Source of the DNA: Candidatus Accumulibacter vicinus
Lineage (GTDB): Bacteria > Pseudomonadota > Gammaproteobacteria > Burkholderiales > Rhodocyclaceae
Assembly (NCBI GenBank): GCA_002425405.1
Contig: DIME01000188.1
Span: 6,310-70,309, forward strand
Length of the DNA: 64,000 bases
Direction of reading: 5' to 3'
Position 1 is the stretch's first letter. Each line of letters opens with the position of its first letter. Positions 1 through 64,000 of the stretch are shown here, one piece after another. The position numbers and the translations under genes were made by a program. The notes under the pieces are model-generated. The model made no database searches, was not told the DNA's origin, and worked only from the letters and a program-made list of their open reading frames with translations.

Positions 1-2
1 AA

Positions 3-545
3 GGCGGCATTGCCTACCTGCTCGAAGCCGAATACGGCGTCGTGCTGCCGCGTCGCCTGCAGGTCGAGTTTTCGCGGGTGGTACAGGCGCATACCGACAG
101 CCATGGTGGGGAAATGAGCGCCGCCGACATCTGGCAATTGTTCTCCGAAAGCTATCTCGGCGTCGATCATCCGGTGCGCTACATCGAACACCACCTTTTC
201 GAGCATGGTAGCGCCCAGGGCATCCGCCTCAGCGTCGAGATCGACGGCCGGGTGCACCTGCTGGCCGGCGAAGGCAATGGTCCCATCGACGCAGCGGTAC
301 AGGCACTGCGCGGCGCCGGTCTGGTCGTGCAGGTGCGCAGCTATGAAGAACGCTCGATGAGCAGCAGCGGCAGCGATGCCAGCGCCTGTGCGTTCATGGA
401 ACTGACGCGCGCCGGTAGCGCTGGCGAATGTTACGGCGTGGGCATCGATGCGAACATCGTGACCGCGTCAATCCGGGCCCTGGTGAATGGCGTCAATCGA
501 CTGGCCGCGAGCGCTTGCGTCGGCAGCAAAACACGGGCCGCATGA
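3..545 (+). CDS. leuA: 2-isopropylmalate synthase, C-terminal part (5' end outside window)
   Basis: GGIAYLLEAEYGVVLPRRLQVEFS...GNGPIDA...YEERS...GVGIDANIVTASIRAL is the LeuA allosteric domain; the frame is open to the window edge. Confidence 0.9.
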   Translation, partial: GGIAYLLEAEYGVVLPRRLQVEFSRVVQAHTDSHGGEMSAADIWQLFSESYLGVDHPVRYIEHHLFEHGSAQGIRLSVEIDGRVHLLAGEGNGPIDAAVQALRGAGLVVQVRSYEERSMSSSGSDASACAFMELTRAGSAGECYGVGIDANIVTASIRALVNGVNRLAASACVGSKTRAA

Positions 546-590
546 ATGGTTCCGGGCGGGGGGCACGCAAGCGGCAACCGGCACGGCCAG

Positions 591-674
591 TGCGACGCGT
601 GGCAGGCTGATGGTAAAGGTGGTACCGGCATCGGCCACGCTGTCGACCTGGGTGCTGCCCCCGAGCAATTGGTC
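591..674 (-). pseudogene. Remnant of a sensor histidine kinase C-terminus (HATPase_c tail)
   Basis: Minus-strand translation DQLLGGSTQVDSVADAGTTFTISLPRVA matches the LGGxIxVxS..GxGTTFTxxLP end of HATPase_c domains; no upstream kinase sequence is present. Confidence 0.6.
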
Positions 675-688
675 GAGACAGGAGCATT

Positions 689-2920
689 TCAAGCCTGGTT
701 TCCTTTGTACCGGGCATGCCAGGCAATGAATTCGCTTTCCTGCATGGGGTGGCCGTAGTGGTAGCCCTGGGTCTCGTTGCAACCCAGAGCCATGACCAGC
801 TCCTCCAGTTTCTGGTTTTCGACGCCCTCGGCGATGACCTGTAAACCCAGTTCCCGACCGAGGACGACGATCATGCGGGCGATGCGAGTACCGTTGTCGT
901 CGCGTTCAAGGGCGCAGACGAAGCTGCGGTCGAGCTTGAGACGGTCGGCCGGCAGCTTGTCGAGATACGCCAGGGACGAGTAACCGGTACTGAAGTCATC
1001 GATGGCCACCGTCACTCCCAGAGCACGCAGGCGCTTGAGCAGGGCAATGACTGGTTCGAGGCCGCCGAAGGCGACCGATTCGGTGATTTCCAGTTCGAGA
1101 TCGATGGGTCTGCTCCGGGTCAAGAACAGAGACTCGTTGACCGACTCGACGAAACCCGGTTGGCGAAGCTGTACCGGCGAAATGTTCACCGCCATCCGCA
1201 GGTCCGTACAACCGGCGACGCGAAAACGCTGCAGGGCCTGGAGGGCCGTCTGCAGCAGCCAGTGACCCATATCGACAATCAGCCCCGATTGCTCGGCAAT
1301 GGGAATGAAGCTTTCCGGCGGCACCAGAGTACCGTCCTCGCGGCGCCAGCGCATCAGGGCTTCGACGCCGATGATGCGGCCGGAACTCAGTTCGATCTGA
1401 GGCTGATAGGTGAGGAACAATTGCTTCTGCTCGAAAGACAGGCGAAGGTCGTGCAGCAGATGTGCGCGCTCCCGAACTGCGCTGCCCAGTTCCTGAGAGA
1501 AGAGCACCGTCTGTCCCAGGCCAGCCGTTTTCGCCTGTTTCAGCGCCAGGTAGCTGTCTCTGATGTACTCGATCCCGGAACGTGGTCCGCTCTCCAATAG
1601 CGTGATGCCGACACAGGCGGATACTGGCTGGTGCACTCCCTCGATCACGAAAGGAGTCTGAAAACAGGCCTGGATGGTTTCCCCGTTGACCGCGATTTTC
1701 GGACCCATGACCGCGAAGGTATCGCCACCGAGGCGGGCGATGAAGACGTTGGCTGGCAGGTGCTCACCCAAGCGCTGGGCGGTCGCCTTGAGCATGGCAT
1801 CGCCGTAGTCGTGACCGAGCAAATCATTGGCCAAAGCGAACTGGTCGATGTCGATGATGGCCAGGGCGCAACCGCTCCCCTGTTTCGCCATCATGCGCTG
1901 GTCGAGTTCGCAAACCAGGGCCGTGCGGTTGGGCAGACCCAACTGCCGGTCGAAGAAGGCATCACGGCGCAGTTTCATCACCAGTTCGATGTTCTTCGCA
2001 CAGAGCGCGATGTTCGTGCAAAAGACCTTGAGCAGTTCCTGATCCACGTCACAGATGGACCTAGCCGAATCGATAAAGGCGGCGAAACCCTCTGCAGAGG
2101 TCTTGGCGAAGTAGAGCGTGATGTTATCGGGCTCAATGAGGCTGCGGCGCTCGTTCAGCGCTATCATCAGTTGACCGAGAATGCGTGGGTCGTCGATCTC
2201 GCACAGGCGCCGCTGGATGAGAGAGCGGAAATGGCCGGCCGCGGCGATGATGCGAAACTCGCGGCGATCATTGACCAAGGGACTGTCCTGGGAGGCAGCA
2301 CAGCAGACCAGACCCTCCGGCTCGACACCAAGCAAGCCGGCAATCTGGGTAATGACGCCGTCGGCAAAGCTTTGCAATCCCTGCTCGGCGATGAACTGGT
2401 TACTGGCGGCGACGATCTTTTCCAGACCCCGGCGGGTGGCATCCAGGCGCAGCAATTGGTCGTAGGAACGAATCGCCGTGGTCAGGGTGATGAACAGCCT
2501 GTTCTGGGTCAGTTCGCTCTTGGTCTTGTAGTCGTTGATGTCGTAGCGGGAGATCGTCTCGGCTTCCGGCGCCTGGCCCGGCTGGCCGGTGCGCAAAATG
2601 ATGCGACAGTTGGCCAGTTTGAGCTCGTTGCGAATGGTATCGACCATACGCAGGCCGGCATCGTCGCTTTCCATGACCACGTCGAGGAGAACCACCGCGA
2701 TTTTTTCCGTGACCCGCAGAAGAGCCACTGCCTCGGCTGCCGAACTGGCATGAAACAGCCCGAGAGGACGATCGAGAATGATCATGTTGGCAAGAGCGAA
2801 GCGGGTCGCCTCATGCACGCCGGGATCGTCGTCCACCACCAGGATTCGCCACGGACAGGCCGCCCCGTCGTTAGCGAGCCCAGGCCCGTCCTCTTCGACG
2901 AAGATCAGGTCATCATCCAA
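689..2920 (-). CDS. Response regulator receiver - DUF3369-like - GGDEF - EAL protein (c-di-GMP turnover)
   Basis: ILVVDDD...LLDVVME REC domain; RLGGDTF (degenerate GGDEF); GVEALMRW, ELEITES, DDFSTGYSSL, VIAEGVE EAL motifs. Confidence 0.9.
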   Translation of the reverse strand: MDDDLIFVEEDGPGLANDGAACPWRILVVDDDPGVHEATRFALANMIILDRPLGLFHASSAAEAVALLRVTEKIAVVLLDVVMESDDAGLRMVDTIRNELKLANCRIILRTGQPGQAPEAETISRYDINDYKTKSELTQNRLFITLTTAIRSYDQLLRLDATRRGLEKIVAASNQFIAEQGLQSFADGVITQIAGLLGVEPEGLVCCAASQDSPLVNDRREFRIIAAAGHFRSLIQRRLCEIDDPRILGQLMIALNERRSLIEPDNITLYFAKTSAEGFAAFIDSARSICDVDQELLKVFCTNIALCAKNIELVMKLRRDAFFDRQLGLPNRTALVCELDQRMMAKQGSGCALAIIDIDQFALANDLLGHDYGDAMLKATAQRLGEHLPANVFIARLGGDTFAVMGPKIAVNGETIQACFQTPFVIEGVHQPVSACVGITLLESGPRSGIEYIRDSYLALKQAKTAGLGQTVLFSQELGSAVRERAHLLHDLRLSFEQKQLFLTYQPQIELSSGRIIGVEALMRWRREDGTLVPPESFIPIAEQSGLIVDMGHWLLQTALQALQRFRVAGCTDLRMAVNISPVQLRQPGFVESVNESLFLTRSRPIDLELEITESVAFGGLEPVIALLKRLRALGVTVAIDDFSTGYSSLAYLDKLPADRLKLDRSFVCALERDDNGTRIARMIVVLGRELGLQVIAEGVENQKLEELVMALGCNETQGYHYGHPMQESEFIAWHARYKGNQA

Positions 2921-2938
2921 AGTATGGTTACCTTCGTT

Positions 2939-3901
2939 TCAGCGTTTGCCGACCCGTTTGGCCAGTTTGTCGATCAGCTTGCGCAAGGCCCGCTCGTCGA
3001 CCATGCCCCTGGCTTGCCCGGCCTTCAGCCAGCGCCGTTCGCGGTGGCTCTCTTCCCACTCGTCTTCGGGAACGCTTTCGCTGACTTCCATCGGAAACAC
3101 CGCCACGTGGCAAACGCCGCCCCATTTCTTGTAATCGTAATGGCCAATCGGTTCGTCGTCGAGGCGACCGCGCACGCCTGCCTCCTCCAGTGCTTCCTTG
3201 CCGGCTGAATCACGCAAGGACAATTCCGGTTCCTTGACGCCCTTGGGGATCACCCAGCGAGTACCCTTGCGCGAGGCAATGACCATGATCTCCAGTTGGT
3301 CATCGATCCGACGATAGGGAAGCACTGCAGACTGGGTAAAGAAGTAGTCGGGAACGGGGCCCTGCGGCTCATTCTCTATGGCCAGATCGTCCGGCACCTG
3401 TCCGGGTCGGGTGACCGAGACCAGAGTAGCGCAGCCTGGCTCAAGCTTCGTCCAGTCTTCGATCATTCCCAGTTGGGCAAGCGCCGAAGTCGGCAGCACC
3501 TTGCCATCGTCCGGAACGTCGATCTGGCCTTCGTTCAGATAATCGATCAGTTCTTCAAGCCCCGGATTGTGTCCGACCACCATGACCCGGTGGGCGCTCT
3601 TCGGGCAATCGGCCAGCGCCGCCAGCAGATCTTCGACTGGCGCCGCATAGAGACGCTCGTCCCAGCGCACTTTGCTCAACGGGACCCCCATCGCCTTGCA
3701 GGCCGCCGCCGTCGTGGCGCGCGCGCGCTCGGCCGTGGAACTGAGGACCGCGTCCGGAACCAGTTTCTGGTGCTTGATCCAGGCCCCCATTTTCTGGCTG
3801 CCGAGACGACCTCGTTCGACCAGTGGGCGGTGAAAATCCTCTTGACCGGTGCTCCAGTCCGACTTACCGTGCCGCAATATCAGCAATGTCTTTCTCTTCA
3901 T
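2939..3901 (-). CDS. SixA-type histidine phosphatase fused to a C-terminal Nudix hydrolase
   Basis: N-terminal LRHGKS...RPL..RG...SS.A.RA..T...VGHNPG (SixA); C-terminal RWVIPKG...SAGKEALEEAGVRG Nudix box. Confidence 0.85.
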   Translation of the reverse strand: MKRKTLLILRHGKSDWSTGQEDFHRPLVERGRLGSQKMGAWIKHQKLVPDAVLSSTAERARATTAAACKAMGVPLSKVRWDERLYAAPVEDLLAALADCPKSAHRVMVVGHNPGLEELIDYLNEGQIDVPDDGKVLPTSALAQLGMIEDWTKLEPGCATLVSVTRPGQVPDDLAIENEPQGPVPDYFFTQSAVLPYRRIDDQLEIMVIASRKGTRWVIPKGVKEPELSLRDSAGKEALEEAGVRGRLDDEPIGHYDYKKWGGVCHVAVFPMEVSESVPEDEWEESHRERRWLKAGQARGMVDERALRKLIDKLAKRVGKR

Positions 3902-4146
3902 GGCGAAACTCTCCCCTCAGTGTTGGTCAACGAGGACCATCCCGGAATCCCGGTGTAGCCGCTCCTCACTGCGTATGATAAACGATTGTTCACGCCGGCG
4001 CGGAATCGGCATCCCGTCTTTTTGGCCTCCAATAGGTGGGACGGGTATTTGCGCTGGCGTCTTGCTGGCCAGCGCAGCCGGCTGATTTGCCCCGCCACCA
4101 GACCGGTGCCTGGCCTCGGCAACGGGCTTACCGAGGGCTGCCGCTT

Positions 4147-5241
4147 TCATGGTTTGCGCCAGGTGATGCGGTAGATGGCGCCGGCGTGATCGTCAGCGAC
4201 CAGCAACGATCCGTCGGGCAGGGTTTGCACGTCGGCCGGGCGGCCCCAGGCAGACTGATTCTGCAGCCAGCCACTGGCGAAGGTCTCGTAGGCGACGGCG
4301 CGGCCCTTCTGTACGCGCACCAGACTGATGCGGTAGCCGATCTTGCTCGAACGGTTCCATGATCCGTGTTCGGCAATGAAGATCTGGTTGCTGTACTCGG
4401 CGGGAAACATGTTGCCGGTGTAGAAACGGATGCCGAGGCTGGCGACATGAGGACCAAGTTTTTGCGCCGGCGGTTCGAATTCGCTGCATCTGCGTTGCGC
4501 GCCAAATTCCGGATCGGCCAGCTCGCCGCCGTGGCAGTAGGGAAAACCAAAATGCATGGCCGGGCGCGGGGCACGATTGAGTTCATCAGGCGGCCTGTCG
4601 TCGCCCAGCCAATCGCGGCCGTTGTCGGTGAACCACAGGACGCCGTCCTCCGGACTCCAGTCGAAACCGACACTGTTGCGCACGCCACGTGCAAAGACCT
4701 CGCGGCCCGATCCGTCGGCATTCATGCGCAGGATGACGGCATAGGGGTCGCCGGGGGCGCAGATGTTGCACGGCGCACCGACGGGAACGTAGAGCTTTCC
4801 GTCCGGCCCGAAAGCGATGAACTTCCAGCCGTGATGGGTATCCTTCGGCAGGGAATCGGTGACGATGACCGGCGCCGGCGGCTGCTCCAGCCGGCGGTCG
4901 ATATCGTCGTAGCGCAGGATGCGATTCACCGCTGCGACGTACAACGCGCCGTTCTTCCAGGCCAGGCCGGTCGGTAATAGCAGGCCGTCGGCGATACGCA
5001 GCACGGTGCGAGCATGATAGGCCGCATCGAAGCGCACCGCATGCACCTTGCCGGCGCGCATCGAGCCGACATAGAGGATGCCGCCGTTGGCATCAACGCC
5101 ACCGAGCGCCATCTGGCGGGCATTGTCGACACGCGCCCAGAGTTCGATGGCAAAGCCCGGTGGCAGCTTGATGGTTTCCAGCGGCAGAGCCTCGGCCACA
5201 CTGGCCCATGTCAGCAGGAGGAAGATGAGGAATGGTCTCAT
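4147..5241 (-). CDS. PQQ-dependent sugar / sorbosone dehydrogenase family beta-propeller protein (secreted)
   Basis: Signal-peptide-like MRPFLIFLLLTWASVAEA; HHGWKFIAFGPDGKLYV, GVRNSVGFDW, AEHGSWNRS, GRPADV motifs; start moved to the ATG at 5241. Confidence 0.85.
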   Translation of the reverse strand: MRPFLIFLLLTWASVAEALPLETIKLPPGFAIELWARVDNARQMALGGVDANGGILYVGSMRAGKVHAVRFDAAYHARTVLRIADGLLLPTGLAWKNGALYVAAVNRILRYDDIDRRLEQPPAPVIVTDSLPKDTHHGWKFIAFGPDGKLYVPVGAPCNICAPGDPYAVILRMNADGSGREVFARGVRNSVGFDWSPEDGVLWFTDNGRDWLGDDRPPDELNRAPRPAMHFGFPYCHGGELADPEFGAQRRCSEFEPPAQKLGPHVASLGIRFYTGNMFPAEYSNQIFIAEHGSWNRSSKIGYRISLVRVQKGRAVAYETFASGWLQNQSAWGRPADVQTLPDGSLLVADDHAGAIYRITWRKP

Positions 5242-5360
5242 GGCAGAAGCAAGTTCTTCAGGACAAGGGTCGGCACGGTCGCCTTGCCTGCCGGAAAATC
5301 CACCATGTGGACCGGCAGGTGACTTCCGGGGATTCTCGGTCAACCAGCCGTACCAACCCT

Positions 5361-6944
5361 TCAGCGCCTCAGATACGACAGCATCTTCGGCAGCACCACG
5401 TTATTGCCGAAGCCATCCTCGCCGTAGCCAACCCTGGCCAGGGCGTCCACATCGGCCAGGACGCGCTTGTCGCCAATAAAGGTGACGGTCAGATCGGTGC
5501 GGATGTCGAGTTGTCCCGTGGCCTGCAGGCGTGCAACCTCGGCGACGGTGTTTTCGAGGACGCCGCCTGCACGGCGACCGATCTCTTCGGAGATCTCGAG
5601 CGGCTGGCGGTAGAGAATCACCTTGCCTTCGCCGGACAGCCGATGCACGATGGCCAGCACGGCGGCAGCGATTGCCGAGGGTTCCAGTGTGCCCTCCTGG
5701 TCGGGATGGACGCGAGCGATTTCCGTTGCCAGCCAGCGCCGCTTGCGCGCATTGATGGTTTCGTTGGCGCGGAAGAGGTCGAGCGGCGAGCCGGCGTCGA
5801 AGAGCTTGCCGTCCAGATCCATCTGCACCTCGCTGCCGTAATGCGCAACGATGCGCGCCACCAGATTCGATGGCCGCACGTGGAAGCCCCGGTAGCTGGG
5901 CACTGGAACCTCCAGCCGCCCCGGCTCGGCATAGCGGCGCAGGATGTTCTGGCTGAGACGCTGGCCGCCGTCGAGAAAATCGCTCGAGAAGGCCATGGCG
6001 TAGGCGAACAGGGTGGCCATGATGACGTCGCTATCGACCACCGGCCGTTCGCACAGCAGACCGTCGCCAGTCTGCGGGCTGACGTGCCGCTCGTAGTAAT
6101 GGGCTAGGTCAGTAGCGATCTTGAGCAGATGATAAATGACGCTGGCGTGACCGCGCAGGATCGACAGATCCGGGTCCAAGGTCTCGATCCAGGTTCTGGA
6201 AACGTGGGTATCGTAGAGTGACTGAAGGTTGTGGAAACGGAAGCTGAGCTGGCGCAGACGTTCCTCACTGACCGGATCCGGGAAACAGAGCGCATAGTCC
6301 TGCGGTGGCACGCGGGCCGAGGTGCGCAACAGCTCGCTTTCCGCCGCCAGATTGAGGAACTCCGTTGCCAGATAGGTGACGGTGGTGCTCGCGTCGGTGG
6401 TGATGCGGTCGTCGCAGTTGCGGGCCAGGCGACCAGACGGCAACTGTTCGGTAAAATTCTCTGGCATCGGGACAATGTCGGCGATCTCGACGCCGAGCAA
6501 CCGTGCTTCCTCCAGCAGACTGGCAGCGACCGTGGTGACGACGCCGCTCACGAGGCACAAGCGTTCGCCAGTCGCAGCGTGAAAATCGGCGTCCACCGCC
6601 AGCAAGCTGTAGGTCGGCAGGCGACGCTGCACGTGGGCGAGTGCCCGACCGATGCGCGCGAAGTTGCGCAGCGCCGCGACGAGGGCCCGCAAACGGCTCC
6701 AACGGCGGTTCTGGGAAGCCCCATACTCGTCGAGCAGCTCTTCCATCTGGCCCGATTCGAGCAGCAGCCGACCACTCAGCAGTCGCGTCAGGGCGAGCTC
6801 GCCGACGCCTCTGTCAGTCAGGCCGCGGGCGAGTTCGAGCAGTGGCCGGCCACGGGCTCGGATCAGCTCACGAAACTGCTGGTCGTCGATCAGCTGCTCT
6901 CCCGTCTTTGCGGCGGAGAAGTCGCGACCGATTGAATCGTTCAT
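5361..6944 (-). CDS. Large protein with C-terminal HPr-like phosphocarrier domain
   Basis: RGFHVRPSNLVARIVAHYGSEV...DAGSPLDL resembles HPr GLHARP...NAKS; start chosen at MNDSIG (6944). Confidence 0.7.
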   Translation of the reverse strand: MNDSIGRDFSAAKTGEQLIDDQQFRELIRARGRPLLELARGLTDRGVGELALTRLLSGRLLLESGQMEELLDEYGASQNRRWSRLRALVAALRNFARIGRALAHVQRRLPTYSLLAVDADFHAATGERLCLVSGVVTTVAASLLEEARLLGVEIADIVPMPENFTEQLPSGRLARNCDDRITTDASTTVTYLATEFLNLAAESELLRTSARVPPQDYALCFPDPVSEERLRQLSFRFHNLQSLYDTHVSRTWIETLDPDLSILRGHASVIYHLLKIATDLAHYYERHVSPQTGDGLLCERPVVDSDVIMATLFAYAMAFSSDFLDGGQRLSQNILRRYAEPGRLEVPVPSYRGFHVRPSNLVARIVAHYGSEVQMDLDGKLFDAGSPLDLFRANETINARKRRWLATEIARVHPDQEGTLEPSAIAAAVLAIVHRLSGEGKVILYRQPLEISEEIGRRAGGVLENTVAEVARLQATGQLDIRTDLTVTFIGDKRVLADVDALARVGYGEDGFGNNVVLPKMLSYLRR

Positions 6945-7172
6945 GATGTGCTTTTCCTCTGCTGACGCGGGAGTACACGCGAATGGTCGGCATTTTCCGG
7001 ATTTCGCGCCAATCGGCAAGTCTAATGCTGAGGGCGCCAGATTTCCTCCCTCAGCCCGGAGGAAGCGTAAGCGAGGGAACGGCTACGCCCGGACTTCGTC
7101 CACCCTTGACATCTCCGCCCCCTCAAACCGGCAAGGCCACCGCCCGTTTCCACACGAAACGACATAGCGCCT

Positions 7173-7277
7173 GTTGCAGCAGCCGTCCCGAAAAAATCCG
7201 TTTATCGGTTTCTCGCTGCTGGCTCCCGGTGGTCCGCCGAGAACGTTGCCCTGGCCGCCCATGTCGTCGGGTTTCAT
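7173..7277 (-). pseudogene. Truncated DUF2237-family gene (first ~35 codons)
   Basis: NVLGG....S.KPINGFFRDGCCN matches the DUF2237 N-terminal NVLGxPLxxCSxxPxTGFxRDGCC pattern, then similarity is lost; ATGA overlap with the iscX stop. Confidence 0.65.
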
Positions 7278-7468
7278 GTCAACTCGTCGATCCAGGCTTG
7301 CTGGATCGCCTCGAGGATTTTCTCGCCACAGTGTCTGGAATCTTCCTCAAAACCTGGCAGGGCGAGCACCCAGTTCATCAGGTCGACGAAGTTGATCTTC
7401 AGCGGGTCGACCTCGGGATGCATTTCCACGAGTTCGACGGCGATTTCGTTGATGTCGGTCCATTTCAT
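7274..7468 (-). CDS. iscX: Fe-S cluster assembly protein IscX
   Basis: [22 protein letters not shown]...F.DL..WVLAL.GF...GEKILEAIQQAWIDE; last gene of the isc operon. Confidence 0.95.
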   Translation of the reverse strand: MKWTDINEIAVELVEMHPEVDPLKINFVDLMNWVLALPGFEEDSRHCGEKILEAIQQAWIDELT

Positions 7469-7806
7469 CGATGGCCCTCCTTGGTCATGTTGATCGAGTA
7501 ACGCGGGATCTCGATCACCAGCGACGCTGCATTGACGATCACCTGACACGACAGACGTGAATTCGGTTCGAGACCCCAAGCCTTGTCGAGCAGGTCGTCC
7601 TCGACTTCATCGGAAGGTTCGAGGTCGGCGAAGCCTTCACGCACGATGACATGGCAGGTGGTGCAGGCACAGGACATTTCGCAGGCATGCTCGATGGCAA
7701 TGCCGTTTTCGAGCAGGTTCTGGCAGAGCGACTCGCCCGGCCTGGCGTCGATCACGGCGCCGTCAGGACAGAGTTCGATGTGCGGCAGAACGATGACCTG
7801 GGTCAT
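7465..7806 (-). CDS. fdx: ISC 2Fe-2S ferredoxin
   Basis: [15 protein letters not shown]...SRLSCQ. Confidence 0.97.
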
Positions 7807-9704
7807 ACGGTCTCCCCCGTTCTTGCCTCGCCAGCCTCGCTGCCCAGATCGCTGATGTTGCGGCCGGTGAAAGCCTGTCGGATCGATTTGTCCATGCGTC
7901 GTGCAGCGAAATCCTGGGTGTCGGCTTCGAGTTCGTCGATTGCCAGCATGATCTGGCGGCGCTTGTCACCGCGTACCGCCGCCTGCAGCTTGCCGATGTC
8001 GTGGTCGATGCGAGCCCGTTCGTCGGCGCTCAGCAGATCTCCGTCGCGGGCCAGCGCCGAGCTGACTGCCTCGACCAACCGTTCGGCATCGACCTGCGTT
8101 TCCTTGAGCGCACGTTGCAGCGCGTCATCTCTGACGTGCACCAGAGAGTCCTTGAGCATGCCGGCAATTTCGTCGTCGGACAGTCCGTACGAGGGCTTGA
8201 CGACGATGCTCGCTGCGACGCCAGAAGCCTTTTCACGGGCGGTCACTGCCAGCATGCCATCGGCGTCGACCTGAAAAGTGACGCGGATGCGGGCGGCGCC
8301 AGCAACCATCGGTGGAATCCCGCGCAACTCGAAGCGCGCCAGCGAACGGCAATCGCTGACCAGCTCGCGCTCACCCTGTACGACATGCAGGGCGAGCGCT
8401 GTCTGGCCGTCGCGAAAGGTCGTGAATTCCTGCGCGCGTGCCGTCGGAATCGTCGAATTGCGGGGAATGATCTTCTCGACCAGACCGCCCATGGTTTCGA
8501 GACCCAGCGACAATGGAATGACATCGAGCAGCAGCCAGTCGTCGCCGGCCAGGCCATTGCCGGCCAACAGGTTGGCCTGTTTGGCCGCTCCGATGGCGAC
8601 GACCTTGTCGGGATCAAGATTGTTCAGCGGGTCCTGGCGGAAAAAATCACCAACGGCGCGCTGCACCTGCGGCATCCGCGTGGCGCCACCGACCATCACC
8701 ACGCCCTTGACTTCAGCGACCGACAGACCGGCATCGCGCAACGCCTTCTTGACTGGTTGCATGGTCTTGGCCACCAGGGTCTGGGTGATCTCGGCAAAGA
8801 TTTCGGTGGTCAGCGTCAGATCGACCTGTTCGCCACTATTTAGGCGCGCGTTGATCTGGGCAACGCCGTGAAAGGTCAAATATTCCTTGGCTTCGCGAGC
8901 GCGCGTCAGGAGCATCCGGGCATCCTCGACCGACAAGGGTTTGAGCCCGGCGGCTTCAAGGATCCAGCAGAAGATGCGATGGTCGAAATCGTCACCACCC
9001 AGTGCCGAGTCGCCACCGGTCGCCAGCACTTCGAAGATGCCGCGCGACAGTCTGAGGATCGAGATATCGAAAGTGCCACCGCCGAGGTCATAGACGGCAT
9101 AAACGCCTTCGGCGGCGTTGTCGAGACCGTAGGCAATCGCTGCTGCAGTCGGCTCGTTGAGCAGGCGCAGTAGCGGCAGTCCCGCCAGCCTGGCGGCATC
9201 CTTGGTGGCCTGCCGCTGTGCATCATCGAAGTAGGCAGGAACGGTGATCACCGCACCGAGCAGTGCGCCCCCCAGCGAAGCTTCGGCACGCAGGCGCAGA
9301 GTGCGCAGGATCTCGGCCGAGACTTCGACCGGGCTCTTCAGCCCGGCGGCGGTGTGTAAGCGCAACATTCCGGGAGCATCGTCGAACAGATAGGGCATGC
9401 CTTCGCGATGGGCAAGGTCCTGCAAGCCGCGGCCCATGAAGCGCTTGACTGAGACGATGGTGTTACGCGGATCGAGAGCCTGTTTCGCCTGTGCTTCGTA
9501 GCCAACCTCGCTGTGTCCGTCAGGCAGGTAGCGCACCACCGAGGGCAGCAGGGGACGCCCGAGTTCGTCACCAAGGATGGCCGCCAGGCCACTGCGTACC
9601 GTTGCAACCAATGAGTTGGTGGTACCGAGGTCAATGCCGATCACCAGCCGGTGCTGGTGCGGTGCAGTGGACTCGCCCGGTTCTGCAATCTGTAACAATG
9701 CCAT
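7803..9704 (-). CDS. hscA: Fe-S protein assembly chaperone HscA (Hsp70)
   Basis: [43 protein letters not shown]; isc context. Confidence 0.97.
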
Positions 9705-9752
9705 GAAGAAGTTCCTGGTGCTTGTGGCTGGTGATTCGGCGCAGTGGGTTGG

Positions 9753-10280
9753 CTATTCTTCGCAGGCCGCCATCGCATCGTCGATCTCGGCGAGCAGCTT
9801 CTCCAGGAACATCAGTCGCCGCACACGGTCGGCGGCTTGTTCCAGGTCATGCCCATCGTCGAGCAGGACGGCGATCTCCTCGTAGCGCTCTCGGATGTCA
9901 CGCTGCAGACGATGGTGCAAACGCTCGAGTTCGTGGTGTTCGCCGGCGGCGCGCGCTTCGGCAGCCGCCTCGCGCCATTCCATCTGCTCGATCAGGAAAT
10001 CCGCCGGCATCAGGGTATTGTTGTCGCCCTCGATGTCGTGTGCGGCCAGATGCAGCAGGTATTTCGCCCGCGACAGGGGTTTCTTGAGCGTCTGGTAGGC
10101 TTCATTGATCCGAGTCGCCCACTGCAGCGAGAGCCGTCGTTCAGCCTCGCCGGCACTCGCAAATCGGTCGGGATGCACCCTGGACTGGATTTCTCGGTAG
10201 CGATGGTCGAGCACCGCTGCGTTGAGCCGAAAGGCGACCGGCAACTCGAAGAGGGTGAAGTGATCGGCGTTGAATTCCAT
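9753..10280 (-). CDS. hscB: Co-chaperone HscB
   Basis: J-domain HPDRF, INEAYQTLK.PL.RA.YL; start moved to MEFNADHF. Confidence 0.95.
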   Translation of the reverse strand: MEFNADHFTLFELPVAFRLNAAVLDHRYREIQSRVHPDRFASAGEAERRLSLQWATRINEAYQTLKKPLSRAKYLLHLAAHDIEGDNNTLMPADFLIEQMEWREAAAEARAAGEHHELERLHHRLQRDIRERYEEIAVLLDDGHDLEQAADRVRRLMFLEKLLAEIDDAMAACEE

Positions 10281-10379
10281 TTTTTCCCGGCAGCACAGCT
10301 TCACTCAGTTCGGAGTGGTGCGCGTGGCTTTCACATTCACCAACCAGCCTGTCGCTCCCCTTCCCATTTTGTCTGCGAA

Positions 10380-10703
10380 TTACACGTTGAAACTTTCGCC
10401 GCAGCCACAAGCGTCCTTGACGTTCGGGTTGTTGAAGCGGAATCCTTCGTTCAGGCCCTCGCGCGCGTAGTCGAGTTCGGTTCCGTCAAGATAGGGAAGG
10501 CTTTTCGGATCGATCAGAACCTTGACGCCGTGCGATTCGAACTCGATGTCATCCGGTCGCGCGTTATCAGCAAATTCGATCTGGTAGGCCATCCCGGAGC
10601 AACCGCTAGTGCGCACGCCGAGGCGCAGCCCGATGCCTTTGCCGCGCCTGACCATGAAATTCGCAACGTGGCGGGCGGCCTGTTCAGAAAGCGTCACTGC
10701 CAT
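10380..10703 (-). CDS. iscA: Iron-sulfur cluster assembly protein IscA
   Basis: SGCSG, FNNPN...CGCGESF. Confidence 0.97.
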
Positions 10704-10730
10704 GCAAAAACCTCCTGCTGTACTGGTCTG

Positions 10731-11126
10731 TCAAGCCGGGACCGGCTCGCCGTGCTTTTTCTTGTAATCAGCCACCGCCGCCTTGATCGCATCCTCGGCG
10801 AGAATCGAGCAGTGGATCTTGACCGGTGGCAGCGCCAGTTCGTCGGCGATCTGGGTGTTCTTGATGTCCAGCGCCTGATCAATGGTCTTGCCCTTGACCC
10901 ACTCGGTCACCAGCGAAGACGAAGCAATCGCCGAACCGCAGCCGTAAGTCTTGAATTTGGCGTCTTCGATGACGCCGCCCTTGCCGACCTTGATCTGCAG
11001 CTTCATCACGTCACCGCAAGCGGGTGCACCGACCATGCCGGTGGCCACACCCTCCTCTTCCTTGCCGAACGATCCGACGTTACGGGGATTCTCGTAGTGA
11101 TCCAGAACCTTGACACTGTACGACAT
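10731..11126 (-). CDS. iscU: Fe-S scaffold IscU
   Basis: DHYENPRNVG, GAPACGDVM, YGCGSAIASSS, LPPVKIHCS. Confidence 0.98.
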   Translation of the reverse strand: MSYSVKVLDHYENPRNVGSFGKEEEGVATGMVGAPACGDVMKLQIKVGKGGVIEDAKFKTYGCGSAIASSSLVTEWVKGKTIDQALDIKNTQIADELALPPVKIHCSILAEDAIKAAVADYKKKHGEPVPA

Positions 11127-11154
11127 GCTGTTTCTCCTTCAATACATTCATTCA

Positions 11155-12366
11155 TCAATGAGCGGCCCACTGGACCGTACTCAGGTCGACTCCATCCTGC
11201 ACCATTTCCCACAGCGGCGAGAGTTCGCGCAATCTGCCGATCTTGTCGTGCAGGAGCTTGATCGCGTAGTCGATGTCCTCCACGCTGGTAAAACGGCCAA
11301 GCGTGAACCGGATTGAACTGTGCGCAAGTTCGTCATCGCGACCGAGCGCGCGCAGGACGTACGACGGTTCGAGCGAGGCCGAAGTACATGCCGATCCGGA
11401 CGACACCGCGAGATCCTTGATCGCCATCAGCAACGATTCGCCTTCGACGTAGGCGAAGCTGATATTCAGGTTGTGCGGCACCCGGCGCTCCATGTCGCCA
11501 TTGACATAGACATGCTCGATGTCCGACAGCCCTTTGAGCAGGCGATCACGCAGCATGCGGATGCGCTCGTTCTCGGCACCCATCTCCAGACGTGCCAGGC
11601 GAAAAGCCTCACCCATGCCGACGATCTGGTGCGTTGCCAGGGTCCCGGAGCGGAAACCGCGCTCGTGGCCACCGCCATGCATCTGCGCGTTCAGGCGAAC
11701 GCGCGGTTTGCGCCGCACGTACAAGGCGCCGATCCCTTTCGGGCCGTAGGTCTTGTGCGCCGAGAAACTCATCAGATCGACCTTGAGCGTCGCGAGATCG
11801 ATCGCCACTTTGCCGGTCGCCTGCGCCGCATCGACATGGAACATGATTCCCCTGCTACGGCAGATCTCGCCGATCTCGCTGATCGGCTGGATGACGCCGA
11901 TCTCGTTATTGACGAACATCACCGAGGCAACGATCGTATCCGGGCGCAGTGCCGCCTTGAACACCTCAAGGTCGAGCAGACCGTCGTTCCTGACGTCGAG
12001 ATAGCTAACTTCAAACCCCTGTCGCTCGAGTTCGCGGCAGGTATCGAGAATGGCTTTGTGCTCGGTCTTGACCGTCACCAGATGCTTGCCCTTGCCGGAG
12101 TAGAAATGCGCCGCGCCCTTGAGCGCCAGGTTGTTCGACTCGGTCGCACCGGAGGTCCAGACGATCTCCTTGGGGTCGGCATTGACCAGTCTGGCCACTT
12201 CTGCACGCGCTTCTTCGACCGCAGCCTCGGCTTCCCAACCGAAAGAATGTGAGCGCGAAGCGGCGTTGCCGAATTTCTCGAACAGATAAGGAATCATCTT
12301 TTCCGCCACGCGTGGATCGACCGGCGTCGTGGCGGAATAATCGAGATAGATAGGCAGTTTCAACAT
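11155..12366 (-). CDS. iscS: Cysteine desulfurase IscS
   Basis: [38 protein letters not shown]-terminal QWAAH. Confidence 0.97.
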
Positions 12367-12424
12367 TGCTCTTGCTCCGGGTTGTTCAGGTTCTTGCAGA
12401 TTTTCAGTTCGCCTTCTGGCACGC

Positions 12425-13591
12425 TCAAGCAGTCATTGCGGTCAGCCGCTGCAAGCCGGCGACAGTGGCCTGCAGGGTTTTCAGAAAGCCGGCGACCTGT
12501 TCTCCGCTATTGCCGCCACCGAGACTGACGCGGACCGCGCCACGGGCCAGCCCGGGATCAACCCCCATCGCCCGCAGCACATGCGATGGCTCGGGATTGG
12601 CACTCGAACAGGCCGCGCCGCTGGCGACTGCGTAGCCGGCGCGGTCCAGGTATCCGACCAGCGTTTCGCCATCGAGTTCAGGGAACGAGAAATAAACGGT
12701 GTTCGGGAGGCGCTCGGCAGCCTGGCCAAAGAGTGTCGCGCCGAGGCCGGTGAGGCCAGCTTCAAGCCGCCTGCGCATTTCAAGCAGCGGCTTCGCCAGC
12801 GTAGCTTGGCGCTCTGCAGCCAGGGTACAGGCGACGCCGAAACCGACGATTGCCGCTACATTCTCGGTCCCCGAACGTAGTCCGCGTTCGTGGCCACCAC
12901 CGGCAATCAGCGGCTCCAGTTCGACGCGCTTGTCGAGCACCAGCGCCGCTGCACCCTTGGGGCCGCCGATCTTGTGTGCCGACAAGGTCAGCGCATGCAC
13001 GCCAGCGGCATTGAGACGACGAAAATCGACGGCCAGCTTGCCCACCGCCTGCACCGCATCGGTGTGAAACCAGGCGCCGGCCATGCGCGCGTACTCGGCG
13101 AGTGATTCGAGATCCTGCAACACGCCGGTCTCGTTGTTGGCCAGCATCACCGAAACGATCTTCGGCTTTCGGGCCATGATCGCCGCGAAGTTGCCGATAT
13201 CGACCCGGCCGCTGGCGTCGACCGTCAGCTTCTCGAGTGTCCAGCCATGTTTGCACAATTGCTCGGCAGGTTTGATCACACAAGGGTGCTCAATCGCGCT
13301 GACGGCCAGCAGACCAGGCTTCAAACAAACTGCGGCACCCTTGATGAACAGATTGTTGGCTTCCGAACCGCCACTGGTAAACACCACTTCGCTTGCATGC
13401 GCACCGACTGCCGCAGCGACCTGGTCACGCGCCTCGTCAATCGCCCGCCGTGCCGCACGCCCATATTCGTGCCGGCTCGAGGCATTGCCGAACCGCCCCG
13501 AAAGATAGGGCAGCATCGCCTCGAGTACCGCCGGGTCGGGCGGGGTACTGGCATTGTGGTCGAGATACACGGGCGCGAACATGGCGGTCAA
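12425..13591 (-). CDS. Second group-I cysteine desulfurase (NifS/IscS-like)
   Basis: [27 protein letters not shown]...PSHVL; lacks the IscS C-terminal tail. Confidence 0.9.
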
Positions 13592-13594
13592 CGC

Positions 13595-14086
13595 TCAGCT
13601 TTCAAGGGCAACGGCCTTGGCGCGTGCCCGCGGCCTGCTCCGGCGCGCATCATGGACAACGGCGGCCTTGCCGCCGGTTCTCTGGAGTTGTTGATTGACG
13701 AGCTCGGCTAGCGTCACCGAACTGAGAAACTCGTACATCTTGTCGTTGAGCGTCGACCATAACTCGTGCGTCATGCAGCGCTCATCGTCGTGACAGTTCT
13801 CGCGGCCACCGCATTGCGTCGCATCGAGTGGTTCATCGACGGCACGGATGATGTCGGTAACCGTCATCTCGCTGGTTGGTCGCGCCAGACAGTAGCCACC
13901 ACCGGGGCCGCGCACGCTTTCGACGAGGCCATAGCGGCGTAGCTTGCCAAACAGTTGCTCCAGATAGGAAAGGGAAATCTTCTGGCGATCGCTGATTCCG
14001 GCCAGAGACACCGGACCTTCGCTGCAGCGCAGCGCCAGGTCGATCATCGCAGTAACTGCGAAACGTCCTTTGGTAGTTAGTCGCAT
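13595..14086 (-). CDS. iscR: Fe-S cluster regulator IscR (Rrf2)
   Basis: [34 protein letters not shown], three Cys plus His (QC...C....RC.THELW). Confidence 0.96.
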
Positions 14087-14105
14087 GGCTCCTCCACGGA
14101 TATTA

Positions 14106-14158
14106 GTAGTTGATCAGGTTATTAGACTATAGTGACAACTCAGCAATTAGTCAACTAT
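14106..14158 (-). promoter_or_regulatory. iscR sigma70 promoter with two tandem IscR type-1-like boxes
   Basis: Minus strand TTGACT-N17-TATAGT (-35 at 14149-14154, -10 at 14126-14131); ATAGTTGACTAATTGCTGAGTTGTC and ATAGTCTAATAACCTGATCAACTAC resemble the E. coli iscR operators; overlaps the cysE stop. Confidence 0.7.
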
Positions 14159-14899
14159 TTTACTCAAGTATTGAGGGTCGAAATGGTCAGTCGTGACCAG
14201 CTCGTCCTTGAGCTCGACGCCGGCCTCGTCGAGTTTCCTGAGCAGCAGTTCAAAACGCCGGTCAACCTCGACCGCATGGTCGAGAAGTCCATGAATCGCC
14301 TTGGCCAGCGGGTCATCCTGATCACCAGCCAGGGCATAGGCCGAGAAACCCAGCTGCCCGGCCATCTGCTCACGCTTCTCGGCCTGCACGCTGTCGATGA
14401 TGCGCGCCGGATTGCCCACCGCAGTGGCTCCTGGCGGTACGTTCTTGATTACCACCGCATTCGAACCGACCTTGGCCGACGCACCGATGGTGATCGGTCC
14501 GAGCACCTTGGCGCCGGCACCGATGACCACTCCATTTTCCAGCGTCGGATGCCGCCGGCCCTTGTTCCATGAAGTCCCGCCGAGGGTGACGCCGTGGTAG
14601 AGCGTGACATCGTCGCCAATGATGGCGGTCTCGCCGATCACCACTCCCATCCCGTGATCGATGAACAGACGCCGCCCGATCGTCGCACCGGGATGGATTT
14701 CAATACCGGTGAAGAAACGACCGAGGTGCGAGACCGCGCGACCCAGCCAGCGCAGTTGATGCCTCCACAACCAGTGCGCCAGACGATGTGAGGCCATCGC
14801 ATGCACACCGGGATAACAGGTCAGCACCTCCCAGAAAGTACGGGCAGCAGGGTCACGATCGAATACCGATTGAATGTCTTCTCGCAGGTGGCTGAACAT
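14147..14899 (-). CDS. cysE: Serine O-acetyltransferase
   Basis: DPAAR...[36 protein letters not shown]...RHPT hexapeptide repeats; start moved to MFSHLRED. Confidence 0.95.
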
Positions 14900-14957
14900 G
14901 AAAGAAAATCCTTCAGCGAAAATCCTTGTGGGAAGTAGTTCATTATACAATACCCAA

Positions 14958-15779
14958 CTATTCTGATCCACTATCATCTACGGTGTCGCTTGTACCGCTG
15001 CTCATCCTGCCATCTTTGGCGACCGGCCTTTCGACCGCGTCAAGCAGTCCGCGCAGAATGTTGATCTCGTCGCGTTCGAGCTCGACACGTCCGAACAGGC
15101 GACGCAGCTTGGGAAGCAGCCGCCGTGGTCGCAGCGGGTCGAGAAAACCGCTGCTCACCATGACCCGTTCAAGATGCTCGAAAAACCGCTGCACATCCTG
15201 GTGGCTCGCCGGTGGCGAAGCAAATGGCACCGCTTTGCTGAGTACCGGTGGATAGCCGTCGAAAGCCGCCAGGCGCAACTCATAACACAGCAGTTGCACC
15301 GCTGCAGCCAGATTGAGTGAGGTGTACTCTGGGTTCGCGGGGATGAAGACCGTACGCTGACAGCGCTGTACCTCGGCATTCGACAGCCCGGCAGTCTCGT
15401 TGCCAAACAATAGTGCCACCTCGCCCTCGTCGGCCCTGGCGAGAATCTCTGCCGCGGCCGAGCGCGCCGGCAGTGGCGGTGGCCCGAGGTTGCGCTGCCG
15501 CGCCGAGATTGCGCAGGTAAATACACAATCGGCCAGCGCTGCATCAATGCTCGTATACACCTCCGCCGTCACGAGAAGGCCCCCGGCCCCGGCGGCACGG
15601 GCCAGCGCCTGGTCATCGGGAAAGTGCTTCGGATTGACCAGCAGCAGGCGCGACAGACCCATCGTCTTCATTGCGCGCGCGGCGGCACCGATGTTGCCGG
15701 GATGGCTGGTATGCGACAGGACGACGCGAACCCGGTCGAGCAGCGAGTTCGAAGATTGAGACCTGGCAGGCCGGTTCAT
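14958..15779 (-). CDS. trmJ: tRNA/rRNA methyltransferase TrmJ (SPOUT)
   Basis: [45 protein letters not shown]; suhB-trmJ-cysE-iscR synteny. Confidence 0.9.
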
Positions 15780-15849
15780 ATTAGAATCGGGATTCTCCCA
15801 CAGCAATCGGGCCGCACACGCCGCCCGCCGGGTTCTTCAAAAGTCATCC

Positions 15850-16659
15850 ATGCATCCAGCGCTCAACATCCTCATCAAGGCGGCTCGCCGCGCCAGCCAG
15901 ATCATCAATCGTGCCTCACTGGATCTCGAGCACCTGCAGGTCGCCACCAAACGTCAGAGCGATTTCGTCACGGAAGTGGATAAAGCCGCCGAAGTGGCGA
16001 TTATCGAAGTGCTGCGCGAAGCGTATCCAGAATACGGCATTCTAGCAGAAGAGTCCGGTCAGACCGCCGGTAGCACCGGCACCAGCGAGTATCAGTGGAT
16101 CATCGACCCGCTTGACGGCACCACCAATTTCATCCACGGTCTTCCACAATACGCGGTCTCGATTGCGCTCGCTCATCGCGGTCAGATCACCCAGTCGGTG
16201 GTATATGACACGGTCAGGAACGAGATGTTCACTGCCAGCAAGGGCGCTGGCGCCTTCCTCAACGAACGCCGCATCCGTGTCAGCAAGTGCCTCAGACTCG
16301 AAGATGCGTTGATTGGCACCGGCTTCCCTTACCGCATCTACGATCACATCGACGCTTACCTGGCGATCTTCAAGGAACTGGCGCGAAAAACTGCCGGCCT
16401 CCGCCGCCCCGGCGCTGCTTCCCTCGATCTGGCCTACGTGGCCTGCGGACGTTTCGACGGCTTCTGGGAATTCGGCCTGTCGCCCTGGGACATCGCCGGT
16501 GGCGCGCTGTTGATTTCCGAAGCCGGCGGCCTGATCAGTGATCTCGCAGGCAACGAAAGCTACCTGCAAACCGGCAACCTGGTCGCTGGTACGCCGAAGA
16601 TCTTTGCCCAATTGTTGCAGGTGATCGACAATCATCGGACGGCGGGGTTGACGGCGTGA
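15850..16659 (+). CDS. suhB: Inositol monophosphatase SuhB
   Basis: MHPALNI..KAARRA, WIIDPLDGTTNF, L.PWDIAGG. Confidence 0.95.
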   Translation: MHPALNILIKAARRASQIINRASLDLEHLQVATKRQSDFVTEVDKAAEVAIIEVLREAYPEYGILAEESGQTAGSTGTSEYQWIIDPLDGTTNFIHGLPQYAVSIALAHRGQITQSVVYDTVRNEMFTASKGAGAFLNERRIRVSKCLRLEDALIGTGFPYRIYDHIDAYLAIFKELARKTAGLRRPGAASLDLAYVACGRFDGFWEFGLSPWDIAGGALLISEAGGLISDLAGNESYLQTGNLVAGTPKIFAQLLQVIDNHRTAGLTA

Positions 16660-16705
16660 ATAGTGAATAGGCCGAAGAACCGTTGACGGCGGTGATGGCC
16701 TGCCG

Positions 16706-17518
16706 TCAGAGTTCGAGTTCCGCAATCAGCGGCGCGTGATCCGAGCAGCGAGCCCAGGACAGTCCCTTGGGGACCTGCATTTCGAGTATCTGGAAGCCGC
16801 GCACGTAGATGCGATCCAGTGTCAGCCAAGGGGCAAAACTCGGAAAGGTGCGTGCCACGCCAGCCTGCGTATCACTGGCGGTGCGCCAGGGCAGCAACCA
16901 GTCGAGAACGCCGCGGTCGGGGATTGCCGACGCGGCTGCCTCGCCCACTTCATCGACACCCAACCGGTCGCGCAGCAGACTATCGACTCGCTGTTGCCAG
17001 TCGTTGAAGTCGCCGGCAATGATCAGCGGCGCCTTGGCGGGTACTTCGCGCTGCACGAAATCCGCCAGAAAAGTGGCCTGCCGCAGGCGGCTGCGCTTGA
17101 TCAGGCCGAAATGGACGCAGATCAGGTGCACCTCACGGCCCTTGCCCCGGCCGAAGCGCACCACGGCGTGCAGCAGGCCGCGCTTTTCAAGGATATGGTC
17201 GGAGATGTCGTGGTTGGTGAAGTCGACAATCCGATGGCGCGAGAGGATGGCATTCCCGTGATGGCCATGCGGATAAACCGCATTCATGCCGTAGGCGCGG
17301 TGTGCGTAAGCGCCAGTGGCCAGAAAATCGAGCTGGGTACCCGATAATGGGTAGCCAGGCTGACGGACCAGCCGTTCATTGCGGTCCTGCACCTCCTGCA
17401 GGAAAACGATGTCGGCATCGATGGCGTCGAGCGCCATGCGTACGTCGTGGATGCGTGGCCGCCCGCGGATACCGGTGACGCCCTTGTGGATGTTGTAGGT
17501 AGCAACCCGGAGCCTCAT
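16706..17518 (-). CDS. Endonuclease/exonuclease/phosphatase family protein (YbhP-like)
   Basis: VATYNIHKG, FLQEV, GNAILSR, AGDFNDW, LDRIY, SDHAPL. Confidence 0.88.
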   Translation of the reverse strand: MRLRVATYNIHKGVTGIRGRPRIHDVRMALDAIDADIVFLQEVQDRNERLVRQPGYPLSGTQLDFLATGAYAHRAYGMNAVYPHGHHGNAILSRHRIVDFTNHDISDHILEKRGLLHAVVRFGRGKGREVHLICVHFGLIKRSRLRQATFLADFVQREVPAKAPLIIAGDFNDWQQRVDSLLRDRLGVDEVGEAAASAIPDRGVLDWLLPWRTASDTQAGVARTFPSFAPWLTLDRIYVRGFQILEMQVPKGLSWARCSDHAPLIAELEL

Positions 17519-17549
17519 GGCAGGGTCTGGCAGGTGGCTGGCTGAGGCT

Positions 17550-19004
17550 TCACGGCAAACGTTCGAAGTAGCGATCGATCAGGGTCGGATCGTCGAAATG
17601 GCGGCGCCCGACGAAAGCCGTCGCATGCCGCCCCCATTGCCGCATCTGCCCGGCGCTGATCACCCCCATCGGCCAGAAGTAGAAGCGTTCGCGCCGCTCG
17701 CTGCCGGCAATCAGCCCATCCGGAGTAAAAGCGCTGCGGTTGCCGCCGTCAGGTAAGGGTAGCGCACGCAGCTCGTCGTCGTCGCGCAGCACGAGTGCGA
17801 CGCTGCGATCCTGTCTCGCAACGTCGATTTCAACCCGCTGCAGATAGTGCGTGCCAGCTGCGAGTTTCAGCACGACGCGCTCGTGCGTCGCCGGCGAGCG
17901 GAGCGTTTGGGGGGAAAACAGGTTTTCATCGATGCTCTCGGTTTGCGGTCGCGCCCGTACCTGCTGGGTCGGTATGAACAGATGATAGCAGCCACAGGGA
18001 TGAATCGTGTCATAGACCAGGGGAGTGCCGTCCTCGGCCAGGGTGACGCGCCACATCAGGCCATCGAGCCGCCCGGCCAGGACGTCGTAGGCATGCACCG
18101 GTGGGCGTGCCGGAAACCATGCAGTGTATATCAGTTGTAGCGACCAGCGCCCACTGAAGCGTGCGTGGCTGGTGCGCACGTACAGCACCGGCTGGTCGAG
18201 GGCAACACCGATCCGCAGCCGGCCATCAGAATCGATCCGCCAGACCAGTGCGCCGGGGTAATCGGCGTCGCTCGCCGTGGCAATGTCGAGTTGCGGGGCG
18301 TGGCGAAGGATCAGGCTGTTCAGTGTCTGTCGGGAGAGCACTGGCAGGCCAAGTTCGGGCAACTCAAGCAGCGCTGGCATGGCGGTCAGGGATTCACTGA
18401 CGGTGTAGCGCCGACGCATGGCGGCAAACGGGTCAGTCGCGGCCTGTGCGGCAAACTCCGCCAGCGTGTCGCGCTGCCAGTTCCGGATGCCGGCAGCGAA
18501 AGCGTAGCGTGTCAGCGGATAGAGACCCAGCGCACGCATCCCGGTCGAGTAGTCGTCGGGCACCTGGACTGCTTCGAGCAACGCCGGCAGCTCGTGCTGA
18601 TCGGCCCATGCCAGCAGTTGCCGGCAAGCGGTCAGCGCGTCGGCCAAGGCAGTAGCGTCGTGACTGGCATTGCCAAGTTCGATGCGCCGCGCGGCGGCAT
18701 CCAGCACCGCCAGCGCAGCGCTCCAGGCCTGTGCCTGCGGCGCGGTCAAGTCGCTCTGCGCTGCCATCTGGGCGAGAACACGATCGACCCGCCGGTAGGG
18801 AAAACCTGGTACACGCGGCGCTTGTGCATCACGTGTGCCTGCCTCGTCGATCAGTCGGTCGCTTACCTGGAAAAGTCGCGCGCAATCCCCTAAGGCGTCG
18901 TCCTGCTGCAGACGCTGCGCGACCGGCGCGTATCCATAGGGGTCCGGACTTGCACAGCCGGCGAGCAGGCCGCAGCACAGAGCGATGGCGAGACCGTTCG
19001 TCAT
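17550..19004 (-). CDS. Lipoprotein of unknown function
   Basis: Lipobox LLAG-C at residue 17; 484-aa ORF with coding-like composition; conserved-looking YDTIHPCGCYH and QWGRHATAFVGRRHFDDP motifs. Confidence 0.7.
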   Translation of the reverse strand: MTNGLAIALCCGLLAGCASPDPYGYAPVAQRLQQDDALGDCARLFQVSDRLIDEAGTRDAQAPRVPGFPYRRVDRVLAQMAAQSDLTAPQAQAWSAALAVLDAAARRIELGNASHDATALADALTACRQLLAWADQHELPALLEAVQVPDDYSTGMRALGLYPLTRYAFAAGIRNWQRDTLAEFAAQAATDPFAAMRRRYTVSESLTAMPALLELPELGLPVLSRQTLNSLILRHAPQLDIATASDADYPGALVWRIDSDGRLRIGVALDQPVLYVRTSHARFSGRWSLQLIYTAWFPARPPVHAYDVLAGRLDGLMWRVTLAEDGTPLVYDTIHPCGCYHLFIPTQQVRARPQTESIDENLFSPQTLRSPATHERVVLKLAAGTHYLQRVEIDVARQDRSVALVLRDDDELRALPLPDGGNRSAFTPDGLIAGSERRERFYFWPMGVISAGQMRQWGRHATAFVGRRHFDDPTLIDRYFERLP

Positions 19005-19699
19005 TCGGCAGGCTCCGCAGCGACCAGTAGCGCCTGTCGCCTCTCGATCTCGCGCAGCATCGCCTCGAACTGCGCGCGCATCGTGGCTCGCACGGCGGCA
19101 ATGCCGAACAGCGGGCCGATCACCGGGGGGAGCGGCCGCGTCAGTTCGAACTGCGCGTCGTAGTCCAGCCGCACCCCGGCACGTTGCGCCAAGCGGATTG
19201 CGCTCAGCGTGTAACGGCCGCTGAAGCTGCGCAGCGTCGGCTCACCCGCGTCCAGGGGATTCGCATCCATGCGCGCCAGCACCATCGTATAGGGAAGGTG
19301 CTGAACCGCCAGGCGGACCCGTACCGGCAGGTCGATAAAGAATACCGAGAACACGCCGACCTGCTCGATAATGAGCTGGTTTCCTGCACGCGCGAGAACG
19401 CGTGCGCGCGTCACTCCAGGAATGAACTCGCGCAGGCGCTCATAGTCGGTCAGCGCTTCCCAAACCACGCGCTGATCGGCGACCAACTGCGCGCTGGCTC
19501 GCACGCTGTAGATTTCACCGTCGAGCGACACCTCGATGCGGGCCGTTGCGCCACCGGCTGCATCGCTCTGCGCCAGGGCATCGGACGCAATCATCAGTGA
19601 CATCAGAGCCACCAGCACGCCCTGCGAGAAGCTGCGTGCGGCTGGACGCAGCGGTGCAGCGAGTGGTCGTCTGGTATACTGCACAGTCTTGGCAGACAT
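19001..19699 (-). CDS. SRPBCC / polyketide cyclase (START-like) family protein, probably exported
   Basis: [21 protein letters not shown] typical of the cyclase/START fold; hydrophobic N-terminal segment; start uncertain. Confidence 0.75.
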
Positions 19700-19718
19700 T
19701 CCCCTACGACCGTCGAAC

Positions 19719-20351
19719 ATGAAATATCAGATCATCCCGGTGACCCCTTTCGAGCAGAACTGCAGCCTGCTCTGGTGCGAGCAAACCAGGCGCGGTGCCG
19801 TCGTCGATCCGGGTGGTGATGTATCGCGCATCCTGCGCGCAGTTTCGGCCAACGGCGTCGAGCTGGAGAAGATTCTCGTCACGCACGGTCATATCGACCA
19901 CGCTGGCGCCGTAGCTGATCTGGCGGATCGTTTGTCCCTGCCGATCGAAGGACCGCAGCGCGAAGACCAGTTCTGGATTGACGGCATGCCGGTACAGAGC
20001 AGGATGTTCGGCTTTGCCAACGTGCGGGCCTTTACGCCTGACCGCTGGCTCGTCCAGGGCGACAAGGTATCGTTCGGCAAGGTCGAAATGGACGTCCTGC
20101 ATTGTCCTGGCCATACGCCTGGGCACGTGGTTTTCTTCAACCAACCGGGCCGCTTGGCGATCGTTGGCGACGTACTGTTCCAGGGCTCGATTGGCCGTAC
20201 CGATTTTCCGAAAGGCGATTTCAATACGCTGATTTCTTCGATCCGCAATCGGCTCTGGCCGCTCGGTGACGATGTCGTCTTCATTCCTGGTCACGGACCG
20301 ATGTCCACTTTCGGAGCCGAGAGACGCAGCAATCCTTTCTGCGGAGACTAA
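19719..20351 (+). CDS. MBL-fold metallo-hydrolase (glyoxalase II / YcbL-like)
   Basis: [33 protein letters not shown]. Confidence 0.92.
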
Positions 20352-20393
20352 CGATCAGTTCTCCGGACGCTGGACCATCCTCTCGTTCAGTTC

Positions 20394-21830
20394 CTAGAAG
20401 TGCAGCGGCCGCTTGTCGCAAGCCAGTGCAGCTTCGTGGACCACCTCCGACAATGTCGGATGCGCATGGCAAATGCGCGCCAGATCCTCGGCGGCAGCGC
20501 CGAACTCCATCGCCACGACACCCTCCGAGATCAGCTCGGAAGCATTCGCGCCGATGATATGGACACCGAGGATGCGGTCGGTCGTGGCGCAGGCAAGCAT
20601 CTTGACGAAGCCGCTCGGGTCGCCCATGCCAAGCGCACGACCGTTCGCGGCAAACGGAATCTTGCCGGCTTTGTAGGCGACACCTTCAGCCTTCAATTGC
20701 TGTTCGGTCTTGCCCACCCAGGCGATCTCCGGACTGGTGTAAATCACCCATGGGACAGTCTCGTGATTACAATGCCCGGACTGACCAGCCATGATCTCGG
20801 CGACCATGACACCCTCCTCCATTGCCTTGTGCGCCAGCATCGGGCCGGCGACGACATCACCCACTGCCCACACGCCGGGAAGATTGGTACGGCATTGGGC
20901 ATCGACTTCGATCTGGCCTCGCTCGGTCAGTTTTAGACCCACCTTGTCGGCATCCAGGCCATCCGTGTTGGGGATGCGTCCGATCGAGACAATCAGTCGA
21001 TCGGCATCGAGTTTCTGCTCGCTGCCGTCCCTGCCGGTATAGTCGATCGAAACCCCTTTCTGGGAAATCTTGACATCACCGATTTCGATTCCGGTAATGA
21101 TCTTCAGACCCTGTTTGGCAAAAATCTTGGCGGCTTCCTTGGCCACGTCAATATCGGTGACCGAAAGAAATTCCGGTAGCGCTTCAAGGATGGTCACTTC
21201 GGCACCCAGGCGACGCCAGACACTGCCCATCTCAAGGCCGATGACGCCAGCACCGATGACCGCGAGCCTCTTCGGAACAGCATTGAGGTCGAGCGCACCG
21301 ATGTTATCGCAAACAATCTCGTTATCGACCGGTACTCCGGGCAGATGACGGGCCTTGGAACCGGTAGCCACGATTATCTGCCTAGCCTCGACCAGGGTGT
21401 CACCTACCCTGATCTGCCAGAGCCCGCTTTCAGCCGAGTCCTTGCGCCCGACAAATGCACCGTGCCCATTGAGCAGGGTAACCTTGTTTTTCTTGAAGAG
21501 GCCCTTGATGCCGCTGGTCAGCTGTTTGACGATACCATCCTTGCGACCGATCATCCTGGCCACATCGATGGCCGGCGTACCGACACAGATCCCCTGATCA
21601 GCAAAGCTGTGCCCGCTCTCCTCAAAGAGGTGCGAGGTATGCAGCAGCGCTTTCGAAGGAATGCAACCAACGTTCAGGCAGGTACCGCCAAGACGCGGTT
21701 CTCCCTTGGGATCGGCATAGGCATTCGATTCACAGCAGGCGACATTGAAACCAAGCTGTGCGGCCCGAATGGCGGCAATGTAGCCACCCGGGCCACCACC
21801 GATAACGAGAATGTCAAATTGTTTGGACAT
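20394..21830 (-). CDS. lpdA: Dihydrolipoyl dehydrogenase (E3)
   Basis: [33 protein letters not shown]. Confidence 0.97.
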
Positions 21831-21915
21831 GATTGATTCCCTTTCTAATGGTCATGACTTCTCAAGACACTCCCGATTCATGATCCGTGATGATCCGTGC
21901 CTCGGTGGCGAGAGG

Positions 21916-23169
21916 TTAAACGCCGAGCAGCAGGCGTGTTGGATCCTCCAGTGCTTCCTTCATGGTCACCAGACCGAGTACCGCCTCGCGACCGTCGATA
22001 ATGCGATGATCGTATGACATTGCCAGATAGTTGATCGGACGGATCACTACTTGGCCATTTTCGACCACTGGCCGGTCCTTGGTCGCATGAATGCCGAGGA
22101 TGGCCGACTGGGGCGGATTGATGATCGGTGTCGACAACATCGAACCGAAGACACCGCCATTGGAAATCGAGAAGGTTCCGCCAGTCAGATCTTCCATCGA
22201 CAGCTTGCCGTCCTTGGCCTTGCTGCCGAACTCGCCGATTTTCTTCTCGATGTCGGCAATAGTCATCTGGTCAGCGTCGCGCAGGATCGGCACCACCAGA
22301 CCGCGCGGACTGCCCACGGCAATACCGATATCCATGTAGCCATGGTATACGATGTCGTTGCCATCGACTGAGGCGTTGATCACCGGGAATTTTTGCAGCG
22401 CAGCGACGGCGGCCTTGACGAAGAAGCCCATGAAGCCCAGGCGAACGCCGTGTACCTTTTCGAAGCGATCACCATATTGCTTGCGTAGCGCCATGATCGG
22501 GCCCATGTTCACCTCATTGAAGGTGGTCAGGATCGCATTGGTCGCCTGCGACTGCAACAGGCGCTCGGCAACTCGGGCACGCAGACGTGACATCGGTACG
22601 CGCTGCTCAGGCCGATCGCCAAGCGGCACCGTCACGCTCGGTGCCGGTGCCAGACCCGAAACCGGGCTGGCCATCGGCACAGCGACCGGGCCTGCAGCCG
22701 CTGCCGCTTTCACCACCGGCGCCTGGGCGGCCAGGGCATCCCCCTTGGTTACCCGGCCGCCACGACCCGTACCCGCGACACTGCTGGTGGCAATCCCTTT
22801 CTCTTCCAGGATCTTGCGTGCCGCCGGCAAAGCGACACCAGTAGCTGTCACCGGAGCCGTCGCCACGGCCTCAGTCTTGGCCGGTACCACCCTGGTCGCG
22901 GGCGTTGCCACCGCGACTGCGCCAGCCTGAGCAGCCGTATCGATGCGCGCAATCACCTCTCCCGCAACCACAGTCTCCCCGTCAGTCTTGACAATTTCAA
23001 CCAGCACACCACCATCCGGTGCCGGCAGCTCAAGGACGACCTTGTCGGTCTCGATGTCGATCAGGTTTTCATCCCTCGTGACGGCTTCGCCGGCCTTCTT
23101 GTGCCAGGTGACCAAGGTCGCTTCGGCAACTGACTCGGAAAGCTGTGGAACTTTGACGTCGATGATCAT
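21916..23169 (-). CDS. sucB: 2-oxoglutarate dehydrogenase E2
   Basis: Lipoyl domain [19 protein letters not shown]3-binding domain, SYDHRIIDG. Confidence 0.97.
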
Positions 23170-23181
23170 GTTCTCTCCGTT

Positions 23182-26022
23182 CTAGGGCAATTTGTAGTAC
23201 TCGATCTCACCGAAGGCGGAGTCGATCAGAGCCTTTTGTTGGGCGTTGTGCTTGCTTTGGTAGCCAACCGCCGGGGACGCGGAGGCTGGACGGGAAACCA
23301 GCAACAAATGCTGCTTGTCGCTGAGCGAGCGCGACAGGTGCTGACGCGAGGCAATCCAGTACCAGGCACCCTGATTGCGCGGCTCATCCTGACACCAGAC
23401 AACCTCCGTGGCTTTCGGGTACTTGGCCAGTTCTTCCTGGAAAGACTCTTGCGGAAAGGGATAGAGTTGCTCGAGTCGGGCAATCGCAACATGCGAGATC
23501 TTCCGCTCGTGCCGTGCAGCCGCCAGTTCGTAGTAGATCTTGCCGGAGCAGAAGATCACTCGGGTAACCTTCTTGGCAATGATCGGTTCGACTTCTCCGA
23601 TCACGCGCTGGAATTCTCCTTCGCTCAACTCCTCCAGCGTCGAGGTCGCATCCTTGTGGCGAAGCAGCGATTTCGGCGAGAAAACGATCAACGGTTTGCG
23701 CTGGCTACGCAGTGCTTGCCGGCGCAGCATGTGAAAGACCTGCGCTGGTGTCGATGGCTGGCAAACTTCCATGTTCATCTCGGCACAGAGCTGCATGTAA
23801 CGCTCGATGCGTGCCGAAGAATGCTCCGGACCCTGTCCTTCGTAACCATGGGGCAGCAGCAGAACCAAGCCACTGGCCCGCCCCCACTTGGCTTCTCCGG
23901 CAGCGATGAACTGGTCGATGACCACTTGCGCACCGTTGGCGAAGTCCCCGAATTGCGCCTCCCAGACCACCAACTCGTGCGGATTGGCCGTCGAGTAGCC
24001 ATACTCGAAGGCCAGCACCGCCTCCTCCGAGAGCACCGAGTCGAAGCATTGGAAACCACCCTGCCGTTCCTGCAAGTTGGCCAGCGGGTAATAGGTTCCA
24101 TGATCCCAGTGCTCACGATTCTGGTCGTGCAGCGCGGCGTGTCGGTGAAAGAAAGTGCTGCGGCCAACGTCTTCGCCGGAAATACGAACGCCGTAGCCAG
24201 AAACCAGCAGCGAGGCGTAGGCCAGATTCTCGGCCATTCCCCAGTCGACCGGGAGCTTGCCTTCGCCCATCTGGCGACGGTCCTCGATGATCTTCTGAAC
24301 GCGGCTGTGCAACGTGAAGTTCGGCGGAATGGTCGCCAATCGCCCGGACAGGCGCTGCAGTTCGCCGACCGGCACCTTGGTATCACAATTTTCGATGTAT
24401 TTCGGCGAGACGAACGGTGTCCAGTCGATGGTCATCGGGTGCTTGTAACCGGCGAGGACCGGGTTATACAACAGTTCGCCACGATCGAGGTGGGCACGGT
24501 AATCCGCGATGATCTCGTCCGGGCCCTCGGCGTGCAGCACGCCTTCGGCAACCAGCTTGTCCGCGTAGAGCTTGCGCGTGCCGGGATGCTGCTGGATCTT
24601 CTTGTACATCAGCGGCTGTGTGACCATGGGCTCATCCTGCTCGTTGTGACCGAGCTTGCGGTAGCAGACGATGTCGACCACGACATCCTTCTTGAAGGTC
24701 TTGCGGAATTCAACGGCCAGGCTGGTGACCAGCGCCACCGCCTCCGGGTCATCCCCATTGACATGAAAGATGGGCGCTTCGGCCATCTTGAAGATGTCGG
24801 TGCAGTACAGCGACGAACGATAATCGCGCGGGTCGGAGGTGGTGAAGCCAATCTGGTTATTGACGACGATATGAACCGTACCGCCGACACCGTAACCGCG
24901 CGTCTGCGCGAAGTTGAGCATTTCCTGGTTAACGCCCTGGCCAGCAACGGCCGCATCCCCATGGATGAGCACCGCGAGCACCTTGTCATTGCCGCTCTCG
25001 CCGCGACGACGCTGACGCGAGTACACCGAACCGACGACGACCGGGTTCACGATTTCAAGATGCGACGGGTTGAACGCCAGCGTCAGATGGCAGGGGCCGC
25101 CCGGAGTGGACACGTCGGACGAGTAACCCATGTGGTACTTGACATCACCCGCGCTCAGATCCTGCGCCTTCCGGCCTTCGAATTCGTCAAACAACATCGA
25201 CGGGGCCTTGCCCAGCGTATTGACCAGCACGTTGAGGCGACCGCGGTGGGCCATACCGACGACGATCTCATCGACCCCCCCGGCACCGGCGACACGAATC
25301 AGTTCATCCATGGCCACGATCGTCGATTCGCCTCCTTCGAGCGAGAAGCGTTTCTGCCCGACATAACGGGTATGCAGATAACGCTCGAGCGTCTCGGCTG
25401 CAGTCAGACGTTCAAGCATCCGTTTTCTCTGCTCGGCGGTATAGTTCGGCTTCGAATGGATGCGCTCGAGGCGATCCTGAATCCAGCGCTTCTCGGCCAC
25501 CGTACTGATATACATATACTCGACGCCAATCGATCCGCAATAGGTCGCTTTCAAGGCATCGTAGATCTGGCCAAAGGTGGCATGGTCCGGCGTTCCCTTG
25601 AACGATCCGGCATTGAACACCGTATTCAGGTCGGCATCGGAAAGGCCATAATAGGCGGGATCGAGTTGTGGCACGTCCGGACGCGGCGTTCGTTTCAGTG
25701 GGTCCAGGTTGGCCCAGCGGTCGCCAATGAAACGATACGAGGTGATCATCTGGAGAACGCTGACCTGTTTCCTGTCATCTACTGGCGTGACTGCCGCAGC
25801 GCGGTAGCCCCCCTTTCTGGCCAGTTCGGCAAACGCATTGATCACGGGCAAATGCGGAACATCGCGGGCCACGTAACCCGGCAATTGCGCCAGCTTGTCG
25901 AAATACTCGCGCCATTGCTCGGAGACAGAGCCAGGATTGTCGAGATAGTTTTCGTACAACTCCTCGACAAAGGGTGCGTTGCCGCCAAAGAGTAGGGAGT
26001 TACCAAAAAGCTGATTCATCAT
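23182..26022 (-). CDS. sucA: 2-oxoglutarate dehydrogenase E1
   Basis: GQKRFSLEG, GMAHRGRLN, HGDAA..GQG, WEAQFGDF, LPHGYEGQGPEHSS. Confidence 0.98.
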   Translation of the reverse strand: MMNQLFGNSLLFGGNAPFVEELYENYLDNPGSVSEQWREYFDKLAQLPGYVARDVPHLPVINAFAELARKGGYRAAAVTPVDDRKQVSVLQMITSYRFIGDRWANLDPLKRTPRPDVPQLDPAYYGLSDADLNTVFNAGSFKGTPDHATFGQIYDALKATYCGSIGVEYMYISTVAEKRWIQDRLERIHSKPNYTAEQRKRMLERLTAAETLERYLHTRYVGQKRFSLEGGESTIVAMDELIRVAGAGGVDEIVVGMAHRGRLNVLVNTLGKAPSMLFDEFEGRKAQDLSAGDVKYHMGYSSDVSTPGGPCHLTLAFNPSHLEIVNPVVVGSVYSRQRRRGESGNDKVLAVLIHGDAAVAGQGVNQEMLNFAQTRGYGVGGTVHIVVNNQIGFTTSDPRDYRSSLYCTDIFKMAEAPIFHVNGDDPEAVALVTSLAVEFRKTFKKDVVVDIVCYRKLGHNEQDEPMVTQPLMYKKIQQHPGTRKLYADKLVAEGVLHAEGPDEIIADYRAHLDRGELLYNPVLAGYKHPMTIDWTPFVSPKYIENCDTKVPVGELQRLSGRLATIPPNFTLHSRVQKIIEDRRQMGEGKLPVDWGMAENLAYASLLVSGYGVRISGEDVGRSTFFHRHAALHDQNREHWDHGTYYPLANLQERQGGFQCFDSVLSEEAVLAFEYGYSTANPHELVVWEAQFGDFANGAQVVIDQFIAAGEAKWGRASGLVLLLPHGYEGQGPEHSSARIERYMQLCAEMNMEVCQPSTPAQVFHMLRRQALRSQRKPLIVFSPKSLLRHKDATSTLEELSEGEFQRVIGEVEPIIAKKVTRVIFCSGKIYYELAAARHERKISHVAIARLEQLYPFPQESFQEELAKYPKATEVVWCQDEPRNQGAWYWIASRQHLSRSLSDKQHLLLVSRPASASPAVGYQSKHNAQQKALIDSAFGEIEYYKLP

Positions 26023-26089
26023 GGCAGTTACCTGTCGTCACCGTTCTGGTTCGAATTGAGAAAACCTGTGGCGGGGAGACCACAGCATG

Positions 26090-26120
26090 AAAAAGGGCGG
26101 CTACTGCCGGCCGCCCCTTT
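26090..26120 (-). terminator. Rho-independent terminator-like hairpin between gltA and sucA
   Basis: Minus strand GGGGCGGC...GCCGCCC followed by TTTTT. Confidence 0.55.
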
Positions 26121-26132
26121 GAATCGATCAGC

Positions 26133-27428
26133 CTAGCGCTGGTCGACGGCAATGACGTCGCGCCTGGTTGGGCCGACATAGAGCTGGCGTGGACGCCCGA
26201 TCTTGTACTCCGGATCGTTGATCATCTCTTCCCATTGTGTCATCCACCCGACCGTACGTGCCAGTGCGAAGATGCAGGTGAACATGGTGGTCGGAATGCC
26301 GAGCGCCTTTTGCACGATCCCCGAGTAGAAATCGACGTTGGGATAGAGCTTCTTCTCGATGAAGTAGTCGTCCTCGAGAGCGATCTTCTCAAGTTCCAGC
26401 GCCAGCTTGAACAAACGATCGTTCTCCAGACCGAGTTCCTGCAGCACATCGCTGCAGACCTTGCGCATCAGCTTGGCGCGCGGATCAAAATTCTTGTAGA
26501 CACGGTGACCAAAGCCCATCAGCTTGAATTCGTCGTTCTTGTCCTTGGCGCGGGCAATGTAGCGGCCAACTCGCGAGACATCGTGGATTTCCTCGAGCAT
26601 CTGCAGGCAGGCCTCGTTGGCACCGCCGTGTGCCGGGCCCCAGAGGCAGGCGATCCCCGCCGAGATGCAGGCATACGGGTTGGCACCGGAAGATCCCGAC
26701 AGACGAACCGTCGAAGTCGATGCATTCTGCTCGTGATCGGCATGCAAGGTGAAAATGGTGTCCAGGGCGTGCACCAGCACCGGATTCGGCTTGTACTCCT
26801 CGCAGGGCGTGCCGAACATCATGTGCATGAAGTTGGCGGTGTAATCGAGGTCGTTGCGCGGGTAAATGAACGGCTCGCCGACGTGATACTTGTAGGCCAT
26901 GGCAATGATTGTCGGGAGTTTGGCGACGATCCGGTTGAAACTGATGTTCTGGTGTTCAAGATCGGAGAAATTCTCGGCTTCATGGTAAAACGCCGACAAG
27001 GCGCCCACGACCCCCACCAGGACGGCCATCGGATGCGCATCACGACGGAAGCCCTGGTAAAACTTCACCAGCTGCTCGTGCACCATCGTGTGTACCTTGA
27101 TGTTCTTCTCGAAGTTGGTTTTCTGAATAGCCGTCGGCAGTTCGCCGTTCCACAACAGATAGGCCACCTCGAGGAAGTTGCATTGCTCGGCCAGTTGCTC
27201 GATCGGATAACCCCGATAGAGGAGTTCGCCCTTGTCGCCATCGATGAACGTGATCTTCGACCGGCAACTTGCTGTCGACAAGTAGCCGGAATCGTAGGTG
27301 AAATGACCGGTCTTGCCCAGCAGGGTACGAATGTCGATACAATCATTGCCATGCGTAGGCGTCATGATTGGAAATTCGACGGGCGCCTGCCCCTCGATGG
27401 TCAAAGTTGCTTTACGTTCGATCGTCAT
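26133..27428 (-). CDS. gltA: Citrate synthase (type II)
   Basis: [37 protein letters not shown]. Confidence 0.98.
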
Positions 27429-27499
27429 TTATTTATCCCCGTTCAGGTGTTGAGGTCACAGCTACGAACAGGAAACCGCCAGACTGTATGGCGACTTCC

Positions 27500-27754
27500 T
27501 TACTTAACTCTTACGTTGCGCAACAACGCCACGACTTCGGCCTGGACCGCATCTGTGCACTCGCGGCTACCATTGATCAGCGGCCAGAGTTCCAGGTCCT
27601 CCATGTCAGCCAGAGTGACAAATGCGTCCACCTGTTCGGGGTCCAGCGTCGGGAAGATCCGGTCAAGAAACTCCCCGAGCAAGAGGTCCATTTCCAGCAT
27701 TGCACGTCGCGTGCAACGCCAGCGCAGGCGGTTGAGGTTTTCTCTGTCCCCCAT
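27500..27754 (-). CDS. sdhE: Succinate dehydrogenase assembly factor SdhE
   Basis: RLRWRCTRRAMLEMDLLL (Sdh5/SdhE RWxCxRRGMLELD motif); between sdhB and gltA. Confidence 0.9.
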   Translation of the reverse strand: MGDRENLNRLRWRCTRRAMLEMDLLLGEFLDRIFPTLDPEQVDAFVTLADMEDLELWPLINGSRECTDAVQAEVVALLRNVRVK

Positions 27755-28467
27755 CAGACCGCACGACGAACCATCAATTCCTTGATCTTGCCAATCGCCC
27801 GCGTCGGATTCAGACCTTTCGGGCAGACATCGACACAGTTCATGATGCTATGGCAGCGGAACAGACGATAGGGATCCTCAAGATCATCGAGGCGCTCGTT
27901 GGTCGCCTGGTCACGGGTATCGGCGATGAAACGGTAGGCGTTCAGCAGACCGGCAGGACCGACAAACTTGTCCGGGTTCCACCAGAAAGAGGGGCACGAG
28001 GTCGAACAGCAGGCACACAGGATGCACTCGTATAGACCATTGAGTTCTTCACGTTCTTCTGGCGACTGGAGTCGCTCGCGTTCAGGACGGGGACCCTCAT
28101 TGATCAGGTAAGGCTTGATCGAGTGATACTGTTTGAAGAATTGGGTCATGTCGACGATCAGGTCGCGAATCACCGGCAGGCCCGGCAGCGGTCGCAAGAC
28201 GACCGGCTGCTTGAGATCCTTGATCTCGGTCAGGCAGGCCAGGCCGTTCTTGCCATTGATGTTCATCGCATCCGATCCGCAAATGCCTTCTCGACACGAG
28301 CGACGATAGGACAGCGTGTCATCCTTCGCCTTCAGCCGGGTCAGGATGTCGAGCAACTTGCGGTCGATGGAAAAATCGACTTCGACCGAGATATCCTGCA
28401 TGTAGGGCGCGGCGTCCTTGTCGGGATCGTAGCGGTAAATTTTGAACTGCATGGTACTGGTGGTCAT
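27754..28467 (-). CDS. sdhB: Succinate dehydrogenase iron-sulfur subunit
   Basis: SCREGICGSD, CILCACCSTSCP, CHSIMNCVDVCP. Confidence 0.98.
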   Translation of the reverse strand: MTTSTMQFKIYRYDPDKDAAPYMQDISVEVDFSIDRKLLDILTRLKAKDDTLSYRRSCREGICGSDAMNINGKNGLACLTEIKDLKQPVVLRPLPGLPVIRDLIVDMTQFFKQYHSIKPYLINEGPRPERERLQSPEEREELNGLYECILCACCSTSCPSFWWNPDKFVGPAGLLNAYRFIADTRDQATNERLDDLEDPYRLFRCHSIMNCVDVCPKGLNPTRAIGKIKELMVRRAV

Positions 28468-28490
28468 GACATTGACTCCTTGGCGCACGA

Positions 28491-30275
28491 TCAATAGGAA
28501 CGCGTCTTCAGCGCGATGGATTCGACAGACAGAGGCTTCATGATCACCGGCTTGTAATCGAGACGATTACCGTCGCGGTGCCATAGTGTGTGCTTGTGCC
28601 AGTGGATGTCGTCGCGCCCGTTCGGATTCGCTGCAGTATCCGGCGCATCGTCACGGACATGGGCACCACGCGACTCCTTGCGCGCCTCCGCCGAAATCAT
28701 CGTCGCCTTGGCCACTTCGATCAGATTGTCCAGTTCCAGGGCCTCAACTCGTGCCGTATTCCACACCTGGGACTTGTCCTTGATCTCGGTTCGCGCGACC
28801 GCCTTCTCGATATCGAGGATCTTCGCGACCCCCTCGGCCAGCATCTCCTTGAAGCGGAAAACGCCACAGTGTTTTTGCATCGTACGCTGCAGTTCGAGAC
28901 GCGTCGCATTGACGTCGGCCCCGCCGGTCTGCGTGTCGAGACGGTGCAGACGTGCCATCGTGCGATCCGCGAAATTCTCCGGCAGTTCCTTGAGACCGAT
29001 GGCCCCGGACTTGAGATCGTCGATGACCGAATCGCCGGATGATTTGCCGAATACCAGCAGGTCCAGCAGTGAGTTGGTTCCCAGCCGGTTGGCGCCGTGC
29101 ACCGAAGCACAGGCGACCTCACCGGCGGCGTAGAAGCCCTTGACCGGCGTCCCGTCATCGGCGACGACCTGGCCCTTGTAGTTGGTCGGCACACCTCCCA
29201 TCTGGTAATGACAGGTCGGCACCACCGGGATCGGCGCCTTGATCGGATCGATGCCGGCAAACTGGATTGAAATCTCGCGAATTCCCGGCAGGCGCTTCAT
29301 GATCGTCGCCGGATCGAGGTGGGTGATGTCGAGCAGCACAAAATCCTTGTTTGGCCCGCAACCTCGGCCCTCATTGATTTCCGTCACCATGGCACGCGAC
29401 ACCACGTCGCGAGAAGCCAGATCCTTGGCATTCGGCGCATAACGCTCCATGAAGCGTTCATTGGTCGAATTACGCAGGATGCCACCTTCGCCGCGCACTC
29501 CCTCGGTAATCAGCACGCCCGCGCCAGCGACGCCGGTCGGGTGGAACTGCCAGAACTCCATGTCCTCCAGTGCAATGCCGGCGCGCGCCGCCATGCCCAG
29601 ACCGTCACCGGTGTTGATGAAGGCGTTGGTCGATGAATAGAAAATCCGGCCAGCACCTCCGGTGGCAAAGACGGTGGCCTTGGTGTGGAAAGCGACGACT
29701 TCACCCGTTTCCATTTCAAGGGCGATGACGCCAAGCACCTGCCCGGAATCATCACGGATCAGGTCGAGCGCCATCCATTCGACGAAGAACTGCGTATTGG
29801 CGCGTACGTTGCGCTGATAGAGCGCGTGCAGCATGGCGTGACCCGTGCGGTCTGCCGCGGCGCAGGCGCGGCGAACCGGTTTCTCGCCAAAGTTCGACAT
29901 ATGTCCGCCGAAGGGACGCTGGTAGATCTTGCCCTCATCGGTGCGGTCGAAAGGCATGCCGAAGTGCTCGAGTTCGACGACGACCTCGGGTGCCATGCGG
30001 CACATGTATTCGATCGCATCCTGGTCACCAAGCCAGTCAGAGCCCTTGACGGTATCGTACATGTGCCAGTGCCAGTGATCCTCCTCGGAATTGCCGAGCG
30101 AGGCCGATACCCCTCCTTGCGCCGCCACGGTGTGCGAACGGGTGGGAAAGACCTTTGACAACACGGCTGTCTTCAGACCAGCCTCGGAAAGCTGGATCGC
30201 CGCCCGCAGGCCGGAACCGCCGGCCCCAACGATGACCGCATCGAACTTACGTACCGGAACGATTAGCTTGCTCAC
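28491..30275 (-). CDS. sdhA: Succinate dehydrogenase flavoprotein subunit
   Basis: GAGGSG, RSHTVAAQGG, QFHPTG, HGANRLG. Confidence 0.98.
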   Translation of the reverse strand: MSKLIVPVRKFDAVIVGAGGSGLRAAIQLSEAGLKTAVLSKVFPTRSHTVAAQGGVSASLGNSEEDHWHWHMYDTVKGSDWLGDQDAIEYMCRMAPEVVVELEHFGMPFDRTDEGKIYQRPFGGHMSNFGEKPVRRACAAADRTGHAMLHALYQRNVRANTQFFVEWMALDLIRDDSGQVLGVIALEMETGEVVAFHTKATVFATGGAGRIFYSSTNAFINTGDGLGMAARAGIALEDMEFWQFHPTGVAGAGVLITEGVRGEGGILRNSTNERFMERYAPNAKDLASRDVVSRAMVTEINEGRGCGPNKDFVLLDITHLDPATIMKRLPGIREISIQFAGIDPIKAPIPVVPTCHYQMGGVPTNYKGQVVADDGTPVKGFYAAGEVACASVHGANRLGTNSLLDLLVFGKSSGDSVIDDLKSGAIGLKELPENFADRTMARLHRLDTQTGGADVNATRLELQRTMQKHCGVFRFKEMLAEGVAKILDIEKAVARTEIKDKSQVWNTARVEALELDNLIEVAKATMISAEARKESRGAHVRDDAPDTAANPNGRDDIHWHKHTLWHRDGNRLDYKPVIMKPLSVESIALKTRSY

Positions 30276-30623
30276 TTACATTCTCCACAGGATCTGAACC
30301 GCCCAGCCGGCATATCCGACCAGCACCGTAGCTGTCGCAATCATCATCAGCAGACGCAAGCCATCGGGCTTGACGTAATCCATCCAGATGTCCCTGACAC
30401 CAATCCAGGCATGGTAGAAGACACTGACAAAGAACAGAAATGTGGCGAATTTCATGAAGCCGTTGGCGAAGATGGCGCGCCAGGCCTCGAAGGAATCGGG
30501 CCCGACGGCACCGACCACGACCAGGAAAATGACCGTGTAAACCGCCATGATGATTGCTGTGGCACGCTGGATGAGCCAGTCCTTGAGGCCATAGTGAGCC
30601 CCGACGAGAATACGATTTACCAT
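30276..30623 (-). CDS. sdhD: Succinate dehydrogenase membrane anchor
   Basis: DWLIQRATA, HAWIGVRDIWMDYVK. Confidence 0.95.
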   Translation of the reverse strand: MVNRILVGAHYGLKDWLIQRATAIIMAVYTVIFLVVVGAVGPDSFEAWRAIFANGFMKFATFLFFVSVFYHAWIGVRDIWMDYVKPDGLRLLMMIATATVLVGYAGWAVQILWRM

Positions 30624-31018
30624 AGCACTTTAGCTCCGACGATCAGGGTCAGCGCAATGCTGACCGCGAAAACGACCTTGCTCGACAGACGTGCCGCCTC
30701 AAGTTCGATCCCTTTGTGCAGATCGAGCAGCAGATAGCGGATGCCGGCGCAGAAGTGGTGCATGTAGAACCAGATCAGACCGAGCAGAACAATTTTGACC
30801 AGGGGATGGGCGACGACCCCCCTGACGCTGGCGAAGGTTTCCGAAGAGGTGAGACTGCTCTGGAACAGCCAGAGCAGAAATGGCAACAGCAGGAACAGTC
30901 CTGCCCCGCTGATGCGGTGAATGATTGAAAGGATACCCGGAAGGGGTAGCCTGATAGTGGGCAAATCCAAATTCTTTGGACGCTTCTTCTTGATCGCCAT
31001 CTCTGCCATGAACGTCAT
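30617..31018 (-). CDS. sdhC: Succinate dehydrogenase cytochrome b556 subunit
   Basis: RPKNLDL..IRLP...SI.HRISG, HHFCAGIRYL. Confidence 0.95.
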   Translation of the reverse strand: MTFMAEMAIKKKRPKNLDLPTIRLPLPGILSIIHRISGAGLFLLLPFLLWLFQSSLTSSETFASVRGVVAHPLVKIVLLGLIWFYMHHFCAGIRYLLLDLHKGIELEAARLSSKVVFAVSIALTLIVGAKVLW

Positions 31019-31130
31019 CCCTCATATGATTAGCTGGCCGAATGTACGCCACCCGACCCCCTTCGAAACCACGCTGGATTATAAACCATCCAGGCGTGCC
31101 TGACTCACCCAAAAAGCCTGTTCCGAGTCC

Positions 31131-31868
31131 TCAGCCCAGTTCATTGTGATAATGATAGTTGCGTGTCGAATAGAAACCCCGCCGCCATTCGACGGGCTTG
31201 TGGCCATAGGTGAAAGTCACCCTCTCGACCAGCAGCAGCGGACTTCCCTCGGCTACCTGCAGCCACTCGGCACTGACCCGGTCAGCCGCAACGGCGCGCA
31301 GCCGTTCGTCGGCACGGATCATGCGGACGCCATAACGCGTCTCGAACAGGCTGTACAGCGACTCGCCTGATCTGAGCACCTCAAGTGACAGATCGGGAAA
31401 GAGTTCGCTCGGGAGATAGATCTCGTCGAAGACCACCGGCTCGTCCCCCAATTTCAACAGGCGACGAAGAATCGTAATGGGCGCACCCGTCTCGATGGCC
31501 AGAATGCGCGCGACATCGGCACCGGCCTTGGCGCGCCAGCATTCGAGCGGGATGCTCTGGGAGATCTGCAACTCTCCTTGATTGGGGAGCAGGCGAAGAA
31601 AGCGGAAAAACGAACCTGGATCCTTGTGAGTGGCGACGAAAGTCCCCTTGCCTTGCTGGCGTACCAGGAGATTCTCGGCAGCCATTTCATCAATGGCCTT
31701 GCGCACCGTCCCCTGGCTCACGCCGAAACGGCTGGCCAGTTCGGACTCACTCGGGATGGAGTCCCCCGGACCCCACTCACCCGACTCCAGATTGTGCAGG
31801 ATCAGTTCCTTGATCTGCCGATACAACGGACTGAATGTGGGAGGATGCAATGACGATGACCGGCTCAT
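31131..31868 (-). CDS. GntR (HutC/UTRA) family transcriptional regulator upstream of sdhC
   Basis: PLYRQIK...PSESELA..FGVSQGTVRKAI...QGKGTFV wHTH plus UTRA domain; conserved position between mdh and sdhC in Betaproteobacteria. Confidence 0.92.
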   Translation of the reverse strand: MSRSSSLHPPTFSPLYRQIKELILHNLESGEWGPGDSIPSESELASRFGVSQGTVRKAIDEMAAENLLVRQQGKGTFVATHKDPGSFFRFLRLLPNQGELQISQSIPLECWRAKAGADVARILAIETGAPITILRRLLKLGDEPVVFDEIYLPSELFPDLSLEVLRSGESLYSLFETRYGVRMIRADERLRAVAADRVSAEWLQVAEGSPLLLVERVTFTYGHKPVEWRRGFYSTRNYHYHNELG

Positions 31869-31918
31869 GGACAGTCATTTCAGCATAATTTGACGCTCGC
31901 GTCCATCCCGCTCAAACC

Positions 31919-31980
31919 ATTCATATCTTATATAAGACATAAGATAGATTTGACACCTGCGGATCATAGATCTTATGATC
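31919..31980. promoter_or_regulatory. mdh promoter and palindromic operator(s)
   Basis: TCTTATATAAGA palindrome (31926-31937) extended by CATAAGA; TTGACA (31950-31955)-N18-TATGAT (31974-31979); second inverted repeat GATCATA-N5-TATGATC (31962-31980). Confidence 0.7.
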
Positions 31981-32085
31981 CGTCCGATTTGCCGCCCCCG
32001 CAGCAAACGGCTTGCGGGGGCAACGCCGATCGTTTTCTGCTCACGCTGCCTACTTTACGTCATCACTAACAACAGGAGCCGCATC

Positions 32086-33072
32086 ATGTCCAAAGTCCCC
32101 ATGCGCGTCGCGGTCACCGGCGCCGCCGGTCAAATTGGTTATAGCCTGCTTTTCCGGATTGCCTCCGGCGAAATGCTCGGCAAGGATCAACCGGTCATCC
32201 TCCAACTACTCGACCTGCCGCAAGCTCAAAAAGCCTGCCAGGGCGTGATGATGGAACTCGAAGACTGTGCCTTCCCGCTACTCGCCGGCATGCTCGCTAC
32301 CGACGATCCGACCCTTGCTTTCAAGGATGCAGATGTCTGCCTGCTGGTTGGCGCACGTCCACGTGGTCCGGGAATGGAGCGCGCCGACCTGCTGACGGCC
32401 AATGGGGCGATCTTTACCGTGCAGGGCAAGGCCATTGCCGAGCAGGCCAGCGAGGACGTCCGCGTTCTCGTTGTTGGCAACCCCTGCAATACCAATGCCC
32501 TGATTGCTGGTGCCGCCGCCAGGAAAGTCGGCCGCACCAATCCGGATAACTACCATGGCATGCTGCGCCTCGATCACAACCGTGCCCTCTCGCAACTCGC
32601 CGCAAAAACCGGCCGACCGGTAGCGAGCTTCAAACAGCTCGTCGTGTGGGGCAATCATTCGCCAACGATGTACGCCGATTACCGCAATTGCACCTCTGAC
32701 GGCGACAACGTCAAGGCGCTGATCAATGACCCGGTGTGGAACAATGATGTGTTCCTGCCGACCGTCGGCAAGCGCGGTGCCGCGATCATCGACGCGCGTG
32801 GTCTCTCCTCGGCCGCTTCTGCAGCCAACGCGGCCATCGACCACATGCGCGACTGGGTACTCGGTTCCGACGAATGGGTGACCATGGGCGTTCCTTCCGA
32901 TGGCTCCTATGACATCCCGGCCGGTATCGTTTTCGGTTTCCCGTGCGAATGCAAAGGCGGTTCGTTCAAGATCATCCAAGGAATCGAAATCGACGCGTAC
33001 TCGCGCGAGAAGATGAACAAGACACTCAAGGAACTGACCGACGAAGCGGATGCTGTCAAGGACATGCTCTAA
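32086..33072 (+). CDS. mdh: Malate dehydrogenase
   Basis: [42 protein letters not shown]; RBS AGGAG before 32086. Confidence 0.98.
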
Positions 33073-33102
33073 GCAGGTCATCAGCAGTCGCTGCGAACTT
33101 TC

Positions 33103-33129
33103 AGCCGCGGGAGTCCGCGGCTTTTTTTT
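33103..33129 (+). terminator. Rho-independent terminator of mdh
   Basis: AGCCGCGG-GAGT-CCGCGGCT followed by a T run. Confidence 0.85.
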
Positions 33130-33146
33130 CCCCAGAAGTACTTGCC

Positions 33147-33236
33147 AATCCAGTATGAGCCTGAAGTCTAGAGCGTACCGCAACGAGGCGGGTCCGCCAA
33201 CGTGCGGACGCTATCGGGCTTAAGGGGCGTTGGATT
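33147..33236 (+). other. Degenerate attC-like (integron cassette) hairpin
   Basis: ~90-nt imperfect inverted repeat ending GGCTTAAGGGGC-GTTGGAT (GTTRRRY); left end ATCCAGT is an imperfect RYYYAAC. Confidence 0.4.
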
Positions 33237-33435
33237 TCTTTTCCTTCCCTACTTATTTTCCTTCTAGAATGACTGTTTCGCAAAACCTGCAAACAACCCT
33301 CATGCGCTACTCCACAGAGAACCTCTTCACAGGCGTGAAACCGTTTCCTCTGTTACGGGGAGTTGCCCGCATGCACGCAGACAACCCGCATGCGCCTACT
33401 GGAGGAAGCAAAACCGCGCTTCTTCACCTGAAGCC

Positions 33436-33804
33436 ATGAGTCTGCCGACGCTGACCGCGGCAATCCTCGAATTTCGCGATCAACGCAACTGGGCGCAGTT
33501 CCACAGTTTGCGCAACTTGATCGTCTCGCTGAATCTTGAAGCCAGCGAGTTGCTCGAACTGACGCAGTGGAAGAGTGACACCGAGATGGCTGCAATCGCA
33601 GGCAGCGCCAGCGTGCAGGAAGCCCTGCGCGACGAATGTGCCGACGTCCTGATTTACCTGTTGTTGATTGCCGAAAATGCCGGCATCGACCTTGAAGAAG
33701 CCGCACGCGCCAAACTCGTGAAGAACGCGATCAAGTATCCGATTGCACGCAGTTACGGATCGAACCGGAAGTATTCAGATCAAACAGGGCTTGAACATGC
33801 TTAG
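33436..33804 (+). CDS. MazG-like nucleotide pyrophosphohydrolase
   Basis: FRDQRNWAQFH...SLNLEASELLE..QW...DECADVLIYLL...K...N..KYP. Confidence 0.88.
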   Translation: MSLPTLTAAILEFRDQRNWAQFHSLRNLIVSLNLEASELLELTQWKSDTEMAAIAGSASVQEALRDECADVLIYLLLIAENAGIDLEEAARAKLVKNAIKYPIARSYGSNRKYSDQTGLEHA

Positions 33805-33867
33805 AAAATCGAGTGATTCTCTCACGGTCATGACACCTCCATTGAACACCCGCAAGGAGGAGCAATC

Positions 33868-33960
33868 ATGAACCAATATTTTTCTCCGACATCCGTCGGT
33901 AAGTTCTCCCTGGCGATCTGCAACCGGTACTCGGCCGAGAATGGCCAACCCTGCCGATGA
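33868..33960 (+). pseudogene. Possible N-terminal remnant of an old-yellow-enzyme / alkene reductase gene
   Basis: Strong RBS AAGGAGG, then MNQYFSPTSVGKFSLAICNR resembling the OYE start M..LFSP..lG...L.NR; ends after 30 codons with an ATGA overlap to the next gene. Confidence 0.4.
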
Positions 33961-34754
33961 GCAACACACCAGACCCGACCGGGAGCCGCTTCCCGACCAT
34001 CCGCCAGACCCAGGCCAGCGCCGTTCTCGGCTGGGTGCAGGCAGGCTGGAATGACTACCGCCAGAGTGGGTTTGCCAGCCTGTTCTACGGGGTCTGTTTT
34101 GCCTTCGGCGGCTGGTTGCTGCAGGCAGTTTTTGCTCATGCCTTCGCACTTTTCGCGGGGCTGACGACCGGCTTCCTGCTATTTGGCCCCTTTCTGACAT
34201 TCGGGCTCTACGATCTGAGTCGACGTATCGAAATTGGCGAACCACCCCGATTGGCCCCGACCCTCGTCGCCTGGCGCTCGAATCTGGCCAATATCGGGGT
34301 GTTTGCCGCACTGCTGGCGGTGGTCCTGCTGATCTGGGCACGCGCGTCAATCATTGTCTTTGCGCTTTTCTTCGCCGGTGGATTGCCCAGCTTCGCTGAT
34401 GTCGTGCGCACCGTCCTGACGTTCGAACAACTCGACTTTGCATTCGCCTACTTTGCCGTCGGGGGGTTCTTCGCCTGCTTCGTCTTCGCGATCAGCGTCA
34501 TCGCCCTGCCCATGATGCTCGACCGCAAGACCGATGCGGTTACAGCGGCGCTTGCCAGCCTCTTCGCCTGCGCTCGCAACCCCGGCCCGATGCTGCTCTG
34601 GGCCACCTGCATCGCGATCCTCGCCGCCATCGGTTTCACAACGCTGTTTCTCGGGCTGATTGTGACCATGCCCCTGGTCGGGCATGCGAGCTGGCACGTC
34701 TACCGCGAAGTCGTGGCTGACGAGGAGAAGAACGAGCAGATCGACCCGCGCTGA
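33957..34754 (+). CDS. DUF2189-family integral membrane protein
   Basis: GF.L.GPF...GLYDLSRRIE.G, LPMMLDR...TA..AS..A..RNP, PLVGHASWH.YR. Confidence 0.85.
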   Translation: MSNTPDPTGSRFPTIRQTQASAVLGWVQAGWNDYRQSGFASLFYGVCFAFGGWLLQAVFAHAFALFAGLTTGFLLFGPFLTFGLYDLSRRIEIGEPPRLAPTLVAWRSNLANIGVFAALLAVVLLIWARASIIVFALFFAGGLPSFADVVRTVLTFEQLDFAFAYFAVGGFFACFVFAISVIALPMMLDRKTDAVTAALASLFACARNPGPMLLWATCIAILAAIGFTTLFLGLIVTMPLVGHASWHVYREVVADEEKNEQIDPR

Positions 34755-34774
34755 ACGGTCACAGCCTGACCCGG

Positions 34775-35635
34775 CTACTCCGGCAAACCGTTCAGAAAGT
34801 ACAGACTCTCCAGCCGCGGCCCCGGTCTGCCGAGCATGCCGAACCAGCGATCATGGATCGCGTAGATCTCGCGGTTGCGGCTGAGGCGAGCAAGTTCACG
34901 GTTCACTGCCAGGCGGAAGGCTGCATCATTGCGGCGCATCATCAAGGCATAAGGCTCGTAGGAAAAGGTCTCGGGACCGATCGACCAGTCATTCTGGCTG
35001 CCTGAATCGAGGGCGAGTCCGATCAGCAACGATCGGTCCGAGGCGTAGGCCTCGACCTTTCCCTGCAGCATCGCCGCGATCCCCTGCGAGTGATCGCCGA
35101 CCTTGACCAGCTCGGCAGCGACCTTGTACTGCAGCAGTGCCGCGGCAATCGTCCGCTCGCTGGTCGTTCCGGCGGCGACGGCAACCCGCTTGCCGGCCAG
35201 GTCTTCGAAGCGCCGGATTCCGGCGGCCCGGCGCGACAGATAAGTGCCGCCGTCGATGAAGGTCAGCAGACTGAAATCGACTTCCTCCATCCTTGCCAGC
35301 GTACTGGTGGTTGAACCACATTCGAGGTCGATCGCGCCCGACTTCAATTTGGCGATCCGCGTTTCCGGCGTCACCGGGATCCACTGCAGATGCAGCTCGT
35401 CGAGCTCCAGTTGCTTGACGATTGCCGCCGCCACCCTGGTACACAGGTCGACCGAATAGCCCCAGGGCTGATTGTCATCGCCAGTGTAAGAGAAGGGTAC
35501 CGAGTTCTCCCGGTAACCGAGAGCAATGGTCTTTGACGCCTTGATCTTGTCGAGCGTCCCCGCTGCCTGCGCCGGTACGACCAAGCCCAGGAGCACAGTC
35601 GTTGCCACCCACAGAACCCAATGATGCAACTGCAT
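34775..35635 (-). CDS. Amino-acid ABC transporter substrate-binding protein (GltI-like), orphan
   Basis: Signal peptide; LGYRENSVPFSY, RI..L.SG.IDLECGSTT, EPYALM. Confidence 0.88.
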   Translation of the reverse strand: MQLHHWVLWVATTVLLGLVVPAQAAGTLDKIKASKTIALGYRENSVPFSYTGDDNQPWGYSVDLCTRVAAAIVKQLELDELHLQWIPVTPETRIAKLKSGAIDLECGSTTSTLARMEEVDFSLLTFIDGGTYLSRRAAGIRRFEDLAGKRVAVAAGTTSERTIAAALLQYKVAAELVKVGDHSQGIAAMLQGKVEAYASDRSLLIGLALDSGSQNDWSIGPETFSYEPYALMMRRNDAAFRLAVNRELARLSRNREIYAIHDRWFGMLGRPGPRLESLYFLNGLPE

Positions 35636-35815
35636 GCAATTCCTCCCAGTGGTGATGACGAAGATCGCCTTCTCGAATGATCAAAGCCGTGAAGCCGTGA
35701 TTCTGATCGATGGACGGCGATTTGAAAATCGTTATTACCCGGGTTCTGCGGCACACACCCTGCCCCTATAACAGGACTATACTGTGGCCCCGTGCCTGCC
35801 AGAAGATCGCTGCTC

Positions 35816-36808
35816 ATGAACAACTACCCGATATCTGTCACCGCCCTGCTTCTGAACACGCTCCTGGTGGTTGCACCCGTCCATGCAGAAGAGACGCGCT
35901 ACCTTGGCCTCTGCGATGCTTCCGCTGCCGTCGCGCTCGGCGCAAGGCACTTCGTCGTCGCGGACGACGATCGTCATGTCCTGACCATCTACCAACGCGG
36001 CAAACCCGAAGCCGTGGCCTGCGTCGAGCTGCTCGGCAACAGCGGCGAGTGCCTGCCCAAGGCCAAGGCCAAGGCCACGAAATCGGACATCGAGGGTGCC
36101 GCGCGCATCGGCGACAGGATATACTGGATTTCCTCGCACGCCCGCAATCAGGACGGCGAGATCAAGGTGCAGCGGCGGCAGTTCTTTGCCACCGACGTGC
36201 TCGCAAGTGCTCCCTCACCAACGGTCAGCGCAGCCACCCCGCCCTACACCCGGCTTGTCGAGGACATCGCCGCCGAACCAAGGTTTGCAGTCCTCGGCTC
36301 GGCCAGCAAGCAGGCGATCGATCCCGAAATGCCGGGCGGCCTGAACATCGAAGGTCTCGCCGCGACCCCGGATGGGCAACTCCTGATCGGCTTCCGCAAT
36401 CCCTTGTCCGCACGCAAGGAAGCGCTGCTGCTGCCACTGAGAAATCCGGCGGCAGTGATCGATCAGGCAGCCAAGCCGGTCTTTGGCGATCTGATTGCGC
36501 TCGATCTCGGCGAGCGAGGGATTCGCAGCATCGATTTCGTCAATTCCCGTTTCGCGATCATCGCCGGCCCCTTGGGTGACAAGAAGAGCGGCAAGGGTTT
36601 CGCCCTCTATACCTGGTCGGGCAAGGCAGCCGATTCGCCGCAGCGGGTCAAGAAGATCGACTTCTCTGGCATGCACCCGGAAGCGCTCTTCGCGGCGGCC
36701 GGGAAAAACGAGATCTATGTGCTCAGCGACGACGGCAACCAGTGCAAGGACACCAAGCCAGGCGAGAAATCATTTCGTGGCTTTTCCTTGACTTTGCCTG
36801 ATCTCTGA
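35816..36808 (+). CDS. DUF3616-family secreted protein
   Basis: Signal peptide; CDASAAVAL, DIEGAA, WISSHARN, GLNIEGLA, LLIGFRNP, GIRSI, SDDG. Confidence 0.75.
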   Translation: MNNYPISVTALLLNTLLVVAPVHAEETRYLGLCDASAAVALGARHFVVADDDRHVLTIYQRGKPEAVACVELLGNSGECLPKAKAKATKSDIEGAARIGDRIYWISSHARNQDGEIKVQRRQFFATDVLASAPSPTVSAATPPYTRLVEDIAAEPRFAVLGSASKQAIDPEMPGGLNIEGLAATPDGQLLIGFRNPLSARKEALLLPLRNPAAVIDQAAKPVFGDLIALDLGERGIRSIDFVNSRFAIIAGPLGDKKSGKGFALYTWSGKAADSPQRVKKIDFSGMHPEALFAAAGKNEIYVLSDDGNQCKDTKPGEKSFRGFSLTLPDL

Positions 36809-36853
36809 GCAGGCCCGCTGATAGCGAAAAGCTGGCGCCAGCGGACGGCCACG

Positions 36854-37639
36854 CTACTGCCAGGCGGCCAGGAATTCCCGCCAGTGCGGTTTGTCGATCC
36901 GCGCCAGTTCAGCACGTATGAAGGCCATCTCGTTTTCGTATCCGGCACGCGCAATCTCACCGCGCATGCGGCGAAAGCACACGGAAACCAGGTAGGTGTT
37001 GAGTGCGTCGGTCTCGCAGTAATCGCGGATTTCAGCGTTTCGGCCCGCCTGCCATGCGCCCCACACCTTGCTGCCATCCATGCCGAGCTTGCCGGGAAAG
37101 CCGATCAGCCTGGCCAGCTCGTCGAGCGGCACGCTGGCGCGCGGCTGATACATCGCCAGCAGGTCCATCAGGTCCAGGTGGCGCGTGTGATAGCGGCTGA
37201 TGTAGTTGTTCCATTTGAATTCACGGCTGTCGGAGTAGTCGCCGTCACCGAGGTCCCAATATCGCGGCGCGACCACCCCGTGCATCAGGCCGCGATAGTG
37301 CAACACCGGCAGGTCAAAACCACTGCCGTTCCAGGACACGATCTGCGGCGTGAACTTTTCGATGCCGTCGAAGAAGCGTTGAATGATTTCGGCTTCGCCC
37401 TGCTCGGGTTCAGCCAGCGACCACACACGAAAATCCTTGCCGACCCTGAGAACGCAGGAGATCACCGCGACGCGTTGCAGGTGCAGCGGCAGGAAGTCGT
37501 TGCCGCTGCTAGCGCGGCGCTGCTGAAAGGCGAGTTCGGCGACCTCGTCGTCGGAAAGCGCCGCGTCGAGGCCATGCAGGCGGCGCAAGCCCCCGACGTC
37601 CGGAATGGTTTCAATGTCAAAGGCGAGAACCGGCTTCAT
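36854..37639 (-). CDS. 3'-5' exonuclease, PolB-like family
   Basis: LAFDIETIPD, VSWNGSGFDLPVL, HLDLMD, YCETD (DEDD exonuclease); follows cysM. Confidence 0.88.
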   Translation of the reverse strand: MKPVLAFDIETIPDVGGLRRLHGLDAALSDDEVAELAFQQRRASSGNDFLPLHLQRVAVISCVLRVGKDFRVWSLAEPEQGEAEIIQRFFDGIEKFTPQIVSWNGSGFDLPVLHYRGLMHGVVAPRYWDLGDGDYSDSREFKWNNYISRYHTRHLDLMDLLAMYQPRASVPLDELARLIGFPGKLGMDGSKVWGAWQAGRNAEIRDYCETDALNTYLVSVCFRRMRGEIARAGYENEMAFIRAELARIDKPHWREFLAAWQ

Positions 37640-37643
37640 GCGT

Positions 37644-38543
37644 TCAAGCGGGAAAGACCCCGGTCGACAGATAGCGGTCCCCACGATCGCAAACGATGCT
37701 GACGATCATCGCATTCTCGACTTCGCTGGCGACCCGCAAGGCGACGACCAACGCGCCACCCGACGAGATGCCGGCGAAAATCCCTTCTTCGCGTGCCAGG
37801 CGGCGGGTCATTTCTTCTGCCTCGCCCTGCCCGACCGATTCGACGCGATCGACACGCGAGCGGTCGAAGATCTTCGGCAGATAGGCTTCCGGCCACTTGC
37901 GGATGCCGGGGATCTGCGAACCGTCCTCGGGCTGGCAGCCGACGATGCAGATGCCGGGGTTCTGTTCCTTGAGGTAGCGTGACACCCCCATGATCGTTCC
38001 GGTGGTGCCCATGCTGCTCACGAAATGGGTGATTCGCCCCGCAGTCTGGCGCCACAGCTCGGGACCGGTACCTTCGTAGTGTGCCAGCGGGTTGTCCGGG
38101 TTGGCAAACTGATCAAGGATGATGCCGCGGCCTTCGTTGCGCAGGCTCTCGGCAACGTCACGCGCCAATTCCATGCCGCCATCCCTGGGCACCAGCACCA
38201 GTTCGGCGCCAAAAGCGCGCATCGTCTGCCGGCGTTCGATGCTCTGATTTTCCGGCATCACCAGAATCATCCGATAGCCGCGCACCGCCGCCGCCATGGC
38301 CAGGGCGATGCCGGTATTGCCCGAAGTGGCCTCGATCAGGGTGTCCCCCGGTTTGATGTCGCCACGCTGTTCGGCGCGTGCAATCATCGACAGCGCCGGC
38401 CGATCCTTGACCGAGCCGGCCGGATTGTTGCCTTCCAGCTTGGCCAGAACGAGATTACCGCGAGCGTCGTTGGCGGTGCCCGGTATACGCTGCAGACGCA
38501 CCAGCGGCGTTTCGCCGACGTACTCTTCAAGGGTCTTATGCAT
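37644..38543 (-). CDS. cysM: Cysteine synthase B
   Basis: [47 protein letters not shown]. Confidence 0.96.
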
Positions 38544-39540
38544 GCTCGTTCAGCCAGTTAACGTATTGCGCAACGCCTTCCTCGACACTGGCAAACGGGG
38601 CCTCATAACCCGCCTTGCGCAGCCTGGTGAGGTCGGCTTCGGTGAAACTCTGGTACTTGCCCTTGAGATCCGCCGGAAACGGGATGTATTCGATCAGCCC
38701 TTGCTGCACCAGTTCGGCGAGCGGCAGCGCTGCCTCGCCAAACAAGGCCCGGCAACCATTGACGCTGGCCATCGCCAGGTCGTTGAAAGGCTGTGCGCGA
38801 CCGCTGCCGACGTTGAAAATCCCCGATTTCTCCGGATGATCGAGGAAAAACAGGTTGACGTGCGTGACATCGCCGACATGCACGAAATCGCGTCGCTGTT
38901 CGCCATCGGCATAGCCATCGCAGCCTTCGAAAAGCTTGACCTTACCCTGACTGCGGAACTGCTGAAAATGATGGAAGGCGACCGAGGCCATGCGCCCCTT
39001 GTGCGACTCGCGCGGACCATAGACGTTGAAATAGCGGAAGCCGACGACCTGCGAGTGGGACGGACCGGCGACGGCAAGGCGTTGCCGGACCACCTGGTCG
39101 AACAGGAACTTCGAATAGCCGTAGACGTTCAGCGGTGCCTCGTGCGCTCGCTCTTCCCGGAAAACGCTGCCGCCGCCGTAAGTTGCCGCGCTCGATGCGT
39201 AGAGCAGCGGTACTTCCTGATCAAGACACCAGTCGAGAAGATCCAGCGAGTAACGGTAATTGTTCTCCATCATGTAGCGGCCATCGCTCTCCAGGGTATC
39301 GGAACATGCCCCCTGGTGGAGAATGGCATCGATGTCACCGTCAAAGTCGCCGGCCAGCAAGCGGCTGAGGAATTTCTGTTTGTCGATGTAATCGGCGATG
39401 TCGCAATCGACGAGGTTACGAAACTTGTCGGCCCGGCTCAGATTGTCGACGGCAATGATCCTGCGCATGCCGCGCTCGTTGAGCGCCTTGACGAGATTGG
39501 AACCAATGAAGCCGGCTGCGCCGGTAACGATGGTATACAT
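38536..39540 (-). CDS. hldD: ADP-L-glycero-D-manno-heptose 6-epimerase
   Basis: [41 protein letters not shown]. Confidence 0.96.
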
Positions 39541-39549
39541 GGATTGACC

Positions 39550-40482
39550 TCACTTGAGTGCCGCAGCCAGTTCACGATGGCTGACCACCGCCGTACCGAG
39601 CTTGCCAACGACGACGCCGGCCGCAACATTTGCCACCCGGACGGCCTCCGGCCAGGCCGTGCCGCACGCGAGCATCACGGCCAGGGTAGCGATGACCGTA
39701 TCGCCGGCACCAGACACATCGAAGACCTCCCTAGCCACGGCCTGCTCGTAGATCGCCCCGCCAGCATGGAAGAGCGACATCCCTTCCTCGCTGCGGGTCA
39801 CCAGCAGCGCTTCGAGTCCCAAATCGCAGCGCAATGCTTCGGCCTTGTACGCCAGTTCGCCGTCGTCGTGCCAGCGACCGACCACGGTGCGTAACTCGTT
39901 GCGGTTCGGCGTGACGATGGTCGCGCCCGCATACTTGGAGAAATCGTCGCCCTTGGGATCGACCAGAACCTTCTTGCCGGCCGTGCGCGCCAATCGGATC
40001 ATCTCGCCGATGTGCGCCAGGCCGCCCTTGCCATAATCGGAGAGGATCACCGCGTCGCATGTCGGCAGGCGCGCCGCGAACTCGGCGAGCTTGGTGCGCA
40101 ACACCTCATGTGAAGGGGCCGTTTCAAAATCGATGCGCAGCAGTTGCTGTTGCCGGCCAATCACGCGCAGCTTGACCGTCGTGCTGATCGCAGCGTCGAG
40201 ATGCAGGCTGGCCTCGATGCCACTTGCGGCCAGCAGTCTCTGCAGGCAGCGCCCGGCTTCGTCGTCGCCAACCACCGACAGCAGGGCGACCTGCGCACCC
40301 AGGGCAGCGACGTTGCGAGCGACGTTGGCGGCCCCGCCGGGACGCTCTTCGCTGCGGTCCACCTTGACCACCGGCACCGGTGCCTCGGGAGAGATGCGAG
40401 AGACCTCGCCAAACCAGTAGCGATCAAGCATCACATCGCCGACGATCAGCAGCTTGGCGGTCGCGAAATCAGGGACGTGCAT
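39550..40482 (-). CDS. rfaE1: D-glycero-beta-D-manno-heptose-7-phosphate kinase (stand-alone kinase half of HldE)
   Basis: VGDVMLDRYW.G...RISPEAPVPV, SDYGKG, DVSGAGDTV (PfkB fold). Confidence 0.93.
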   Translation of the reverse strand: MHVPDFATAKLLIVGDVMLDRYWFGEVSRISPEAPVPVVKVDRSEERPGGAANVARNVAALGAQVALLSVVGDDEAGRCLQRLLAASGIEASLHLDAAISTTVKLRVIGRQQQLLRIDFETAPSHEVLRTKLAEFAARLPTCDAVILSDYGKGGLAHIGEMIRLARTAGKKVLVDPKGDDFSKYAGATIVTPNRNELRTVVGRWHDDGELAYKAEALRCDLGLEALLVTRSEEGMSLFHAGGAIYEQAVAREVFDVSGAGDTVIATLAVMLACGTAWPEAVRVANVAAGVVVGKLGTAVVSHRELAAALK

Positions 40483-40564
40483 CGCCGCGGCTTCCGGAAC
40501 GGCAGGATCTGCTCATGAGGCGAATACACCTCATATCGCGTATGGCGACTGGCAAGCTGAACTC

Positions 40565-41734
40565 CTAAGGTGTGAGGTCAAATTCTTCGGTGCGCTTTGG
40601 CGAATAGGTCTCCCAACCGCCACAGGCCGGACAGCGCCAATAGAACTGACGCGCCTTGAAACCGCAATTATCGCATCGATAGCGCGCCAGGCGGCGTGTG
40701 TAGACCTGCACGATCCCTTTTGCCAGATCGAGATCGGGGCGGCTCTCGGGCGGCGCAATCAGCAATCTGGCCTCCAGCAACTTGTCGAAACCGAGCAGGG
40801 TCGGATTGCGCTTCAACTCATCGCGAACCAGTTTGTACGCTGCATCCGGCCCGTCACTCTCGAGCACCAGTTGAAAAACCACGTCGAGCAGGTCCAGCGA
40901 AGGGTAGTGCTCAAGATAGCCGCGCAACAGTTGCAGGCCTCTTTCGCGGCGATCGAGCTTGCGAAAGGCGTCGAGCAGGCGTTGCGCCACCAGCGCCAGG
41001 TAGGTAGGATCCTGCTGTTCGATGCGTTGCCAGGATTCGATTGCTGCCAGCGGCTGATCCTGCTGGAGCAGGATGTCACCTTGGAGCAGGCTGGCGCGAA
41101 CACATTTGCGGTTGCGCTCGAGCGCCGTCTGCAGGTGGCTGACCGCCAGATCACGGCGCGAGCGAATCAGCTCGGCAGCAGCCAGCTCGCAATGGTACTC
41201 GGCGATTTCCTTGTGTGACGCGTAGTCCGGCAGTTCCGAAGCGATCGTGATCGCCTTCCCCCAGTCCTTTTCGAGCTGATAGATCTCGAGCAGGTTGCGC
41301 TTCGCTTCTTCGGCCAGAGGTGAATCGCGCAGCTTGTCGAAAATTTCTTCGGCGCGATCGAGCAAGCCGGCCTTGAGATAGTCCTGTCCGAGTTCCGCCA
41401 GCGCCTGCAGTTTTAAATCCTGTTTCAGATCCTCACGTTCGATGAGGTTCTGGTGCATGCGGATGGCGCGTTCGGTCTCGCCGCGACGACGGAACAGGCT
41501 GCCCAGCGCAAAGTGCAGCTCGATAGTCTGGGGATCGATCTTGACGGCTTCGACAAAGGCCTCGATGGCACGGTCGGGCTGCTCGTTGAGCAAGAAGTTG
41601 AGTCCCTGAAAATACGAACGCGGCAGCGTTCGCGACTCCTTCACGAGATGCCGGATATCGATGCGCGCCGCTGCCCAGCCGAGCCCGAAGAACAAAGGGA
41701 AAAGCAGGAGCTGCCAGTATTCGAATTCAATCAT
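40565..41734 (-). CDS. lapB: Lipopolysaccharide assembly protein B
   Basis: N-terminal TM, YFQGLNFLLNEQPDRA, TPR repeats, C-terminal YRCDNCGF...WRCPAC rubredoxin. Confidence 0.96.
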   Translation of the reverse strand: MIEFEYWQLLLFPLFFGLGWAAARIDIRHLVKESRTLPRSYFQGLNFLLNEQPDRAIEAFVEAVKIDPQTIELHFALGSLFRRRGETERAIRMHQNLIEREDLKQDLKLQALAELGQDYLKAGLLDRAEEIFDKLRDSPLAEEAKRNLLEIYQLEKDWGKAITIASELPDYASHKEIAEYHCELAAAELIRSRRDLAVSHLQTALERNRKCVRASLLQGDILLQQDQPLAAIESWQRIEQQDPTYLALVAQRLLDAFRKLDRRERGLQLLRGYLEHYPSLDLLDVVFQLVLESDGPDAAYKLVRDELKRNPTLLGFDKLLEARLLIAPPESRPDLDLAKGIVQVYTRRLARYRCDNCGFKARQFYWRCPACGGWETYSPKRTEEFDLTP

Positions 41735-41737
41735 GTG

Positions 41738-41794
41738 TCACCTGATTCTTGATGGCAAACGCGAACATGACAAAGCCCACGATAACGCACGCAT
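41738..41794 (-). pseudogene. lapA: Collapsed lapA remnant
   Basis: GGAGG RBS + ATG gives MRALSWA..., and the shifted frame gives FVMFAFAIKNQ (LapA TM1 F(A)xKN motif); only ~60 bp in the canonical ihfB-lapA-lapB slot. Confidence 0.6.
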
Positions 41795-41809
41795 TGATCA
41801 GCCTCCCAC

Positions 41810-41843
41810 AAAAAAACGGGCGGCAACTCTCGTTACCGCCCGT
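41810..41843 (-). terminator. Rho-independent terminator after ihfB
   Basis: Minus strand ACGGGCGGTAAC-GAGA-GTTGCCGCCCGT followed by a T run. Confidence 0.8.
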
Positions 41844-41865
41844 CATTCGCCACGGTCTTAGCAAC

Positions 41866-42168
41866 TCAGATCGAGTCTACCGCGTCCAGAGCGCCGTCGA
41901 CGCGTTCCCGCAACTCCTTCCCGGCCTTGAAGTGCGGTACCCATTTTTCTGGAACCTCGACCTTGTCGCCGGACTTGGGATTCCGACCGACCCGCGGTGG
42001 CCGGTAATTCAGAGAGAAACTCCCAAAGCCACGAATCTCGATGCGATCACCCTGGGCCAGGGCCTCCTCCATGGCAGCGAGAATCATCTTCACCGACAGG
42101 TCCGCATCCTTGGCGACCAGTTGCGGAAAGCGCTCGGCCAGCTGGGCGATAAGATCCGACTTGGTCAT
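41866..42168 (-). CDS. ihfB: Integration host factor beta subunit
   Basis: [37 protein letters not shown]. Confidence 0.97.
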
Positions 42169-42178
42169 TTGCTAAACC

Positions 42179-43876
42179 CTAGTTCGGGTTGTTGAGCTTG
42201 GCTTTGAGCAGGGCCCCGAGATTCGTGGTGCCTGAACTGGCGTTGCTGTCAGCCGAAAACTTCTGCATGGCTTCCTGCTGCTCAGCCTGCTCCCGGGCCT
42301 TGATCGACAGGCTGATGGAACGTGTCTTGCGATCCACGTTGATGATCATCGCTTCCACCTTGTCACCTTCCTTGTACACCTTGGTCAGGTCATCAATGCG
42401 GTCTCGCGATACTTCCGAAGCGCGCAGATAGGCTTCGATGTCGCCATCGAGCGTCACTACTGCACCACGGGCATCGACCGATTTGACGACGCCACGCGCG
42501 ATGCTGTTCTTGTCGTGAGTCGCGATATAGCTGGTATAGGGATCGCCATCAAGCTGTTTGATGCCCAGCGAAATCCGCTCCTTGTCAGTATCGATGGCCA
42601 GCACCACAGCATCGACCTCATCGCCCTTCTTGAAGTTGCGGATCGCTTCTTCTCCCGGCAGCGACCATGAAAGGTCGGACAGATGTACCAGACCGTCGAT
42701 GCCACCGGGCAGACCAATGAAGACGCCAAAGTCGGTGATCGACTTGATGGCGCCCCGAACCCGGTCGCCCTTCTTGTAGTTCATCGAGAAGTCGTCCCAC
42801 GGGTTGGCCGCACACTGCTTCATCCCCAGGGAAATTCGGCGCCGATCCTCATCGATCTCGAGGATCATCACTTCGACTTCATCGCCGAGTTGAACGACTT
42901 TCGACGGATGCACGTTTTTGTTGGTCCAGTCCATCTCGGAGACATGCACCAGTCCCTCAATGCCCTGTTCGATCTCGACAAAGGCGCCGTAGTCGGTGAG
43001 GTTGGTGACTTTCCCGAACAGCCGGGTGGTCGGTGGGTAGCGGCGCGAGATGCCGACCCAGGGATCTTCGCCCAACTGCTTGAGACCGAGCGAAACGCGG
43101 TTCTTTTCCTGGTCGAACTTGAGGATCTTGGCCTGCACCTCGTCGCCCACTGCAAGCACTTCGGAGGGGTGGCGAACCCGGCGCCAGGCCAGGTCAGTGA
43201 TATGCAGCAGGCCATCGATGCCGCCCAGGTCAACGAAAGCGCCGTAATCGGTGATGTTCTTGACCACCCCTTTAACGATGCTGCCTTCCTTGAGTGCCGC
43301 CAACAGTGCATCGCGCTCTTCGCCCACACTGGCTTCGAGGACGGCACGGCGGGAAACGACGACATTGTTGCGCTTGCGGTCGAGCTTGATGACCTTGAAT
43401 TCGTAGGTCTTGCCTTCGTACGGGGTGGTGTCCTTGACCGGACGCATGTCCACCAGCGAACCCGGCAGGAAGGCGCGGACGCTGTTGGTCATGACCGTCA
43501 GCCCGCCCTTGACCTTGCCGGTGATGGTGCCGGTCACCAGGCTGCCGTCATTGAGCGCCTGTTCGAGAGCATTCCATGCTGCGACACGTTTGGCACGGTC
43601 GCGCGACAGACGGGTTTCACCGAAACCGTTTTCGAGCTGCTCGATGGCGACTTGGACAAAATCCCCGACCTTGACCTCGATTTCGCCATTGTCACTCAGG
43701 AATTCTTCAATTTCAATATAGCTCTCGGACTTGAGACCGGCATTGACAACCACAAAATTCTGGTCAATGCGCACGACTTCCGCGGTGATGACCTCCCCGG
43801 GACGCATTTCCTGACGACCGAGGCTCTCTTCGAAGAGTTCGGCAAAACTTTCTTGCATGATGGGATGAGCTGACAT
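42179..43876 (-). CDS. rpsA: 30S ribosomal protein S1
   Basis: Six S1 repeats ([35 protein letters not shown]); start moved to 43876. Confidence 0.98.
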
Positions 43877-44062
43877 ATGAGTTGAGTTACCTAACCGCAG
43901 CATTGCGGGGTGAATGAATGAACGATCACCAGTTCCGGCTTGACAGTCTTACAAGGCGGAGGCAAGGGCATGGCACCGGCAGATCTGGTGCGGCAGAACC
44001 TGCCGGGCCAACGGAACGACACGTCGAACTGGTGACACCTCAGGAAAACGACGGTTGCCGTT

Positions 44063-46015
44063 TCACCTTTTCTGCGGACCCTTGCCGATCCAGTCCAGGA
44101 CCTGTGCCACCGCTGAGTCGATGGTGTGGTCCGTGGTGTCGAGTAGCTCGGCGTCCGCACCCTGCTGCATCGGAGCGACGCTACGTTGGCTATCCCGTTC
44201 GTCGCGCTCGCGCAGATCCAGCAAGAGGTCTTCAATACTAGCAGCCATTCCTTTTTCGATCAACTGCTTATGCCGGCGCATGGCGCGCATCTCGACGCTT
44301 GCAGTGAGAAATACCTTGGTCATCGCATCCGGAAAAACGACCGACCCCATGTCGCGCCCGTCGGCAACGAGTCCGGGTGACCGGCGAAAAGCCCGCTGCC
44401 GGAACAGCAGGGCAGCGCGTACGGCAGGCAGCGCAGCCACTCGCGAAGCACCGACAGAGATCTCCTCGCTACGGATGGCGTCGGAAACTTCCTCGCCAGC
44501 CAGAAGGATTGCATGGTCGCCAAACTCGACGTCAAGACCGGCAGCAATCGCTGCGACAGCGTCTTCATCGTCCCAGGCCGTTCCAGCACGCCGTGCGGCC
44601 AGGGCGGTCAAGCGATAGAGAGCGCCGGAATCGAGGTAGTGCCAGCCCAGCGCCTGCGCGACGCGGGTGGCGATGGTGCCTTTGCCTGAAGCCGAGGTGC
44701 CGTCAATGGCGATCACCGGCACCGCCTGGCCGACCTCGGCGAAGCGTGCGAAATAGTCCGGAAAGGTCTTGGCCACCGTCTGCGGGTCATTGATCCGCAG
44801 TGGCGTTCCCAGTGCCGCCAGCGAGCAGGCCATGGCCATCCGGTGGTCATCATAGGTGTCGATCGCCACCGCGTGCAGACCGCCAACTGGCGGATCAATG
44901 CGGAGGTAGTCCGCGCCCTCTTCGACGCTTGCACCGAGCTTGCGCAGCTCGGTTGCCATCGCGGCGATGCGGTCGGTTTCCTTGACTCGCCAGCTGGCAA
45001 TATGGCGCAAGGTGGTCGGCCCGTCGGCAAACAAGGCCGTGGTGGCCAGCGTCATCGCCGCATCGGGAATGTGATTGCAATCGAGGTCGATACCCCGCAG
45101 CCTGCCGGCCAACGGCGCCGCCGCCTCGATCCAGTGGGCCCCTGCACTGATCTGTGCGCCCATCGCGGAGAGGGCATCGGCAAAGCGGACATCCCCCTGG
45201 ATCGAATCCGGGCCAATCCCCTCGACACGCAACGGCCCACCGCCGATCGCGCCGAGCGCGAGGAAGTAGGACGCCGACGAGGCATCGCCTTCGACCTGGA
45301 CGAGCCCTGGCGAACGATAGGCGCTGCTCGCAGGCACGGTAAAGCGCCGCCAGCCGTCGCGTCGCACCTCGACGCCAAAGCGCGCCATGCTCGCCAGCGT
45401 GATGTCGATGTAGGGTCTGGAAATCAGCTCGCCGACCACTTCCACCGTCGTTTCGACCCCGCGCAGCGGCAAGGCCATCAACAGACCGGTGAGAAACTGG
45501 CTGGACACGTCGCCACGGACCTGCACCACATCATTCGGGCAGGGCCTCGGCGGATGGATCAGCAGGGGCGGAAAGCCCTCGACACCCAGGTAGCTGATCT
45601 CGGCGCCGAGCTGGCGCAAGGCATCGACCAGATCGCCAATCGGTCGTTCGTGCATCCGCGGCACGCCGCTCAGGCGGTAGTCACCCCTGGCGAGCGCCAG
45701 GACTGCAGTCAGCGGCCGGAAAGCCGTGCCGGCGTTGCCGAGAAAAAGGTCGGCCGCACGGACCGGGAAATCTCCTGCCACACCCGTGATACAAAGCGTC
45801 TTGCCCTCCCCCGGCGCGACGCCAACGCCGAGTACCCGCAGCGCTGCGAGCATGCGCGCGGTGTCATCGGAGAGCAGCAGGTCACCAAGCTCGGTCCTGC
45901 CCGTGGCCAGCGCTGCCAGCAGCAGCAGCCGGTTGGAGAGGCTCTTCGAACCGGGCAGGTGTACCGTACCGCGCGCCGCGCACAACTGCGGCAGATCGAG
46001 ATGGTCGATGCTCAC
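44063..46015 (-). CDS. aroA: Bifunctional EPSP synthase / cytidylate kinase
   Basis: [38 protein letters not shown], then in frame [12 protein letters not shown]...DSGALYR...DGRDMG (Cmk); GTG start overlaps the tyrA stop. Confidence 0.93.
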
Positions 46016-46899
46016 TTGTTCGCCTGACCTGCCGCCCACTCGCGACGAGCGTTCCTGGCGATGTCGAAGGTCGCTTCGAGGCTGGCACCGTCGCCACGCT
46101 GCAGCGCCTCCCGCAATTCGTCGAGTTCTTCCCGGTAGCGGTCGAGTTCGTCGAGCAAAGCGGTGCGATTGGCCAGACAGATATCGCGCCACATCTCCGG
46201 GTGGCTGGCAGCAATGCGCGTGAAGTCGCGAAAACCGCTGGCGGCAAAGCCGAACAGCAACTCCCGGTTGTCGCGCCGGGTCAGCTCATGCACCAGTGCA
46301 AAGGACAAGAGGTGCGGCAGATGGCTGACGGCAGCGAAAATCCGATCATGCTCGGCCGCCGTCAGTTCCCTGACCAGGCCGCCGCAGCACGCCCATGCCG
46401 AACGTACGCGCGCGATGTCCTCGGGACGGTTTTCCGGCAGTGGTGTCAGGACGACCTGCTTGTGACGATAGAGATCGGCGCGCGCGGCCAGCGCACCGCT
46501 ATTTTCGGCACCGGCAATGGGGTGCGCGGGGACGAATTGACCGAGCCGGGCGGCAAAATGGACGCGCGCTGCGGCAATCACGTTTCCCTTGGTACTGCCC
46601 GCGTCGGTAACCAGCGTCTGGCGCCCCAGGCAGGGGGCAATGCGGGCCATGATCTCGGCGGTCTTGCCGACCGGCGTCGCGATCAGTACCAAGTCGGCAT
46701 TGGAAACCTCCTGCCCGACATTGAATCCGGCACGGTCCACGATACCCAGCTCCAGCGCCTGCGTCAGCGAGCCGATCCGACGCCCGAAACCGACGATCTC
46801 TGCGGCCTCTCCGGCAGCCTTGAGTGCCAGCGCGAAGGATCCCCCGATCAGACCGACGCCAAAGACAACGACCTTGCCGAACAGCGGCGCGCTGCTCAC
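46012..46899 (-). CDS. tyrA: Prephenate/arogenate dehydrogenase
   Basis: [45 protein letters not shown]. Confidence 0.92.
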
Positions 46900-46924
46900 G
46901 GCAGGGCTCCGGGGCAGCCGCTAC

Positions 46925-48028
46925 TCACAGCGACCCCTCCAGGGCGGCCAGGAAGCGAGTATTTTCGCTTTCGGTGCCGATCGTGACGCGCAGCCATTCC
47001 GGCATCCCGTAGCTGGCGATCGGGCGAACGATGATCCCCTGCTTGAGCAGCTTCTGGTTGACCAGATGCGCATCCGCTGCCCGGAAAGTCAAGAAGTTGC
47101 CATGCGATGGAATGTGGGTACAGCCCAGGCGTTTCAGTCCGCCAACAATCTGCGCCATTCCCGAACGGTTGAGCGCATAGCTGCTGGCGACGAACTGATG
47201 GTCATCGAGCGCTGCGATGGCTGCGGCCAGTGCGAGGTTGTTGCAATTGAAGGGCTGGCGAACGCGATTCATGAGGTCGGCGATCTCGGCCGAGCAGAGC
47301 GCATAACCGATGCGCAGACCCGCCAGACCGTAGATCTTCGAAAAGGTGCGGGTGATCACCAGATTCGGAAAGGCCGCCAGCCAGGCGGTTGTATCGACCC
47401 GCTCGGCGGGAGGCAGGTATTCGTTGTAGGCTTCGTCGAGCACCACCACGACCTCTGCCGGCAGCGACTGTAGAAACGCCCGCAGCTGCGCATACGGCAC
47501 AAAGGTGCCGGTCGGATTGTTGGGGTTGGCGATCCAGAGCAGCCGTGTATCGGGCCGGATTGCAGCGCGCATGGCATCGAGGTCATGGCCGTAATCCCTG
47601 GCCGCAACGGCAATGCCCTCGCCACCGGCCGCCAGCGTTGCCAGCGGGTAAACGGCAAAGGCATACTGCGCGAAGACTGCCGAGCGCCCCGGCGCCAGAA
47701 AAACCCGGGCAATGATATCGAGCAAGTCATTCGAGCCATTGCCGAGAACGATGCACTCCCTTCCCAGGCCGGTCCGTTCAGCCAGGGACTGTTTCAACGC
47801 GAAGTCATCCGGATAACGCGCCAGGCCGGTGATCGCCTCGGTCACTGCCACGCGCGCCTTGGGGCTCATGCCGAGCGGATTCTCGTTGGAAGCCAGCTTG
47901 ACGATCTGTTCGACGGCAAGGCCCATCTCGCGCGCCAGTTGGGTGATCGGTTTGCCCGGCTGGTAGGGAGAAATGGCCCGGATGTAGGGTAATGATTGCT
48001 CGTAGAGTGTCATCTGCAGTCCTCGCAT
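46925..48028 (-). CDS. hisC: Histidinol-phosphate / aromatic aminotransferase
   Basis: LASNENP, NPNNPTG, DEAY, RTFSKIYGLAGLRIGY. Confidence 0.93.
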   Translation of the reverse strand: MRGLQMTLYEQSLPYIRAISPYQPGKPITQLAREMGLAVEQIVKLASNENPLGMSPKARVAVTEAITGLARYPDDFALKQSLAERTGLGRECIVLGNGSNDLLDIIARVFLAPGRSAVFAQYAFAVYPLATLAAGGEGIAVAARDYGHDLDAMRAAIRPDTRLLWIANPNNPTGTFVPYAQLRAFLQSLPAEVVVVLDEAYNEYLPPAERVDTTAWLAAFPNLVITRTFSKIYGLAGLRIGYALCSAEIADLMNRVRQPFNCNNLALAAAIAALDDHQFVASSYALNRSGMAQIVGGLKRLGCTHIPSHGNFLTFRAADAHLVNQKLLKQGIIVRPIASYGMPEWLRVTIGTESENTRFLAALEGSL

Positions 48029-48044
48029 CGAAAAGTCGAAAAGC

Positions 48045-49136
48045 CTAGTAGACCGCGACCGGGTATGAACCCAGCAGCTTCAGATAAGGCGCACGCCGAG
48101 CCAGTTCGGTGAGTGCGCTACGCACTGCCACATCGTCGCGGTGGCCCTCGACATCGACGAAAAAGACATACGCCCACAGCGTATGACGTGCTGGACGTGA
48201 CTCCAGCCGGGTCAGCGAAACACCGGCATCGGAAAACGGGGCCAGCAGCTTGCTGAGCGCGCCGGTCTGGTTGTGCGCCGACATGATCAGCGAGGTCTTG
48301 TCACGCCCCGATGGCCCGGCGTCGTGGCGACCGAGAACGACGAAGCGGGTGGTATTGTTCGGTTCATCCTCGATGTTGCTGGCCAGTTCAGGCAGTCGAT
48401 AACGCTCGGCAGCCGCCTGACCGGCGATTGCCGCCGCCCCGGCTTCGGTCGCGGCGAGTTGCGCGGCCTGCGCGTTGCTGCCGACCGGGATGCGCTGCAC
48501 ATTCGGCAGCGAGCGATTCAGCCACTCGTGACATTGCGCCAGCGACTGCGCGTGTGAATAGACCTTCACCACTTCACCCAGAGAGCGCTCGTTCGACAGC
48601 AGATGCTGGTGAATGCGCAGCACCACTTCGCCGCAGACCTTGAGCGGCGTCGTCAGCAGCAGGTCGAGGGTGCGTCCGACGGCACCCTCGGTCGAGTTTT
48701 CGATTGGCACCACAGCGTAGTCGGCATGACAGGATTCGACTTCGCGAAAGACATCGTCGATCGAAATCTGGGGCATCGGGCGTGCGGCATGACCAAAATG
48801 CTTGATCGCTGCGCTTTCCGAGAAGGTGCCGAGCGGTCCCAGGAAGGCGATGCCCAGCGGCTGTTCGAGCGACAGGCAGGCCGACATCACTTCCCGGAAA
48901 AACCAGGTCACGCTCTCGTTCGACAGCGGCCCTGGGTTGATCTCCTGAATCCGCTGCAGCACCTGCGCTTCACGCTCGGGCCGATAAATGAAGCCGGCCT
49001 CACCATGGCGCGCCTTGATCTCCCCGACCTGCTGCGCATAGCGGGCACGCCGGTTCAACAAGTCCAGCAGTTGCCTGTCAAGGCCGTCGATCTGCTGACG
49101 AACGACCGCCAGTTCGCTCTGCAGGTCGCCGCTCAC
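48045..49136 (-). CDS. pheA: Chorismate mutase / prephenate dehydratase (P-protein)
   Basis: RQQIDGLD..LL.LLNRR, LGPLGTFSE, PIENSTEG, NNTTRF, LESRP; GTG start at 49136. Confidence 0.95.
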   Translation of the reverse strand: MSGDLQSELAVVRQQIDGLDRQLLDLLNRRARYAQQVGEIKARHGEAGFIYRPEREAQVLQRIQEINPGPLSNESVTWFFREVMSACLSLEQPLGIAFLGPLGTFSESAAIKHFGHAARPMPQISIDDVFREVESCHADYAVVPIENSTEGAVGRTLDLLLTTPLKVCGEVVLRIHQHLLSNERSLGEVVKVYSHAQSLAQCHEWLNRSLPNVQRIPVGSNAQAAQLAATEAGAAAIAGQAAAERYRLPELASNIEDEPNNTTRFVVLGRHDAGPSGRDKTSLIMSAHNQTGALSKLLAPFSDAGVSLTRLESRPARHTLWAYVFFVDVEGHRDDVAVRSALTELARRAPYLKLLGSYPVAVY

Positions 49137-49205
49137 CAAGCGTATCCCGTGTGCAGTCGCAGCCGGTCGGTCAGGCAAGGCAGGCGGTCGAACATGCCGA
49201 CCACC

Positions 49206-51827
49206 CTAGCCCTGCTCCGGATCGGTCACGGGCAGCTCGACCGCGGCAGTGTCCTCGTCATCCGCCGGGGGTTCAACCCCTTCGACGTCGTCTTCGCTTT
49301 CGACGACCTTTTCCAGACCGGCGAGCTTCTCGCCGGCGTCGAGCGCGATCAGCGTCACTCCCTGGGTCGCGCGTCCAAGTTCGCGAATCTCGCGCACGCG
49401 CGTGCGGATCAACACGCCACCGGTGGTGATCAGCATGATCTCGTCTTCGTCACGCACCAGGCGGGCAGCGACGACCTTGCCGTTGCGTTCGCTGGCGGCA
49501 ATTGCCTTGACCCCCTGCGTGCCGCGACCGGAATGGCGGAAATCGGCGAGAACCGTGCGTTTGCCAAAACCGTTCTCGGTGGCCACCAGCACCGTCTGCT
49601 GATCGTTGTCGGCAACCAGCAGCGACAACACCTGTTGCTGGTCCGCAAGCCGCATTCCCCGCACGCCGCGTGCCGTACGCCCCATCGGGCGAACCTCCTC
49701 CTCGTCGAACCACACCGCTTTGCCGACGTCGGAAACCAGCACCACATCCTGCAGACCATTGGTGATCTCGGCGCCGATCAGGACGTCATCCTCGTCGAGG
49801 GCGACGGCGATGATGCCGGCCTTGCGCGGGTTGGAGAAATCCGACAGCGGCGTCTTCTTGACCGTGCCGTTGGCGGTGCACATGAAGATGTAGCGATCGT
49901 CGGCGAACTCCTTGACCGGCAGGATGGCACTGATTTTCTCGCCCTCCTCGAAGGGAAACAGGTTGACGATCGGCTTGCCGCGGCTACTGCGCGTCCCTTG
50001 CGGCACCTCATAGACTTTCAGCCAGTAGACGCGCCCCCGGTTGGTGAAGCAGAGAATGAAATCGTGCGTATTGGCCACAAACAGATGGTCGACGAAATCG
50101 TCCGCCTTCATCGCTGCCGCCTGCTTGCCCCGTCCACCCCGCCGCTGTGCGCGATAGTCGGCGAGTGGCTGCGCCTTGATGTAACCGGTATGCGAAAGCG
50201 TCACCACCATGTCGGCCGGGGTGATGAAATCCTCGATGCCGAGATCCTGGGTGTGGGTGACGATCTCCGAACGGCGCTTGTCGGAGAACTGGGCACGGAT
50301 GCCGGTCAATTCGTCGACGATCATCTCGGTGATGCGCTCGGGTCGCGCCAGGATGTCCATCAGGTCGGCAATGCGTTCGAGCAGTTCGCCGTAATCGGCA
50401 ACGATCTTGTCGCGTTCGAGGCCGGTCAAGCGCTGCAGGCGCAGTTCGAGGATCGCCTGCGCCTGGGCTTCCGAGAGCAGGTAGCCGTTCTCCGCCAGGC
50501 CGAATTCGCGACCCAGTCCTTCCGGGCGGGTCGCATCGAGCGCCGCCCGCCGCAGCATCTCGGCCACCGTCGGCGAGGTCCAGTGCCTGGCCATCAGCCC
50601 GCGGCGCGCATCGGCCGGCGTCGGCGCAGCCTTGATCAGGGCAATGATCTCGTCGACATTGTCGAGCGCCACCGCCAGGCCTTCCTGGATGTGCGCCCGC
50701 TCGCGTGCCTTGCGCAATTCGAAAACGGTTCGCCGGGTCAACACCTCGCGCCGGTGCCAGAGAAAACATTCGAGCATCTGTTTGAGGTTGAGCAGGCGCG
50801 GCTGCCCATCGACCAGGGCGACCATGTTCATGCCGAAGGTGTCCTGCAGTTGCGTCTGCTTGTACAGGCAGTTGAGCACCACTTCAGTCACTTCGCCACG
50901 CTTCAGCTCGATCACCACGCGCATGCCCGATTTGTCGGACTCGTCGCGCAGATCGGAAATGCCTTCGATCTTCTTCTCGTTGACCAGCTCGCCGAGCCTT
51001 TCGAGCAGCGTTCGCTTGTTCACCTGGTAAGGTAGTTCGTCGATGATGATCGCCTGACGATTGTTGCCCTTCTCCATGTCCTCGAAGTGCACCTTGCCGC
51101 GCATGATGACGCGTCCTCGCCCGGTGCGATAGCCCTCGCGGACACCGGCAAGGCCGTAGATGATGCCGGCGGTCGGAAAGTCGGGCGCCGGCAGCAGATC
51201 GATCAGCTCGTCGACGCCGATCTCGGCATTGTCAAGCAACGCGAGACAGGCATCGATCACTTCGCCGAGGTTGTGCGGCGGAATGTTGGTCGCCATGCCG
51301 ACCGCAATCCCCGACGAGCCGTTGATCAGCAGGTTCGGAATGCGTGCAGGCATGACCAGCGGCTCGTCCTCCGAACCGTCGTAGTTGGGTCCGAAATCGA
51401 CGGTTTCCTTGTCGATGTCGGCAAGCAATTCGTGCCCGATACGCGCCATGCGCACTTCGGTGTAACGCATCGCGGCAGCATTGTCGCCGTCGACCGAACC
51501 GAAGTTGCCCTGCCCGTCGACCAGCATGTAGCGCAGCGAGAAATCCTGCGCCATGCGCACGATGGTGTCGTAGACCGCCGTGTCGCCATGCGGATGGTAC
51601 TTGCCGATGACATCGCCGACGATCCGCGCCGATTTCTTGTACGGCTTGTTCCAGTCATTCGACAACTCATGCATGGCATAAAGCACACGCCGATGCACCG
51701 GCTTGAGGCCATCACGTGCGTCGGGCAGCGCGCGCCCGACAATCACGCTCATTGCATAATCGAGATACGATCGGCGCATCTCGTCTTCGAGGCTGATCGG
51801 GAGGGTTTCTTTGGCGAAAGCTTCCAT
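49206..51827 (-). CDS. gyrA: DNA gyrase subunit A
   Basis: [30 protein letters not shown], GyrA-box QRRGGRG, C-terminal propeller repeats. Confidence 0.99.
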
Positions 51828-51886
51828 CTTCTATCCGCTGGCGACGTGACTTCGGCAGGAATGTCGTCGTCTTGTTGAAGCCCGCT

Positions 51887-51895
51887 ATTCTAACA
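51887..51895 (-). promoter_or_regulatory. Putative extended -10 of gyrA
   Basis: Minus strand TGTTAGAAT about 60 bp upstream of the gyrA ATG, like the GTGTTATAAT gyr promoter motif. Confidence 0.45.
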
Positions 51896-52315
51896 CGCTC
51901 CCGATTTCCCCGGACCCGGCAGGAGAGGGTATCGGGTGTGAATAATTGACCGCAGTTGATCAGGAACATATACTCTCGCGGACAGTTCTGGGTTTCCTTT
52001 CTTCTCATATGCTCGGGATGGTCTGGAGGGCCGCTGGCAGTGCCGCCTCGTTGGTCTGACGACTTCCGGAACATTCCTGGTGGGTGGTCGATGCTCCCTG
52101 GCGGCGCGAACGCCGCCACTCGCCGACCGACGTGTGTACCCTCGCAGGTTGACGGGCGGGTTTGAACTCGCGTAATGACGAAGTATCAACTTCGCTGCGC
52201 CTGCCACGACCCCTCTCTTGATTAACACGTTTTTAGCAAGCCGTTGGCATCGCAAGGGCACCGTGCCATGGCACGGGAGGTAATCGCCAATGCTGTGGAT
52301 AGTTTAGAGGTAGAA

Positions 52316-54850
52316 ATGCTCGCAAGCACCATTCCTTCACCACCCAACAGCCTCGACAAGCCAGGCACGATCAGGGTTTTCGATTTTGCCCTGGTCGGTA
52401 TCCAATTGGTGTTGCTTCTGCTTCTCTTGCGCCAATTCCAGATCGAATCCGCGGCCTTCCTGCGGCTCGCCGCCCTTGCCTTCGGCGGCTTTGCCATTCA
52501 TGCCTGGCTGCCTCTGCGCTACCGTTTGCCATTCTTTCTACTCTTGAGTTTCGCGGGTATCGGGGTCGTCATGGGCTTCGAGAACGGCGCCTGGATGATC
52601 GGGATAGGGTTGCTCCTGATAGGCATCTGCCATATCCCGGTTTCCTTTACGTTGAGGGGCGCCTTGCTGCTGCTCGTGGGAGCGCTTCTGGCGGCACAAC
52701 GCGCAAAGCTCCTGCCGTTTCCCTGGTCGGAAGCAATCTGGCCGATTCTCGGCTCGATGTTCATGTTCCGGCTGATCGTGTACTTCTATGACCTGCGCCA
52801 CGAAAAGGTACCGGGGACGCCAGTCCAGGCTCTGGCCTATTTCTTCATGCTGCCAAATGCCTGTTTCCCCCTTTTCCCCGTGGTTGACTACAAGGCATTT
52901 CGCCGCAGCCATTTCGACGATGATGCCTACCGTGTCTATCAGGTCGGCATCGACTGGATGGTCCGCGGTGTCATCCATCTGATCCTGTATCGGGTGATCT
53001 ACTATTACTTCACGATGGCGCCCTCCGAGGTCAACACCCCGGCCGACCTGTTGAATTACCTCGTATCGAACTTCCTGCTCTACCTGCGCGTATCGGGCCT
53101 GTTTCACCTGATTATCGGCATGCTTTACCTGTTTGGTTTCCGTCTGTCGGAAACGCACAACCGCTACCTGCTGGCGACGAGCTTCACGGATTTCTGGCGG
53201 CGCATCAACATCTACTGGAAAGACTTCATGCAGAAGGTCTTCTATTACCCGGTGGTGTTCAAACTGAAAAAGCTGGGGGCGACAAAGGCGCTGGTGATCG
53301 CGACGCTCTATGTTTTCGTGATGACGTGGTTCCTGCACGCCTACCAATGGTTCTGGCTGCGTGGCACGCTGCTCTTCGTGCCACAGGACATCCTATTCTG
53401 GGCGATCCTGGGCGTTCTGGTGGTGCTCAATTCGCTCTACGAGATCAAGCATGGACGGTCGCGAAGCATCGCGGCGAAGAAGCGGACCCTGCGCGATGTC
53501 CTTCTTTCGATCGTGAAGACCTACGGCACCTTCTGGTTCATCTGTGTCCTCTGGTCTTTCTGGACGGCGGAAACCCTGGGCGACTGGTTCTCCTTATGGG
53601 GTGCCCTACACGGCGACTTCAGCTGGCAGGTGCTGGCCTGGCCAGCCGTCGTCCTGCTGGTGGTTGCCGTCGGCTCGATCCCCAAGGAGACCTTGCGCAA
53701 TATCAAGGTTTCGGCGCAGGAAGAAAGCGAGTGGATTCGCTCACGCATCGTCACTGTTGTCGCATTGATCGGACTGATTCTGATCAGTATCGAAGGGGTG
53801 GCCACCCGGATTAGCCCGAACATCGCGACGATCGTGCATTCACTACGTTCCGGACAGTTGAGCCGCCTTGATCAGGCCAAGCTGGAAAAGGGCTATTATG
53901 AAAACCTTCTGTCGGTGGATCGTTTCAACTCTCAGCTCTGGGAGGTCTATACCAAGAAACCCGCCAACTGGCTGGACGTCGACAATGCCAATCTGAAGCG
54001 TTTCAACGGCGGCTTTGCACAAACGGAACTGATCCCGTCTTTCGTTTCTCGCACCAAGTACGGTGATATCACCATCAATCGCTGGGGAATGCGGGATCGT
54101 GACTACGCGCTGGAACCCGCTGCCGGCGTCTTTCGTGCCGCTGTCCTCGGCGCATCCTCGGTGATGGGCTGGGGTGTGGGAGACGGTGAAACCTTCGAAG
54201 CGCTCGTCGAAGAGCGCCTGAATACCGAGCGACCGGTCGTTGGCATCGACCACTATGAATTCCTGAACTTCGGCGTTCCCGGTTATCAGCCGCTGCAGCA
54301 ACTCGTGGCCTTTGAGAAAGCCATGCAGTTTCGGCCGAATGCCGTGATCTACGTCGCGACCGGACGTGAGCTGTCGCGTGCTGCGGTCTACCTCGCCGAA
54401 GCGGTCAGGAAGCGGATCGATATCCCCTATGAGGAGTTGCGACAAATCGTTCAGCGCTCGGGGATCACGCCGGAGATGGAGGAAGCCGAGGCACTCAAGC
54501 GCCTGACGCCATACCGCAAGGAAATGCTGAATTTCGTCTACGGATCGATCGCGGCGCGCGCGCGCGCCAGCGGCACCCTCTCGATCCTGCTTTTTTTGCC
54601 ACAGGTTACTGATGGGTCATGGCGAGAGGAGACGGCCGATACCCTCGCGATCGCAGCGGGTGCGGGCTTCGTGATCATTGATCTGGACGACCTCTACAAG
54701 GGCCGCGACATCAACCAGTTGCGGCTTGCCGAGTGGGACGACCACCCGAACACGCAAGGCCATCGCCTGGTCGCAGAGCACCTGTACAAAGGACTTCTCG
54801 AGCGACGCGAGCAGGTGTTCAAGACCGACCGCATCCACCACGCACAGTAG
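52316..54850 (+). CDS. MBOAT O-acyltransferase fused to a C-terminal SGNH-like periplasmic domain
   Basis: Multiple TMs; SFTDFWRRINIYW and WFLHAY (MBOAT His); C-terminal VLGASS..G.GV, NFGVPGY, DDHPNTQGH (SGNH blocks); RBS GAGG before ATG 52316. Confidence 0.85.
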   Translation: MLASTIPSPPNSLDKPGTIRVFDFALVGIQLVLLLLLLRQFQIESAAFLRLAALAFGGFAIHAWLPLRYRLPFFLLLSFAGIGVVMGFENGAWMIGIGLLLIGICHIPVSFTLRGALLLLVGALLAAQRAKLLPFPWSEAIWPILGSMFMFRLIVYFYDLRHEKVPGTPVQALAYFFMLPNACFPLFPVVDYKAFRRSHFDDDAYRVYQVGIDWMVRGVIHLILYRVIYYYFTMAPSEVNTPADLLNYLVSNFLLYLRVSGLFHLIIGMLYLFGFRLSETHNRYLLATSFTDFWRRINIYWKDFMQKVFYYPVVFKLKKLGATKALVIATLYVFVMTWFLHAYQWFWLRGTLLFVPQDILFWAILGVLVVLNSLYEIKHGRSRSIAAKKRTLRDVLLSIVKTYGTFWFICVLWSFWTAETLGDWFSLWGALHGDFSWQVLAWPAVVLLVVAVGSIPKETLRNIKVSAQEESEWIRSRIVTVVALIGLILISIEGVATRISPNIATIVHSLRSGQLSRLDQAKLEKGYYENLLSVDRFNSQLWEVYTKKPANWLDVDNANLKRFNGGFAQTELIPSFVSRTKYGDITINRWGMRDRDYALEPAAGVFRAAVLGASSVMGWGVGDGETFEALVEERLNTERPVVGIDHYEFLNFGVPGYQPLQQLVAFEKAMQFRPNAVIYVATGRELSRAAVYLAEAVRKRIDIPYEELRQIVQRSGITPEMEEAEALKRLTPYRKEMLNFVYGSIAARARASGTLSILLFLPQVTDGSWREETADTLAIAAGAGFVIIDLDDLYKGRDINQLRLAEWDDHPNTQGHRLVAEHLYKGLLERREQVFKTDRIHHAQ

Positions 54851-54878
54851 TTTGACAAACCAAACCAACGGAGGTCAC

Positions 54879-55133
54879 ATGAATACAGAAGAACTGAAAC
54901 AGGCCATAAAGAATTACATCATCCAGGAGTTTCTGCCGGGCGAAAACCCCGATAACGTGACCGATGACCTCCCGCTGATCAGCAGCGGGATTCTGGACTC
55001 GATTGCGACGCTCAAGCTCGTGCTCTTCATCGAAGAGCGCTTCGGGATTACCCTCGAAGCGCACGAAACCGACAAGGAAAACATGGATACGCTTGCCCAG
55101 ATGGTCGCCACCATCGAGGCCAAGCAGAAGTGA
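54879..55133 (+). CDS. Acyl/peptidyl carrier protein
   Basis: 84-aa acidic protein with GILDSIATLKLVLFIEERFGI phosphopantetheine motif; RBS GGAGG. Confidence 0.92.
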   Translation: MNTEELKQAIKNYIIQEFLPGENPDNVTDDLPLISSGILDSIATLKLVLFIEERFGITLEAHETDKENMDTLAQMVATIEAKQK

Positions 55134-55137
55134 GTGA

Positions 55138-56706
55138 ATGATGAGCACTCGGGCATTGCACCAGGCGTTTCTTGCCGCCGCCGAGCATTTTCCGGAGCGC
55201 ATTGCCGTCGTCGAACCCGGCGAAGGAGAGATCAGCTATCGACAACTTGCCGATTTGTCGGGCCGCACGCGCGATCAACTGCGCGCACGTGGCATCGGTC
55301 GTGGTGACCGGGTTGGTCTGTACCTGCGCAAGTCAATCGATACCGTCGCCGCGATCTACGCCATCCTGCGCGCGGGCGCGGCCTATGTACCGGTTGATCC
55401 GGGCGCGCCGCCGGCTCGCAACGCGTACATCATGCACAACTGTGGGGTGAAGTTGGTGTTCAGCGAGAGCCGCGTCACAGAAAAGTTCTGTGCTGAACTT
55501 GAAGCCATCGGAGCAACACCGCAGGTGATCGCTCTCGACGACGTGGGTGCCGGACTGGCCCTGGGGCGGTGGCTCGAAACGCAATCGAGTGCACTCCCGT
55601 TTGCACAGGAGGCAGACATCAGCGCGAATGATGACGATCTTGCCTATATCCTGTACACATCGGGATCAACAGGGAAACCGAAGGGCGTGATGCTGTCGCA
55701 CAAGAATGCCGTCAGTTTTGTCGACTGGTGTTCCGAGGTCTTTGAACCTCGAGAGACGGACACTTTCTCCGCGCACGCACCGTTTCATTTTGACCTCTCG
55801 ATTCTTGATCTGCACGTTTCCTTGAAGCACGGTGCCACGCTCGTGCTGATCACGGAAGATGTCGGCAAGGATCCGATGCGTTTGGCAAAGATCATCGCAG
55901 AGCACAGGATTTCAATCTGGTACTCGGCACCATCGATTCTGGGCCTGCTTGCGCAGTTCGGAAACCTCGCCAACCTCGAGTTCCCGGATCTGCGCCACGT
56001 GTTGTTCGCCGGCGAGGTTTTCCCGGTCAAGCACCTGCGCATCCTCTGCGGTTTGTGGACGAAACCGCGATACTTCAACCTGTACGGCCCAACCGAAACG
56101 AATGTCTGCACCTTCCACGAGGTCATCACGCCGGTACCGGAGGATCGCTCGGTACCTTATCCGATCGGGAGGGTCTGCTCGCACCTGCTCGGAAAAGTGG
56201 TTGATGAGAACGGCACGACCGTCGAGCGGGGTGCGGAAGGCGAACTGTGTATCGCGGGCCTGGGGGTCATGCAGGGTTACTGGGGACTCCCCGAGCAGAC
56301 TGAGAATAGTTTCCTGGTCGATCCGCAAGGAACACGGTGGTACAAAACGGGCGACATTGTCGTCGAGGAATCCGATGGCTGCTACATCTACCGTGGGCGG
56401 CGCGATCGCATGGTCAAACGGCGCGGCTATCGCGTCGAACTCGGCGAGATCGAAGCCGGTCTGTACAAGCATGCGCAAGTGAAGGAAGCTGCGGTTGTCG
56501 CGGTGCCCGATGAGGAAGCGGGCGTCAGGATCGTCGCACACCTGAGCTGCAAGGCGCAGGCCGTCCCGTCGTTGATCGAGATGAAACGCTTCTGTGGCGA
56601 GAACCTGCCCTTGTACATGATCCCGGACCGTTTCGTCTGGCAGCAGTCGCTTCCCAAGACCTCCACTGACAAAATCGACTATCAGCGCCTGAAGGAGATG
56701 GCTTGA
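55138..56706 (+). CDS. Stand-alone amino-acid adenylation enzyme, predicted L-proline:carrier-protein ligase
   Basis: YILYTSGSTGKPKG, FHFDLS, NLYGPTE, YKTGD, GRRDRMVKRRGYRVELGEIE, PKTSTDKID; hand-extracted code DLLYLALVCK. Confidence 0.85.
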   Translation: MMSTRALHQAFLAAAEHFPERIAVVEPGEGEISYRQLADLSGRTRDQLRARGIGRGDRVGLYLRKSIDTVAAIYAILRAGAAYVPVDPGAPPARNAYIMHNCGVKLVFSESRVTEKFCAELEAIGATPQVIALDDVGAGLALGRWLETQSSALPFAQEADISANDDDLAYILYTSGSTGKPKGVMLSHKNAVSFVDWCSEVFEPRETDTFSAHAPFHFDLSILDLHVSLKHGATLVLITEDVGKDPMRLAKIIAEHRISIWYSAPSILGLLAQFGNLANLEFPDLRHVLFAGEVFPVKHLRILCGLWTKPRYFNLYGPTETNVCTFHEVITPVPEDRSVPYPIGRVCSHLLGKVVDENGTTVERGAEGELCIAGLGVMQGYWGLPEQTENSFLVDPQGTRWYKTGDIVVEESDGCYIYRGRRDRMVKRRGYRVELGEIEAGLYKHAQVKEAAVVAVPDEEAGVRIVAHLSCKAQAVPSLIEMKRFCGENLPLYMIPDRFVWQQSLPKTSTDKIDYQRLKEMA

Positions 56707-57854
56707 TGGATTTTTCTTTCTCGGAAGAGCAGCGATTGCTGCGAGACAACATCGTCAGATTCGCCAAGGGTACGCTGAACCAGAAAGTGATCGAGCGTGA
56801 TCACAATCATGAGTTCTCTCGGGATCTGTGGCGCAAATGCGGAGAGATCGGCATTCAGGGATTGCCTGTTCCGGAGCAGTACGGCGGTTCCAATGTCGAC
56901 CCGCTGACTTGCGCGATCGCCCTGGAGGCGCTTGGCTACGCCTGCCACGATGGCGGCCTGGTGTTCTCTCTGTCGGCGCATCTGCTGGCCTGCGTCGTGC
57001 CGATCTGGCGGCACGGGACCGACGCCCAGAAGCAACGTTATCTGCCGGGATTGTGTGACGGGACCTGGATCGGGTCGCATGCGATCACCGAGCCAGGCTC
57101 GGGTTCGGACACGTTTTCGATGCGCACCCGTGCCGAGAAGGTAAACGGGGGCTGGAAGATCAATGGAACCAAGACCTTTATCTCGAATGGTCCGGTTGCA
57201 GACGTGGCGATCATCTTCGCGATGACCGATCCTGGCAAGGGTTTCCACGGCGGGGTCAGCGGCTTCCTGGTGGACGCCGGGCAACAGGGACTGTCGACCG
57301 GCAAGCCGTTTGAAAAGATGGGCTTGCGCACATCTCCGATCGGCGAATTAGTCTTTCAGGACATGTTCGTTCCCGACGACGCGGTGCTTGGAAAAGTGGG
57401 GGCCGGAGCCGCCGTTTTCGGGACGGCCATGGATTGGGAACGTGCTCTGCTCGTCGCCGGGCATATCGGCGTGATGGAACGGCTGCTGGAGACGGCGGTC
57501 GGCTATGCGCGAACGCGCAACCAGTTCAATCAGAGCATCGGCAAGTTCCAGGCGGTCTCGCACAAGATCGCCGACATGAAGGTCCAGCTGGAAGCGGCGC
57601 GCCTGCTCGCCTATCGGGCTGCCTGGAAACTCGGCAACTCGCGTAGCGCTTCCCTCGATGCGTCCATCGGCAAGCTGTTTGTGAGCGAGTCGCTGCTGCA
57701 ATCCGCGCTCGACTGCGTGCAGTTGCACGGAGGCTACGGCTTCATGGTCGAGTACGAAGTCGAGCGTGTCTTGCGTGACGCCGTCGCGGGAACGATCTAC
57801 TCGGGAACCTCGGAGATGCAGCGAAACATCATCTCGCGCTGGCTGGGATTGTAG
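56706..57854 (+). CDS. Acyl-CoA dehydrogenase-family flavoprotein, L-prolyl-carrier-protein dehydrogenase-like
   Basis: ITEPGSGSD, NGTKTFISN, KMGLRTSP, MDWER, HGGYG, IYSGTSEMQR; TGATG overlap with the ligase stop. Confidence 0.85.
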   Translation: MDFSFSEEQRLLRDNIVRFAKGTLNQKVIERDHNHEFSRDLWRKCGEIGIQGLPVPEQYGGSNVDPLTCAIALEALGYACHDGGLVFSLSAHLLACVVPIWRHGTDAQKQRYLPGLCDGTWIGSHAITEPGSGSDTFSMRTRAEKVNGGWKINGTKTFISNGPVADVAIIFAMTDPGKGFHGGVSGFLVDAGQQGLSTGKPFEKMGLRTSPIGELVFQDMFVPDDAVLGKVGAGAAVFGTAMDWERALLVAGHIGVMERLLETAVGYARTRNQFNQSIGKFQAVSHKIADMKVQLEAARLLAYRAAWKLGNSRSASLDASIGKLFVSESLLQSALDCVQLHGGYGFMVEYEVERVLRDAVAGTIYSGTSEMQRNIISRWLGL

Positions 57855-58051
57855 ATGCCTGCGTATGCTTCGCGGAAGCTGAACGGCCATGCGCACGAAA
57901 TGGGGGGCAAGGAATGGCGGCCTGAAGGTCAACCCGAGGACGTCAAGGGGCATGACTTTGTCACTAGCGTGGCAGCGCCTGGCTGACGAACGGTCTAAAT
58001 CAGTGCTTCCCTACCCAAACATCATTGCCGGGCTCTGAAGCAAGCCATCCC

Positions 58052-58082
58052 AAAACCCGCCAGTCACACTGGCGGGTATTTT
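58052..58082. terminator. Bidirectional terminator-like hairpin between the acylation operon and msrA
   Basis: AAAA-CCCGCCAGT-CAC-ACTGGCGGGT-ATTTT. Confidence 0.75.
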
Positions 58083-58635
58083 ATTTGCCCTGAAATTTCT
58101 TTTCGAACTTCTCAATTTTCGGGCGGATGACCACCCGGCAGTAACCTTGATTGGGATTGGATCGGTAATAACTCTGATGATATCCCTCGCCAGCGTAGAA
58201 TTTTTTTAGCGCGACGATCTCGGTGACGATCGGATCTGGAAAATGCTTTTGAGCTGTCGCTTTGGATTTCTCAGCGATCTCTTTTTGCGCGGCGTCGTGA
58301 TATAAAATCATGGAACGATACTGGGTTCCGGTGTCGTGACCTTGCCGGTTCAGCGTCGTGGGATCGTGAGCTTCCCAGAATACTTCCAGGATCTTTTCGT
58401 AGGAAATCACCGTAGGATCAAAGGCAACCTGGATGACTTCCGCGTGTCCGGTGGTTCCGCTGCAAACCTGTTCATAGGTGGGATTCTCCGTCTGACCTCC
58501 GGCGTAGCCACTGGTGACGGATTTGACCCCGGTCAACATTTGAAAAACCGCTTCGGTACACCAGAAGCAGCCACCGCCGACGGTGGCAAGTTCCAAGGGC
58601 GCATTCGTGTTGGCAGGATTCATGGCAGGAATCAT
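58081..58635 (-). CDS. msrA: Peptide-methionine (S)-S-oxide reductase
   Basis: GGGCFWC, SGYAGG, TGHAEV, HDPTTLNRQG.D.GTQYRS, YHQSYY; start uncertain (58635 or 58623). Confidence 0.95.
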   Translation of the reverse strand: MIPAMNPANTNAPLELATVGGGCFWCTEAVFQMLTGVKSVTSGYAGGQTENPTYEQVCSGTTGHAEVIQVAFDPTVISYEKILEVFWEAHDPTTLNRQGHDTGTQYRSMILYHDAAQKEIAEKSKATAQKHFPDPIVTEIVALKKFYAGEGYHQSYYRSNPNQGYCRVVIRPKIEKFEKKFQGK

Positions 58636-58859
58636 GGTAGGAATAGTCGAAGCATTAGAATTCAAAGGTTCAGGCCGAGAGGCCTGTGGCGACAGCCAGC
58701 AAAATAAAGGGATGCGCGTAATCGAAACACGGGTGTTGTGGGGCAGCCGTACGGGTCGAATAATTGATTCTACCGCTATTTGTCGCCCAGTTTTCGCACT
58801 ATAGTTCGCCTGATCCAGAGCCAATTCCGGCCTGGCCAATTTCTCCACAGGTACCTGCC

Positions 58860-60080
58860 ATGCTGCGTTCACTCAACCGTCCCGGCGTCATGGCCATCAC
58901 CCTGGCTGCGGCCGGCATCCTGATGGTCACGATGGGAACGCGCCAGTCCTTCGGCCTGATCATCGCGCCGATCAATGCCACGAGCGGATTGGGAATTGCC
59001 ACCATCAGCCTGGCTCTCGCCATTGGCCAATTCACCTGGGGAGCGATCCAGCCGGTAGCCGGCGCCCTGGCTGACCGTTACGGGCCGCGCGCCGTCCTCA
59101 CCGGCGGCATCGTCATGCTGGCAACGGGTTGCGCGATCACGCCATACGCCACTTCCGGTTTCGGTCTGGTGGTGTCGCTCGGCCTGCTGGCGGCGATCGG
59201 TTCAGGTGCCGGGAGCTTTTCCGTGCTGATCGGCGCCGCTGCGCAACGCCTGCCGCTGGAAGTGCGCGGCACGGCGTCGGGAGTGATCAACGCCGGTGGT
59301 TCCTTTGGCCAGTTCGTCTTTGCTCCGATCCTCCAGAAGGCGATCCAGGCGCTCGGCTGGATGGGCGCGATGTGGGTCCTGGCAGTGATGACCCTGGCGG
59401 CGCTGCCCTTGGTCCGGCGGGTCGCCGGCCCGCTGCCGGCCGCGCCGACCCATGCCGTCGAGCGGGCCGACCAAGGTTTGCGGGCGGCCCTGCGCGAGGC
59501 ATTCGGCGACCGCAGCTACCTGCTGCTGCATGCCGGCTTCTTCACCTGCGGCTTCCACATCGCATTCCTGGTCACCCATCTGCCCGGCGAGGTCCATCTG
59601 TGCGGGCTGCCTCCCGAGGTCGCCAGTTGGTCGCTGGCGATCATTGGCCTGGCCAACATCCTGGGCAGCCTCTACGCCGGTGCCTGCGTCTCCCGCTATC
59701 GCAGCAAGTACGTGCTGGCGATCATGTACGGCTCGCGCGCCGTGCTCGTCGCCGCTTACCTGCTGGCGCCGCGCACGGAGCTGACTTTCTACGTTTTCGC
59801 CGCCGGTCTCGGTTTCACCTGGCTGGCGACTGTCCCACCGACGGCGGCCATCGTCGGCAAGCTGTTCGGCGTTCGCTACCTGGCCACGCTGTTCGGCATG
59901 ACCCTGCTGTCGCACCAGATCGGCGGCTTCCTCGGCGCCTGGCTGGGCGGCCTGGTCATTGTCCGTTTCGGCGACTTCGGCTGGATGTGGTACGCCGACA
60001 TGGTGCTGGCCACCGCTGCTGCGCTGATCAACCTGCCGATCCGCGAAGCGCCCGTGACCAAGGCGCTTGCACCGGCCTGA
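58860..60080 (+). CDS. MFS transporter
   Basis: 12 hydrophobic segments; GALADRYGPR motif A; GFFTCGFHIAFL..HLP; WLATVPPT. Confidence 0.9.
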   Translation: MLRSLNRPGVMAITLAAAGILMVTMGTRQSFGLIIAPINATSGLGIATISLALAIGQFTWGAIQPVAGALADRYGPRAVLTGGIVMLATGCAITPYATSGFGLVVSLGLLAAIGSGAGSFSVLIGAAAQRLPLEVRGTASGVINAGGSFGQFVFAPILQKAIQALGWMGAMWVLAVMTLAALPLVRRVAGPLPAAPTHAVERADQGLRAALREAFGDRSYLLLHAGFFTCGFHIAFLVTHLPGEVHLCGLPPEVASWSLAIIGLANILGSLYAGACVSRYRSKYVLAIMYGSRAVLVAAYLLAPRTELTFYVFAAGLGFTWLATVPPTAAIVGKLFGVRYLATLFGMTLLSHQIGGFLGAWLGGLVIVRFGDFGWMWYADMVLATAAALINLPIREAPVTKALAPA

Positions 60081-60112
60081 GTGCGGCTTCGAAAAACGTC
60101 TTTCTGGTTACC

Positions 60113-60721
60113 TCAGGGGCGGCGCCTGCCGTTCCGGTCGCGCGGCGAGATTTTTTTCGTCGCCTGAGCGAGGTCGCCCTGGCTGTCGACCCGCCAACGT
60201 CGATAAAGCCATAGCATGGCCCCGGCCATCAGCAGGAGGCCGCAGCCCCGCGTCAGCGACGCGATCCGGCCATCCAGGTGCAGTACGCCCCAGCGACCGA
60301 AGATCTCGGTCCAGTCATGATCTCCGCTACCGACCAAGGGCAGTTCCTGAACGCGTGCATCCGCCATGTAGCGGGCAATATTGAAGAGATTTTCTCCCAG
60401 CCAGACCAGGGCTGCCGCCAGGCCGACCGGATTGCCTGCGCGATGAAAATGCCAGGCCACCGCAAGCGGGAAAACGAGCTGAAACAGCGTCCCGCCATAG
60501 ACGGTCGCCCGCGCGCTGAAAATGCCGACCAGCGGGTGACCGGCTTCGTGCAGGGCCAGGTTGGCGCTGTCGAGCAAAGGCACCCAGCCGTCCCTGCCAA
60601 GCCAGTGAAAACCCAGGCAGACCGCGCCAAAAACCAGCACGGCAAGCAGTCCACCCAGGGAAACCGGAGCTGCGCCGGGAGTAATCTGATGAAAATCCTC
60701 GATCTCAATGGGAAGTTTCAT
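60113..60721 (-). CDS. Membrane protein with HExxH motif (M50-like), function unknown
   Basis: TM segments; LHEAGH, YGGTLFQL, GDHDW. Confidence 0.65.
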   Translation of the reverse strand: MKLPIEIEDFHQITPGAAPVSLGGLLAVLVFGAVCLGFHWLGRDGWVPLLDSANLALHEAGHPLVGIFSARATVYGGTLFQLVFPLAVAWHFHRAGNPVGLAAALVWLGENLFNIARYMADARVQELPLVGSGDHDWTEIFGRWGVLHLDGRIASLTRGCGLLLMAGAMLWLYRRWRVDSQGDLAQATKKISPRDRNGRRRP

Positions 60722-60839
60722 GGTTCACACCAGTGGATGCGATCGCCAATCACTGCTCGAACAGTTCAGCACGACAAGAGTCGGCGTGGGCGCCTGGCAT
60801 GCCGGGATTGCGCTGTGCAAGCAGGCAGCTGCCGGGGAT

Positions 60840-61322
60840 TCACAGCCCTTCAGGGGCCGTGTAGATCGGAACGCAACGAACCTCGGTCCGCACGGAATTG
60901 GCGATGAAACACTCGTCATGCGCCTGGTGGTGCATCTGATCCAATTGCGCGCGTGTTGGCATGCTTGCACCGGAGAATTGCACCTCCGGACGCAGGGTGA
61001 CCACCGAGATGACCAGTTTGCCCGCTTCGTTCCTCTCCATGATGCCAGTGGCAGCGTCGAAGTAGCGATCGACGCAATACTTTCGCTTCGCTGCGATTGA
61101 CAGGAACCAAAGCATGTGACAGCTGGCCAGGGACGAGACAAAAGCCTCCTCGGGGTCGACTGCGAAGGTGTCGGACATTGGCACCGGCACGACATGCGGA
61201 GATGACGATCCCGGGATCTCGACGCCGCCATCGAAGCGCAAGAGATGCCGCCGGCTATATCGGTTGCCAAGAAAATCCTGCTCTCCACGGAGCCAAAGAA
61301 CTTCTGCGGTGTATTCGGACAT
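60840..61322 (-). CDS. OsmC-family peroxiredoxin-like protein
   Basis: YSRRH...FDGG, SSSP, VDPEEAFVSSLASCHMLWFL, AHDECFIANSV. Confidence 0.9.
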   Translation of the reverse strand: MSEYTAEVLWLRGEQDFLGNRYSRRHLLRFDGGVEIPGSSSPHVVPVPMSDTFAVDPEEAFVSSLASCHMLWFLSIAAKRKYCVDRYFDAATGIMERNEAGKLVISVVTLRPEVQFSGASMPTRAQLDQMHHQAHDECFIANSVRTEVRCVPIYTAPEGL

Positions 61323-61563
61323 GTATCGCTCTCCAAGGGTTCAGCACCGAGGTTTGGCTCCGCATGCCCGATGCTTCGAGGCATCCGGAGATCCTGATCG
61401 AGACCGGTTCCAGAAGCGGAATCGGGAAAATGTCCCGGGTACTTTCCAGGCCTCAGCATACACCCGAAACGCCGCATCGGGATCTCGGGAGCGCGCAGTC
61501 GATTGACCGCGCCTGCCGTGGTCAGTGATACTCTCTGGCGTAGCGCTGAATTTTCCATCTAAC

Positions 61564-62076
61564 AGATCGGGCAAGGTGGACGTATGGAAATCGCCGCGCG
61601 GCAGCGGGCCCTACGGCATCGCGACCACACCGTCGGGTGAGGTCTACTACGCGTCGCTCGCTGGCAGCCATATCGCGCGCATCGACCTGGCGAGCGGCGA
61701 GGCGACGCCCATTGACCCGCCAACGCCGAATCAGGGAGCGCGGCGCGTATGGAGCGACTCGACCGGACGCCTCTGGGTCAGCGAATGGCAGAGTGGCAAC
61801 GTCAGCAGGTATGACCCCGCCGCCAGAACCTGGAAGGCCTGGAAGCTGCCCGGCACCTCTCCACGCACGTATTCGGTGTGGGTGGACGAGCGCGACAAGG
61901 TCTGGCTGACCGACTTCACGGCCAATGCCATCGTGCGCTTCGATCCCTGGACCGAGACTTTCGAGAGTTTCCCGAGCAGCGCACGCAGCGCGAGCGTGCG
62001 CCAGATGGCAGGCCGCAGCGGCGAGGCCTGGGGAGCTGAATCGGGGGCGGACCGGCTGGTGGTCGTGAGATATTGA
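61564..62076 (+). pseudogene. 5'-truncated virginiamycin B lyase (Vgb)-like beta-propeller
   Basis: GPYGIATTPSGEVYY, GARRVWSDSTGRLW, YSVWVDERDKVW, VRQMAGR..EAWGAESG.DRL; only about four blades, starting mid-blade with no signal peptide or RBS. Confidence 0.6.
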
Positions 62077-62215
62077 GTTCACCCTGACAACGTTCATCGG
62101 TGTTGCTCGTAGGATGGCCCGAAGCCGACACCATGCTTGTGGTGGCAAACGTTCACCGGATATCTCGGTCAGTGGCGGGGATATTCTGAACTCGGCACTG
62201 AGGTTGACCAAAATG

Positions 62216-62253
62216 CCGGGCGCGCGTACGGGTCCCCCCGCACGCGCGCCCGG
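62216..62253 (-). terminator. GC-rich hairpin downstream of dctM
   Basis: CCGGGCGCGCGT...ACGCGCGCCCGG followed by CATTTT on the minus strand. Confidence 0.5.
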
Positions 62254-62277
62254 AGCCGCGCTACCAAGAGACTTCGG

Positions 62278-63561
62278 CTACATCATCCCGAGCGTCTTCG
62301 GCAACCAGGTCGACAGGATCGGTACATAGGTCACCACCACCAGGAAGGCCAGCATCGACAGCAGCCATGGCCAGACAGCGACCGTCAGTTCGGTAATCCC
62401 CATCTTGGTAATCCCCGATGCGACATAGAGGTTGAGCCCGACCGGCGGATGGCACATGCCGACTTCCATGTTCACCACCATCAGGATGCCGAAGTGCACC
62501 GGATCAATGCCCAGTTTCATCGCCACCGGAAAGAGAATCGGCGCGAAGATCAGCACGATCGACGAAGGCTCCATGAAATTGCCGGCCAACAGCAGGATGA
62601 TGTTGACCGCCAGCAGGAAGGCGATCATTCCGAGACCGTGACCGAGCATCCAGTCCGCCAGCGCCTGCGGGATGTTCTCGTTGGTCATGATGAACGAGAA
62701 GAGCACAGCGTTGGTGATGATGTACAGGAGCATCGCGGACATGTTCGCCGAGTTCAGCAGCACCCGCGCCACATCCTTCATCGACAGGTCCTTGTAAACG
62801 AAGACTGCCACGAAGAAGGCATAGACCGCGCTCATCGCGGCTGCTTCGGTCGGCGTGAACATGCCGCTGTAGATGCCGCCCATGACCACCACGATCAGCA
62901 ACAACCCCCAGACCGATTCGCGGAAAGCCTTCCAGCGCTCGCCGAACGTTGCCTTCTTCATGCGCGGGTAGTCGAACTTCATCGCCCGATACCAGGTGAC
63001 GCCACCAAGGACCATCGCCAGAGCGATCCCCGGAATCACGCCGGCCATGAACAGCGCGCCGACCGAAGTGTTGGTCGCCACCGAATACATGACCATCACG
63101 ATCGACGGCGGGATCAGGATGCCGAGCGCACCGGAGGTGGTGATCACGCCCGCCCCGAATTTGTTCGGGAAACCCGCCTTGACCATCGCCGGCATCAGGA
63201 TCGACCCGATCGCCACGACGGTCGCCGGCGACGAGCCGGATACCGCGGCGAACAGGGCACAAGCCAGCACCCCGGCCAGGCCAAGACCACCGTACCAGTG
63301 CCCGACCATGCTGGTCGCGAACTTGATCATTCGTCGCGCCACCCCGCCGTGGGTAAGAAAGTTGCCGGCCAGGATGAAGAACGGAATGGCCATGATCTCG
63401 AACTTCTCGATACCGGTGAACAGCTTCAGGGCAACCGACTCGAGCGGTACCTGCGTAAACATGAACAGGAAACTCAGAACCGTCAGGCCGAGCGAGATCG
63501 AGATCGGCATGCCGGTCAGCATCAGGACCAGCAGAATGATGAAAATGATCGAAGCGTTCAT
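62278..63561 (-). CDS. dctM: TRAP transporter large permease (C4-dicarboxylate type)
   Basis: AIPFFILAG, FAAVSGSSPAT, LGILIPPS, FTPTEA, GIDPVHFG, HPPVGLNL. Confidence 0.95.
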   Translation of the reverse strand: MNASIIFIILLVLMLTGMPISISLGLTVLSFLFMFTQVPLESVALKLFTGIEKFEIMAIPFFILAGNFLTHGGVARRMIKFATSMVGHWYGGLGLAGVLACALFAAVSGSSPATVVAIGSILMPAMVKAGFPNKFGAGVITTSGALGILIPPSIVMVMYSVATNTSVGALFMAGVIPGIALAMVLGGVTWYRAMKFDYPRMKKATFGERWKAFRESVWGLLLIVVVMGGIYSGMFTPTEAAAMSAVYAFFVAVFVYKDLSMKDVARVLLNSANMSAMLLYIITNAVLFSFIMTNENIPQALADWMLGHGLGMIAFLLAVNIILLLAGNFMEPSSIVLIFAPILFPVAMKLGIDPVHFGILMVVNMEVGMCHPPVGLNLYVASGITKMGITELTVAVWPWLLSMLAFLVVVTYVPILSTWLPKTLGMM

Positions 63562-63998
63562 GATTGCTTACCTCCCTTGTCCGACGAGTCTTCCGGGTGA
63601 CGCTTCTTGTAGGTCAGGTCGTGCGGATGCAGGTTGTCCTCCATCTGGAACGCATTGATTTCTTCGGCGATCGTCGTCTCGTCGATACCATCCACGTGCC
63701 CGTGGTCGTGATGCGGCAGCTCGCCGGTCCGGATGAAACTCACTGTCACCTGCAGGAAACGGAAGCACATCAGGCTCGAACCGAGCGGAATCGCGCTATA
63801 GACGATCCATGTCGGCCACTCCAGATCAGGCGTGGTCGGACCCTCGGGAATATCCACCAGTTCCCAGCCGATCGCCGTGTATAGCGCATAATGAAAACCG
63901 TTTTCCCAAACGAAGTGGGCGCCAAGCGTGCCGACGATGCCGGTGAACAAAGCGCCCGCGAGCAAGCCGAAAACAACGAACTTGGCGCGCGTGCGACC
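63558..63998 (-). CDS. dctQ: TRAP transporter small permease (5' end outside window)
   Basis: TPDLEWPTWIVY.AIP.GS.LM.FRF; frame open to the window edge; overlaps the dctM start. Confidence 0.88.
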   Translation of the reverse strand, partial: GRTRAKFVVFGLLAGALFTGIVGTLGAHFVWENGFHYALYTAIGWELVDIPEGPTTPDLEWPTWIVYSAIPLGSSLMCFRFLQVTVSFIRTGELPHHDHGHVDGIDETTIAEEINAFQMEDNLHPHDLTYKKRHPEDSSDKGGKQS

Positions 63999-64000
63999 GG

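Follow-up and report, generated by a model that had tools for sequence, protein, structure and literature searches.

The Dlt system (DltA, DltC, DltB, DltX and DltD) D-alanylates teichoic acids: a stand-alone adenylating ligase charges a small carrier, the acyl group crosses the membrane by way of an MBOAT protein, and a protein of SGNH fold hands it on to the acceptor. In the PltF/PltL/PltE, RedM/RedO/RedW, PigI/PigG/PigA, CloN4/N5/N3 and AnaC/AnaD/AnaB triads, a stand-alone proline ligase works together with a carrier of type II and a dehydrogenase of the ACAD family. AnaB stops at the two-electron product; PigA and RedW are four-electron enzymes. PltA/Mpy16-type halogenases act on pyrrolyl-S-carrier in characterised systems. 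The published consensus for stand-alone L-Pro adenylation (A) domains is L(L/F)YLALVC (PMC3874040). PatA/PatB-type O-acetylation pairs an MBOAT protein with an SGNH-type transferase and proceeds by way of two intermediates, first acyl-Tyr and next acyl-Ser, and the acyl-shuttle tyrosine motif of PatA and DltX is a C-terminal FXYXXF (PMC12148441).

The stretch of DNA analysed here (the window, 64,000 nucleotides) comes from Candidatus Accumulibacter vicinus. Candidatus Accumulibacter is a betaproteobacterium, in which teichoic acids are not expected. Four co-oriented genes in the window encode an MBOAT-SGNH fusion, a carrier, a ligase and an ACAD flavoprotein (Table 1). We read this operon, with a probability of about 0.6, as a self-contained carrier-dependent trans-membrane acyl relay that follows Dlt logic with a different acyl group. 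The layout given in the earlier note, with gaps of 28 bp and 4 bp and then a 1-bp TGATG overlap, is exact in coordinates and spacing. The best start of the fusion gene is the ATG at 52316, with GAGG 5 nt upstream; the ORF opens at TTG 52244, and this codon and ATG 52268 are alternative starts. The sigma-70-like promoter candidate sits 5' of the operon, in the intergenic region shared with the divergent gyrA, and is weak; the promoter scan taken whole does not exceed shuffles. The hairpin terminator claimed 3' of the operon was found at 58055-58077, 200 nt past the ACAD stop codon (folding energy -19.4 kcal/mol, z = -3.8 versus shuffles). It faces the convergent msrA gene and may therefore serve both msrA and the operon. 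Neither a phosphopantetheinyl transferase gene nor a separate small DltX-like gene is found among the four genes. The operon appears in activated-sludge metatranscriptomes: contigs, which may include DNA, cover 52022-58077 and end at the terminator, and one of them crosses the divergent promoter region.

Table 1. Coordinates of the operon features, counted from the first nucleotide of the window.
Feature	Coordinates	Strand	Remarks
Sigma-70-like promoter candidate	51946..51974	+	TTGACC, 17 nt spacer, TATACT; 10/12 matches
MBOAT-SGNH fusion gene	52316..54850	+	844 aa
MBOAT-like membrane domain	52373..53680	+	~aa 20-455; motif WRRxNIYW
GYYENL motif	53891..53908	+	aa 526-531; candidate acyl-shuttle tyrosine motif
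SGNH domain	53993..54805	+	~aa 560-830; predicted periplasmic
Carrier gene	54879..55133	+	84 aa; GGAGG Shine-Dalgarno
Ligase gene	55138..56706	+	522 aa; predicted L-proline adenylation enzyme
ACAD gene	56706..57854	+	382 aa; predicted prolyl-S-carrier dehydrogenase/oxidase
Intrinsic terminator hairpin + U tail	58055..58087	+	10-bp G+C-rich stem

The ligase very probably activates L-proline, as judged from its sequence. It matches Pfam AMP-binding above threshold and NCBIfam TIGR01733 above the cut-off. Its best single-domain match in the PDB is PltF (6o6e) at 350 bits, while other A domains score 210-256 bits; over a 150-aa pocket region the scores are 127 bits to PltF, 82 to PigI and 66 to DltA. 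The 10-residue specificity code DLLYLALVCK is that of PltF: the two agree at all nine aligned pocket positions (235-331), and the window ligase has K517. The code also fits the published stand-alone L-Pro consensus (PMC3874040), and it is unchanged or off by one position in 66/66 cassette-type ligases across phyla. Thus the code is proline's and not that of an Ala, Gly, Ser or fatty-acid enzyme, in agreement with the substrate first proposed. Identity as a D-alanine-specific DltA was considered and rejected, since the scores against the two NCBIfam DltA models (302 and 297 bits) are under the cut-offs (476 and 560) and the pocket DLLYLALVC differs at six of nine positions from that of B. subtilis DltA (DLMTMCTVA).

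The carrier gene was noted earlier for a DSI serine, and the assignment holds. The 84-aa product matches Pfam PP-binding above threshold (23.1 bits), and the phosphopantetheine attachment site is Ser41 in LDSIAT (codon 54999-55001). Among solved proteins, those nearest to it are type II PCPs, PltL (37 bits) and DltC (34.5 bits) among them. Among NCBIfam families, the carrier scores 38.8 bits to DltC and 105 bits to ACP_for_OlsHI, under the cut-off of 130.

The flavoprotein matches all three Pfam ACAD domains above threshold. It shows 44% identity (387 bits) to AnaB (4irn), its best PDB match, and 43% identity (321 bits) to PigA; generic ACADs score no higher than 297 bits. The top NCBIfam matches are PigA (439.5 bits, cut-off 500) and RedW (421 bits, cut-off 650), both below the equivalog cut-offs. 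The catalytic Glu245 lies in DWER, and YSGTSE takes the place of the MCAD-type YEG; 55/56 cassette ACADs keep both YSGTSE and the catalytic Glu of WE(R/K). With AnaB, PigA and RedW as the closest relatives, the flavoprotein is probably a dehydrogenase of the prolyl-carrier type, and it is highly probable that the prolyl group is oxidised on the carrier.

Oxidation all the way to pyrrole is probable, though with less assurance: homology and the PltA-type halogenases of sister cassettes make the four-electron product the most likely one. A flavin-dependent halogenase is found inside the cassette in 11 loci; it reaches 562 bits against Mpy16 and 559 bits against PltA. One such locus (L088) has the order FUS-ACP-LIG-ACAD-CMD-Hal, followed by icd, mdh and sucC. 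In five halogenase loci checked by Pfam, KS domains were absent, and so were C domains as far as the available stretch reaches; in one locus (L066) a formyltransferase-AMP-binding ORF is cut by the locus edge. The earlier note had stated that the operon has no PKS/NRPS, and none is present in the window or in the halogenase loci examined by Pfam. Halogenases in a cassette without PKS/NRPS argue for the formation of pyrrolyl-S-carrier and its delivery to the MBOAT-SGNH protein, and their PltA type strengthens the pyrrole reading. The same relay could, in a variant that we consider fairly unlikely, run with an ACAD that stops after two electrons like AnaB, so that dehydroprolyl (pyrroline-carboxyl) or unoxidised prolyl is transferred. 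Among solved proteins AnaB is indeed the one most closely related to the window ACAD, a halogenase is missing from the window cassette, and two loci (L058 and L052) have no ACAD in the available stretch, which on one side extends only ~3 kb beyond the fusion gene and falls under the flank criterion for evaluable loci. Against this, the ACADs beside PltA/Mpy16-type halogenases are the most AnaB-like (49-54% identity in 9/11). Because such halogenases use pyrrolyl-S-carrier in the systems characterised so far, likeness to AnaB does not predict two-electron chemistry. The top family matches are the four-electron enzymes PigA and RedW, and on chemical reasoning an imine or enamine acyl ester would be labile outside the cell.

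The fusion protein was examined by a 50-sequence alignment (33-77% identity to the window protein) and an AlphaFold model (pLDDT 88.4). No Pfam model, MBOAT (PF03062) included, matched the N-terminal 528 aa at a threshold as loose as E<=10, and a PDB sequence search with the membrane domain gave no match. The N-terminal domain of the model matches DltB, HHAT and PORCN as top folds. Foldseek values are E 2.5e-7, probability 1.0 and TM by target 0.56-0.58 for DltB (8jem/6bug) and TM 0.63-0.65 for PORCN; DGAT1 and LPCAT3 were also matched. JGI annotates homologues as 'DltB (MBOAT superfamily)'. R296 and N298, both in WRRxNIYW, as well as H264 and H341 (codon at 53336) are invariant. N298 lies ~40 residues upstream of H341, the residue pattern of the MBOAT superfamily, and H341 may be the counterpart of the catalytic His of DltB, H336. 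The model confirms the MBOAT label of the membrane domain at the fold level only.

The GYYENL motif is placed after two extra transmembrane helices according to the model and positive-inside topology. G526, Y527 and Y528 never vary in the alignment, and E529 hardly does. GYYENL matches FXYXXF only loosely; it stands where a PatA/DltX-type acyl-shuttle tyrosine would sit, and we infer a candidate role of this kind. In the SGNH domain, block I was located at S614 (GASS), block III at N651 and block V at D808/H810 (WDDHPN); S614, D808 and H810 are invariant and N651 nearly invariant. Block V reads DxH here and not DxxH. Pfam Lipase_GDSL_2 matches weakly (26-30 bits, under the cut-off of 32.9). 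The modelled C-terminal domain has the family fold of the SGNH hydrolases TesA, Axe2 and PatB and the block residues of the family. Both domain assignments of the earlier note are therefore borne out by the fold of the predicted structure, and acyl transfer through the MBOAT-SGNH protein is likely.

There is about an even chance that the acceptor is an extracytoplasmic glycan, envelope or secreted, and we call it putative. The 64-kb window holds housekeeping genes only and no polysaccharide/glycan genes. At least one polysaccharide gene lies within 10 kb in 24/50 loci of >=15 kb, a count without background control; in about half of the related loci no such gene can be recognised in the vicinity. 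The neighbouring glycan genes comprise, for example, genes for PEP-CTERM-type export, an exosortase-A-associated set, Wzx, Wzy, GT4, Bac_transf, GT-C and AT3.

It is rather improbable that no polymer is decorated at all, the MBOAT-SGNH protein exporting the acyl group and its SGNH domain either hydrolysing it to free pyrrole-2-carboxylate, released into the periplasm or medium, or esterifying a small molecule or lipid. As a self-contained unit, the cassette is often placed in housekeeping DNA without glycan genes, as in the window, and the structural neighbours of the SGNH domain are mostly esterases and thioesterases; the carrier is also similar to an NCBIfam family linked with the synthesis of ornithine lipids. 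A cytoplasmic thioesterase, however, would be a far simpler route to the free acid, and glycan genes are frequent among the neighbours. Two or three tandem fusion paralogues share one triad in three loci (L054, L076 and L084), which fits several acceptors better than hydrolysis. The characterised bacterial MBOAT/SGNH relays all acylate envelope polymers (PMC12148441).

We also consider it doubtful that the acceptor is a universal envelope component (peptidoglycan or lipoprotein) rather than exopolysaccharide or O-antigen. PatA/PatB show that MBOAT/SGNH pairs can target peptidoglycan. The cassette is often unlinked to any glycan locus, and its hosts have very different envelopes: they span more than 10 phyla and hundreds of species, including Proteobacteria, Acidobacteriota, Planctomycetota, Bacteroidota, Gemmatimonadota and Chloroflexota. 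Against a universal component, the cassette has a patchy distribution within genera, and most genomes lack it; the fusion is encoded in at least 564 species genomes among 185,579 species, and 1053 cluster representatives match it at E<=1e-30. Multiple paralogues exist, and the cassette repeatedly adjoins EPS, O-antigen-type and exosortase-associated genes.

The link between triad and MBOAT gene extends to other genomes. Carrier, ligase and ACAD are found within 10 kb of the fusion gene in 52/58 evaluable species loci (~90%), and 36 evaluable loci are colinear with the window operon. Cultured organisms that carry the fusion gene include Aromatoleum anaerobium LuFRes1, Pseudothauera rhizosphaerae, Mesorhizobium amorphae and Microvirga sp. 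VF16. Exceptions include one fusion without a triad within 10 kb (L071) and two loci with only carriers (L031 and L070). As the flanks differ between genomes, the four genes travel as a unit. The notion that they are just functionally unrelated neighbours has a negligible likelihood and is effectively refuted by synteny, given that all four are kept together across many phyla amid otherwise unrelated flanks, that their reading frames overlap or nearly abut, and that one metatranscriptome contig begins within the fusion gene and extends as far as the terminator.

In the proposed relay, the ligase would use ATP to activate L-proline, as suggested by the PltF-identical code, and load it onto the phosphopantetheine of Ser41 of the carrier. 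The ACAD would then oxidise prolyl-S-carrier, most likely to pyrrole-2-carboxyl-S-carrier with removal of four electrons; in some phyla the pyrrolyl-carrier may be halogenated first. By analogy to DltB/DltX and PatA, the loaded carrier would dock at the cytoplasmic face of the MBOAT domain, and H341 would move the acyl group to an extracytoplasmic tyrosine, Y527 or Y528 of GYYE. Ser614 of the SGNH domain would finally accept the acyl group and esterify a hydroxyl of the extracytoplasmic acceptor. The feeding of a proline-derived group into an MBOAT-SGNH relay, the central idea of the earlier note, is supported by the code, the ACAD relatives, the fold and the linkage. The note had also called the modification undescribed; our literature search yielded no published description. 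If the reading is true, pyrrole-2-carbonyl on a cell-surface molecule would be an envelope modification not yet described.

The operon resembles the pyrrolyl triads and AnaC/AnaD/AnaB in combining a stand-alone Pro ligase with L(L/F)YLALVC, a carrier of type II and a putative dehydrogenase of the ACAD family, and its sister cassettes add PltA/Mpy16-like halogenases. It differs from them in having no PKS, NRPS, KS-type or CloN2/N7-type transferase, MBOAT-SGNH being the sole acceptor-side enzyme, and the window ACAD stays under the PigA and RedW equivalog cut-offs. The cassette resides in core chromosome DNA, in many phyla not known for pyrrole natural products. Like PatA/PatB, AlgI/AlgJ/AlgF/AlgX and WssH/WssI, which act on extracytoplasmic glycans, it combines an MBOAT with an SGNH-type transferase. 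Those systems use acetyl-CoA as donor without a carrier, consist of separate proteins and carry a C-terminal FXYXXF, whereas here the domains are fused and the donor is a predicted carrier-bound heteroaromatic acyl group. OatA/OafA-type AT3-SGNH fusions likewise join a membrane acyltransferase domain to a periplasmic SGNH domain in one polypeptide, but their membrane domain has the AT3 fold, not that of MBOAT, and the donor is acetyl-CoA. The overall logic is that of Dlt: the carrier resembles DltC in length and in the GxLDSxxxxxL region, and the membrane domain has its top structural match in DltB. In contrast to Dlt, MBOAT and SGNH are fused in one polypeptide, the RRWH motif is replaced by RRxN, and there is no DltX microprotein, which the internal GYYE may replace. 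Most of the hosts are diderm bacteria, which have no teichoic acids, the ligase carries a code for L-Pro and not for D-Ala as in DltA, and an extra ACAD is predicted to oxidise the loaded group.

The four co-oriented genes described in the earlier note were found on the forward strand with gaps of 28 bp and 4 bp and then a TGATG overlap, and their coordinates (52316-57854, +) match. They encode a fusion of a membrane acyltransferase (MBOAT) domain with a C-terminal SGNH domain, a carrier protein, an adenylating enzyme (the ligase) and an acyl-CoA-dehydrogenase-family flavoprotein (ACAD). The table lists them with other features of the window and of cassette loci fetched from other genomes (handles beginning with L). 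Residue numbers refer to the 844-aa fusion, and conservation within its family starts at about residue 20-30 of the ATG version. The fusion start differs among public calls: the window's own call, P0007, has 599 aa and other Accumulibacter records have 724-776, 844 or 860 aa; in the short ones the MBOAT domain is incomplete. NCBIfam has no model for the fusion protein. Near-identical proteins in Candidatus Accumulibacter cognatus and phosphatis are annotated as "hypothetical protein", "SGNH/GDSL hydrolase family protein" and "acyl-CoA dehydrogenase family protein".

Coordinates of the operon and of other features in the window and in loci of other genomes
Feature	Location	Strand	Details
Fusion protein (MBOAT-SGNH)	52244-54850; ORF opens TTG 52244; start ATG 52316	+	844 aa; GAGG Shine-Dalgarno 5 nt upstream of the ATG
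Carrier	54879-55133	+	84 aa; GGAGG Shine-Dalgarno; Ser41 in LDSIAT
Adenylating enzyme (ligase)	55138-56706	+	522 aa
Acyl-CoA-dehydrogenase-family protein (ACAD)	56706-57854	+	382 aa
Hairpin	58055-58077		10-bp stem and U tail; folding energy -19.4 kcal/mol, z = -3.8
Response regulator with DUF3369, GGDEF, EAL	689-2920	-	left end of window; c-di-GMP signalling
Putative ORFs, 277-552 aa	5361-7019; 17550-19004; 35792-36808	-; -; +	no Pfam match at E ≤ 1e-5
Further putative ORFs	38296-39894; 60725-61558	+; -	no Pfam match at E ≤ 1e-5
DDE transposase	L005 15733-16140; L006 6207-6614		Accumulibacter relatives, 96% identical
Second-type proline ligase	L063 14327-15979; L080 13713-15347; L069 9200-10798; L068 12956-14569		42-44% identity to window ligase
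Exosortase-A-associated acyl-CoA ligase and PLP decarboxylase	L008 1-9800; L038 ~2000-3700; L055 ~1900-3800		Rhodocyclales; ligase code DASTATMRAK
Fusion and carrier	L031 9923-12756		betaproteobacterial MAG
Stand-alone SGNH protein (example)	L077 12574-13716		~375 aa, membrane-anchored
Cassette on plasmid pMVF16-2	L089 700063-720498	both	Microvirga sp. VF16

The operon is flanked by core chromosome genes, namely gyrA, pheA, hisC and aroA-cmk upstream and msrA and an MFS transporter gene downstream; rpsA, TCA-cycle genes and isc genes are more distant in the window. An Rfam scan found no riboswitch in the 5' region, and the promoter scan of the upstream region did not rise above shuffled sequences. 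The DDE transposase gene of L005 and L006 lies about 146 nt past the ACAD stop, in the position held by msrA in the window. Two activated-sludge metatranscriptome runs contain a near-identical operon stretch (92% and 83% of sampled words). One run has overlapping contigs at 52022-53536 and 53507-58077, the second of which stops exactly at the terminator stem, and its next contig begins at 58094, within msrA. One contig of the other run crosses the divergent promoter region. The contig pattern is consistent with one transcript spanning the four genes, with the proviso that such contigs can contain DNA.

The fusion family comprises at least 3376 homologues in 90% clusters; the best 120 of these are 63-96% identical to the window fusion and nearly all are ~845 aa long (P0007, 100%). 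At E ≤ 1e-30 the family takes in at least 1053 representatives of 50% clusters, and the 150 matches listed include full-length ones; when one genome was scanned for each species, the gene turned up in at least 564 species. Among these are Beta-, Gamma- and Alphaproteobacteria (Accumulibacter, Aromatoleum, Pseudothauera, Competibacteraceae, Mesorhizobium) as well as Acidobacteriota, Verrucomicrobiota, Chloroflexota, Gemmatimonadota, Planctomycetota, Bacteroidota, Calditrichota and Binatia. Linkage was judged on the 58 of 80 fetched loci with enough flank. Carrier, ligase and ACAD genes lie within 10 kb of the fusion gene in 52 of the 58, and 36 keep the gene order of the window; the ligase is split in one further locus (L039), a ligase ORF is absent from three, two have the carrier only and one has nothing. 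The flanks of the cassette vary between genomes. The cassette is widespread, expressed and unannotated.

Several variants of the gene set were noted. The betaproteobacterial locus L031 has the fusion and carrier genes, with ligase and ACAD absent within 10 kb downstream. Two to three fusion copies, mostly tandem or adjacent, are found in L025, L052, L054, L061, L064, L066, L073, L076 and L084, and most of these loci with a visible carrier/ligase/ACAD triad have one triad only; the multiple copies suggest several acceptors or positions. The stand-alone SGNH protein recurs beside the cassette in six Chloroflexota loci (L057, L069, L072, L075, L077, L080) and in a Calditrichaceae MAG (L053). A plasmid search added a further cultured carrier, Microvirga sp. 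VF16, a legume symbiont whose pMVF16-2 is a complete 1.39-Mb replicon; the PLSDB record is unannotated at this locus. The layout there is divergent, with ACAD, ligase and carrier genes on one strand and the fusion gene on the other, and a Bac_transf gene lies 7 kb off.

The membrane domain of the fusion (N-terminal ~500 residues) had no Pfam match at E ≤ 10 and no phmmer match to PDB sequences; JGI gives homologues of the fusion the DltB COG label. An AlphaFold2 model built from 50 sequences reached a pLDDT of 88.4 and a pTM of 0.86. Foldseek matched its N-terminal domain to DltB (E = 2.5e-7), HHAT and PORCN, and its C-terminal domain to SGNH hydrolases and PatB. As a predicted fold, the MBOAT assignment of the membrane domain is settled, by structure prediction and Foldseek alone. 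Over sequences 33-77% identical to the window fusion, R296 and N298 (WRRxNIYW), H341, G526, Y527, Y528, G612, S614, and D808 and H810 (WDxHPN) are invariant, and N651 is nearly so (≥90% conserved). We take WRRxNIYW to stand at the place of the RRWH motif of AlgI and DltB. Loops 380-391 and 454-464 are cytoplasmic by the positive-inside rule, and the GYYE motif and SGNH domain are therefore predicted to be outside. The acyl group in bacterial MBOAT/SGNH systems rides on the tyrosine of an FXYXXF motif, which ends either DltX or, past two extra helices, the MBOAT protein; according to the paper that showed this, these pathways lack a carrier protein except in Dlt, the D-alanylation relay, and the fused enzymes it describes are of the AT3-SGNH type only (PMC12148441). 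The invariant GYYENL of the fusion sits at the place corresponding to FXYXXF, and Y527 or Y528 may be the acyl-shuttle residue.

Against the NCBIfam amino-acid-adenylation model the ligase scores 369.7 bits, above the cut-off of 317.4, and it fails the DltA models. Its best single-domain match among solved structures is PltF, the L-proline-[carrier] ligase of pyoluteorin synthesis, at 350 bits, compared with 210-256 bits for NRPS A domains and ~216-219 bits for DltA. Restricted to 150 pocket-lining residues, the scores are 127 bits for PltF, 82 for PigI and 66 for DltA. Stachelhaus positions read from this alignment are D-L-L-Y-L-A-L-V-C-K in the window ligase, D-L-L-Y-L-A-L-V-C in PltF, DLFYIAWVC in PigI and DLMTMCTVA in B. 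subtilis DltA, and 66 cassette-type ligases of other genomes have the same code or differ at one position. Proline activation by the window ligase, predicted from sequence, is close to settled. The second-type proline ligases have the code DLFYLALVCK or DLLYLALVCK. L063, L069 and L080 (Anaerolineae) each have one as an additional copy, which in L063 and L080 adjoins a halogenase and a divergent second carrier (32-38% identity); in L068 (Gemmatimonadota) it is the sole ligase.

The best NCBIfam match of the carrier is ACP_for_OlsHI ("ornithine lipid biosynthesis acyl carrier protein"), with 105 bits over the full length; its score to the DltC model is well below that, at 38.8 bits. An ornithine-lipid explanation of the carrier was dropped: the 105 bits fall under the cut-off of 130, the term "acyl carrier protein" is absent from the OlsH/OlsI paper, and genes resembling GH3 or OlsI are missing from the operon.

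AnaB, the prolyl-ACP dehydrogenase of anatoxin synthesis, is the best solved relative of the ACAD (387 bits, 44% identity). PigA is next with 321 bits, and generic butyryl- and isovaleryl-CoA dehydrogenases reach at most 297 bits. The top NCBIfam families score below their equivalog cut-offs (PigA, 439.5 vs. 500; RedW, 421 vs. 650). The Glu of WE(R/K), which is mutated in PigA entry 6af6, is retained in the ACAD, and YSGTSE stands in place of the MCAD-type YEG glutamate. Both features are present in 55 of 56 cassette ACADs and fit the prolyl-carrier dehydrogenase type. AnaB catalyzes a two-electron oxidation, and PigA, RedW and PltE a four-electron oxidation to pyrrole. Similarity to AnaB or PigA is uninformative about the oxidation state, because the ACADs linked to halogenases resemble AnaB more than any others do (9 of the 11 at 49-54% identity).

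Those halogenases form one family, detected by flanking-ORF clustering in 11 loci: L057, L063, L066, L069, L070, L072, L075, L077, L080, L084 and L088 (eight Chloroflexota, one Pirellulales, one Binatia and one unclassified bacterium). They match the flavin-dependent halogenases Mpy16 (562 bits), ChlB4 (560) and PltA (559); Mpy16 and PltA halogenate pyrrolyl-S-carrier proteins. The halogenase genes are interleaved with the cassette, as in L072 (ACP-LIG-Hal-FUS-GT-C-SGNH-ACAD-Hal-ACP, where ACP is the carrier, LIG the ligase and FUS the fusion) and L088 (FUS-ACP-LIG-ACAD-CMD-Hal, then icd, mdh and sucC). Two halogenases and two carriers occur in some of these loci. A Pfam search of five halogenase loci found no ketosynthase and no condensation domain in the stretch covered; in L066 a formyltransferase-AMP-binding ORF continues past the locus edge. 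Because Mpy16/PltA-type halogenases lie inside cassettes, ketosynthase and condensation domains were not found in the five loci searched and the ACADs there are the most AnaB-like, it was concluded that enzymes of this ACAD clade probably form the pyrrole ring, and that the MBOAT-SGNH protein would be the sole plausible consumer of the (halo)pyrrolyl-carrier.

The window gave no clue to the acceptor. Elsewhere the cassette adjoins PEP-CTERM-type EPS export genes (L002), a nucleotide-sugar and Bac_transf block (L004), an exosortase-A-associated set of ligase, decarboxylase and hydrolase genes (L008, L038, L055) and, in Mesorhizobium, Wzx, GT4, GDP-fucose synthase and GT-C genes; Wzy, AT3, alginate-export and carbamoyltransferase genes stand beside it in other phyla. 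The exosortase-A-associated ligase/decarboxylase set is itself an uncharacterised acylation module, and L008 also has a second carrier protein and two hydrolases. With 24 probe proteins and loci of at least 15 kb, 24 of 50 loci have at least one polysaccharide gene and 11 at least two, counts made without a matched background and carrying no claim of enrichment. This polysaccharide neighbourhood is suggestive, and a glycan is the most likely acceptor; transfer to peptidoglycan or lipids, or hydrolytic release, is possible instead.

The interpretation as an acylation relay, a predicted function, was supported by every available in silico test. We give a probability of about 0.4 to the full reading, that in more than 10 phyla proline-derived pyrrole-2-carboxylate is made on the carrier and delivered by the fused MBOAT-SGNH protein onto an extracytoplasmic envelope polymer, in chlorinated or brominated form in Anaerolineae, Planctomycetota and Binatia. 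If this is true, the modification would be a new chemical class in the bacterial envelope, a heteroaromatic and at times halogenated acyl ester, and the first acylation of a bacterial surface glycan by a group that is neither aliphatic nor aminoacyl. It would also assign a function to a very large family now labelled "hypothetical protein" or "SGNH/GDSL hydrolase family protein". Among the hosts are organisms central to wastewater treatment (Accumulibacter, Competibacteraceae, Promineifilaceae/Anaerolineae) as well as rhizobia (Mesorhizobium, Microvirga), and in these hosts flocculation, granulation, phage adsorption and symbiosis depend on surface chemistry; the hydrophobicity of flocs and granules formed by Accumulibacter and filamentous Chloroflexi of activated sludge might be affected. 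PltF/PltE/PltA-like genes are customary markers of diffusible pyrrole antibiotics, and the cassette would be an exception to this rule in natural-product mining. No proline- or pyrrole-fed MBOAT system was described in the literature searched, and no pyrrole-carboxylated glycan was reported among the top-ranked papers.

The front half of the cassette belongs with the stand-alone proline ligase/carrier/ACAD triads of the pyoluteorin, prodiginine, aminocoumarin and anatoxin pathways, but unlike these it has no PKS, NRPS or soluble acyltransferase partner. To our knowledge, a carrier-dependent MBOAT relay is known to date from Gram-positive D-alanylation only; the cassette would be the second such pathway after Dlt, with another cargo and widespread in diderm bacteria. 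It resembles Dlt in the ligase, the carrier, the MBOAT, the tyrosine shuttle proposed here and the SGNH logic. It differs in the proline-specific code of the ligase, the added oxidising flavoprotein, the fusion of MBOAT and SGNH and the lack of DltX, and it is not a member of the Dlt family. By predicted function, we class the cassette with the carrier-dependent MBOAT-SGNH acyl relays, among which its cargo and its fused architecture would be new.

Follow-up and report, generated by a model that had tools for sequence, protein, structure and literature searches.

The window, a 64-kb stretch of Candidatus Accumulibacter DNA (64,000 nucleotides), carries on its forward strand a gene (52316..54850) whose 844-residue product joins an MBOAT domain to an SGNH domain, as judged from the open reading frame, its homologues, an AlphaFold (AF2) model (pLDDT 92.9, pTM 0.91) and Foldseek searches with that model. 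The single-chain MBOAT + SGNH architecture that an earlier note had read from this sequence is thus borne out at the level of the fold. The best reading of the data is a Dlt-like system whose cargo would be a pyrrole-2-carbonyl (or dehydroprolyl) group and whose acceptor would lie outside the cytoplasm and probably be a glycan. We put at roughly 0.55 the probability that the fused protein is the membrane part of such a four-gene trans-envelope acylation system, with Tyr527/528 serving as a relay and the SGNH domain carrying out the transfer to a polymer.

A GAGG ribosome-binding site lies 5 nt upstream of the ATG at 52316. An alternative in-frame TTG start at 52244, giving a longer ORF, is possible but lacks a GAGG-type site. 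The operon has a candidate sigma-70-like promoter, TTGACC-17-TATACT (51946..51974, + strand), proposed from its consensus match at 10 of 12 positions, and ends in an intrinsic-terminator-like hairpin (58055..58077, + strand) with a 10-bp stem, 7 GC pairs and a T-rich tail. Metatranscriptome contigs, which are assembled and may include DNA, cover 52022-53536 and 53507-58077. A contig from run X1 starts at 52022, downstream of the promoter candidate, and an RNA contig from the same run stops at 58077, exactly at the end of the hairpin.

All the motifs quoted in the earlier note are present in the 844-residue protein: the proline-rich loop MLPNACFPLFPV (residues 178-189), FWRRINIYW (293-301), WFLHAY (338-343, including His341), KLEKGYYENLL (522-532), GASS (612-615), NFGVPGY (651-657) and DDHP (808-811). 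They are not chance strings, since they are conserved across a MAFFT alignment of 161 relatives of the fused protein (34-96% identity), from which all conservation counts given here are taken; P180, P188, R296, N298, H341, Q344, Y527, G612, S614 and H810 are kept in every one of the 161.

The MBOAT-fold membrane domain occupies approximately residues 20-455 (52373..53680, + strand), the boundaries being estimated from the list of model helices. Its top Foldseek matches are DltB (8jem/6bug), which ranks first, HHAT (7q6z/7urf/7mhy), LPCAT3 (7f3x), DGAT1 (9vjx) and ACAT2 (7n6r), with E-values from 4.6e-7 to about 1e-2 and target-normalised TM-scores of 0.51-0.59 for DltB, HHAT and LPCAT3 and of 0.35-0.47 for DGAT1 and ACAT2. 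This half went undetected in the Pfam, NCBIfam and PDB sequence searches: the Pfam MBOAT models (PF03062/PF13813) do not match the fused protein at E<=0.01, an alignment-wide scan gave no MBOAT match for the window protein at E<=1, PF03062 matches only one of 57 relatives (E 7.2e-7), and the family profile found no MBOAT chain in the PDB.

The catalytic MBOAT histidine, which the earlier note took to be retained, is His341 (codon 53336..53338, + strand), located in helix 322-349 and invariant in the family. In MBOATs, a second conserved polar residue, which may be Asn, His or Asp, stands 35-47 positions upstream of this histidine, and Asn298 (codon 53207..53209, + strand), equally invariant, stands 43 residues upstream. 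From its position in the motif (WRRIN versus Trp285..Trp288-His289), Asn298 appears to correspond to DltB His289, ACAT1 N421 and DGAT1 N378, the published pairs being H289/H336 in DltB, N421/H460 in ACAT1, N378/H415 in DGAT1 and N301/H336 in PORCN (PMC11035591). FWRRINIYW is therefore present, as the earlier note said, but calling it non-canonical was an overstatement: an asparagine is the norm at this position in ACAT1, DGAT1 and PORCN, and a histidine is found there only in DltB-type bacterial MBOATs (PMC11035591).

The C-terminal SGNH-fold domain, together with the beta-hairpins that precede it, spans approximately residues 561-834 (53996..54817, + strand). It has the flavodoxin-like alpha/beta/alpha fold (TM-score, target-normalised, up to 0.75) and matches CgnD (8a2n), LAE5 (5jd3), TesA (6lfc/1jrl), Axe2 and PatB (7tlv/7tjb). 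Pfam Lipase_GDSL_2 hits the fused protein with an E-value of 1.1e-5, under the gathering score, and matches 48 of 57 relatives; the family profile retrieves weak SGNH matches from the PDB (9otv, E 6e-6). The block I nucleophile, in a G-x-S motif, is Ser614 (codon 54155..54157, + strand), which in the model opens helix 614-617 immediately after strand 605-611. Its invariance agrees with the assignment by the earlier note of a serine nucleophile within GASS rather than GDS. At position 613, the five commonest residues (A, S, P, G and T) account for 145 of the 161 sequences, and the Asp of GDS is not one of these five. Of the oxyanion-hole blocks, block II (canonically Gly) is represented by N651 (158/161), followed by G, A or S at 653. 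No conserved block III Asn (GxND) was found in the alignment of 161 relatives, where position 682 holds mainly His (87 sequences) or Thr (26) and an acidic residue, Glu or Asp, occupies position 685 in 142. The presumed block V acid/base pair, Asp808-x-His810 (54737..54745, + strand; D808 in 157/161, H810 in all), lies directly upstream of the last long helix (813-829) of the model and is spaced D-x-H, as against the canonical D-x-x-H.

The topology, which the earlier note had wanted checked, was predicted by the positive-inside rule. Loops 317-321, 379-391 (5 K/R, no D/E) and 454-469 are cytoplasmic by this rule, with K457, R461, K464, R475 and R477 clustered in the last of them and at the start of the last transmembrane helix. 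This helix (residues 470-491; 53723..53788, + strand) takes the chain to the periplasmic side, so that a periplasmic location is predicted for everything from residue 492 onward, the linker and SGNH domain included. Such an orientation is consistent with an MBOAT histidine facing outward (PMC11035591); by the same rule, helix 322-349, which bears His341, runs from the cytoplasm to the outside.

Between the last transmembrane helix and the SGNH domain, on the extracytoplasmic side, GYYExL forms an invariant island in a linker that is otherwise poorly conserved (residues 456-520 average 21% identity to the query). Within GYYE (residues 526-529; 53891..53902, + strand), which includes the candidate acyl-relay residues Y527 and Y528, G is kept in 158, Y527 in 161, Y528 in 160 and E529 in 154 of the 161 relatives, as is L531 in 146; the whole GYYExL motif occurs in 234 of 261 full-length relatives. 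The earlier note had allowed that poor conservation of GYYE would speak against a relay; GYY proved essentially invariant. In the model, GYYE closes helix 517-529 and is followed by a low-confidence hinge (residues 531-534, pLDDT <50). The earlier note was right that MBOAT and SGNH partners are separate proteins in the known systems and that the tyrosine relay goes through DltX or through a C-terminal motif of the MBOAT, which is FXYXXF; DltX, PatA and OatA have been shown to relay the acyl group on a tyrosine (PMC12148441). No C-terminal FXYXXF was found in the fused protein, and the whole 64-kb window contains no DltX-like gene (a small single-TM ORF ending in an FxYxxF-like motif), in keeping with what the note had stated. 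Gaps of 28 nt and 4 nt and then a 4-nt overlap are all that lies between the four operon genes, leaving no room for such a gene. The internal GYYExL is the only candidate shuttle motif in the window. In 4 of 82 related loci, a DUF5989 microprotein with an FxYxxF motif (ending in FIYTLF) adjoins the cassette.

It could be argued that GYYE does not carry the acyl group at all, its tyrosines acting as an interdomain clamp or in acceptor binding, and that the proline-derived donor described below is transferred directly from the MBOAT funnel to Ser614 or to the acceptor. Indeed, GYYExL agrees with FXYXXF at two positions alone, the Tyr and the closing hydrophobic one, and is flanked by the charged residues Arg525 and Glu529, whereas the motif of DltX is aromatic, with an aromatic funnel as its predicted docking site (PMC11035591). 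The fusion could by itself set the SGNH active site over the funnel, making a shuttle unnecessary, and further invariant residues in the vicinity (N588, R593, D594 and R607) suggest a conserved interface. We nevertheless hold direct transfer to be unlikely. All bacterial MBOAT/SGNH and AT3-SGNH systems examined so far have a tyrosine intermediate that connects the two sites (PMC12148441), the MBOAT histidine is sunk deep in a funnel within the membrane (PMC11035591), where a serine of a globular domain could not reach it, and GYY is the sole invariant tyrosine pair outside the two catalytic domains.

The three genes downstream indicate what the fused protein may transfer. The first (54879..55133, + strand) encodes an 84-residue carrier protein, with a phosphopantetheine Ser41 in an LDS motif (nt 54999-55001) and a Pfam PP-binding match of 23.1 bits, above cut-off. 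The second (55138..56706, + strand) encodes a stand-alone, L-proline-specific adenylation enzyme (TIGR01733, 369.7 bits; PltF 6o6e, 350 bits), whose specificity residues, D-LLYLALVC, are identical to those of PltF and equal the published code of stand-alone L-Pro enzymes, L(L/F)YLALVC (PMC3874040). The same code is found in 49 of 59 cassette-linked adenylation enzymes. The enzyme is not a D-alanine-specific DltA: its pocket is that of PltF, and the DltA equivalog models score under their cut-offs. The third gene (56703..57854, + strand) encodes a prolyl-carrier-protein dehydrogenase of the FAD acyl-CoA-dehydrogenase family, matching AnaB (4irn, 387 bits) and PigA (5zw0, 321 bits). Its top two NCBIfam matches are PigA (439.5 bits) and RedW (421.2 bits), the equivalog cut-offs of 500 and 650 not being reached.

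Whether the tethered proline is oxidised as far as pyrrole bears directly on the group that is moved. AnaB is a 2-electron enzyme that stops at pyrroline. It is also the best match of the dehydrogenase among solved structures, ahead of PigA; adding the two equivalog scores that fall under their cut-offs and the lack of a halogenase gene within the window, one can conceive that the group is a pyrroline-carboxyl (dehydroprolyl) or a prolyl moiety, whose aminoacyl-type ester would be nearer to D-alanylation. On the other side, PigA and RedW head the NCBIfam matches, and flavin halogenases resembling PltA, Mpy16 and Bmp2, with the WxWxIP motif, occur in or beside the cassette in about 10 related loci. 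PltA-class halogenases act on pyrrolyl-S-carrier proteins, and their linkage therefore argues for a pyrrolyl-S-carrier substrate. A group other than pyrrole is, in our estimation, a minority prospect to be taken somewhat more seriously than direct transfer; most likely, to judge from the homologies, what the operon provides is a pyrrole-carbonyl group derived from proline. The aromatic acyl donor guessed at in the earlier note gains independent support from the PltF-type adenylation enzyme, the carrier, the dehydrogenase and the PltA-like halogenases found elsewhere; nothing shows that a bulky donor lies behind the altered MBOAT motifs.

The fused protein has more than 3377 homologues. At E<=1e-30, its relatives fall into 1053 clusters when grouped at 50% identity, and a relative is encoded on at least 564 genomic stretches, all taken from species-representative genomes. 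JGI labels relatives by COG as DltB/AlgI, and acetyl-CoA is the donor for most bacterial MBOAT/SGNH pairs (PMC12148441), which could mean that we are dealing with an ordinary O-acetyltransferase of the AlgI/PatA type, dependent on acetyl-CoA, fused to its SGNH partner and unrelated to the proline cassette. Gene linkage makes this very improbable. In 47 well-flanked loci (at least 5 kb on each side), a carrier-protein gene lies beside the fusion gene in 46, and all three partners (carrier, adenylation enzyme and dehydrogenase) are found within 6.5 kb in 40, although the cassette comes in at least six gene orders and is spread over Proteobacteria, Acidobacteriota, Chloroflexota, Gemmatimonadota, Planctomycetota and other phyla. 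A stand-alone adenylation enzyme and a small carrier adjoining the MBOAT gene are what characterizes a Dlt-type system. Moreover, the sub-threshold NCBIfam matches of the carrier include DltC, and the C-terminal FXYXXF of the acetyl-CoA-type proteins is missing from the fused protein.

The neighbourhoods also bear on the acceptor. Polysaccharide genes (glycosyltransferase, Bac_transf, polysaccharide deacetylase, AsnB, carbamoyltransferase, NDP-sugar epimerase) flank the cassette in 23 of 82 loci, and two close relatives adjoin exosortase/EPS genes. In the window, the operon has gyrA and msrA as its neighbours and polysaccharide genes are missing from the surroundings, so that its setting offers no hint of what the acceptor might be. 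Apart from the four core genes, every family is confined to about 10 of the 82 loci at most. The want of a consistent link to acceptor-synthesis genes, and the fact that the structural neighbours of the SGNH domain are mostly esterases and thioesterases (TesA, LAE5, Axe2), might be taken to mean that this domain is a hydrolase, the system serving to export or release free pyrrole-2-carboxylate (or a halogenated form of it) into the periplasm, or to proof-read a mis-acylated intermediate. We consider this quite improbable: PatB and other transferases have the same fold, the 23 loci lie within polysaccharide gene clusters, and the expense of ATP and a membrane relay would be high for the release of a small, membrane-permeant acid.

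The preferred reading, transfer by a tyrosine relay to a polymer, can be laid out as a pathway. Close homology suggests that, in the cytoplasm, L-proline would be activated by the adenylation enzyme and loaded on the 84-residue carrier, and that the AnaB/PigA-like flavoenzyme would then oxidise the prolyl-S-carrier protein, most likely to pyrrole-2-carboxyl-S-carrier protein, alternatively to the 2-electron pyrroline product. At the membrane, the fold, the invariant residues and the operon linkage are consistent with the carrier docking on the cytoplasmic face of the MBOAT domain, where His341, with Asn298, would acylate a hydroxyl exposed on the periplasmic side. We hypothesize that this first acceptor is Tyr527 or Tyr528 of GYYExL, carried on a flexible arm in the role of the FXYXXF motif of DltX, PatA and AlgI. 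Periplasmic Ser614, with His810 and Asp808, would then accept the group as an acyl-enzyme and presumably hand it on to a hydroxyl on a polymer outside the cytoplasm, most probably a polysaccharide.

The literature describes bacterial MBOAT and SGNH partners as separate proteins, MBOATs as having no additional domains, and only AT3 domains as being fused to SGNH domains (PMC12148441; PMC12423673). The present family, a natural MBOAT-SGNH fusion, goes against this picture, and no literature on the present protein was found. It falls in an annotation gap, RefSeq naming the protein "hypothetical protein" and the Pfam MBOAT model being blind to the family. With a donor site, a putative tyrosine relay and an acceptor site on one chain, it should be convenient for work on the structure and mechanism of trans-membrane acyl transfer. 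From the obligatory link to a PltF/PltL/PltE-type cassette, one would predict that envelope modification draws here on a new acyl donor, and pyrrolyl-S-carrier protein, a building block that to our knowledge has so far been met only in secondary-metabolite pathways, would gain an extracytoplasmic destination. The operon context points to a widespread, undescribed surface modification. That it is specifically an esterification of surface or matrix polymers with the L-proline-derived pyrrole-2-carbonyl group (halogenated in some phyla), performed by single-chain MBOAT-SGNH proteins in which GYYExL replaces the FXYXXF shuttle of DltX and PatA, we advance tentatively, at well under even odds. Candidatus Accumulibacter is the key phosphate-removing organism of wastewater plants, and the chemistry of its matrix is of practical interest.

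The closest parallel is the Dlt system (DltA-DltC-DltB-DltD-DltX), responsible for D-alanylation of teichoic acids in Gram-positive bacteria. There also, a stand-alone adenylation enzyme charges a small carrier, the acyl group is sent outward through an MBOAT whose histidine is invariant, and an extracytoplasmic SGNH enzyme with a serine nucleophile finishes the transfer; the DltA and DltC models also hit the partners found here, under their cut-offs. The present system differs in that MBOAT and SGNH form one polypeptide with no DltX gene, the amino acid is L-Pro instead of D-Ala, an extra dehydrogenase acts on the tethered substrate, an asparagine takes the place of DltB His289, and the hosts are mostly diderm environmental bacteria. 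PatA/PatB, AlgI/AlgJ/AlgX and WssH/WssI likewise pair an MBOAT with a periplasmic SGNH transferase, PatB being a structural neighbour of our C-terminal domain, and the PatA/AlgI/WssH-type MBOATs have, as here, extra C-terminal transmembrane helices after the DltB-like core and then an outside tyrosine motif (PMC12148441). In those systems, however, the two partners are not fused, acetyl-CoA serves as donor and a carrier protein plays no part, and their tyrosine lies in the C-terminal FXYXXF, whereas the internal GYYExL lies about 35 residues past the last transmembrane helix and the chain continues into the SGNH domain. The OatA/OafA AT3-SGNH fusions resemble the present protein in combining a membrane acyl-translocating domain, a linker and an extracytoplasmic SGNH domain in one chain, and OatA forms an acyl-Tyr intermediate (PMC12148441). 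They differ in their acetyl-CoA donor and in their membrane domain, of the unrelated AT3/TmAT fold (PMC12423673) instead of the MBOAT fold; no Pfam AT3 (Acyl_transf_3) match was found in the fused protein. Finally, the PltF-PltL-PltE, PigI-PigG-PigA, RedM-RedO-RedW and AnaC-AnaD-AnaB cassettes share with this operon a small carrier and a dehydrogenase, the adenylation code being that of PltF, the dehydrogenase closest to AnaB and PigA, and PltA-like halogenases occurring in related loci. In the Plt, Pig, Red and Ana pathways, a cytoplasmic PKS/NRPS or acyltransferase takes up the product and builds it into a secondary metabolite, whereas here the only conserved downstream partner is the membrane-bound MBOAT-SGNH protein, which implies delivery outside the cytoplasm.

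The 844-codon open reading frame at 52316-54850 (forward strand) encodes a protein in which every motif listed in the earlier note lies at its expected position. These are the proline-rich loop MLPNACFPLFPV (residues 178-189), the probable counterpart of the 'FFPxLxAGPI' loop of AlgI/DltB; FWRRINIYW (293-301) and WFLHAY (338-343, including H341) in the MBOAT half; KLEKGYYENLL (522-532) in the linker; and GASS (612-615), NFGVPGY (651-657) and DDHP (808-811) in the SGNH domain. Sequence models detect the C-terminal half alone: Pfam Lipase_GDSL_2 matches the protein with E 1.1e-5, under its gathering score, while the MBOAT half has no match in Pfam and nothing useful from NCBIfam. A single-sequence phmmer search of the PDB gave no match, and a profile of 139 family sequences retrieved weak SGNH chains from the PDB and no MBOAT chain. 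Among 57 relatives, Lipase_GDSL_2 is matched by 48 and Pfam MBOAT (PF03062) by one (E 7.2e-7). The family alignment yielded an AlphaFold2 model with a mean pLDDT of 92.9 and a pTM of 0.91. Foldseek comparison of its N-terminal ~450 residues with the PDB returned DltB (8jem, 6bug; E 4.6e-7 to 1.3e-6), with TM scores normalised to the target of 0.51-0.55 for DltB and 0.54-0.59 for HHAT, and further LPCAT3, DGAT1 and ACAT2. The C-terminal domain matched CgnD, LAE5, TesA, Axe2 and the peptidoglycan O-acetyltransferase PatB. Given these matches of the model to both folds, the predicted protein is a single-chain MBOAT + SGNH enzyme, as the earlier note had proposed, and its MBOAT half is too divergent for current sequence models.

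ATG 52316 is preceded at 5 nt by a GAGG ribosome-binding site, the sole clear one among the possible starts. The start is nonetheless ambiguous: the reading frame extends as far back as a TTG at 52244, and the proteins called in public data for the same 90%-identity cluster are 728, 844 or 860 aa long. By exact-sequence look-up the protein belongs to Candidatus Accumulibacter; RefSeq names it 'hypothetical protein'. Three genes follow on the same strand, for a carrier protein (84 aa, 54879-55133), an adenylation enzyme (522 aa, 55138-56706) and an acyl-CoA-dehydrogenase-family protein (383 aa, 56703-57854); the first two gaps measure 28 nt and 4 nt, and the last two genes overlap by 4 nt. A candidate promoter of sigma-70-like type precedes the operon at 51946-51974, and a strong terminator-like hairpin is found at 58055-58077. 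Assembled contigs of activated-sludge metatranscriptomes span 52022-53536 and 53507-58077, and the 3' end of the second coincides with the end of the hairpin; because such RNA contigs may include some DNA, we take them as support, and no more, for a single transcription unit that is expressed. From the promoter-like site to the start codon, the leader (51975-52315) is unusually long, at ~335 nt; RNA contigs start within it at 52022 and 52113, and an Rfam scan of this leader gave no match at E≤1.

The operon has housekeeping genes on both flanks, namely gyrA (49206-51827, minus strand) and msrA, and gyrA heads a block comprising rpsA / aroA-cmk / tyrA / hisC / pheA. The aroA-cmk gene of this block, upstream of gyrA (44066-46192, minus strand), is a bifunctional fusion (3-phosphoshikimate 1-carboxyvinyltransferase / cytidylate kinase) matching NF008816 with 1063.7 bits. 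An 810-aa frame antisense to gyrA (48603-51035, plus strand) is almost certainly not a gene, since the GC-rich strand opposite a conserved gene readily gives such frames.

The fusion is a conserved feature of a large family. More than 3377 proteins are found at E≤1e-3 in a 90%-clustered collection, and a 50%-identity library holds 7479 representatives at E≤1e-3 and 1053 at E≤1e-30; the best 150 in that library are nearly all 820-960 aa long and align end to end. Scanning one genome per species gave at least 564 stretches encoding a relative, in Beta-, Gamma- and Alphaproteobacteria, Acidobacteriota, Chloroflexota, Gemmatimonadota, Planctomycetota, Verrucomicrobiota and others; culturable bacteria with the system include Aromatoleum, Pseudothauera and Mesorhizobium. 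A search of plasmids was uninformative, with one relative on an unannotated Microvirga megaplasmid. In an alignment of 161 members sharing 34-96% identity with the window protein, P180, P188, R296, N298, H341, Q344, G612, S614 and H810 are invariant, as is Y527 of the linker, and N651 (158/161) and D808 (157/161) nearly so; N181 and D191, close to the two prolines, are also invariant or almost invariant. In two relatives, P0133 (1235 aa) and P0220 (1188 aa), the SGNH domain is followed in tandem by another SGNH-like domain with G-x-S.

The association with the three downstream genes is conserved as well. We examined 47 related loci that have 5 kb or more of sequence on either side. In 40 of them all three partners (carrier protein, adenylation enzyme and dehydrogenase) fall within 6.5 kb, and in 46 the carrier protein at least is present. 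The genes occur in at least six orders, and recurrence of any other gene family is confined to about 10 of 82 loci at most. This linkage, with no other family recurring more often than that, shows that the four genes are a self-contained module.

The two enzymes indicate what this module loads onto its carrier protein. The adenylation enzyme matches the model for amino-acid adenylation domains, TIGR01733, with 369.7 bits. Among single-domain proteins of solved structure it scores highest against PltF (6o6e, 350 bits), an L-proline ligase, which is also by far the best match to the specificity-pocket segment, and the nine aligned code positions, D-L-L-Y-L-A-L-V-C, are identical in the two proteins. 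This equals the code L(L/F)YLALVC described for stand-alone L-proline adenylation enzymes (PMC3874040). It recurs in 49 of 59 fusion-linked adenylation enzymes from other genomes, the others differing at one position. The dehydrogenase most resembles two prolyl-carrier-protein oxidases, AnaB (4irn, 387 bits) and PigA (5zw0, 321 bits); the NCBIfam models that it fits best are PigA and RedW, in each case under the equivalog cut-off. Judged from this code and this kinship, the tethered substrate is an oxidised prolyl thioester, that is, a pyrroline or a pyrrole-2-carboxyl: AnaB stops at pyrroline, while PigA, RedW and PltE reach pyrrole-2-carboxyl. The best NCBIfam match of the carrier protein, 'ACP_for_OlsHI', was rejected; it scores below its cut-off, and the pathway concerned combines a GH3-like enzyme with an alpha/beta hydrolase and lacks an MBOAT.

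About 10 related loci, most of them from Chloroflexota and one each from Pirellulales, Binatia and an unclassified bacterium, encode one or two flavin-dependent halogenases within the cassette or next to it (L051 7953-9293; L060 10806-12182; L064 10626-12095; L066 5873-7282 and 14190-15596; L057 13949-15352 and 17029-18471; further ones in L071, L074, L078 and L082). They were counted anew by phmmer and the WxWxIP motif; the single-linkage neighbour cluster called 'halogenase' (cluster 4) is contaminated, its member in L012 being an ABC ATPase. Most of these halogenases have both GxGxxG and WxWxIP. The latter is absent from three closely related copies led by L066 5873-7282 and from one truncated copy; the copies without it include L057 17029-18471. 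The copy queried against the PDB, L066 5873-7282, matched best PltA, Mpy16, Bmp2, CmlS and CndH, all halogenases of carrier-protein-bound substrates. Since enzymes of the PltA class act on pyrrolyl-S-carrier proteins, pyrrole is the likelier product, at least in the halogenase-bearing lineages, where the group transferred may be a halopyrrole-carbonyl.

The active site of DltB comprises Trp285, Trp288-His289 and Trp335-His336 (PMC11035591); the counterparts in the window protein are W294-R-R-I297-N298 and L340-H341. The earlier note's remark that Asn stands where DltB has WH while the catalytic His is retained is thus accurate (N298, H341), but an Asn here is not unusual within the superfamily, since in ACAT1 (N421/H460), DGAT1 (N378/H415) and PORCN (N301/H336) the partner of the catalytic His is likewise an Asn (PMC11035591). 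The 43 residues from N298 to H341 fall inside the superfamily's range of 35-47. In the modelled SGNH domain, the invariant residues are located where the SGNH blocks are expected and form a candidate Ser-His-Asp triad: G612-x-S614 of block I comes right after strand 605-611 and starts helix 614-617, N651 of block II, followed by G/A/S653, ends strand 646-651, and D808-x-H810 of block V stands shortly before the last long helix (813-829). The block III Asn is missing, position 682 being His, or Thr in the window protein, and position 685 Glu or Asp, and the acid-base pair is spaced D-x-H instead of D-x-x-H.

Topology was derived by applying the positive-inside rule to the helices of the AlphaFold2 model. 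Loops 317-321 (two K/R, no D/E), 379-391 (five K/R, no D/E) and 454-469 (three K/R, followed by R475 and R477 at the helix start) would be cytoplasmic on this charge pattern, loops 350-355 and 418-436 having no K/R. Helix 322-349 would then run from inside to outside and place H341 towards the outer leaflet, an outward placement like that in other MBOATs (PMC11035591). Four more passes are predicted to follow, the last of which, helix 470-491, would put residues 492 onward, the GYYE linker motif and the SGNH domain included, in the periplasm. The prediction agrees with the periplasmic SGNH domain that the earlier note had anticipated.

The proposal that the linker tyrosines serve as an internal acyl shuttle can be set against these data. 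The motif is indeed conserved (Y527 161/161, Y528 160/161, G526 158/161, E529 154/161), and GYYExL is present in 234 of 261 full-length relatives, the variants being GYYEx[IV], GYYDxL and GYYQx[LM]. Residues 456-520, preceding it, have a mean identity to the query of 21%, which makes the motif an island of invariance. In MBOATs of the PatA/AlgI type the Tyr motif comes after two TM helices absent from DltB (PMC12148441), and the window protein resembles them in having extra TM helices past its DltB-sized core. In the model, three short helices follow these, the last terminating in R-G-Y-Y-E-x-L, and a hinge comes next (pLDDT below 50 at 531-534; block means 55-73 over 521-560). In agreement with the earlier note, no DltX-like gene was found in the 64-kb window, and the fusion protein lacks a terminal FXYXXF. 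Its invariance, its placement on the correct membrane side and on a flexible, tethered arm that joins the two catalytic domains, and the want of another shuttle in the window make Tyr527/528 a candidate acyl relay, which we hold tentatively and rate slightly below even odds. Caution is advised by the poor match to FXYXXF, with which GYYExL shares just the Tyr and the hydrophobic residue at the end, by the charged flanking residues, and by an FxYxxF microprotein (DUF5989) encoded next to the cassette or a few kb upstream of it in 4 of 82 loci. The fusion proteins of these four loci retain RGYYE.

The DUF5989 microproteins (L033 3342-3512, L051 1516-1719, L057 703-933 and L081 5313-5588, all plus strand) have ~50-60 aa, a single TM segment and Pfam E-values of 1e-17 to 8e-25, and end in PFIYTLF, an exact DltX-type FxYxxF acyl-shuttle motif. 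Their gene lies directly 3' of one for a NodU/CmcH-type carbamoyltransferase, and in L051 and L081 the genes for the carrier protein, the adenylation enzyme and the fusion protein come straight after it. DUF5989 may be a carbamoyl or acyl shuttle; we found no literature on the microprotein in such a role. A further stretch of the fusion protein, the FxYxxI-like NFVYGSI (residues 740-745), was rejected as a shuttle: Y742 is kept in 113 of 161 members, F740 is mostly Trp, and the segment is situated in a helix of the SGNH domain core.

As to the acceptor, 23 of 82 loci have at least one polysaccharide gene among the neighbours (group 1 glycosyltransferases, a Bac_transf priming transferase, polysaccharide deacetylase, AsnB-type amidotransferase, NDP-sugar epimerase, carbamoyltransferase). 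In two close relatives the module adjoins exosortase-type EPS genes, with Wzz/GNVR, Poly_export and the exosortase-associated ligase/decarboxylase/hydrolase set. These neighbours point to a glycan as the probable acceptor. In one close relative (L001 27-7775) the cassette also adjoins a second, separate exosortase-A-associated carrier-protein system with a PLP decarboxylase, an AMP ligase, a carrier protein, two alpha/beta hydrolases and a TPR protein, so that two acyl-modification modules may serve one EPS locus.

We propose that the module carries out a Dlt-like trans-envelope transfer of a proline-derived acyl group, with a probability of about 0.55. The thioester made in the cytoplasm would be passed by His341 of the MBOAT half to a Tyr hydroxyl on the outer face, and the acyl group would then go to the SGNH Ser and finally to the polymer. 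MBOATs are said to be without additional domains (PMC12423673), and a review of the SGNH family lists no MBOAT fusion (PMC9487903). Full-text literature searches retrieved no paper describing an MBOAT-SGNH fusion, nor one linking a prolyl/pyrrolyl carrier-protein cassette with an MBOAT. Each component by itself is of a known type; what is undescribed is the architecture, the chemistry of the donor and the candidate Tyr motif inside the chain. Both fusion and donor should surprise workers on envelope acylation, this large family lacks annotation, and the question of the relay can be tested directly on a single chain. The succession MBOAT His, outer-face Tyr, SGNH Ser, polymer is the logic of known systems (PMC12148441), shared with teichoic acid D-alanylation and with PatA/PatB or AlgI/AlgJ O-acetylation. 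The system in the window differs from these in having neither a DltX gene nor a terminal FXYXXF, in its donor, which would be a (hetero)aromatic or cyclic-imine acyl group that derives from proline and is borne by a carrier protein, and in the fusion of MBOAT and SGNH.
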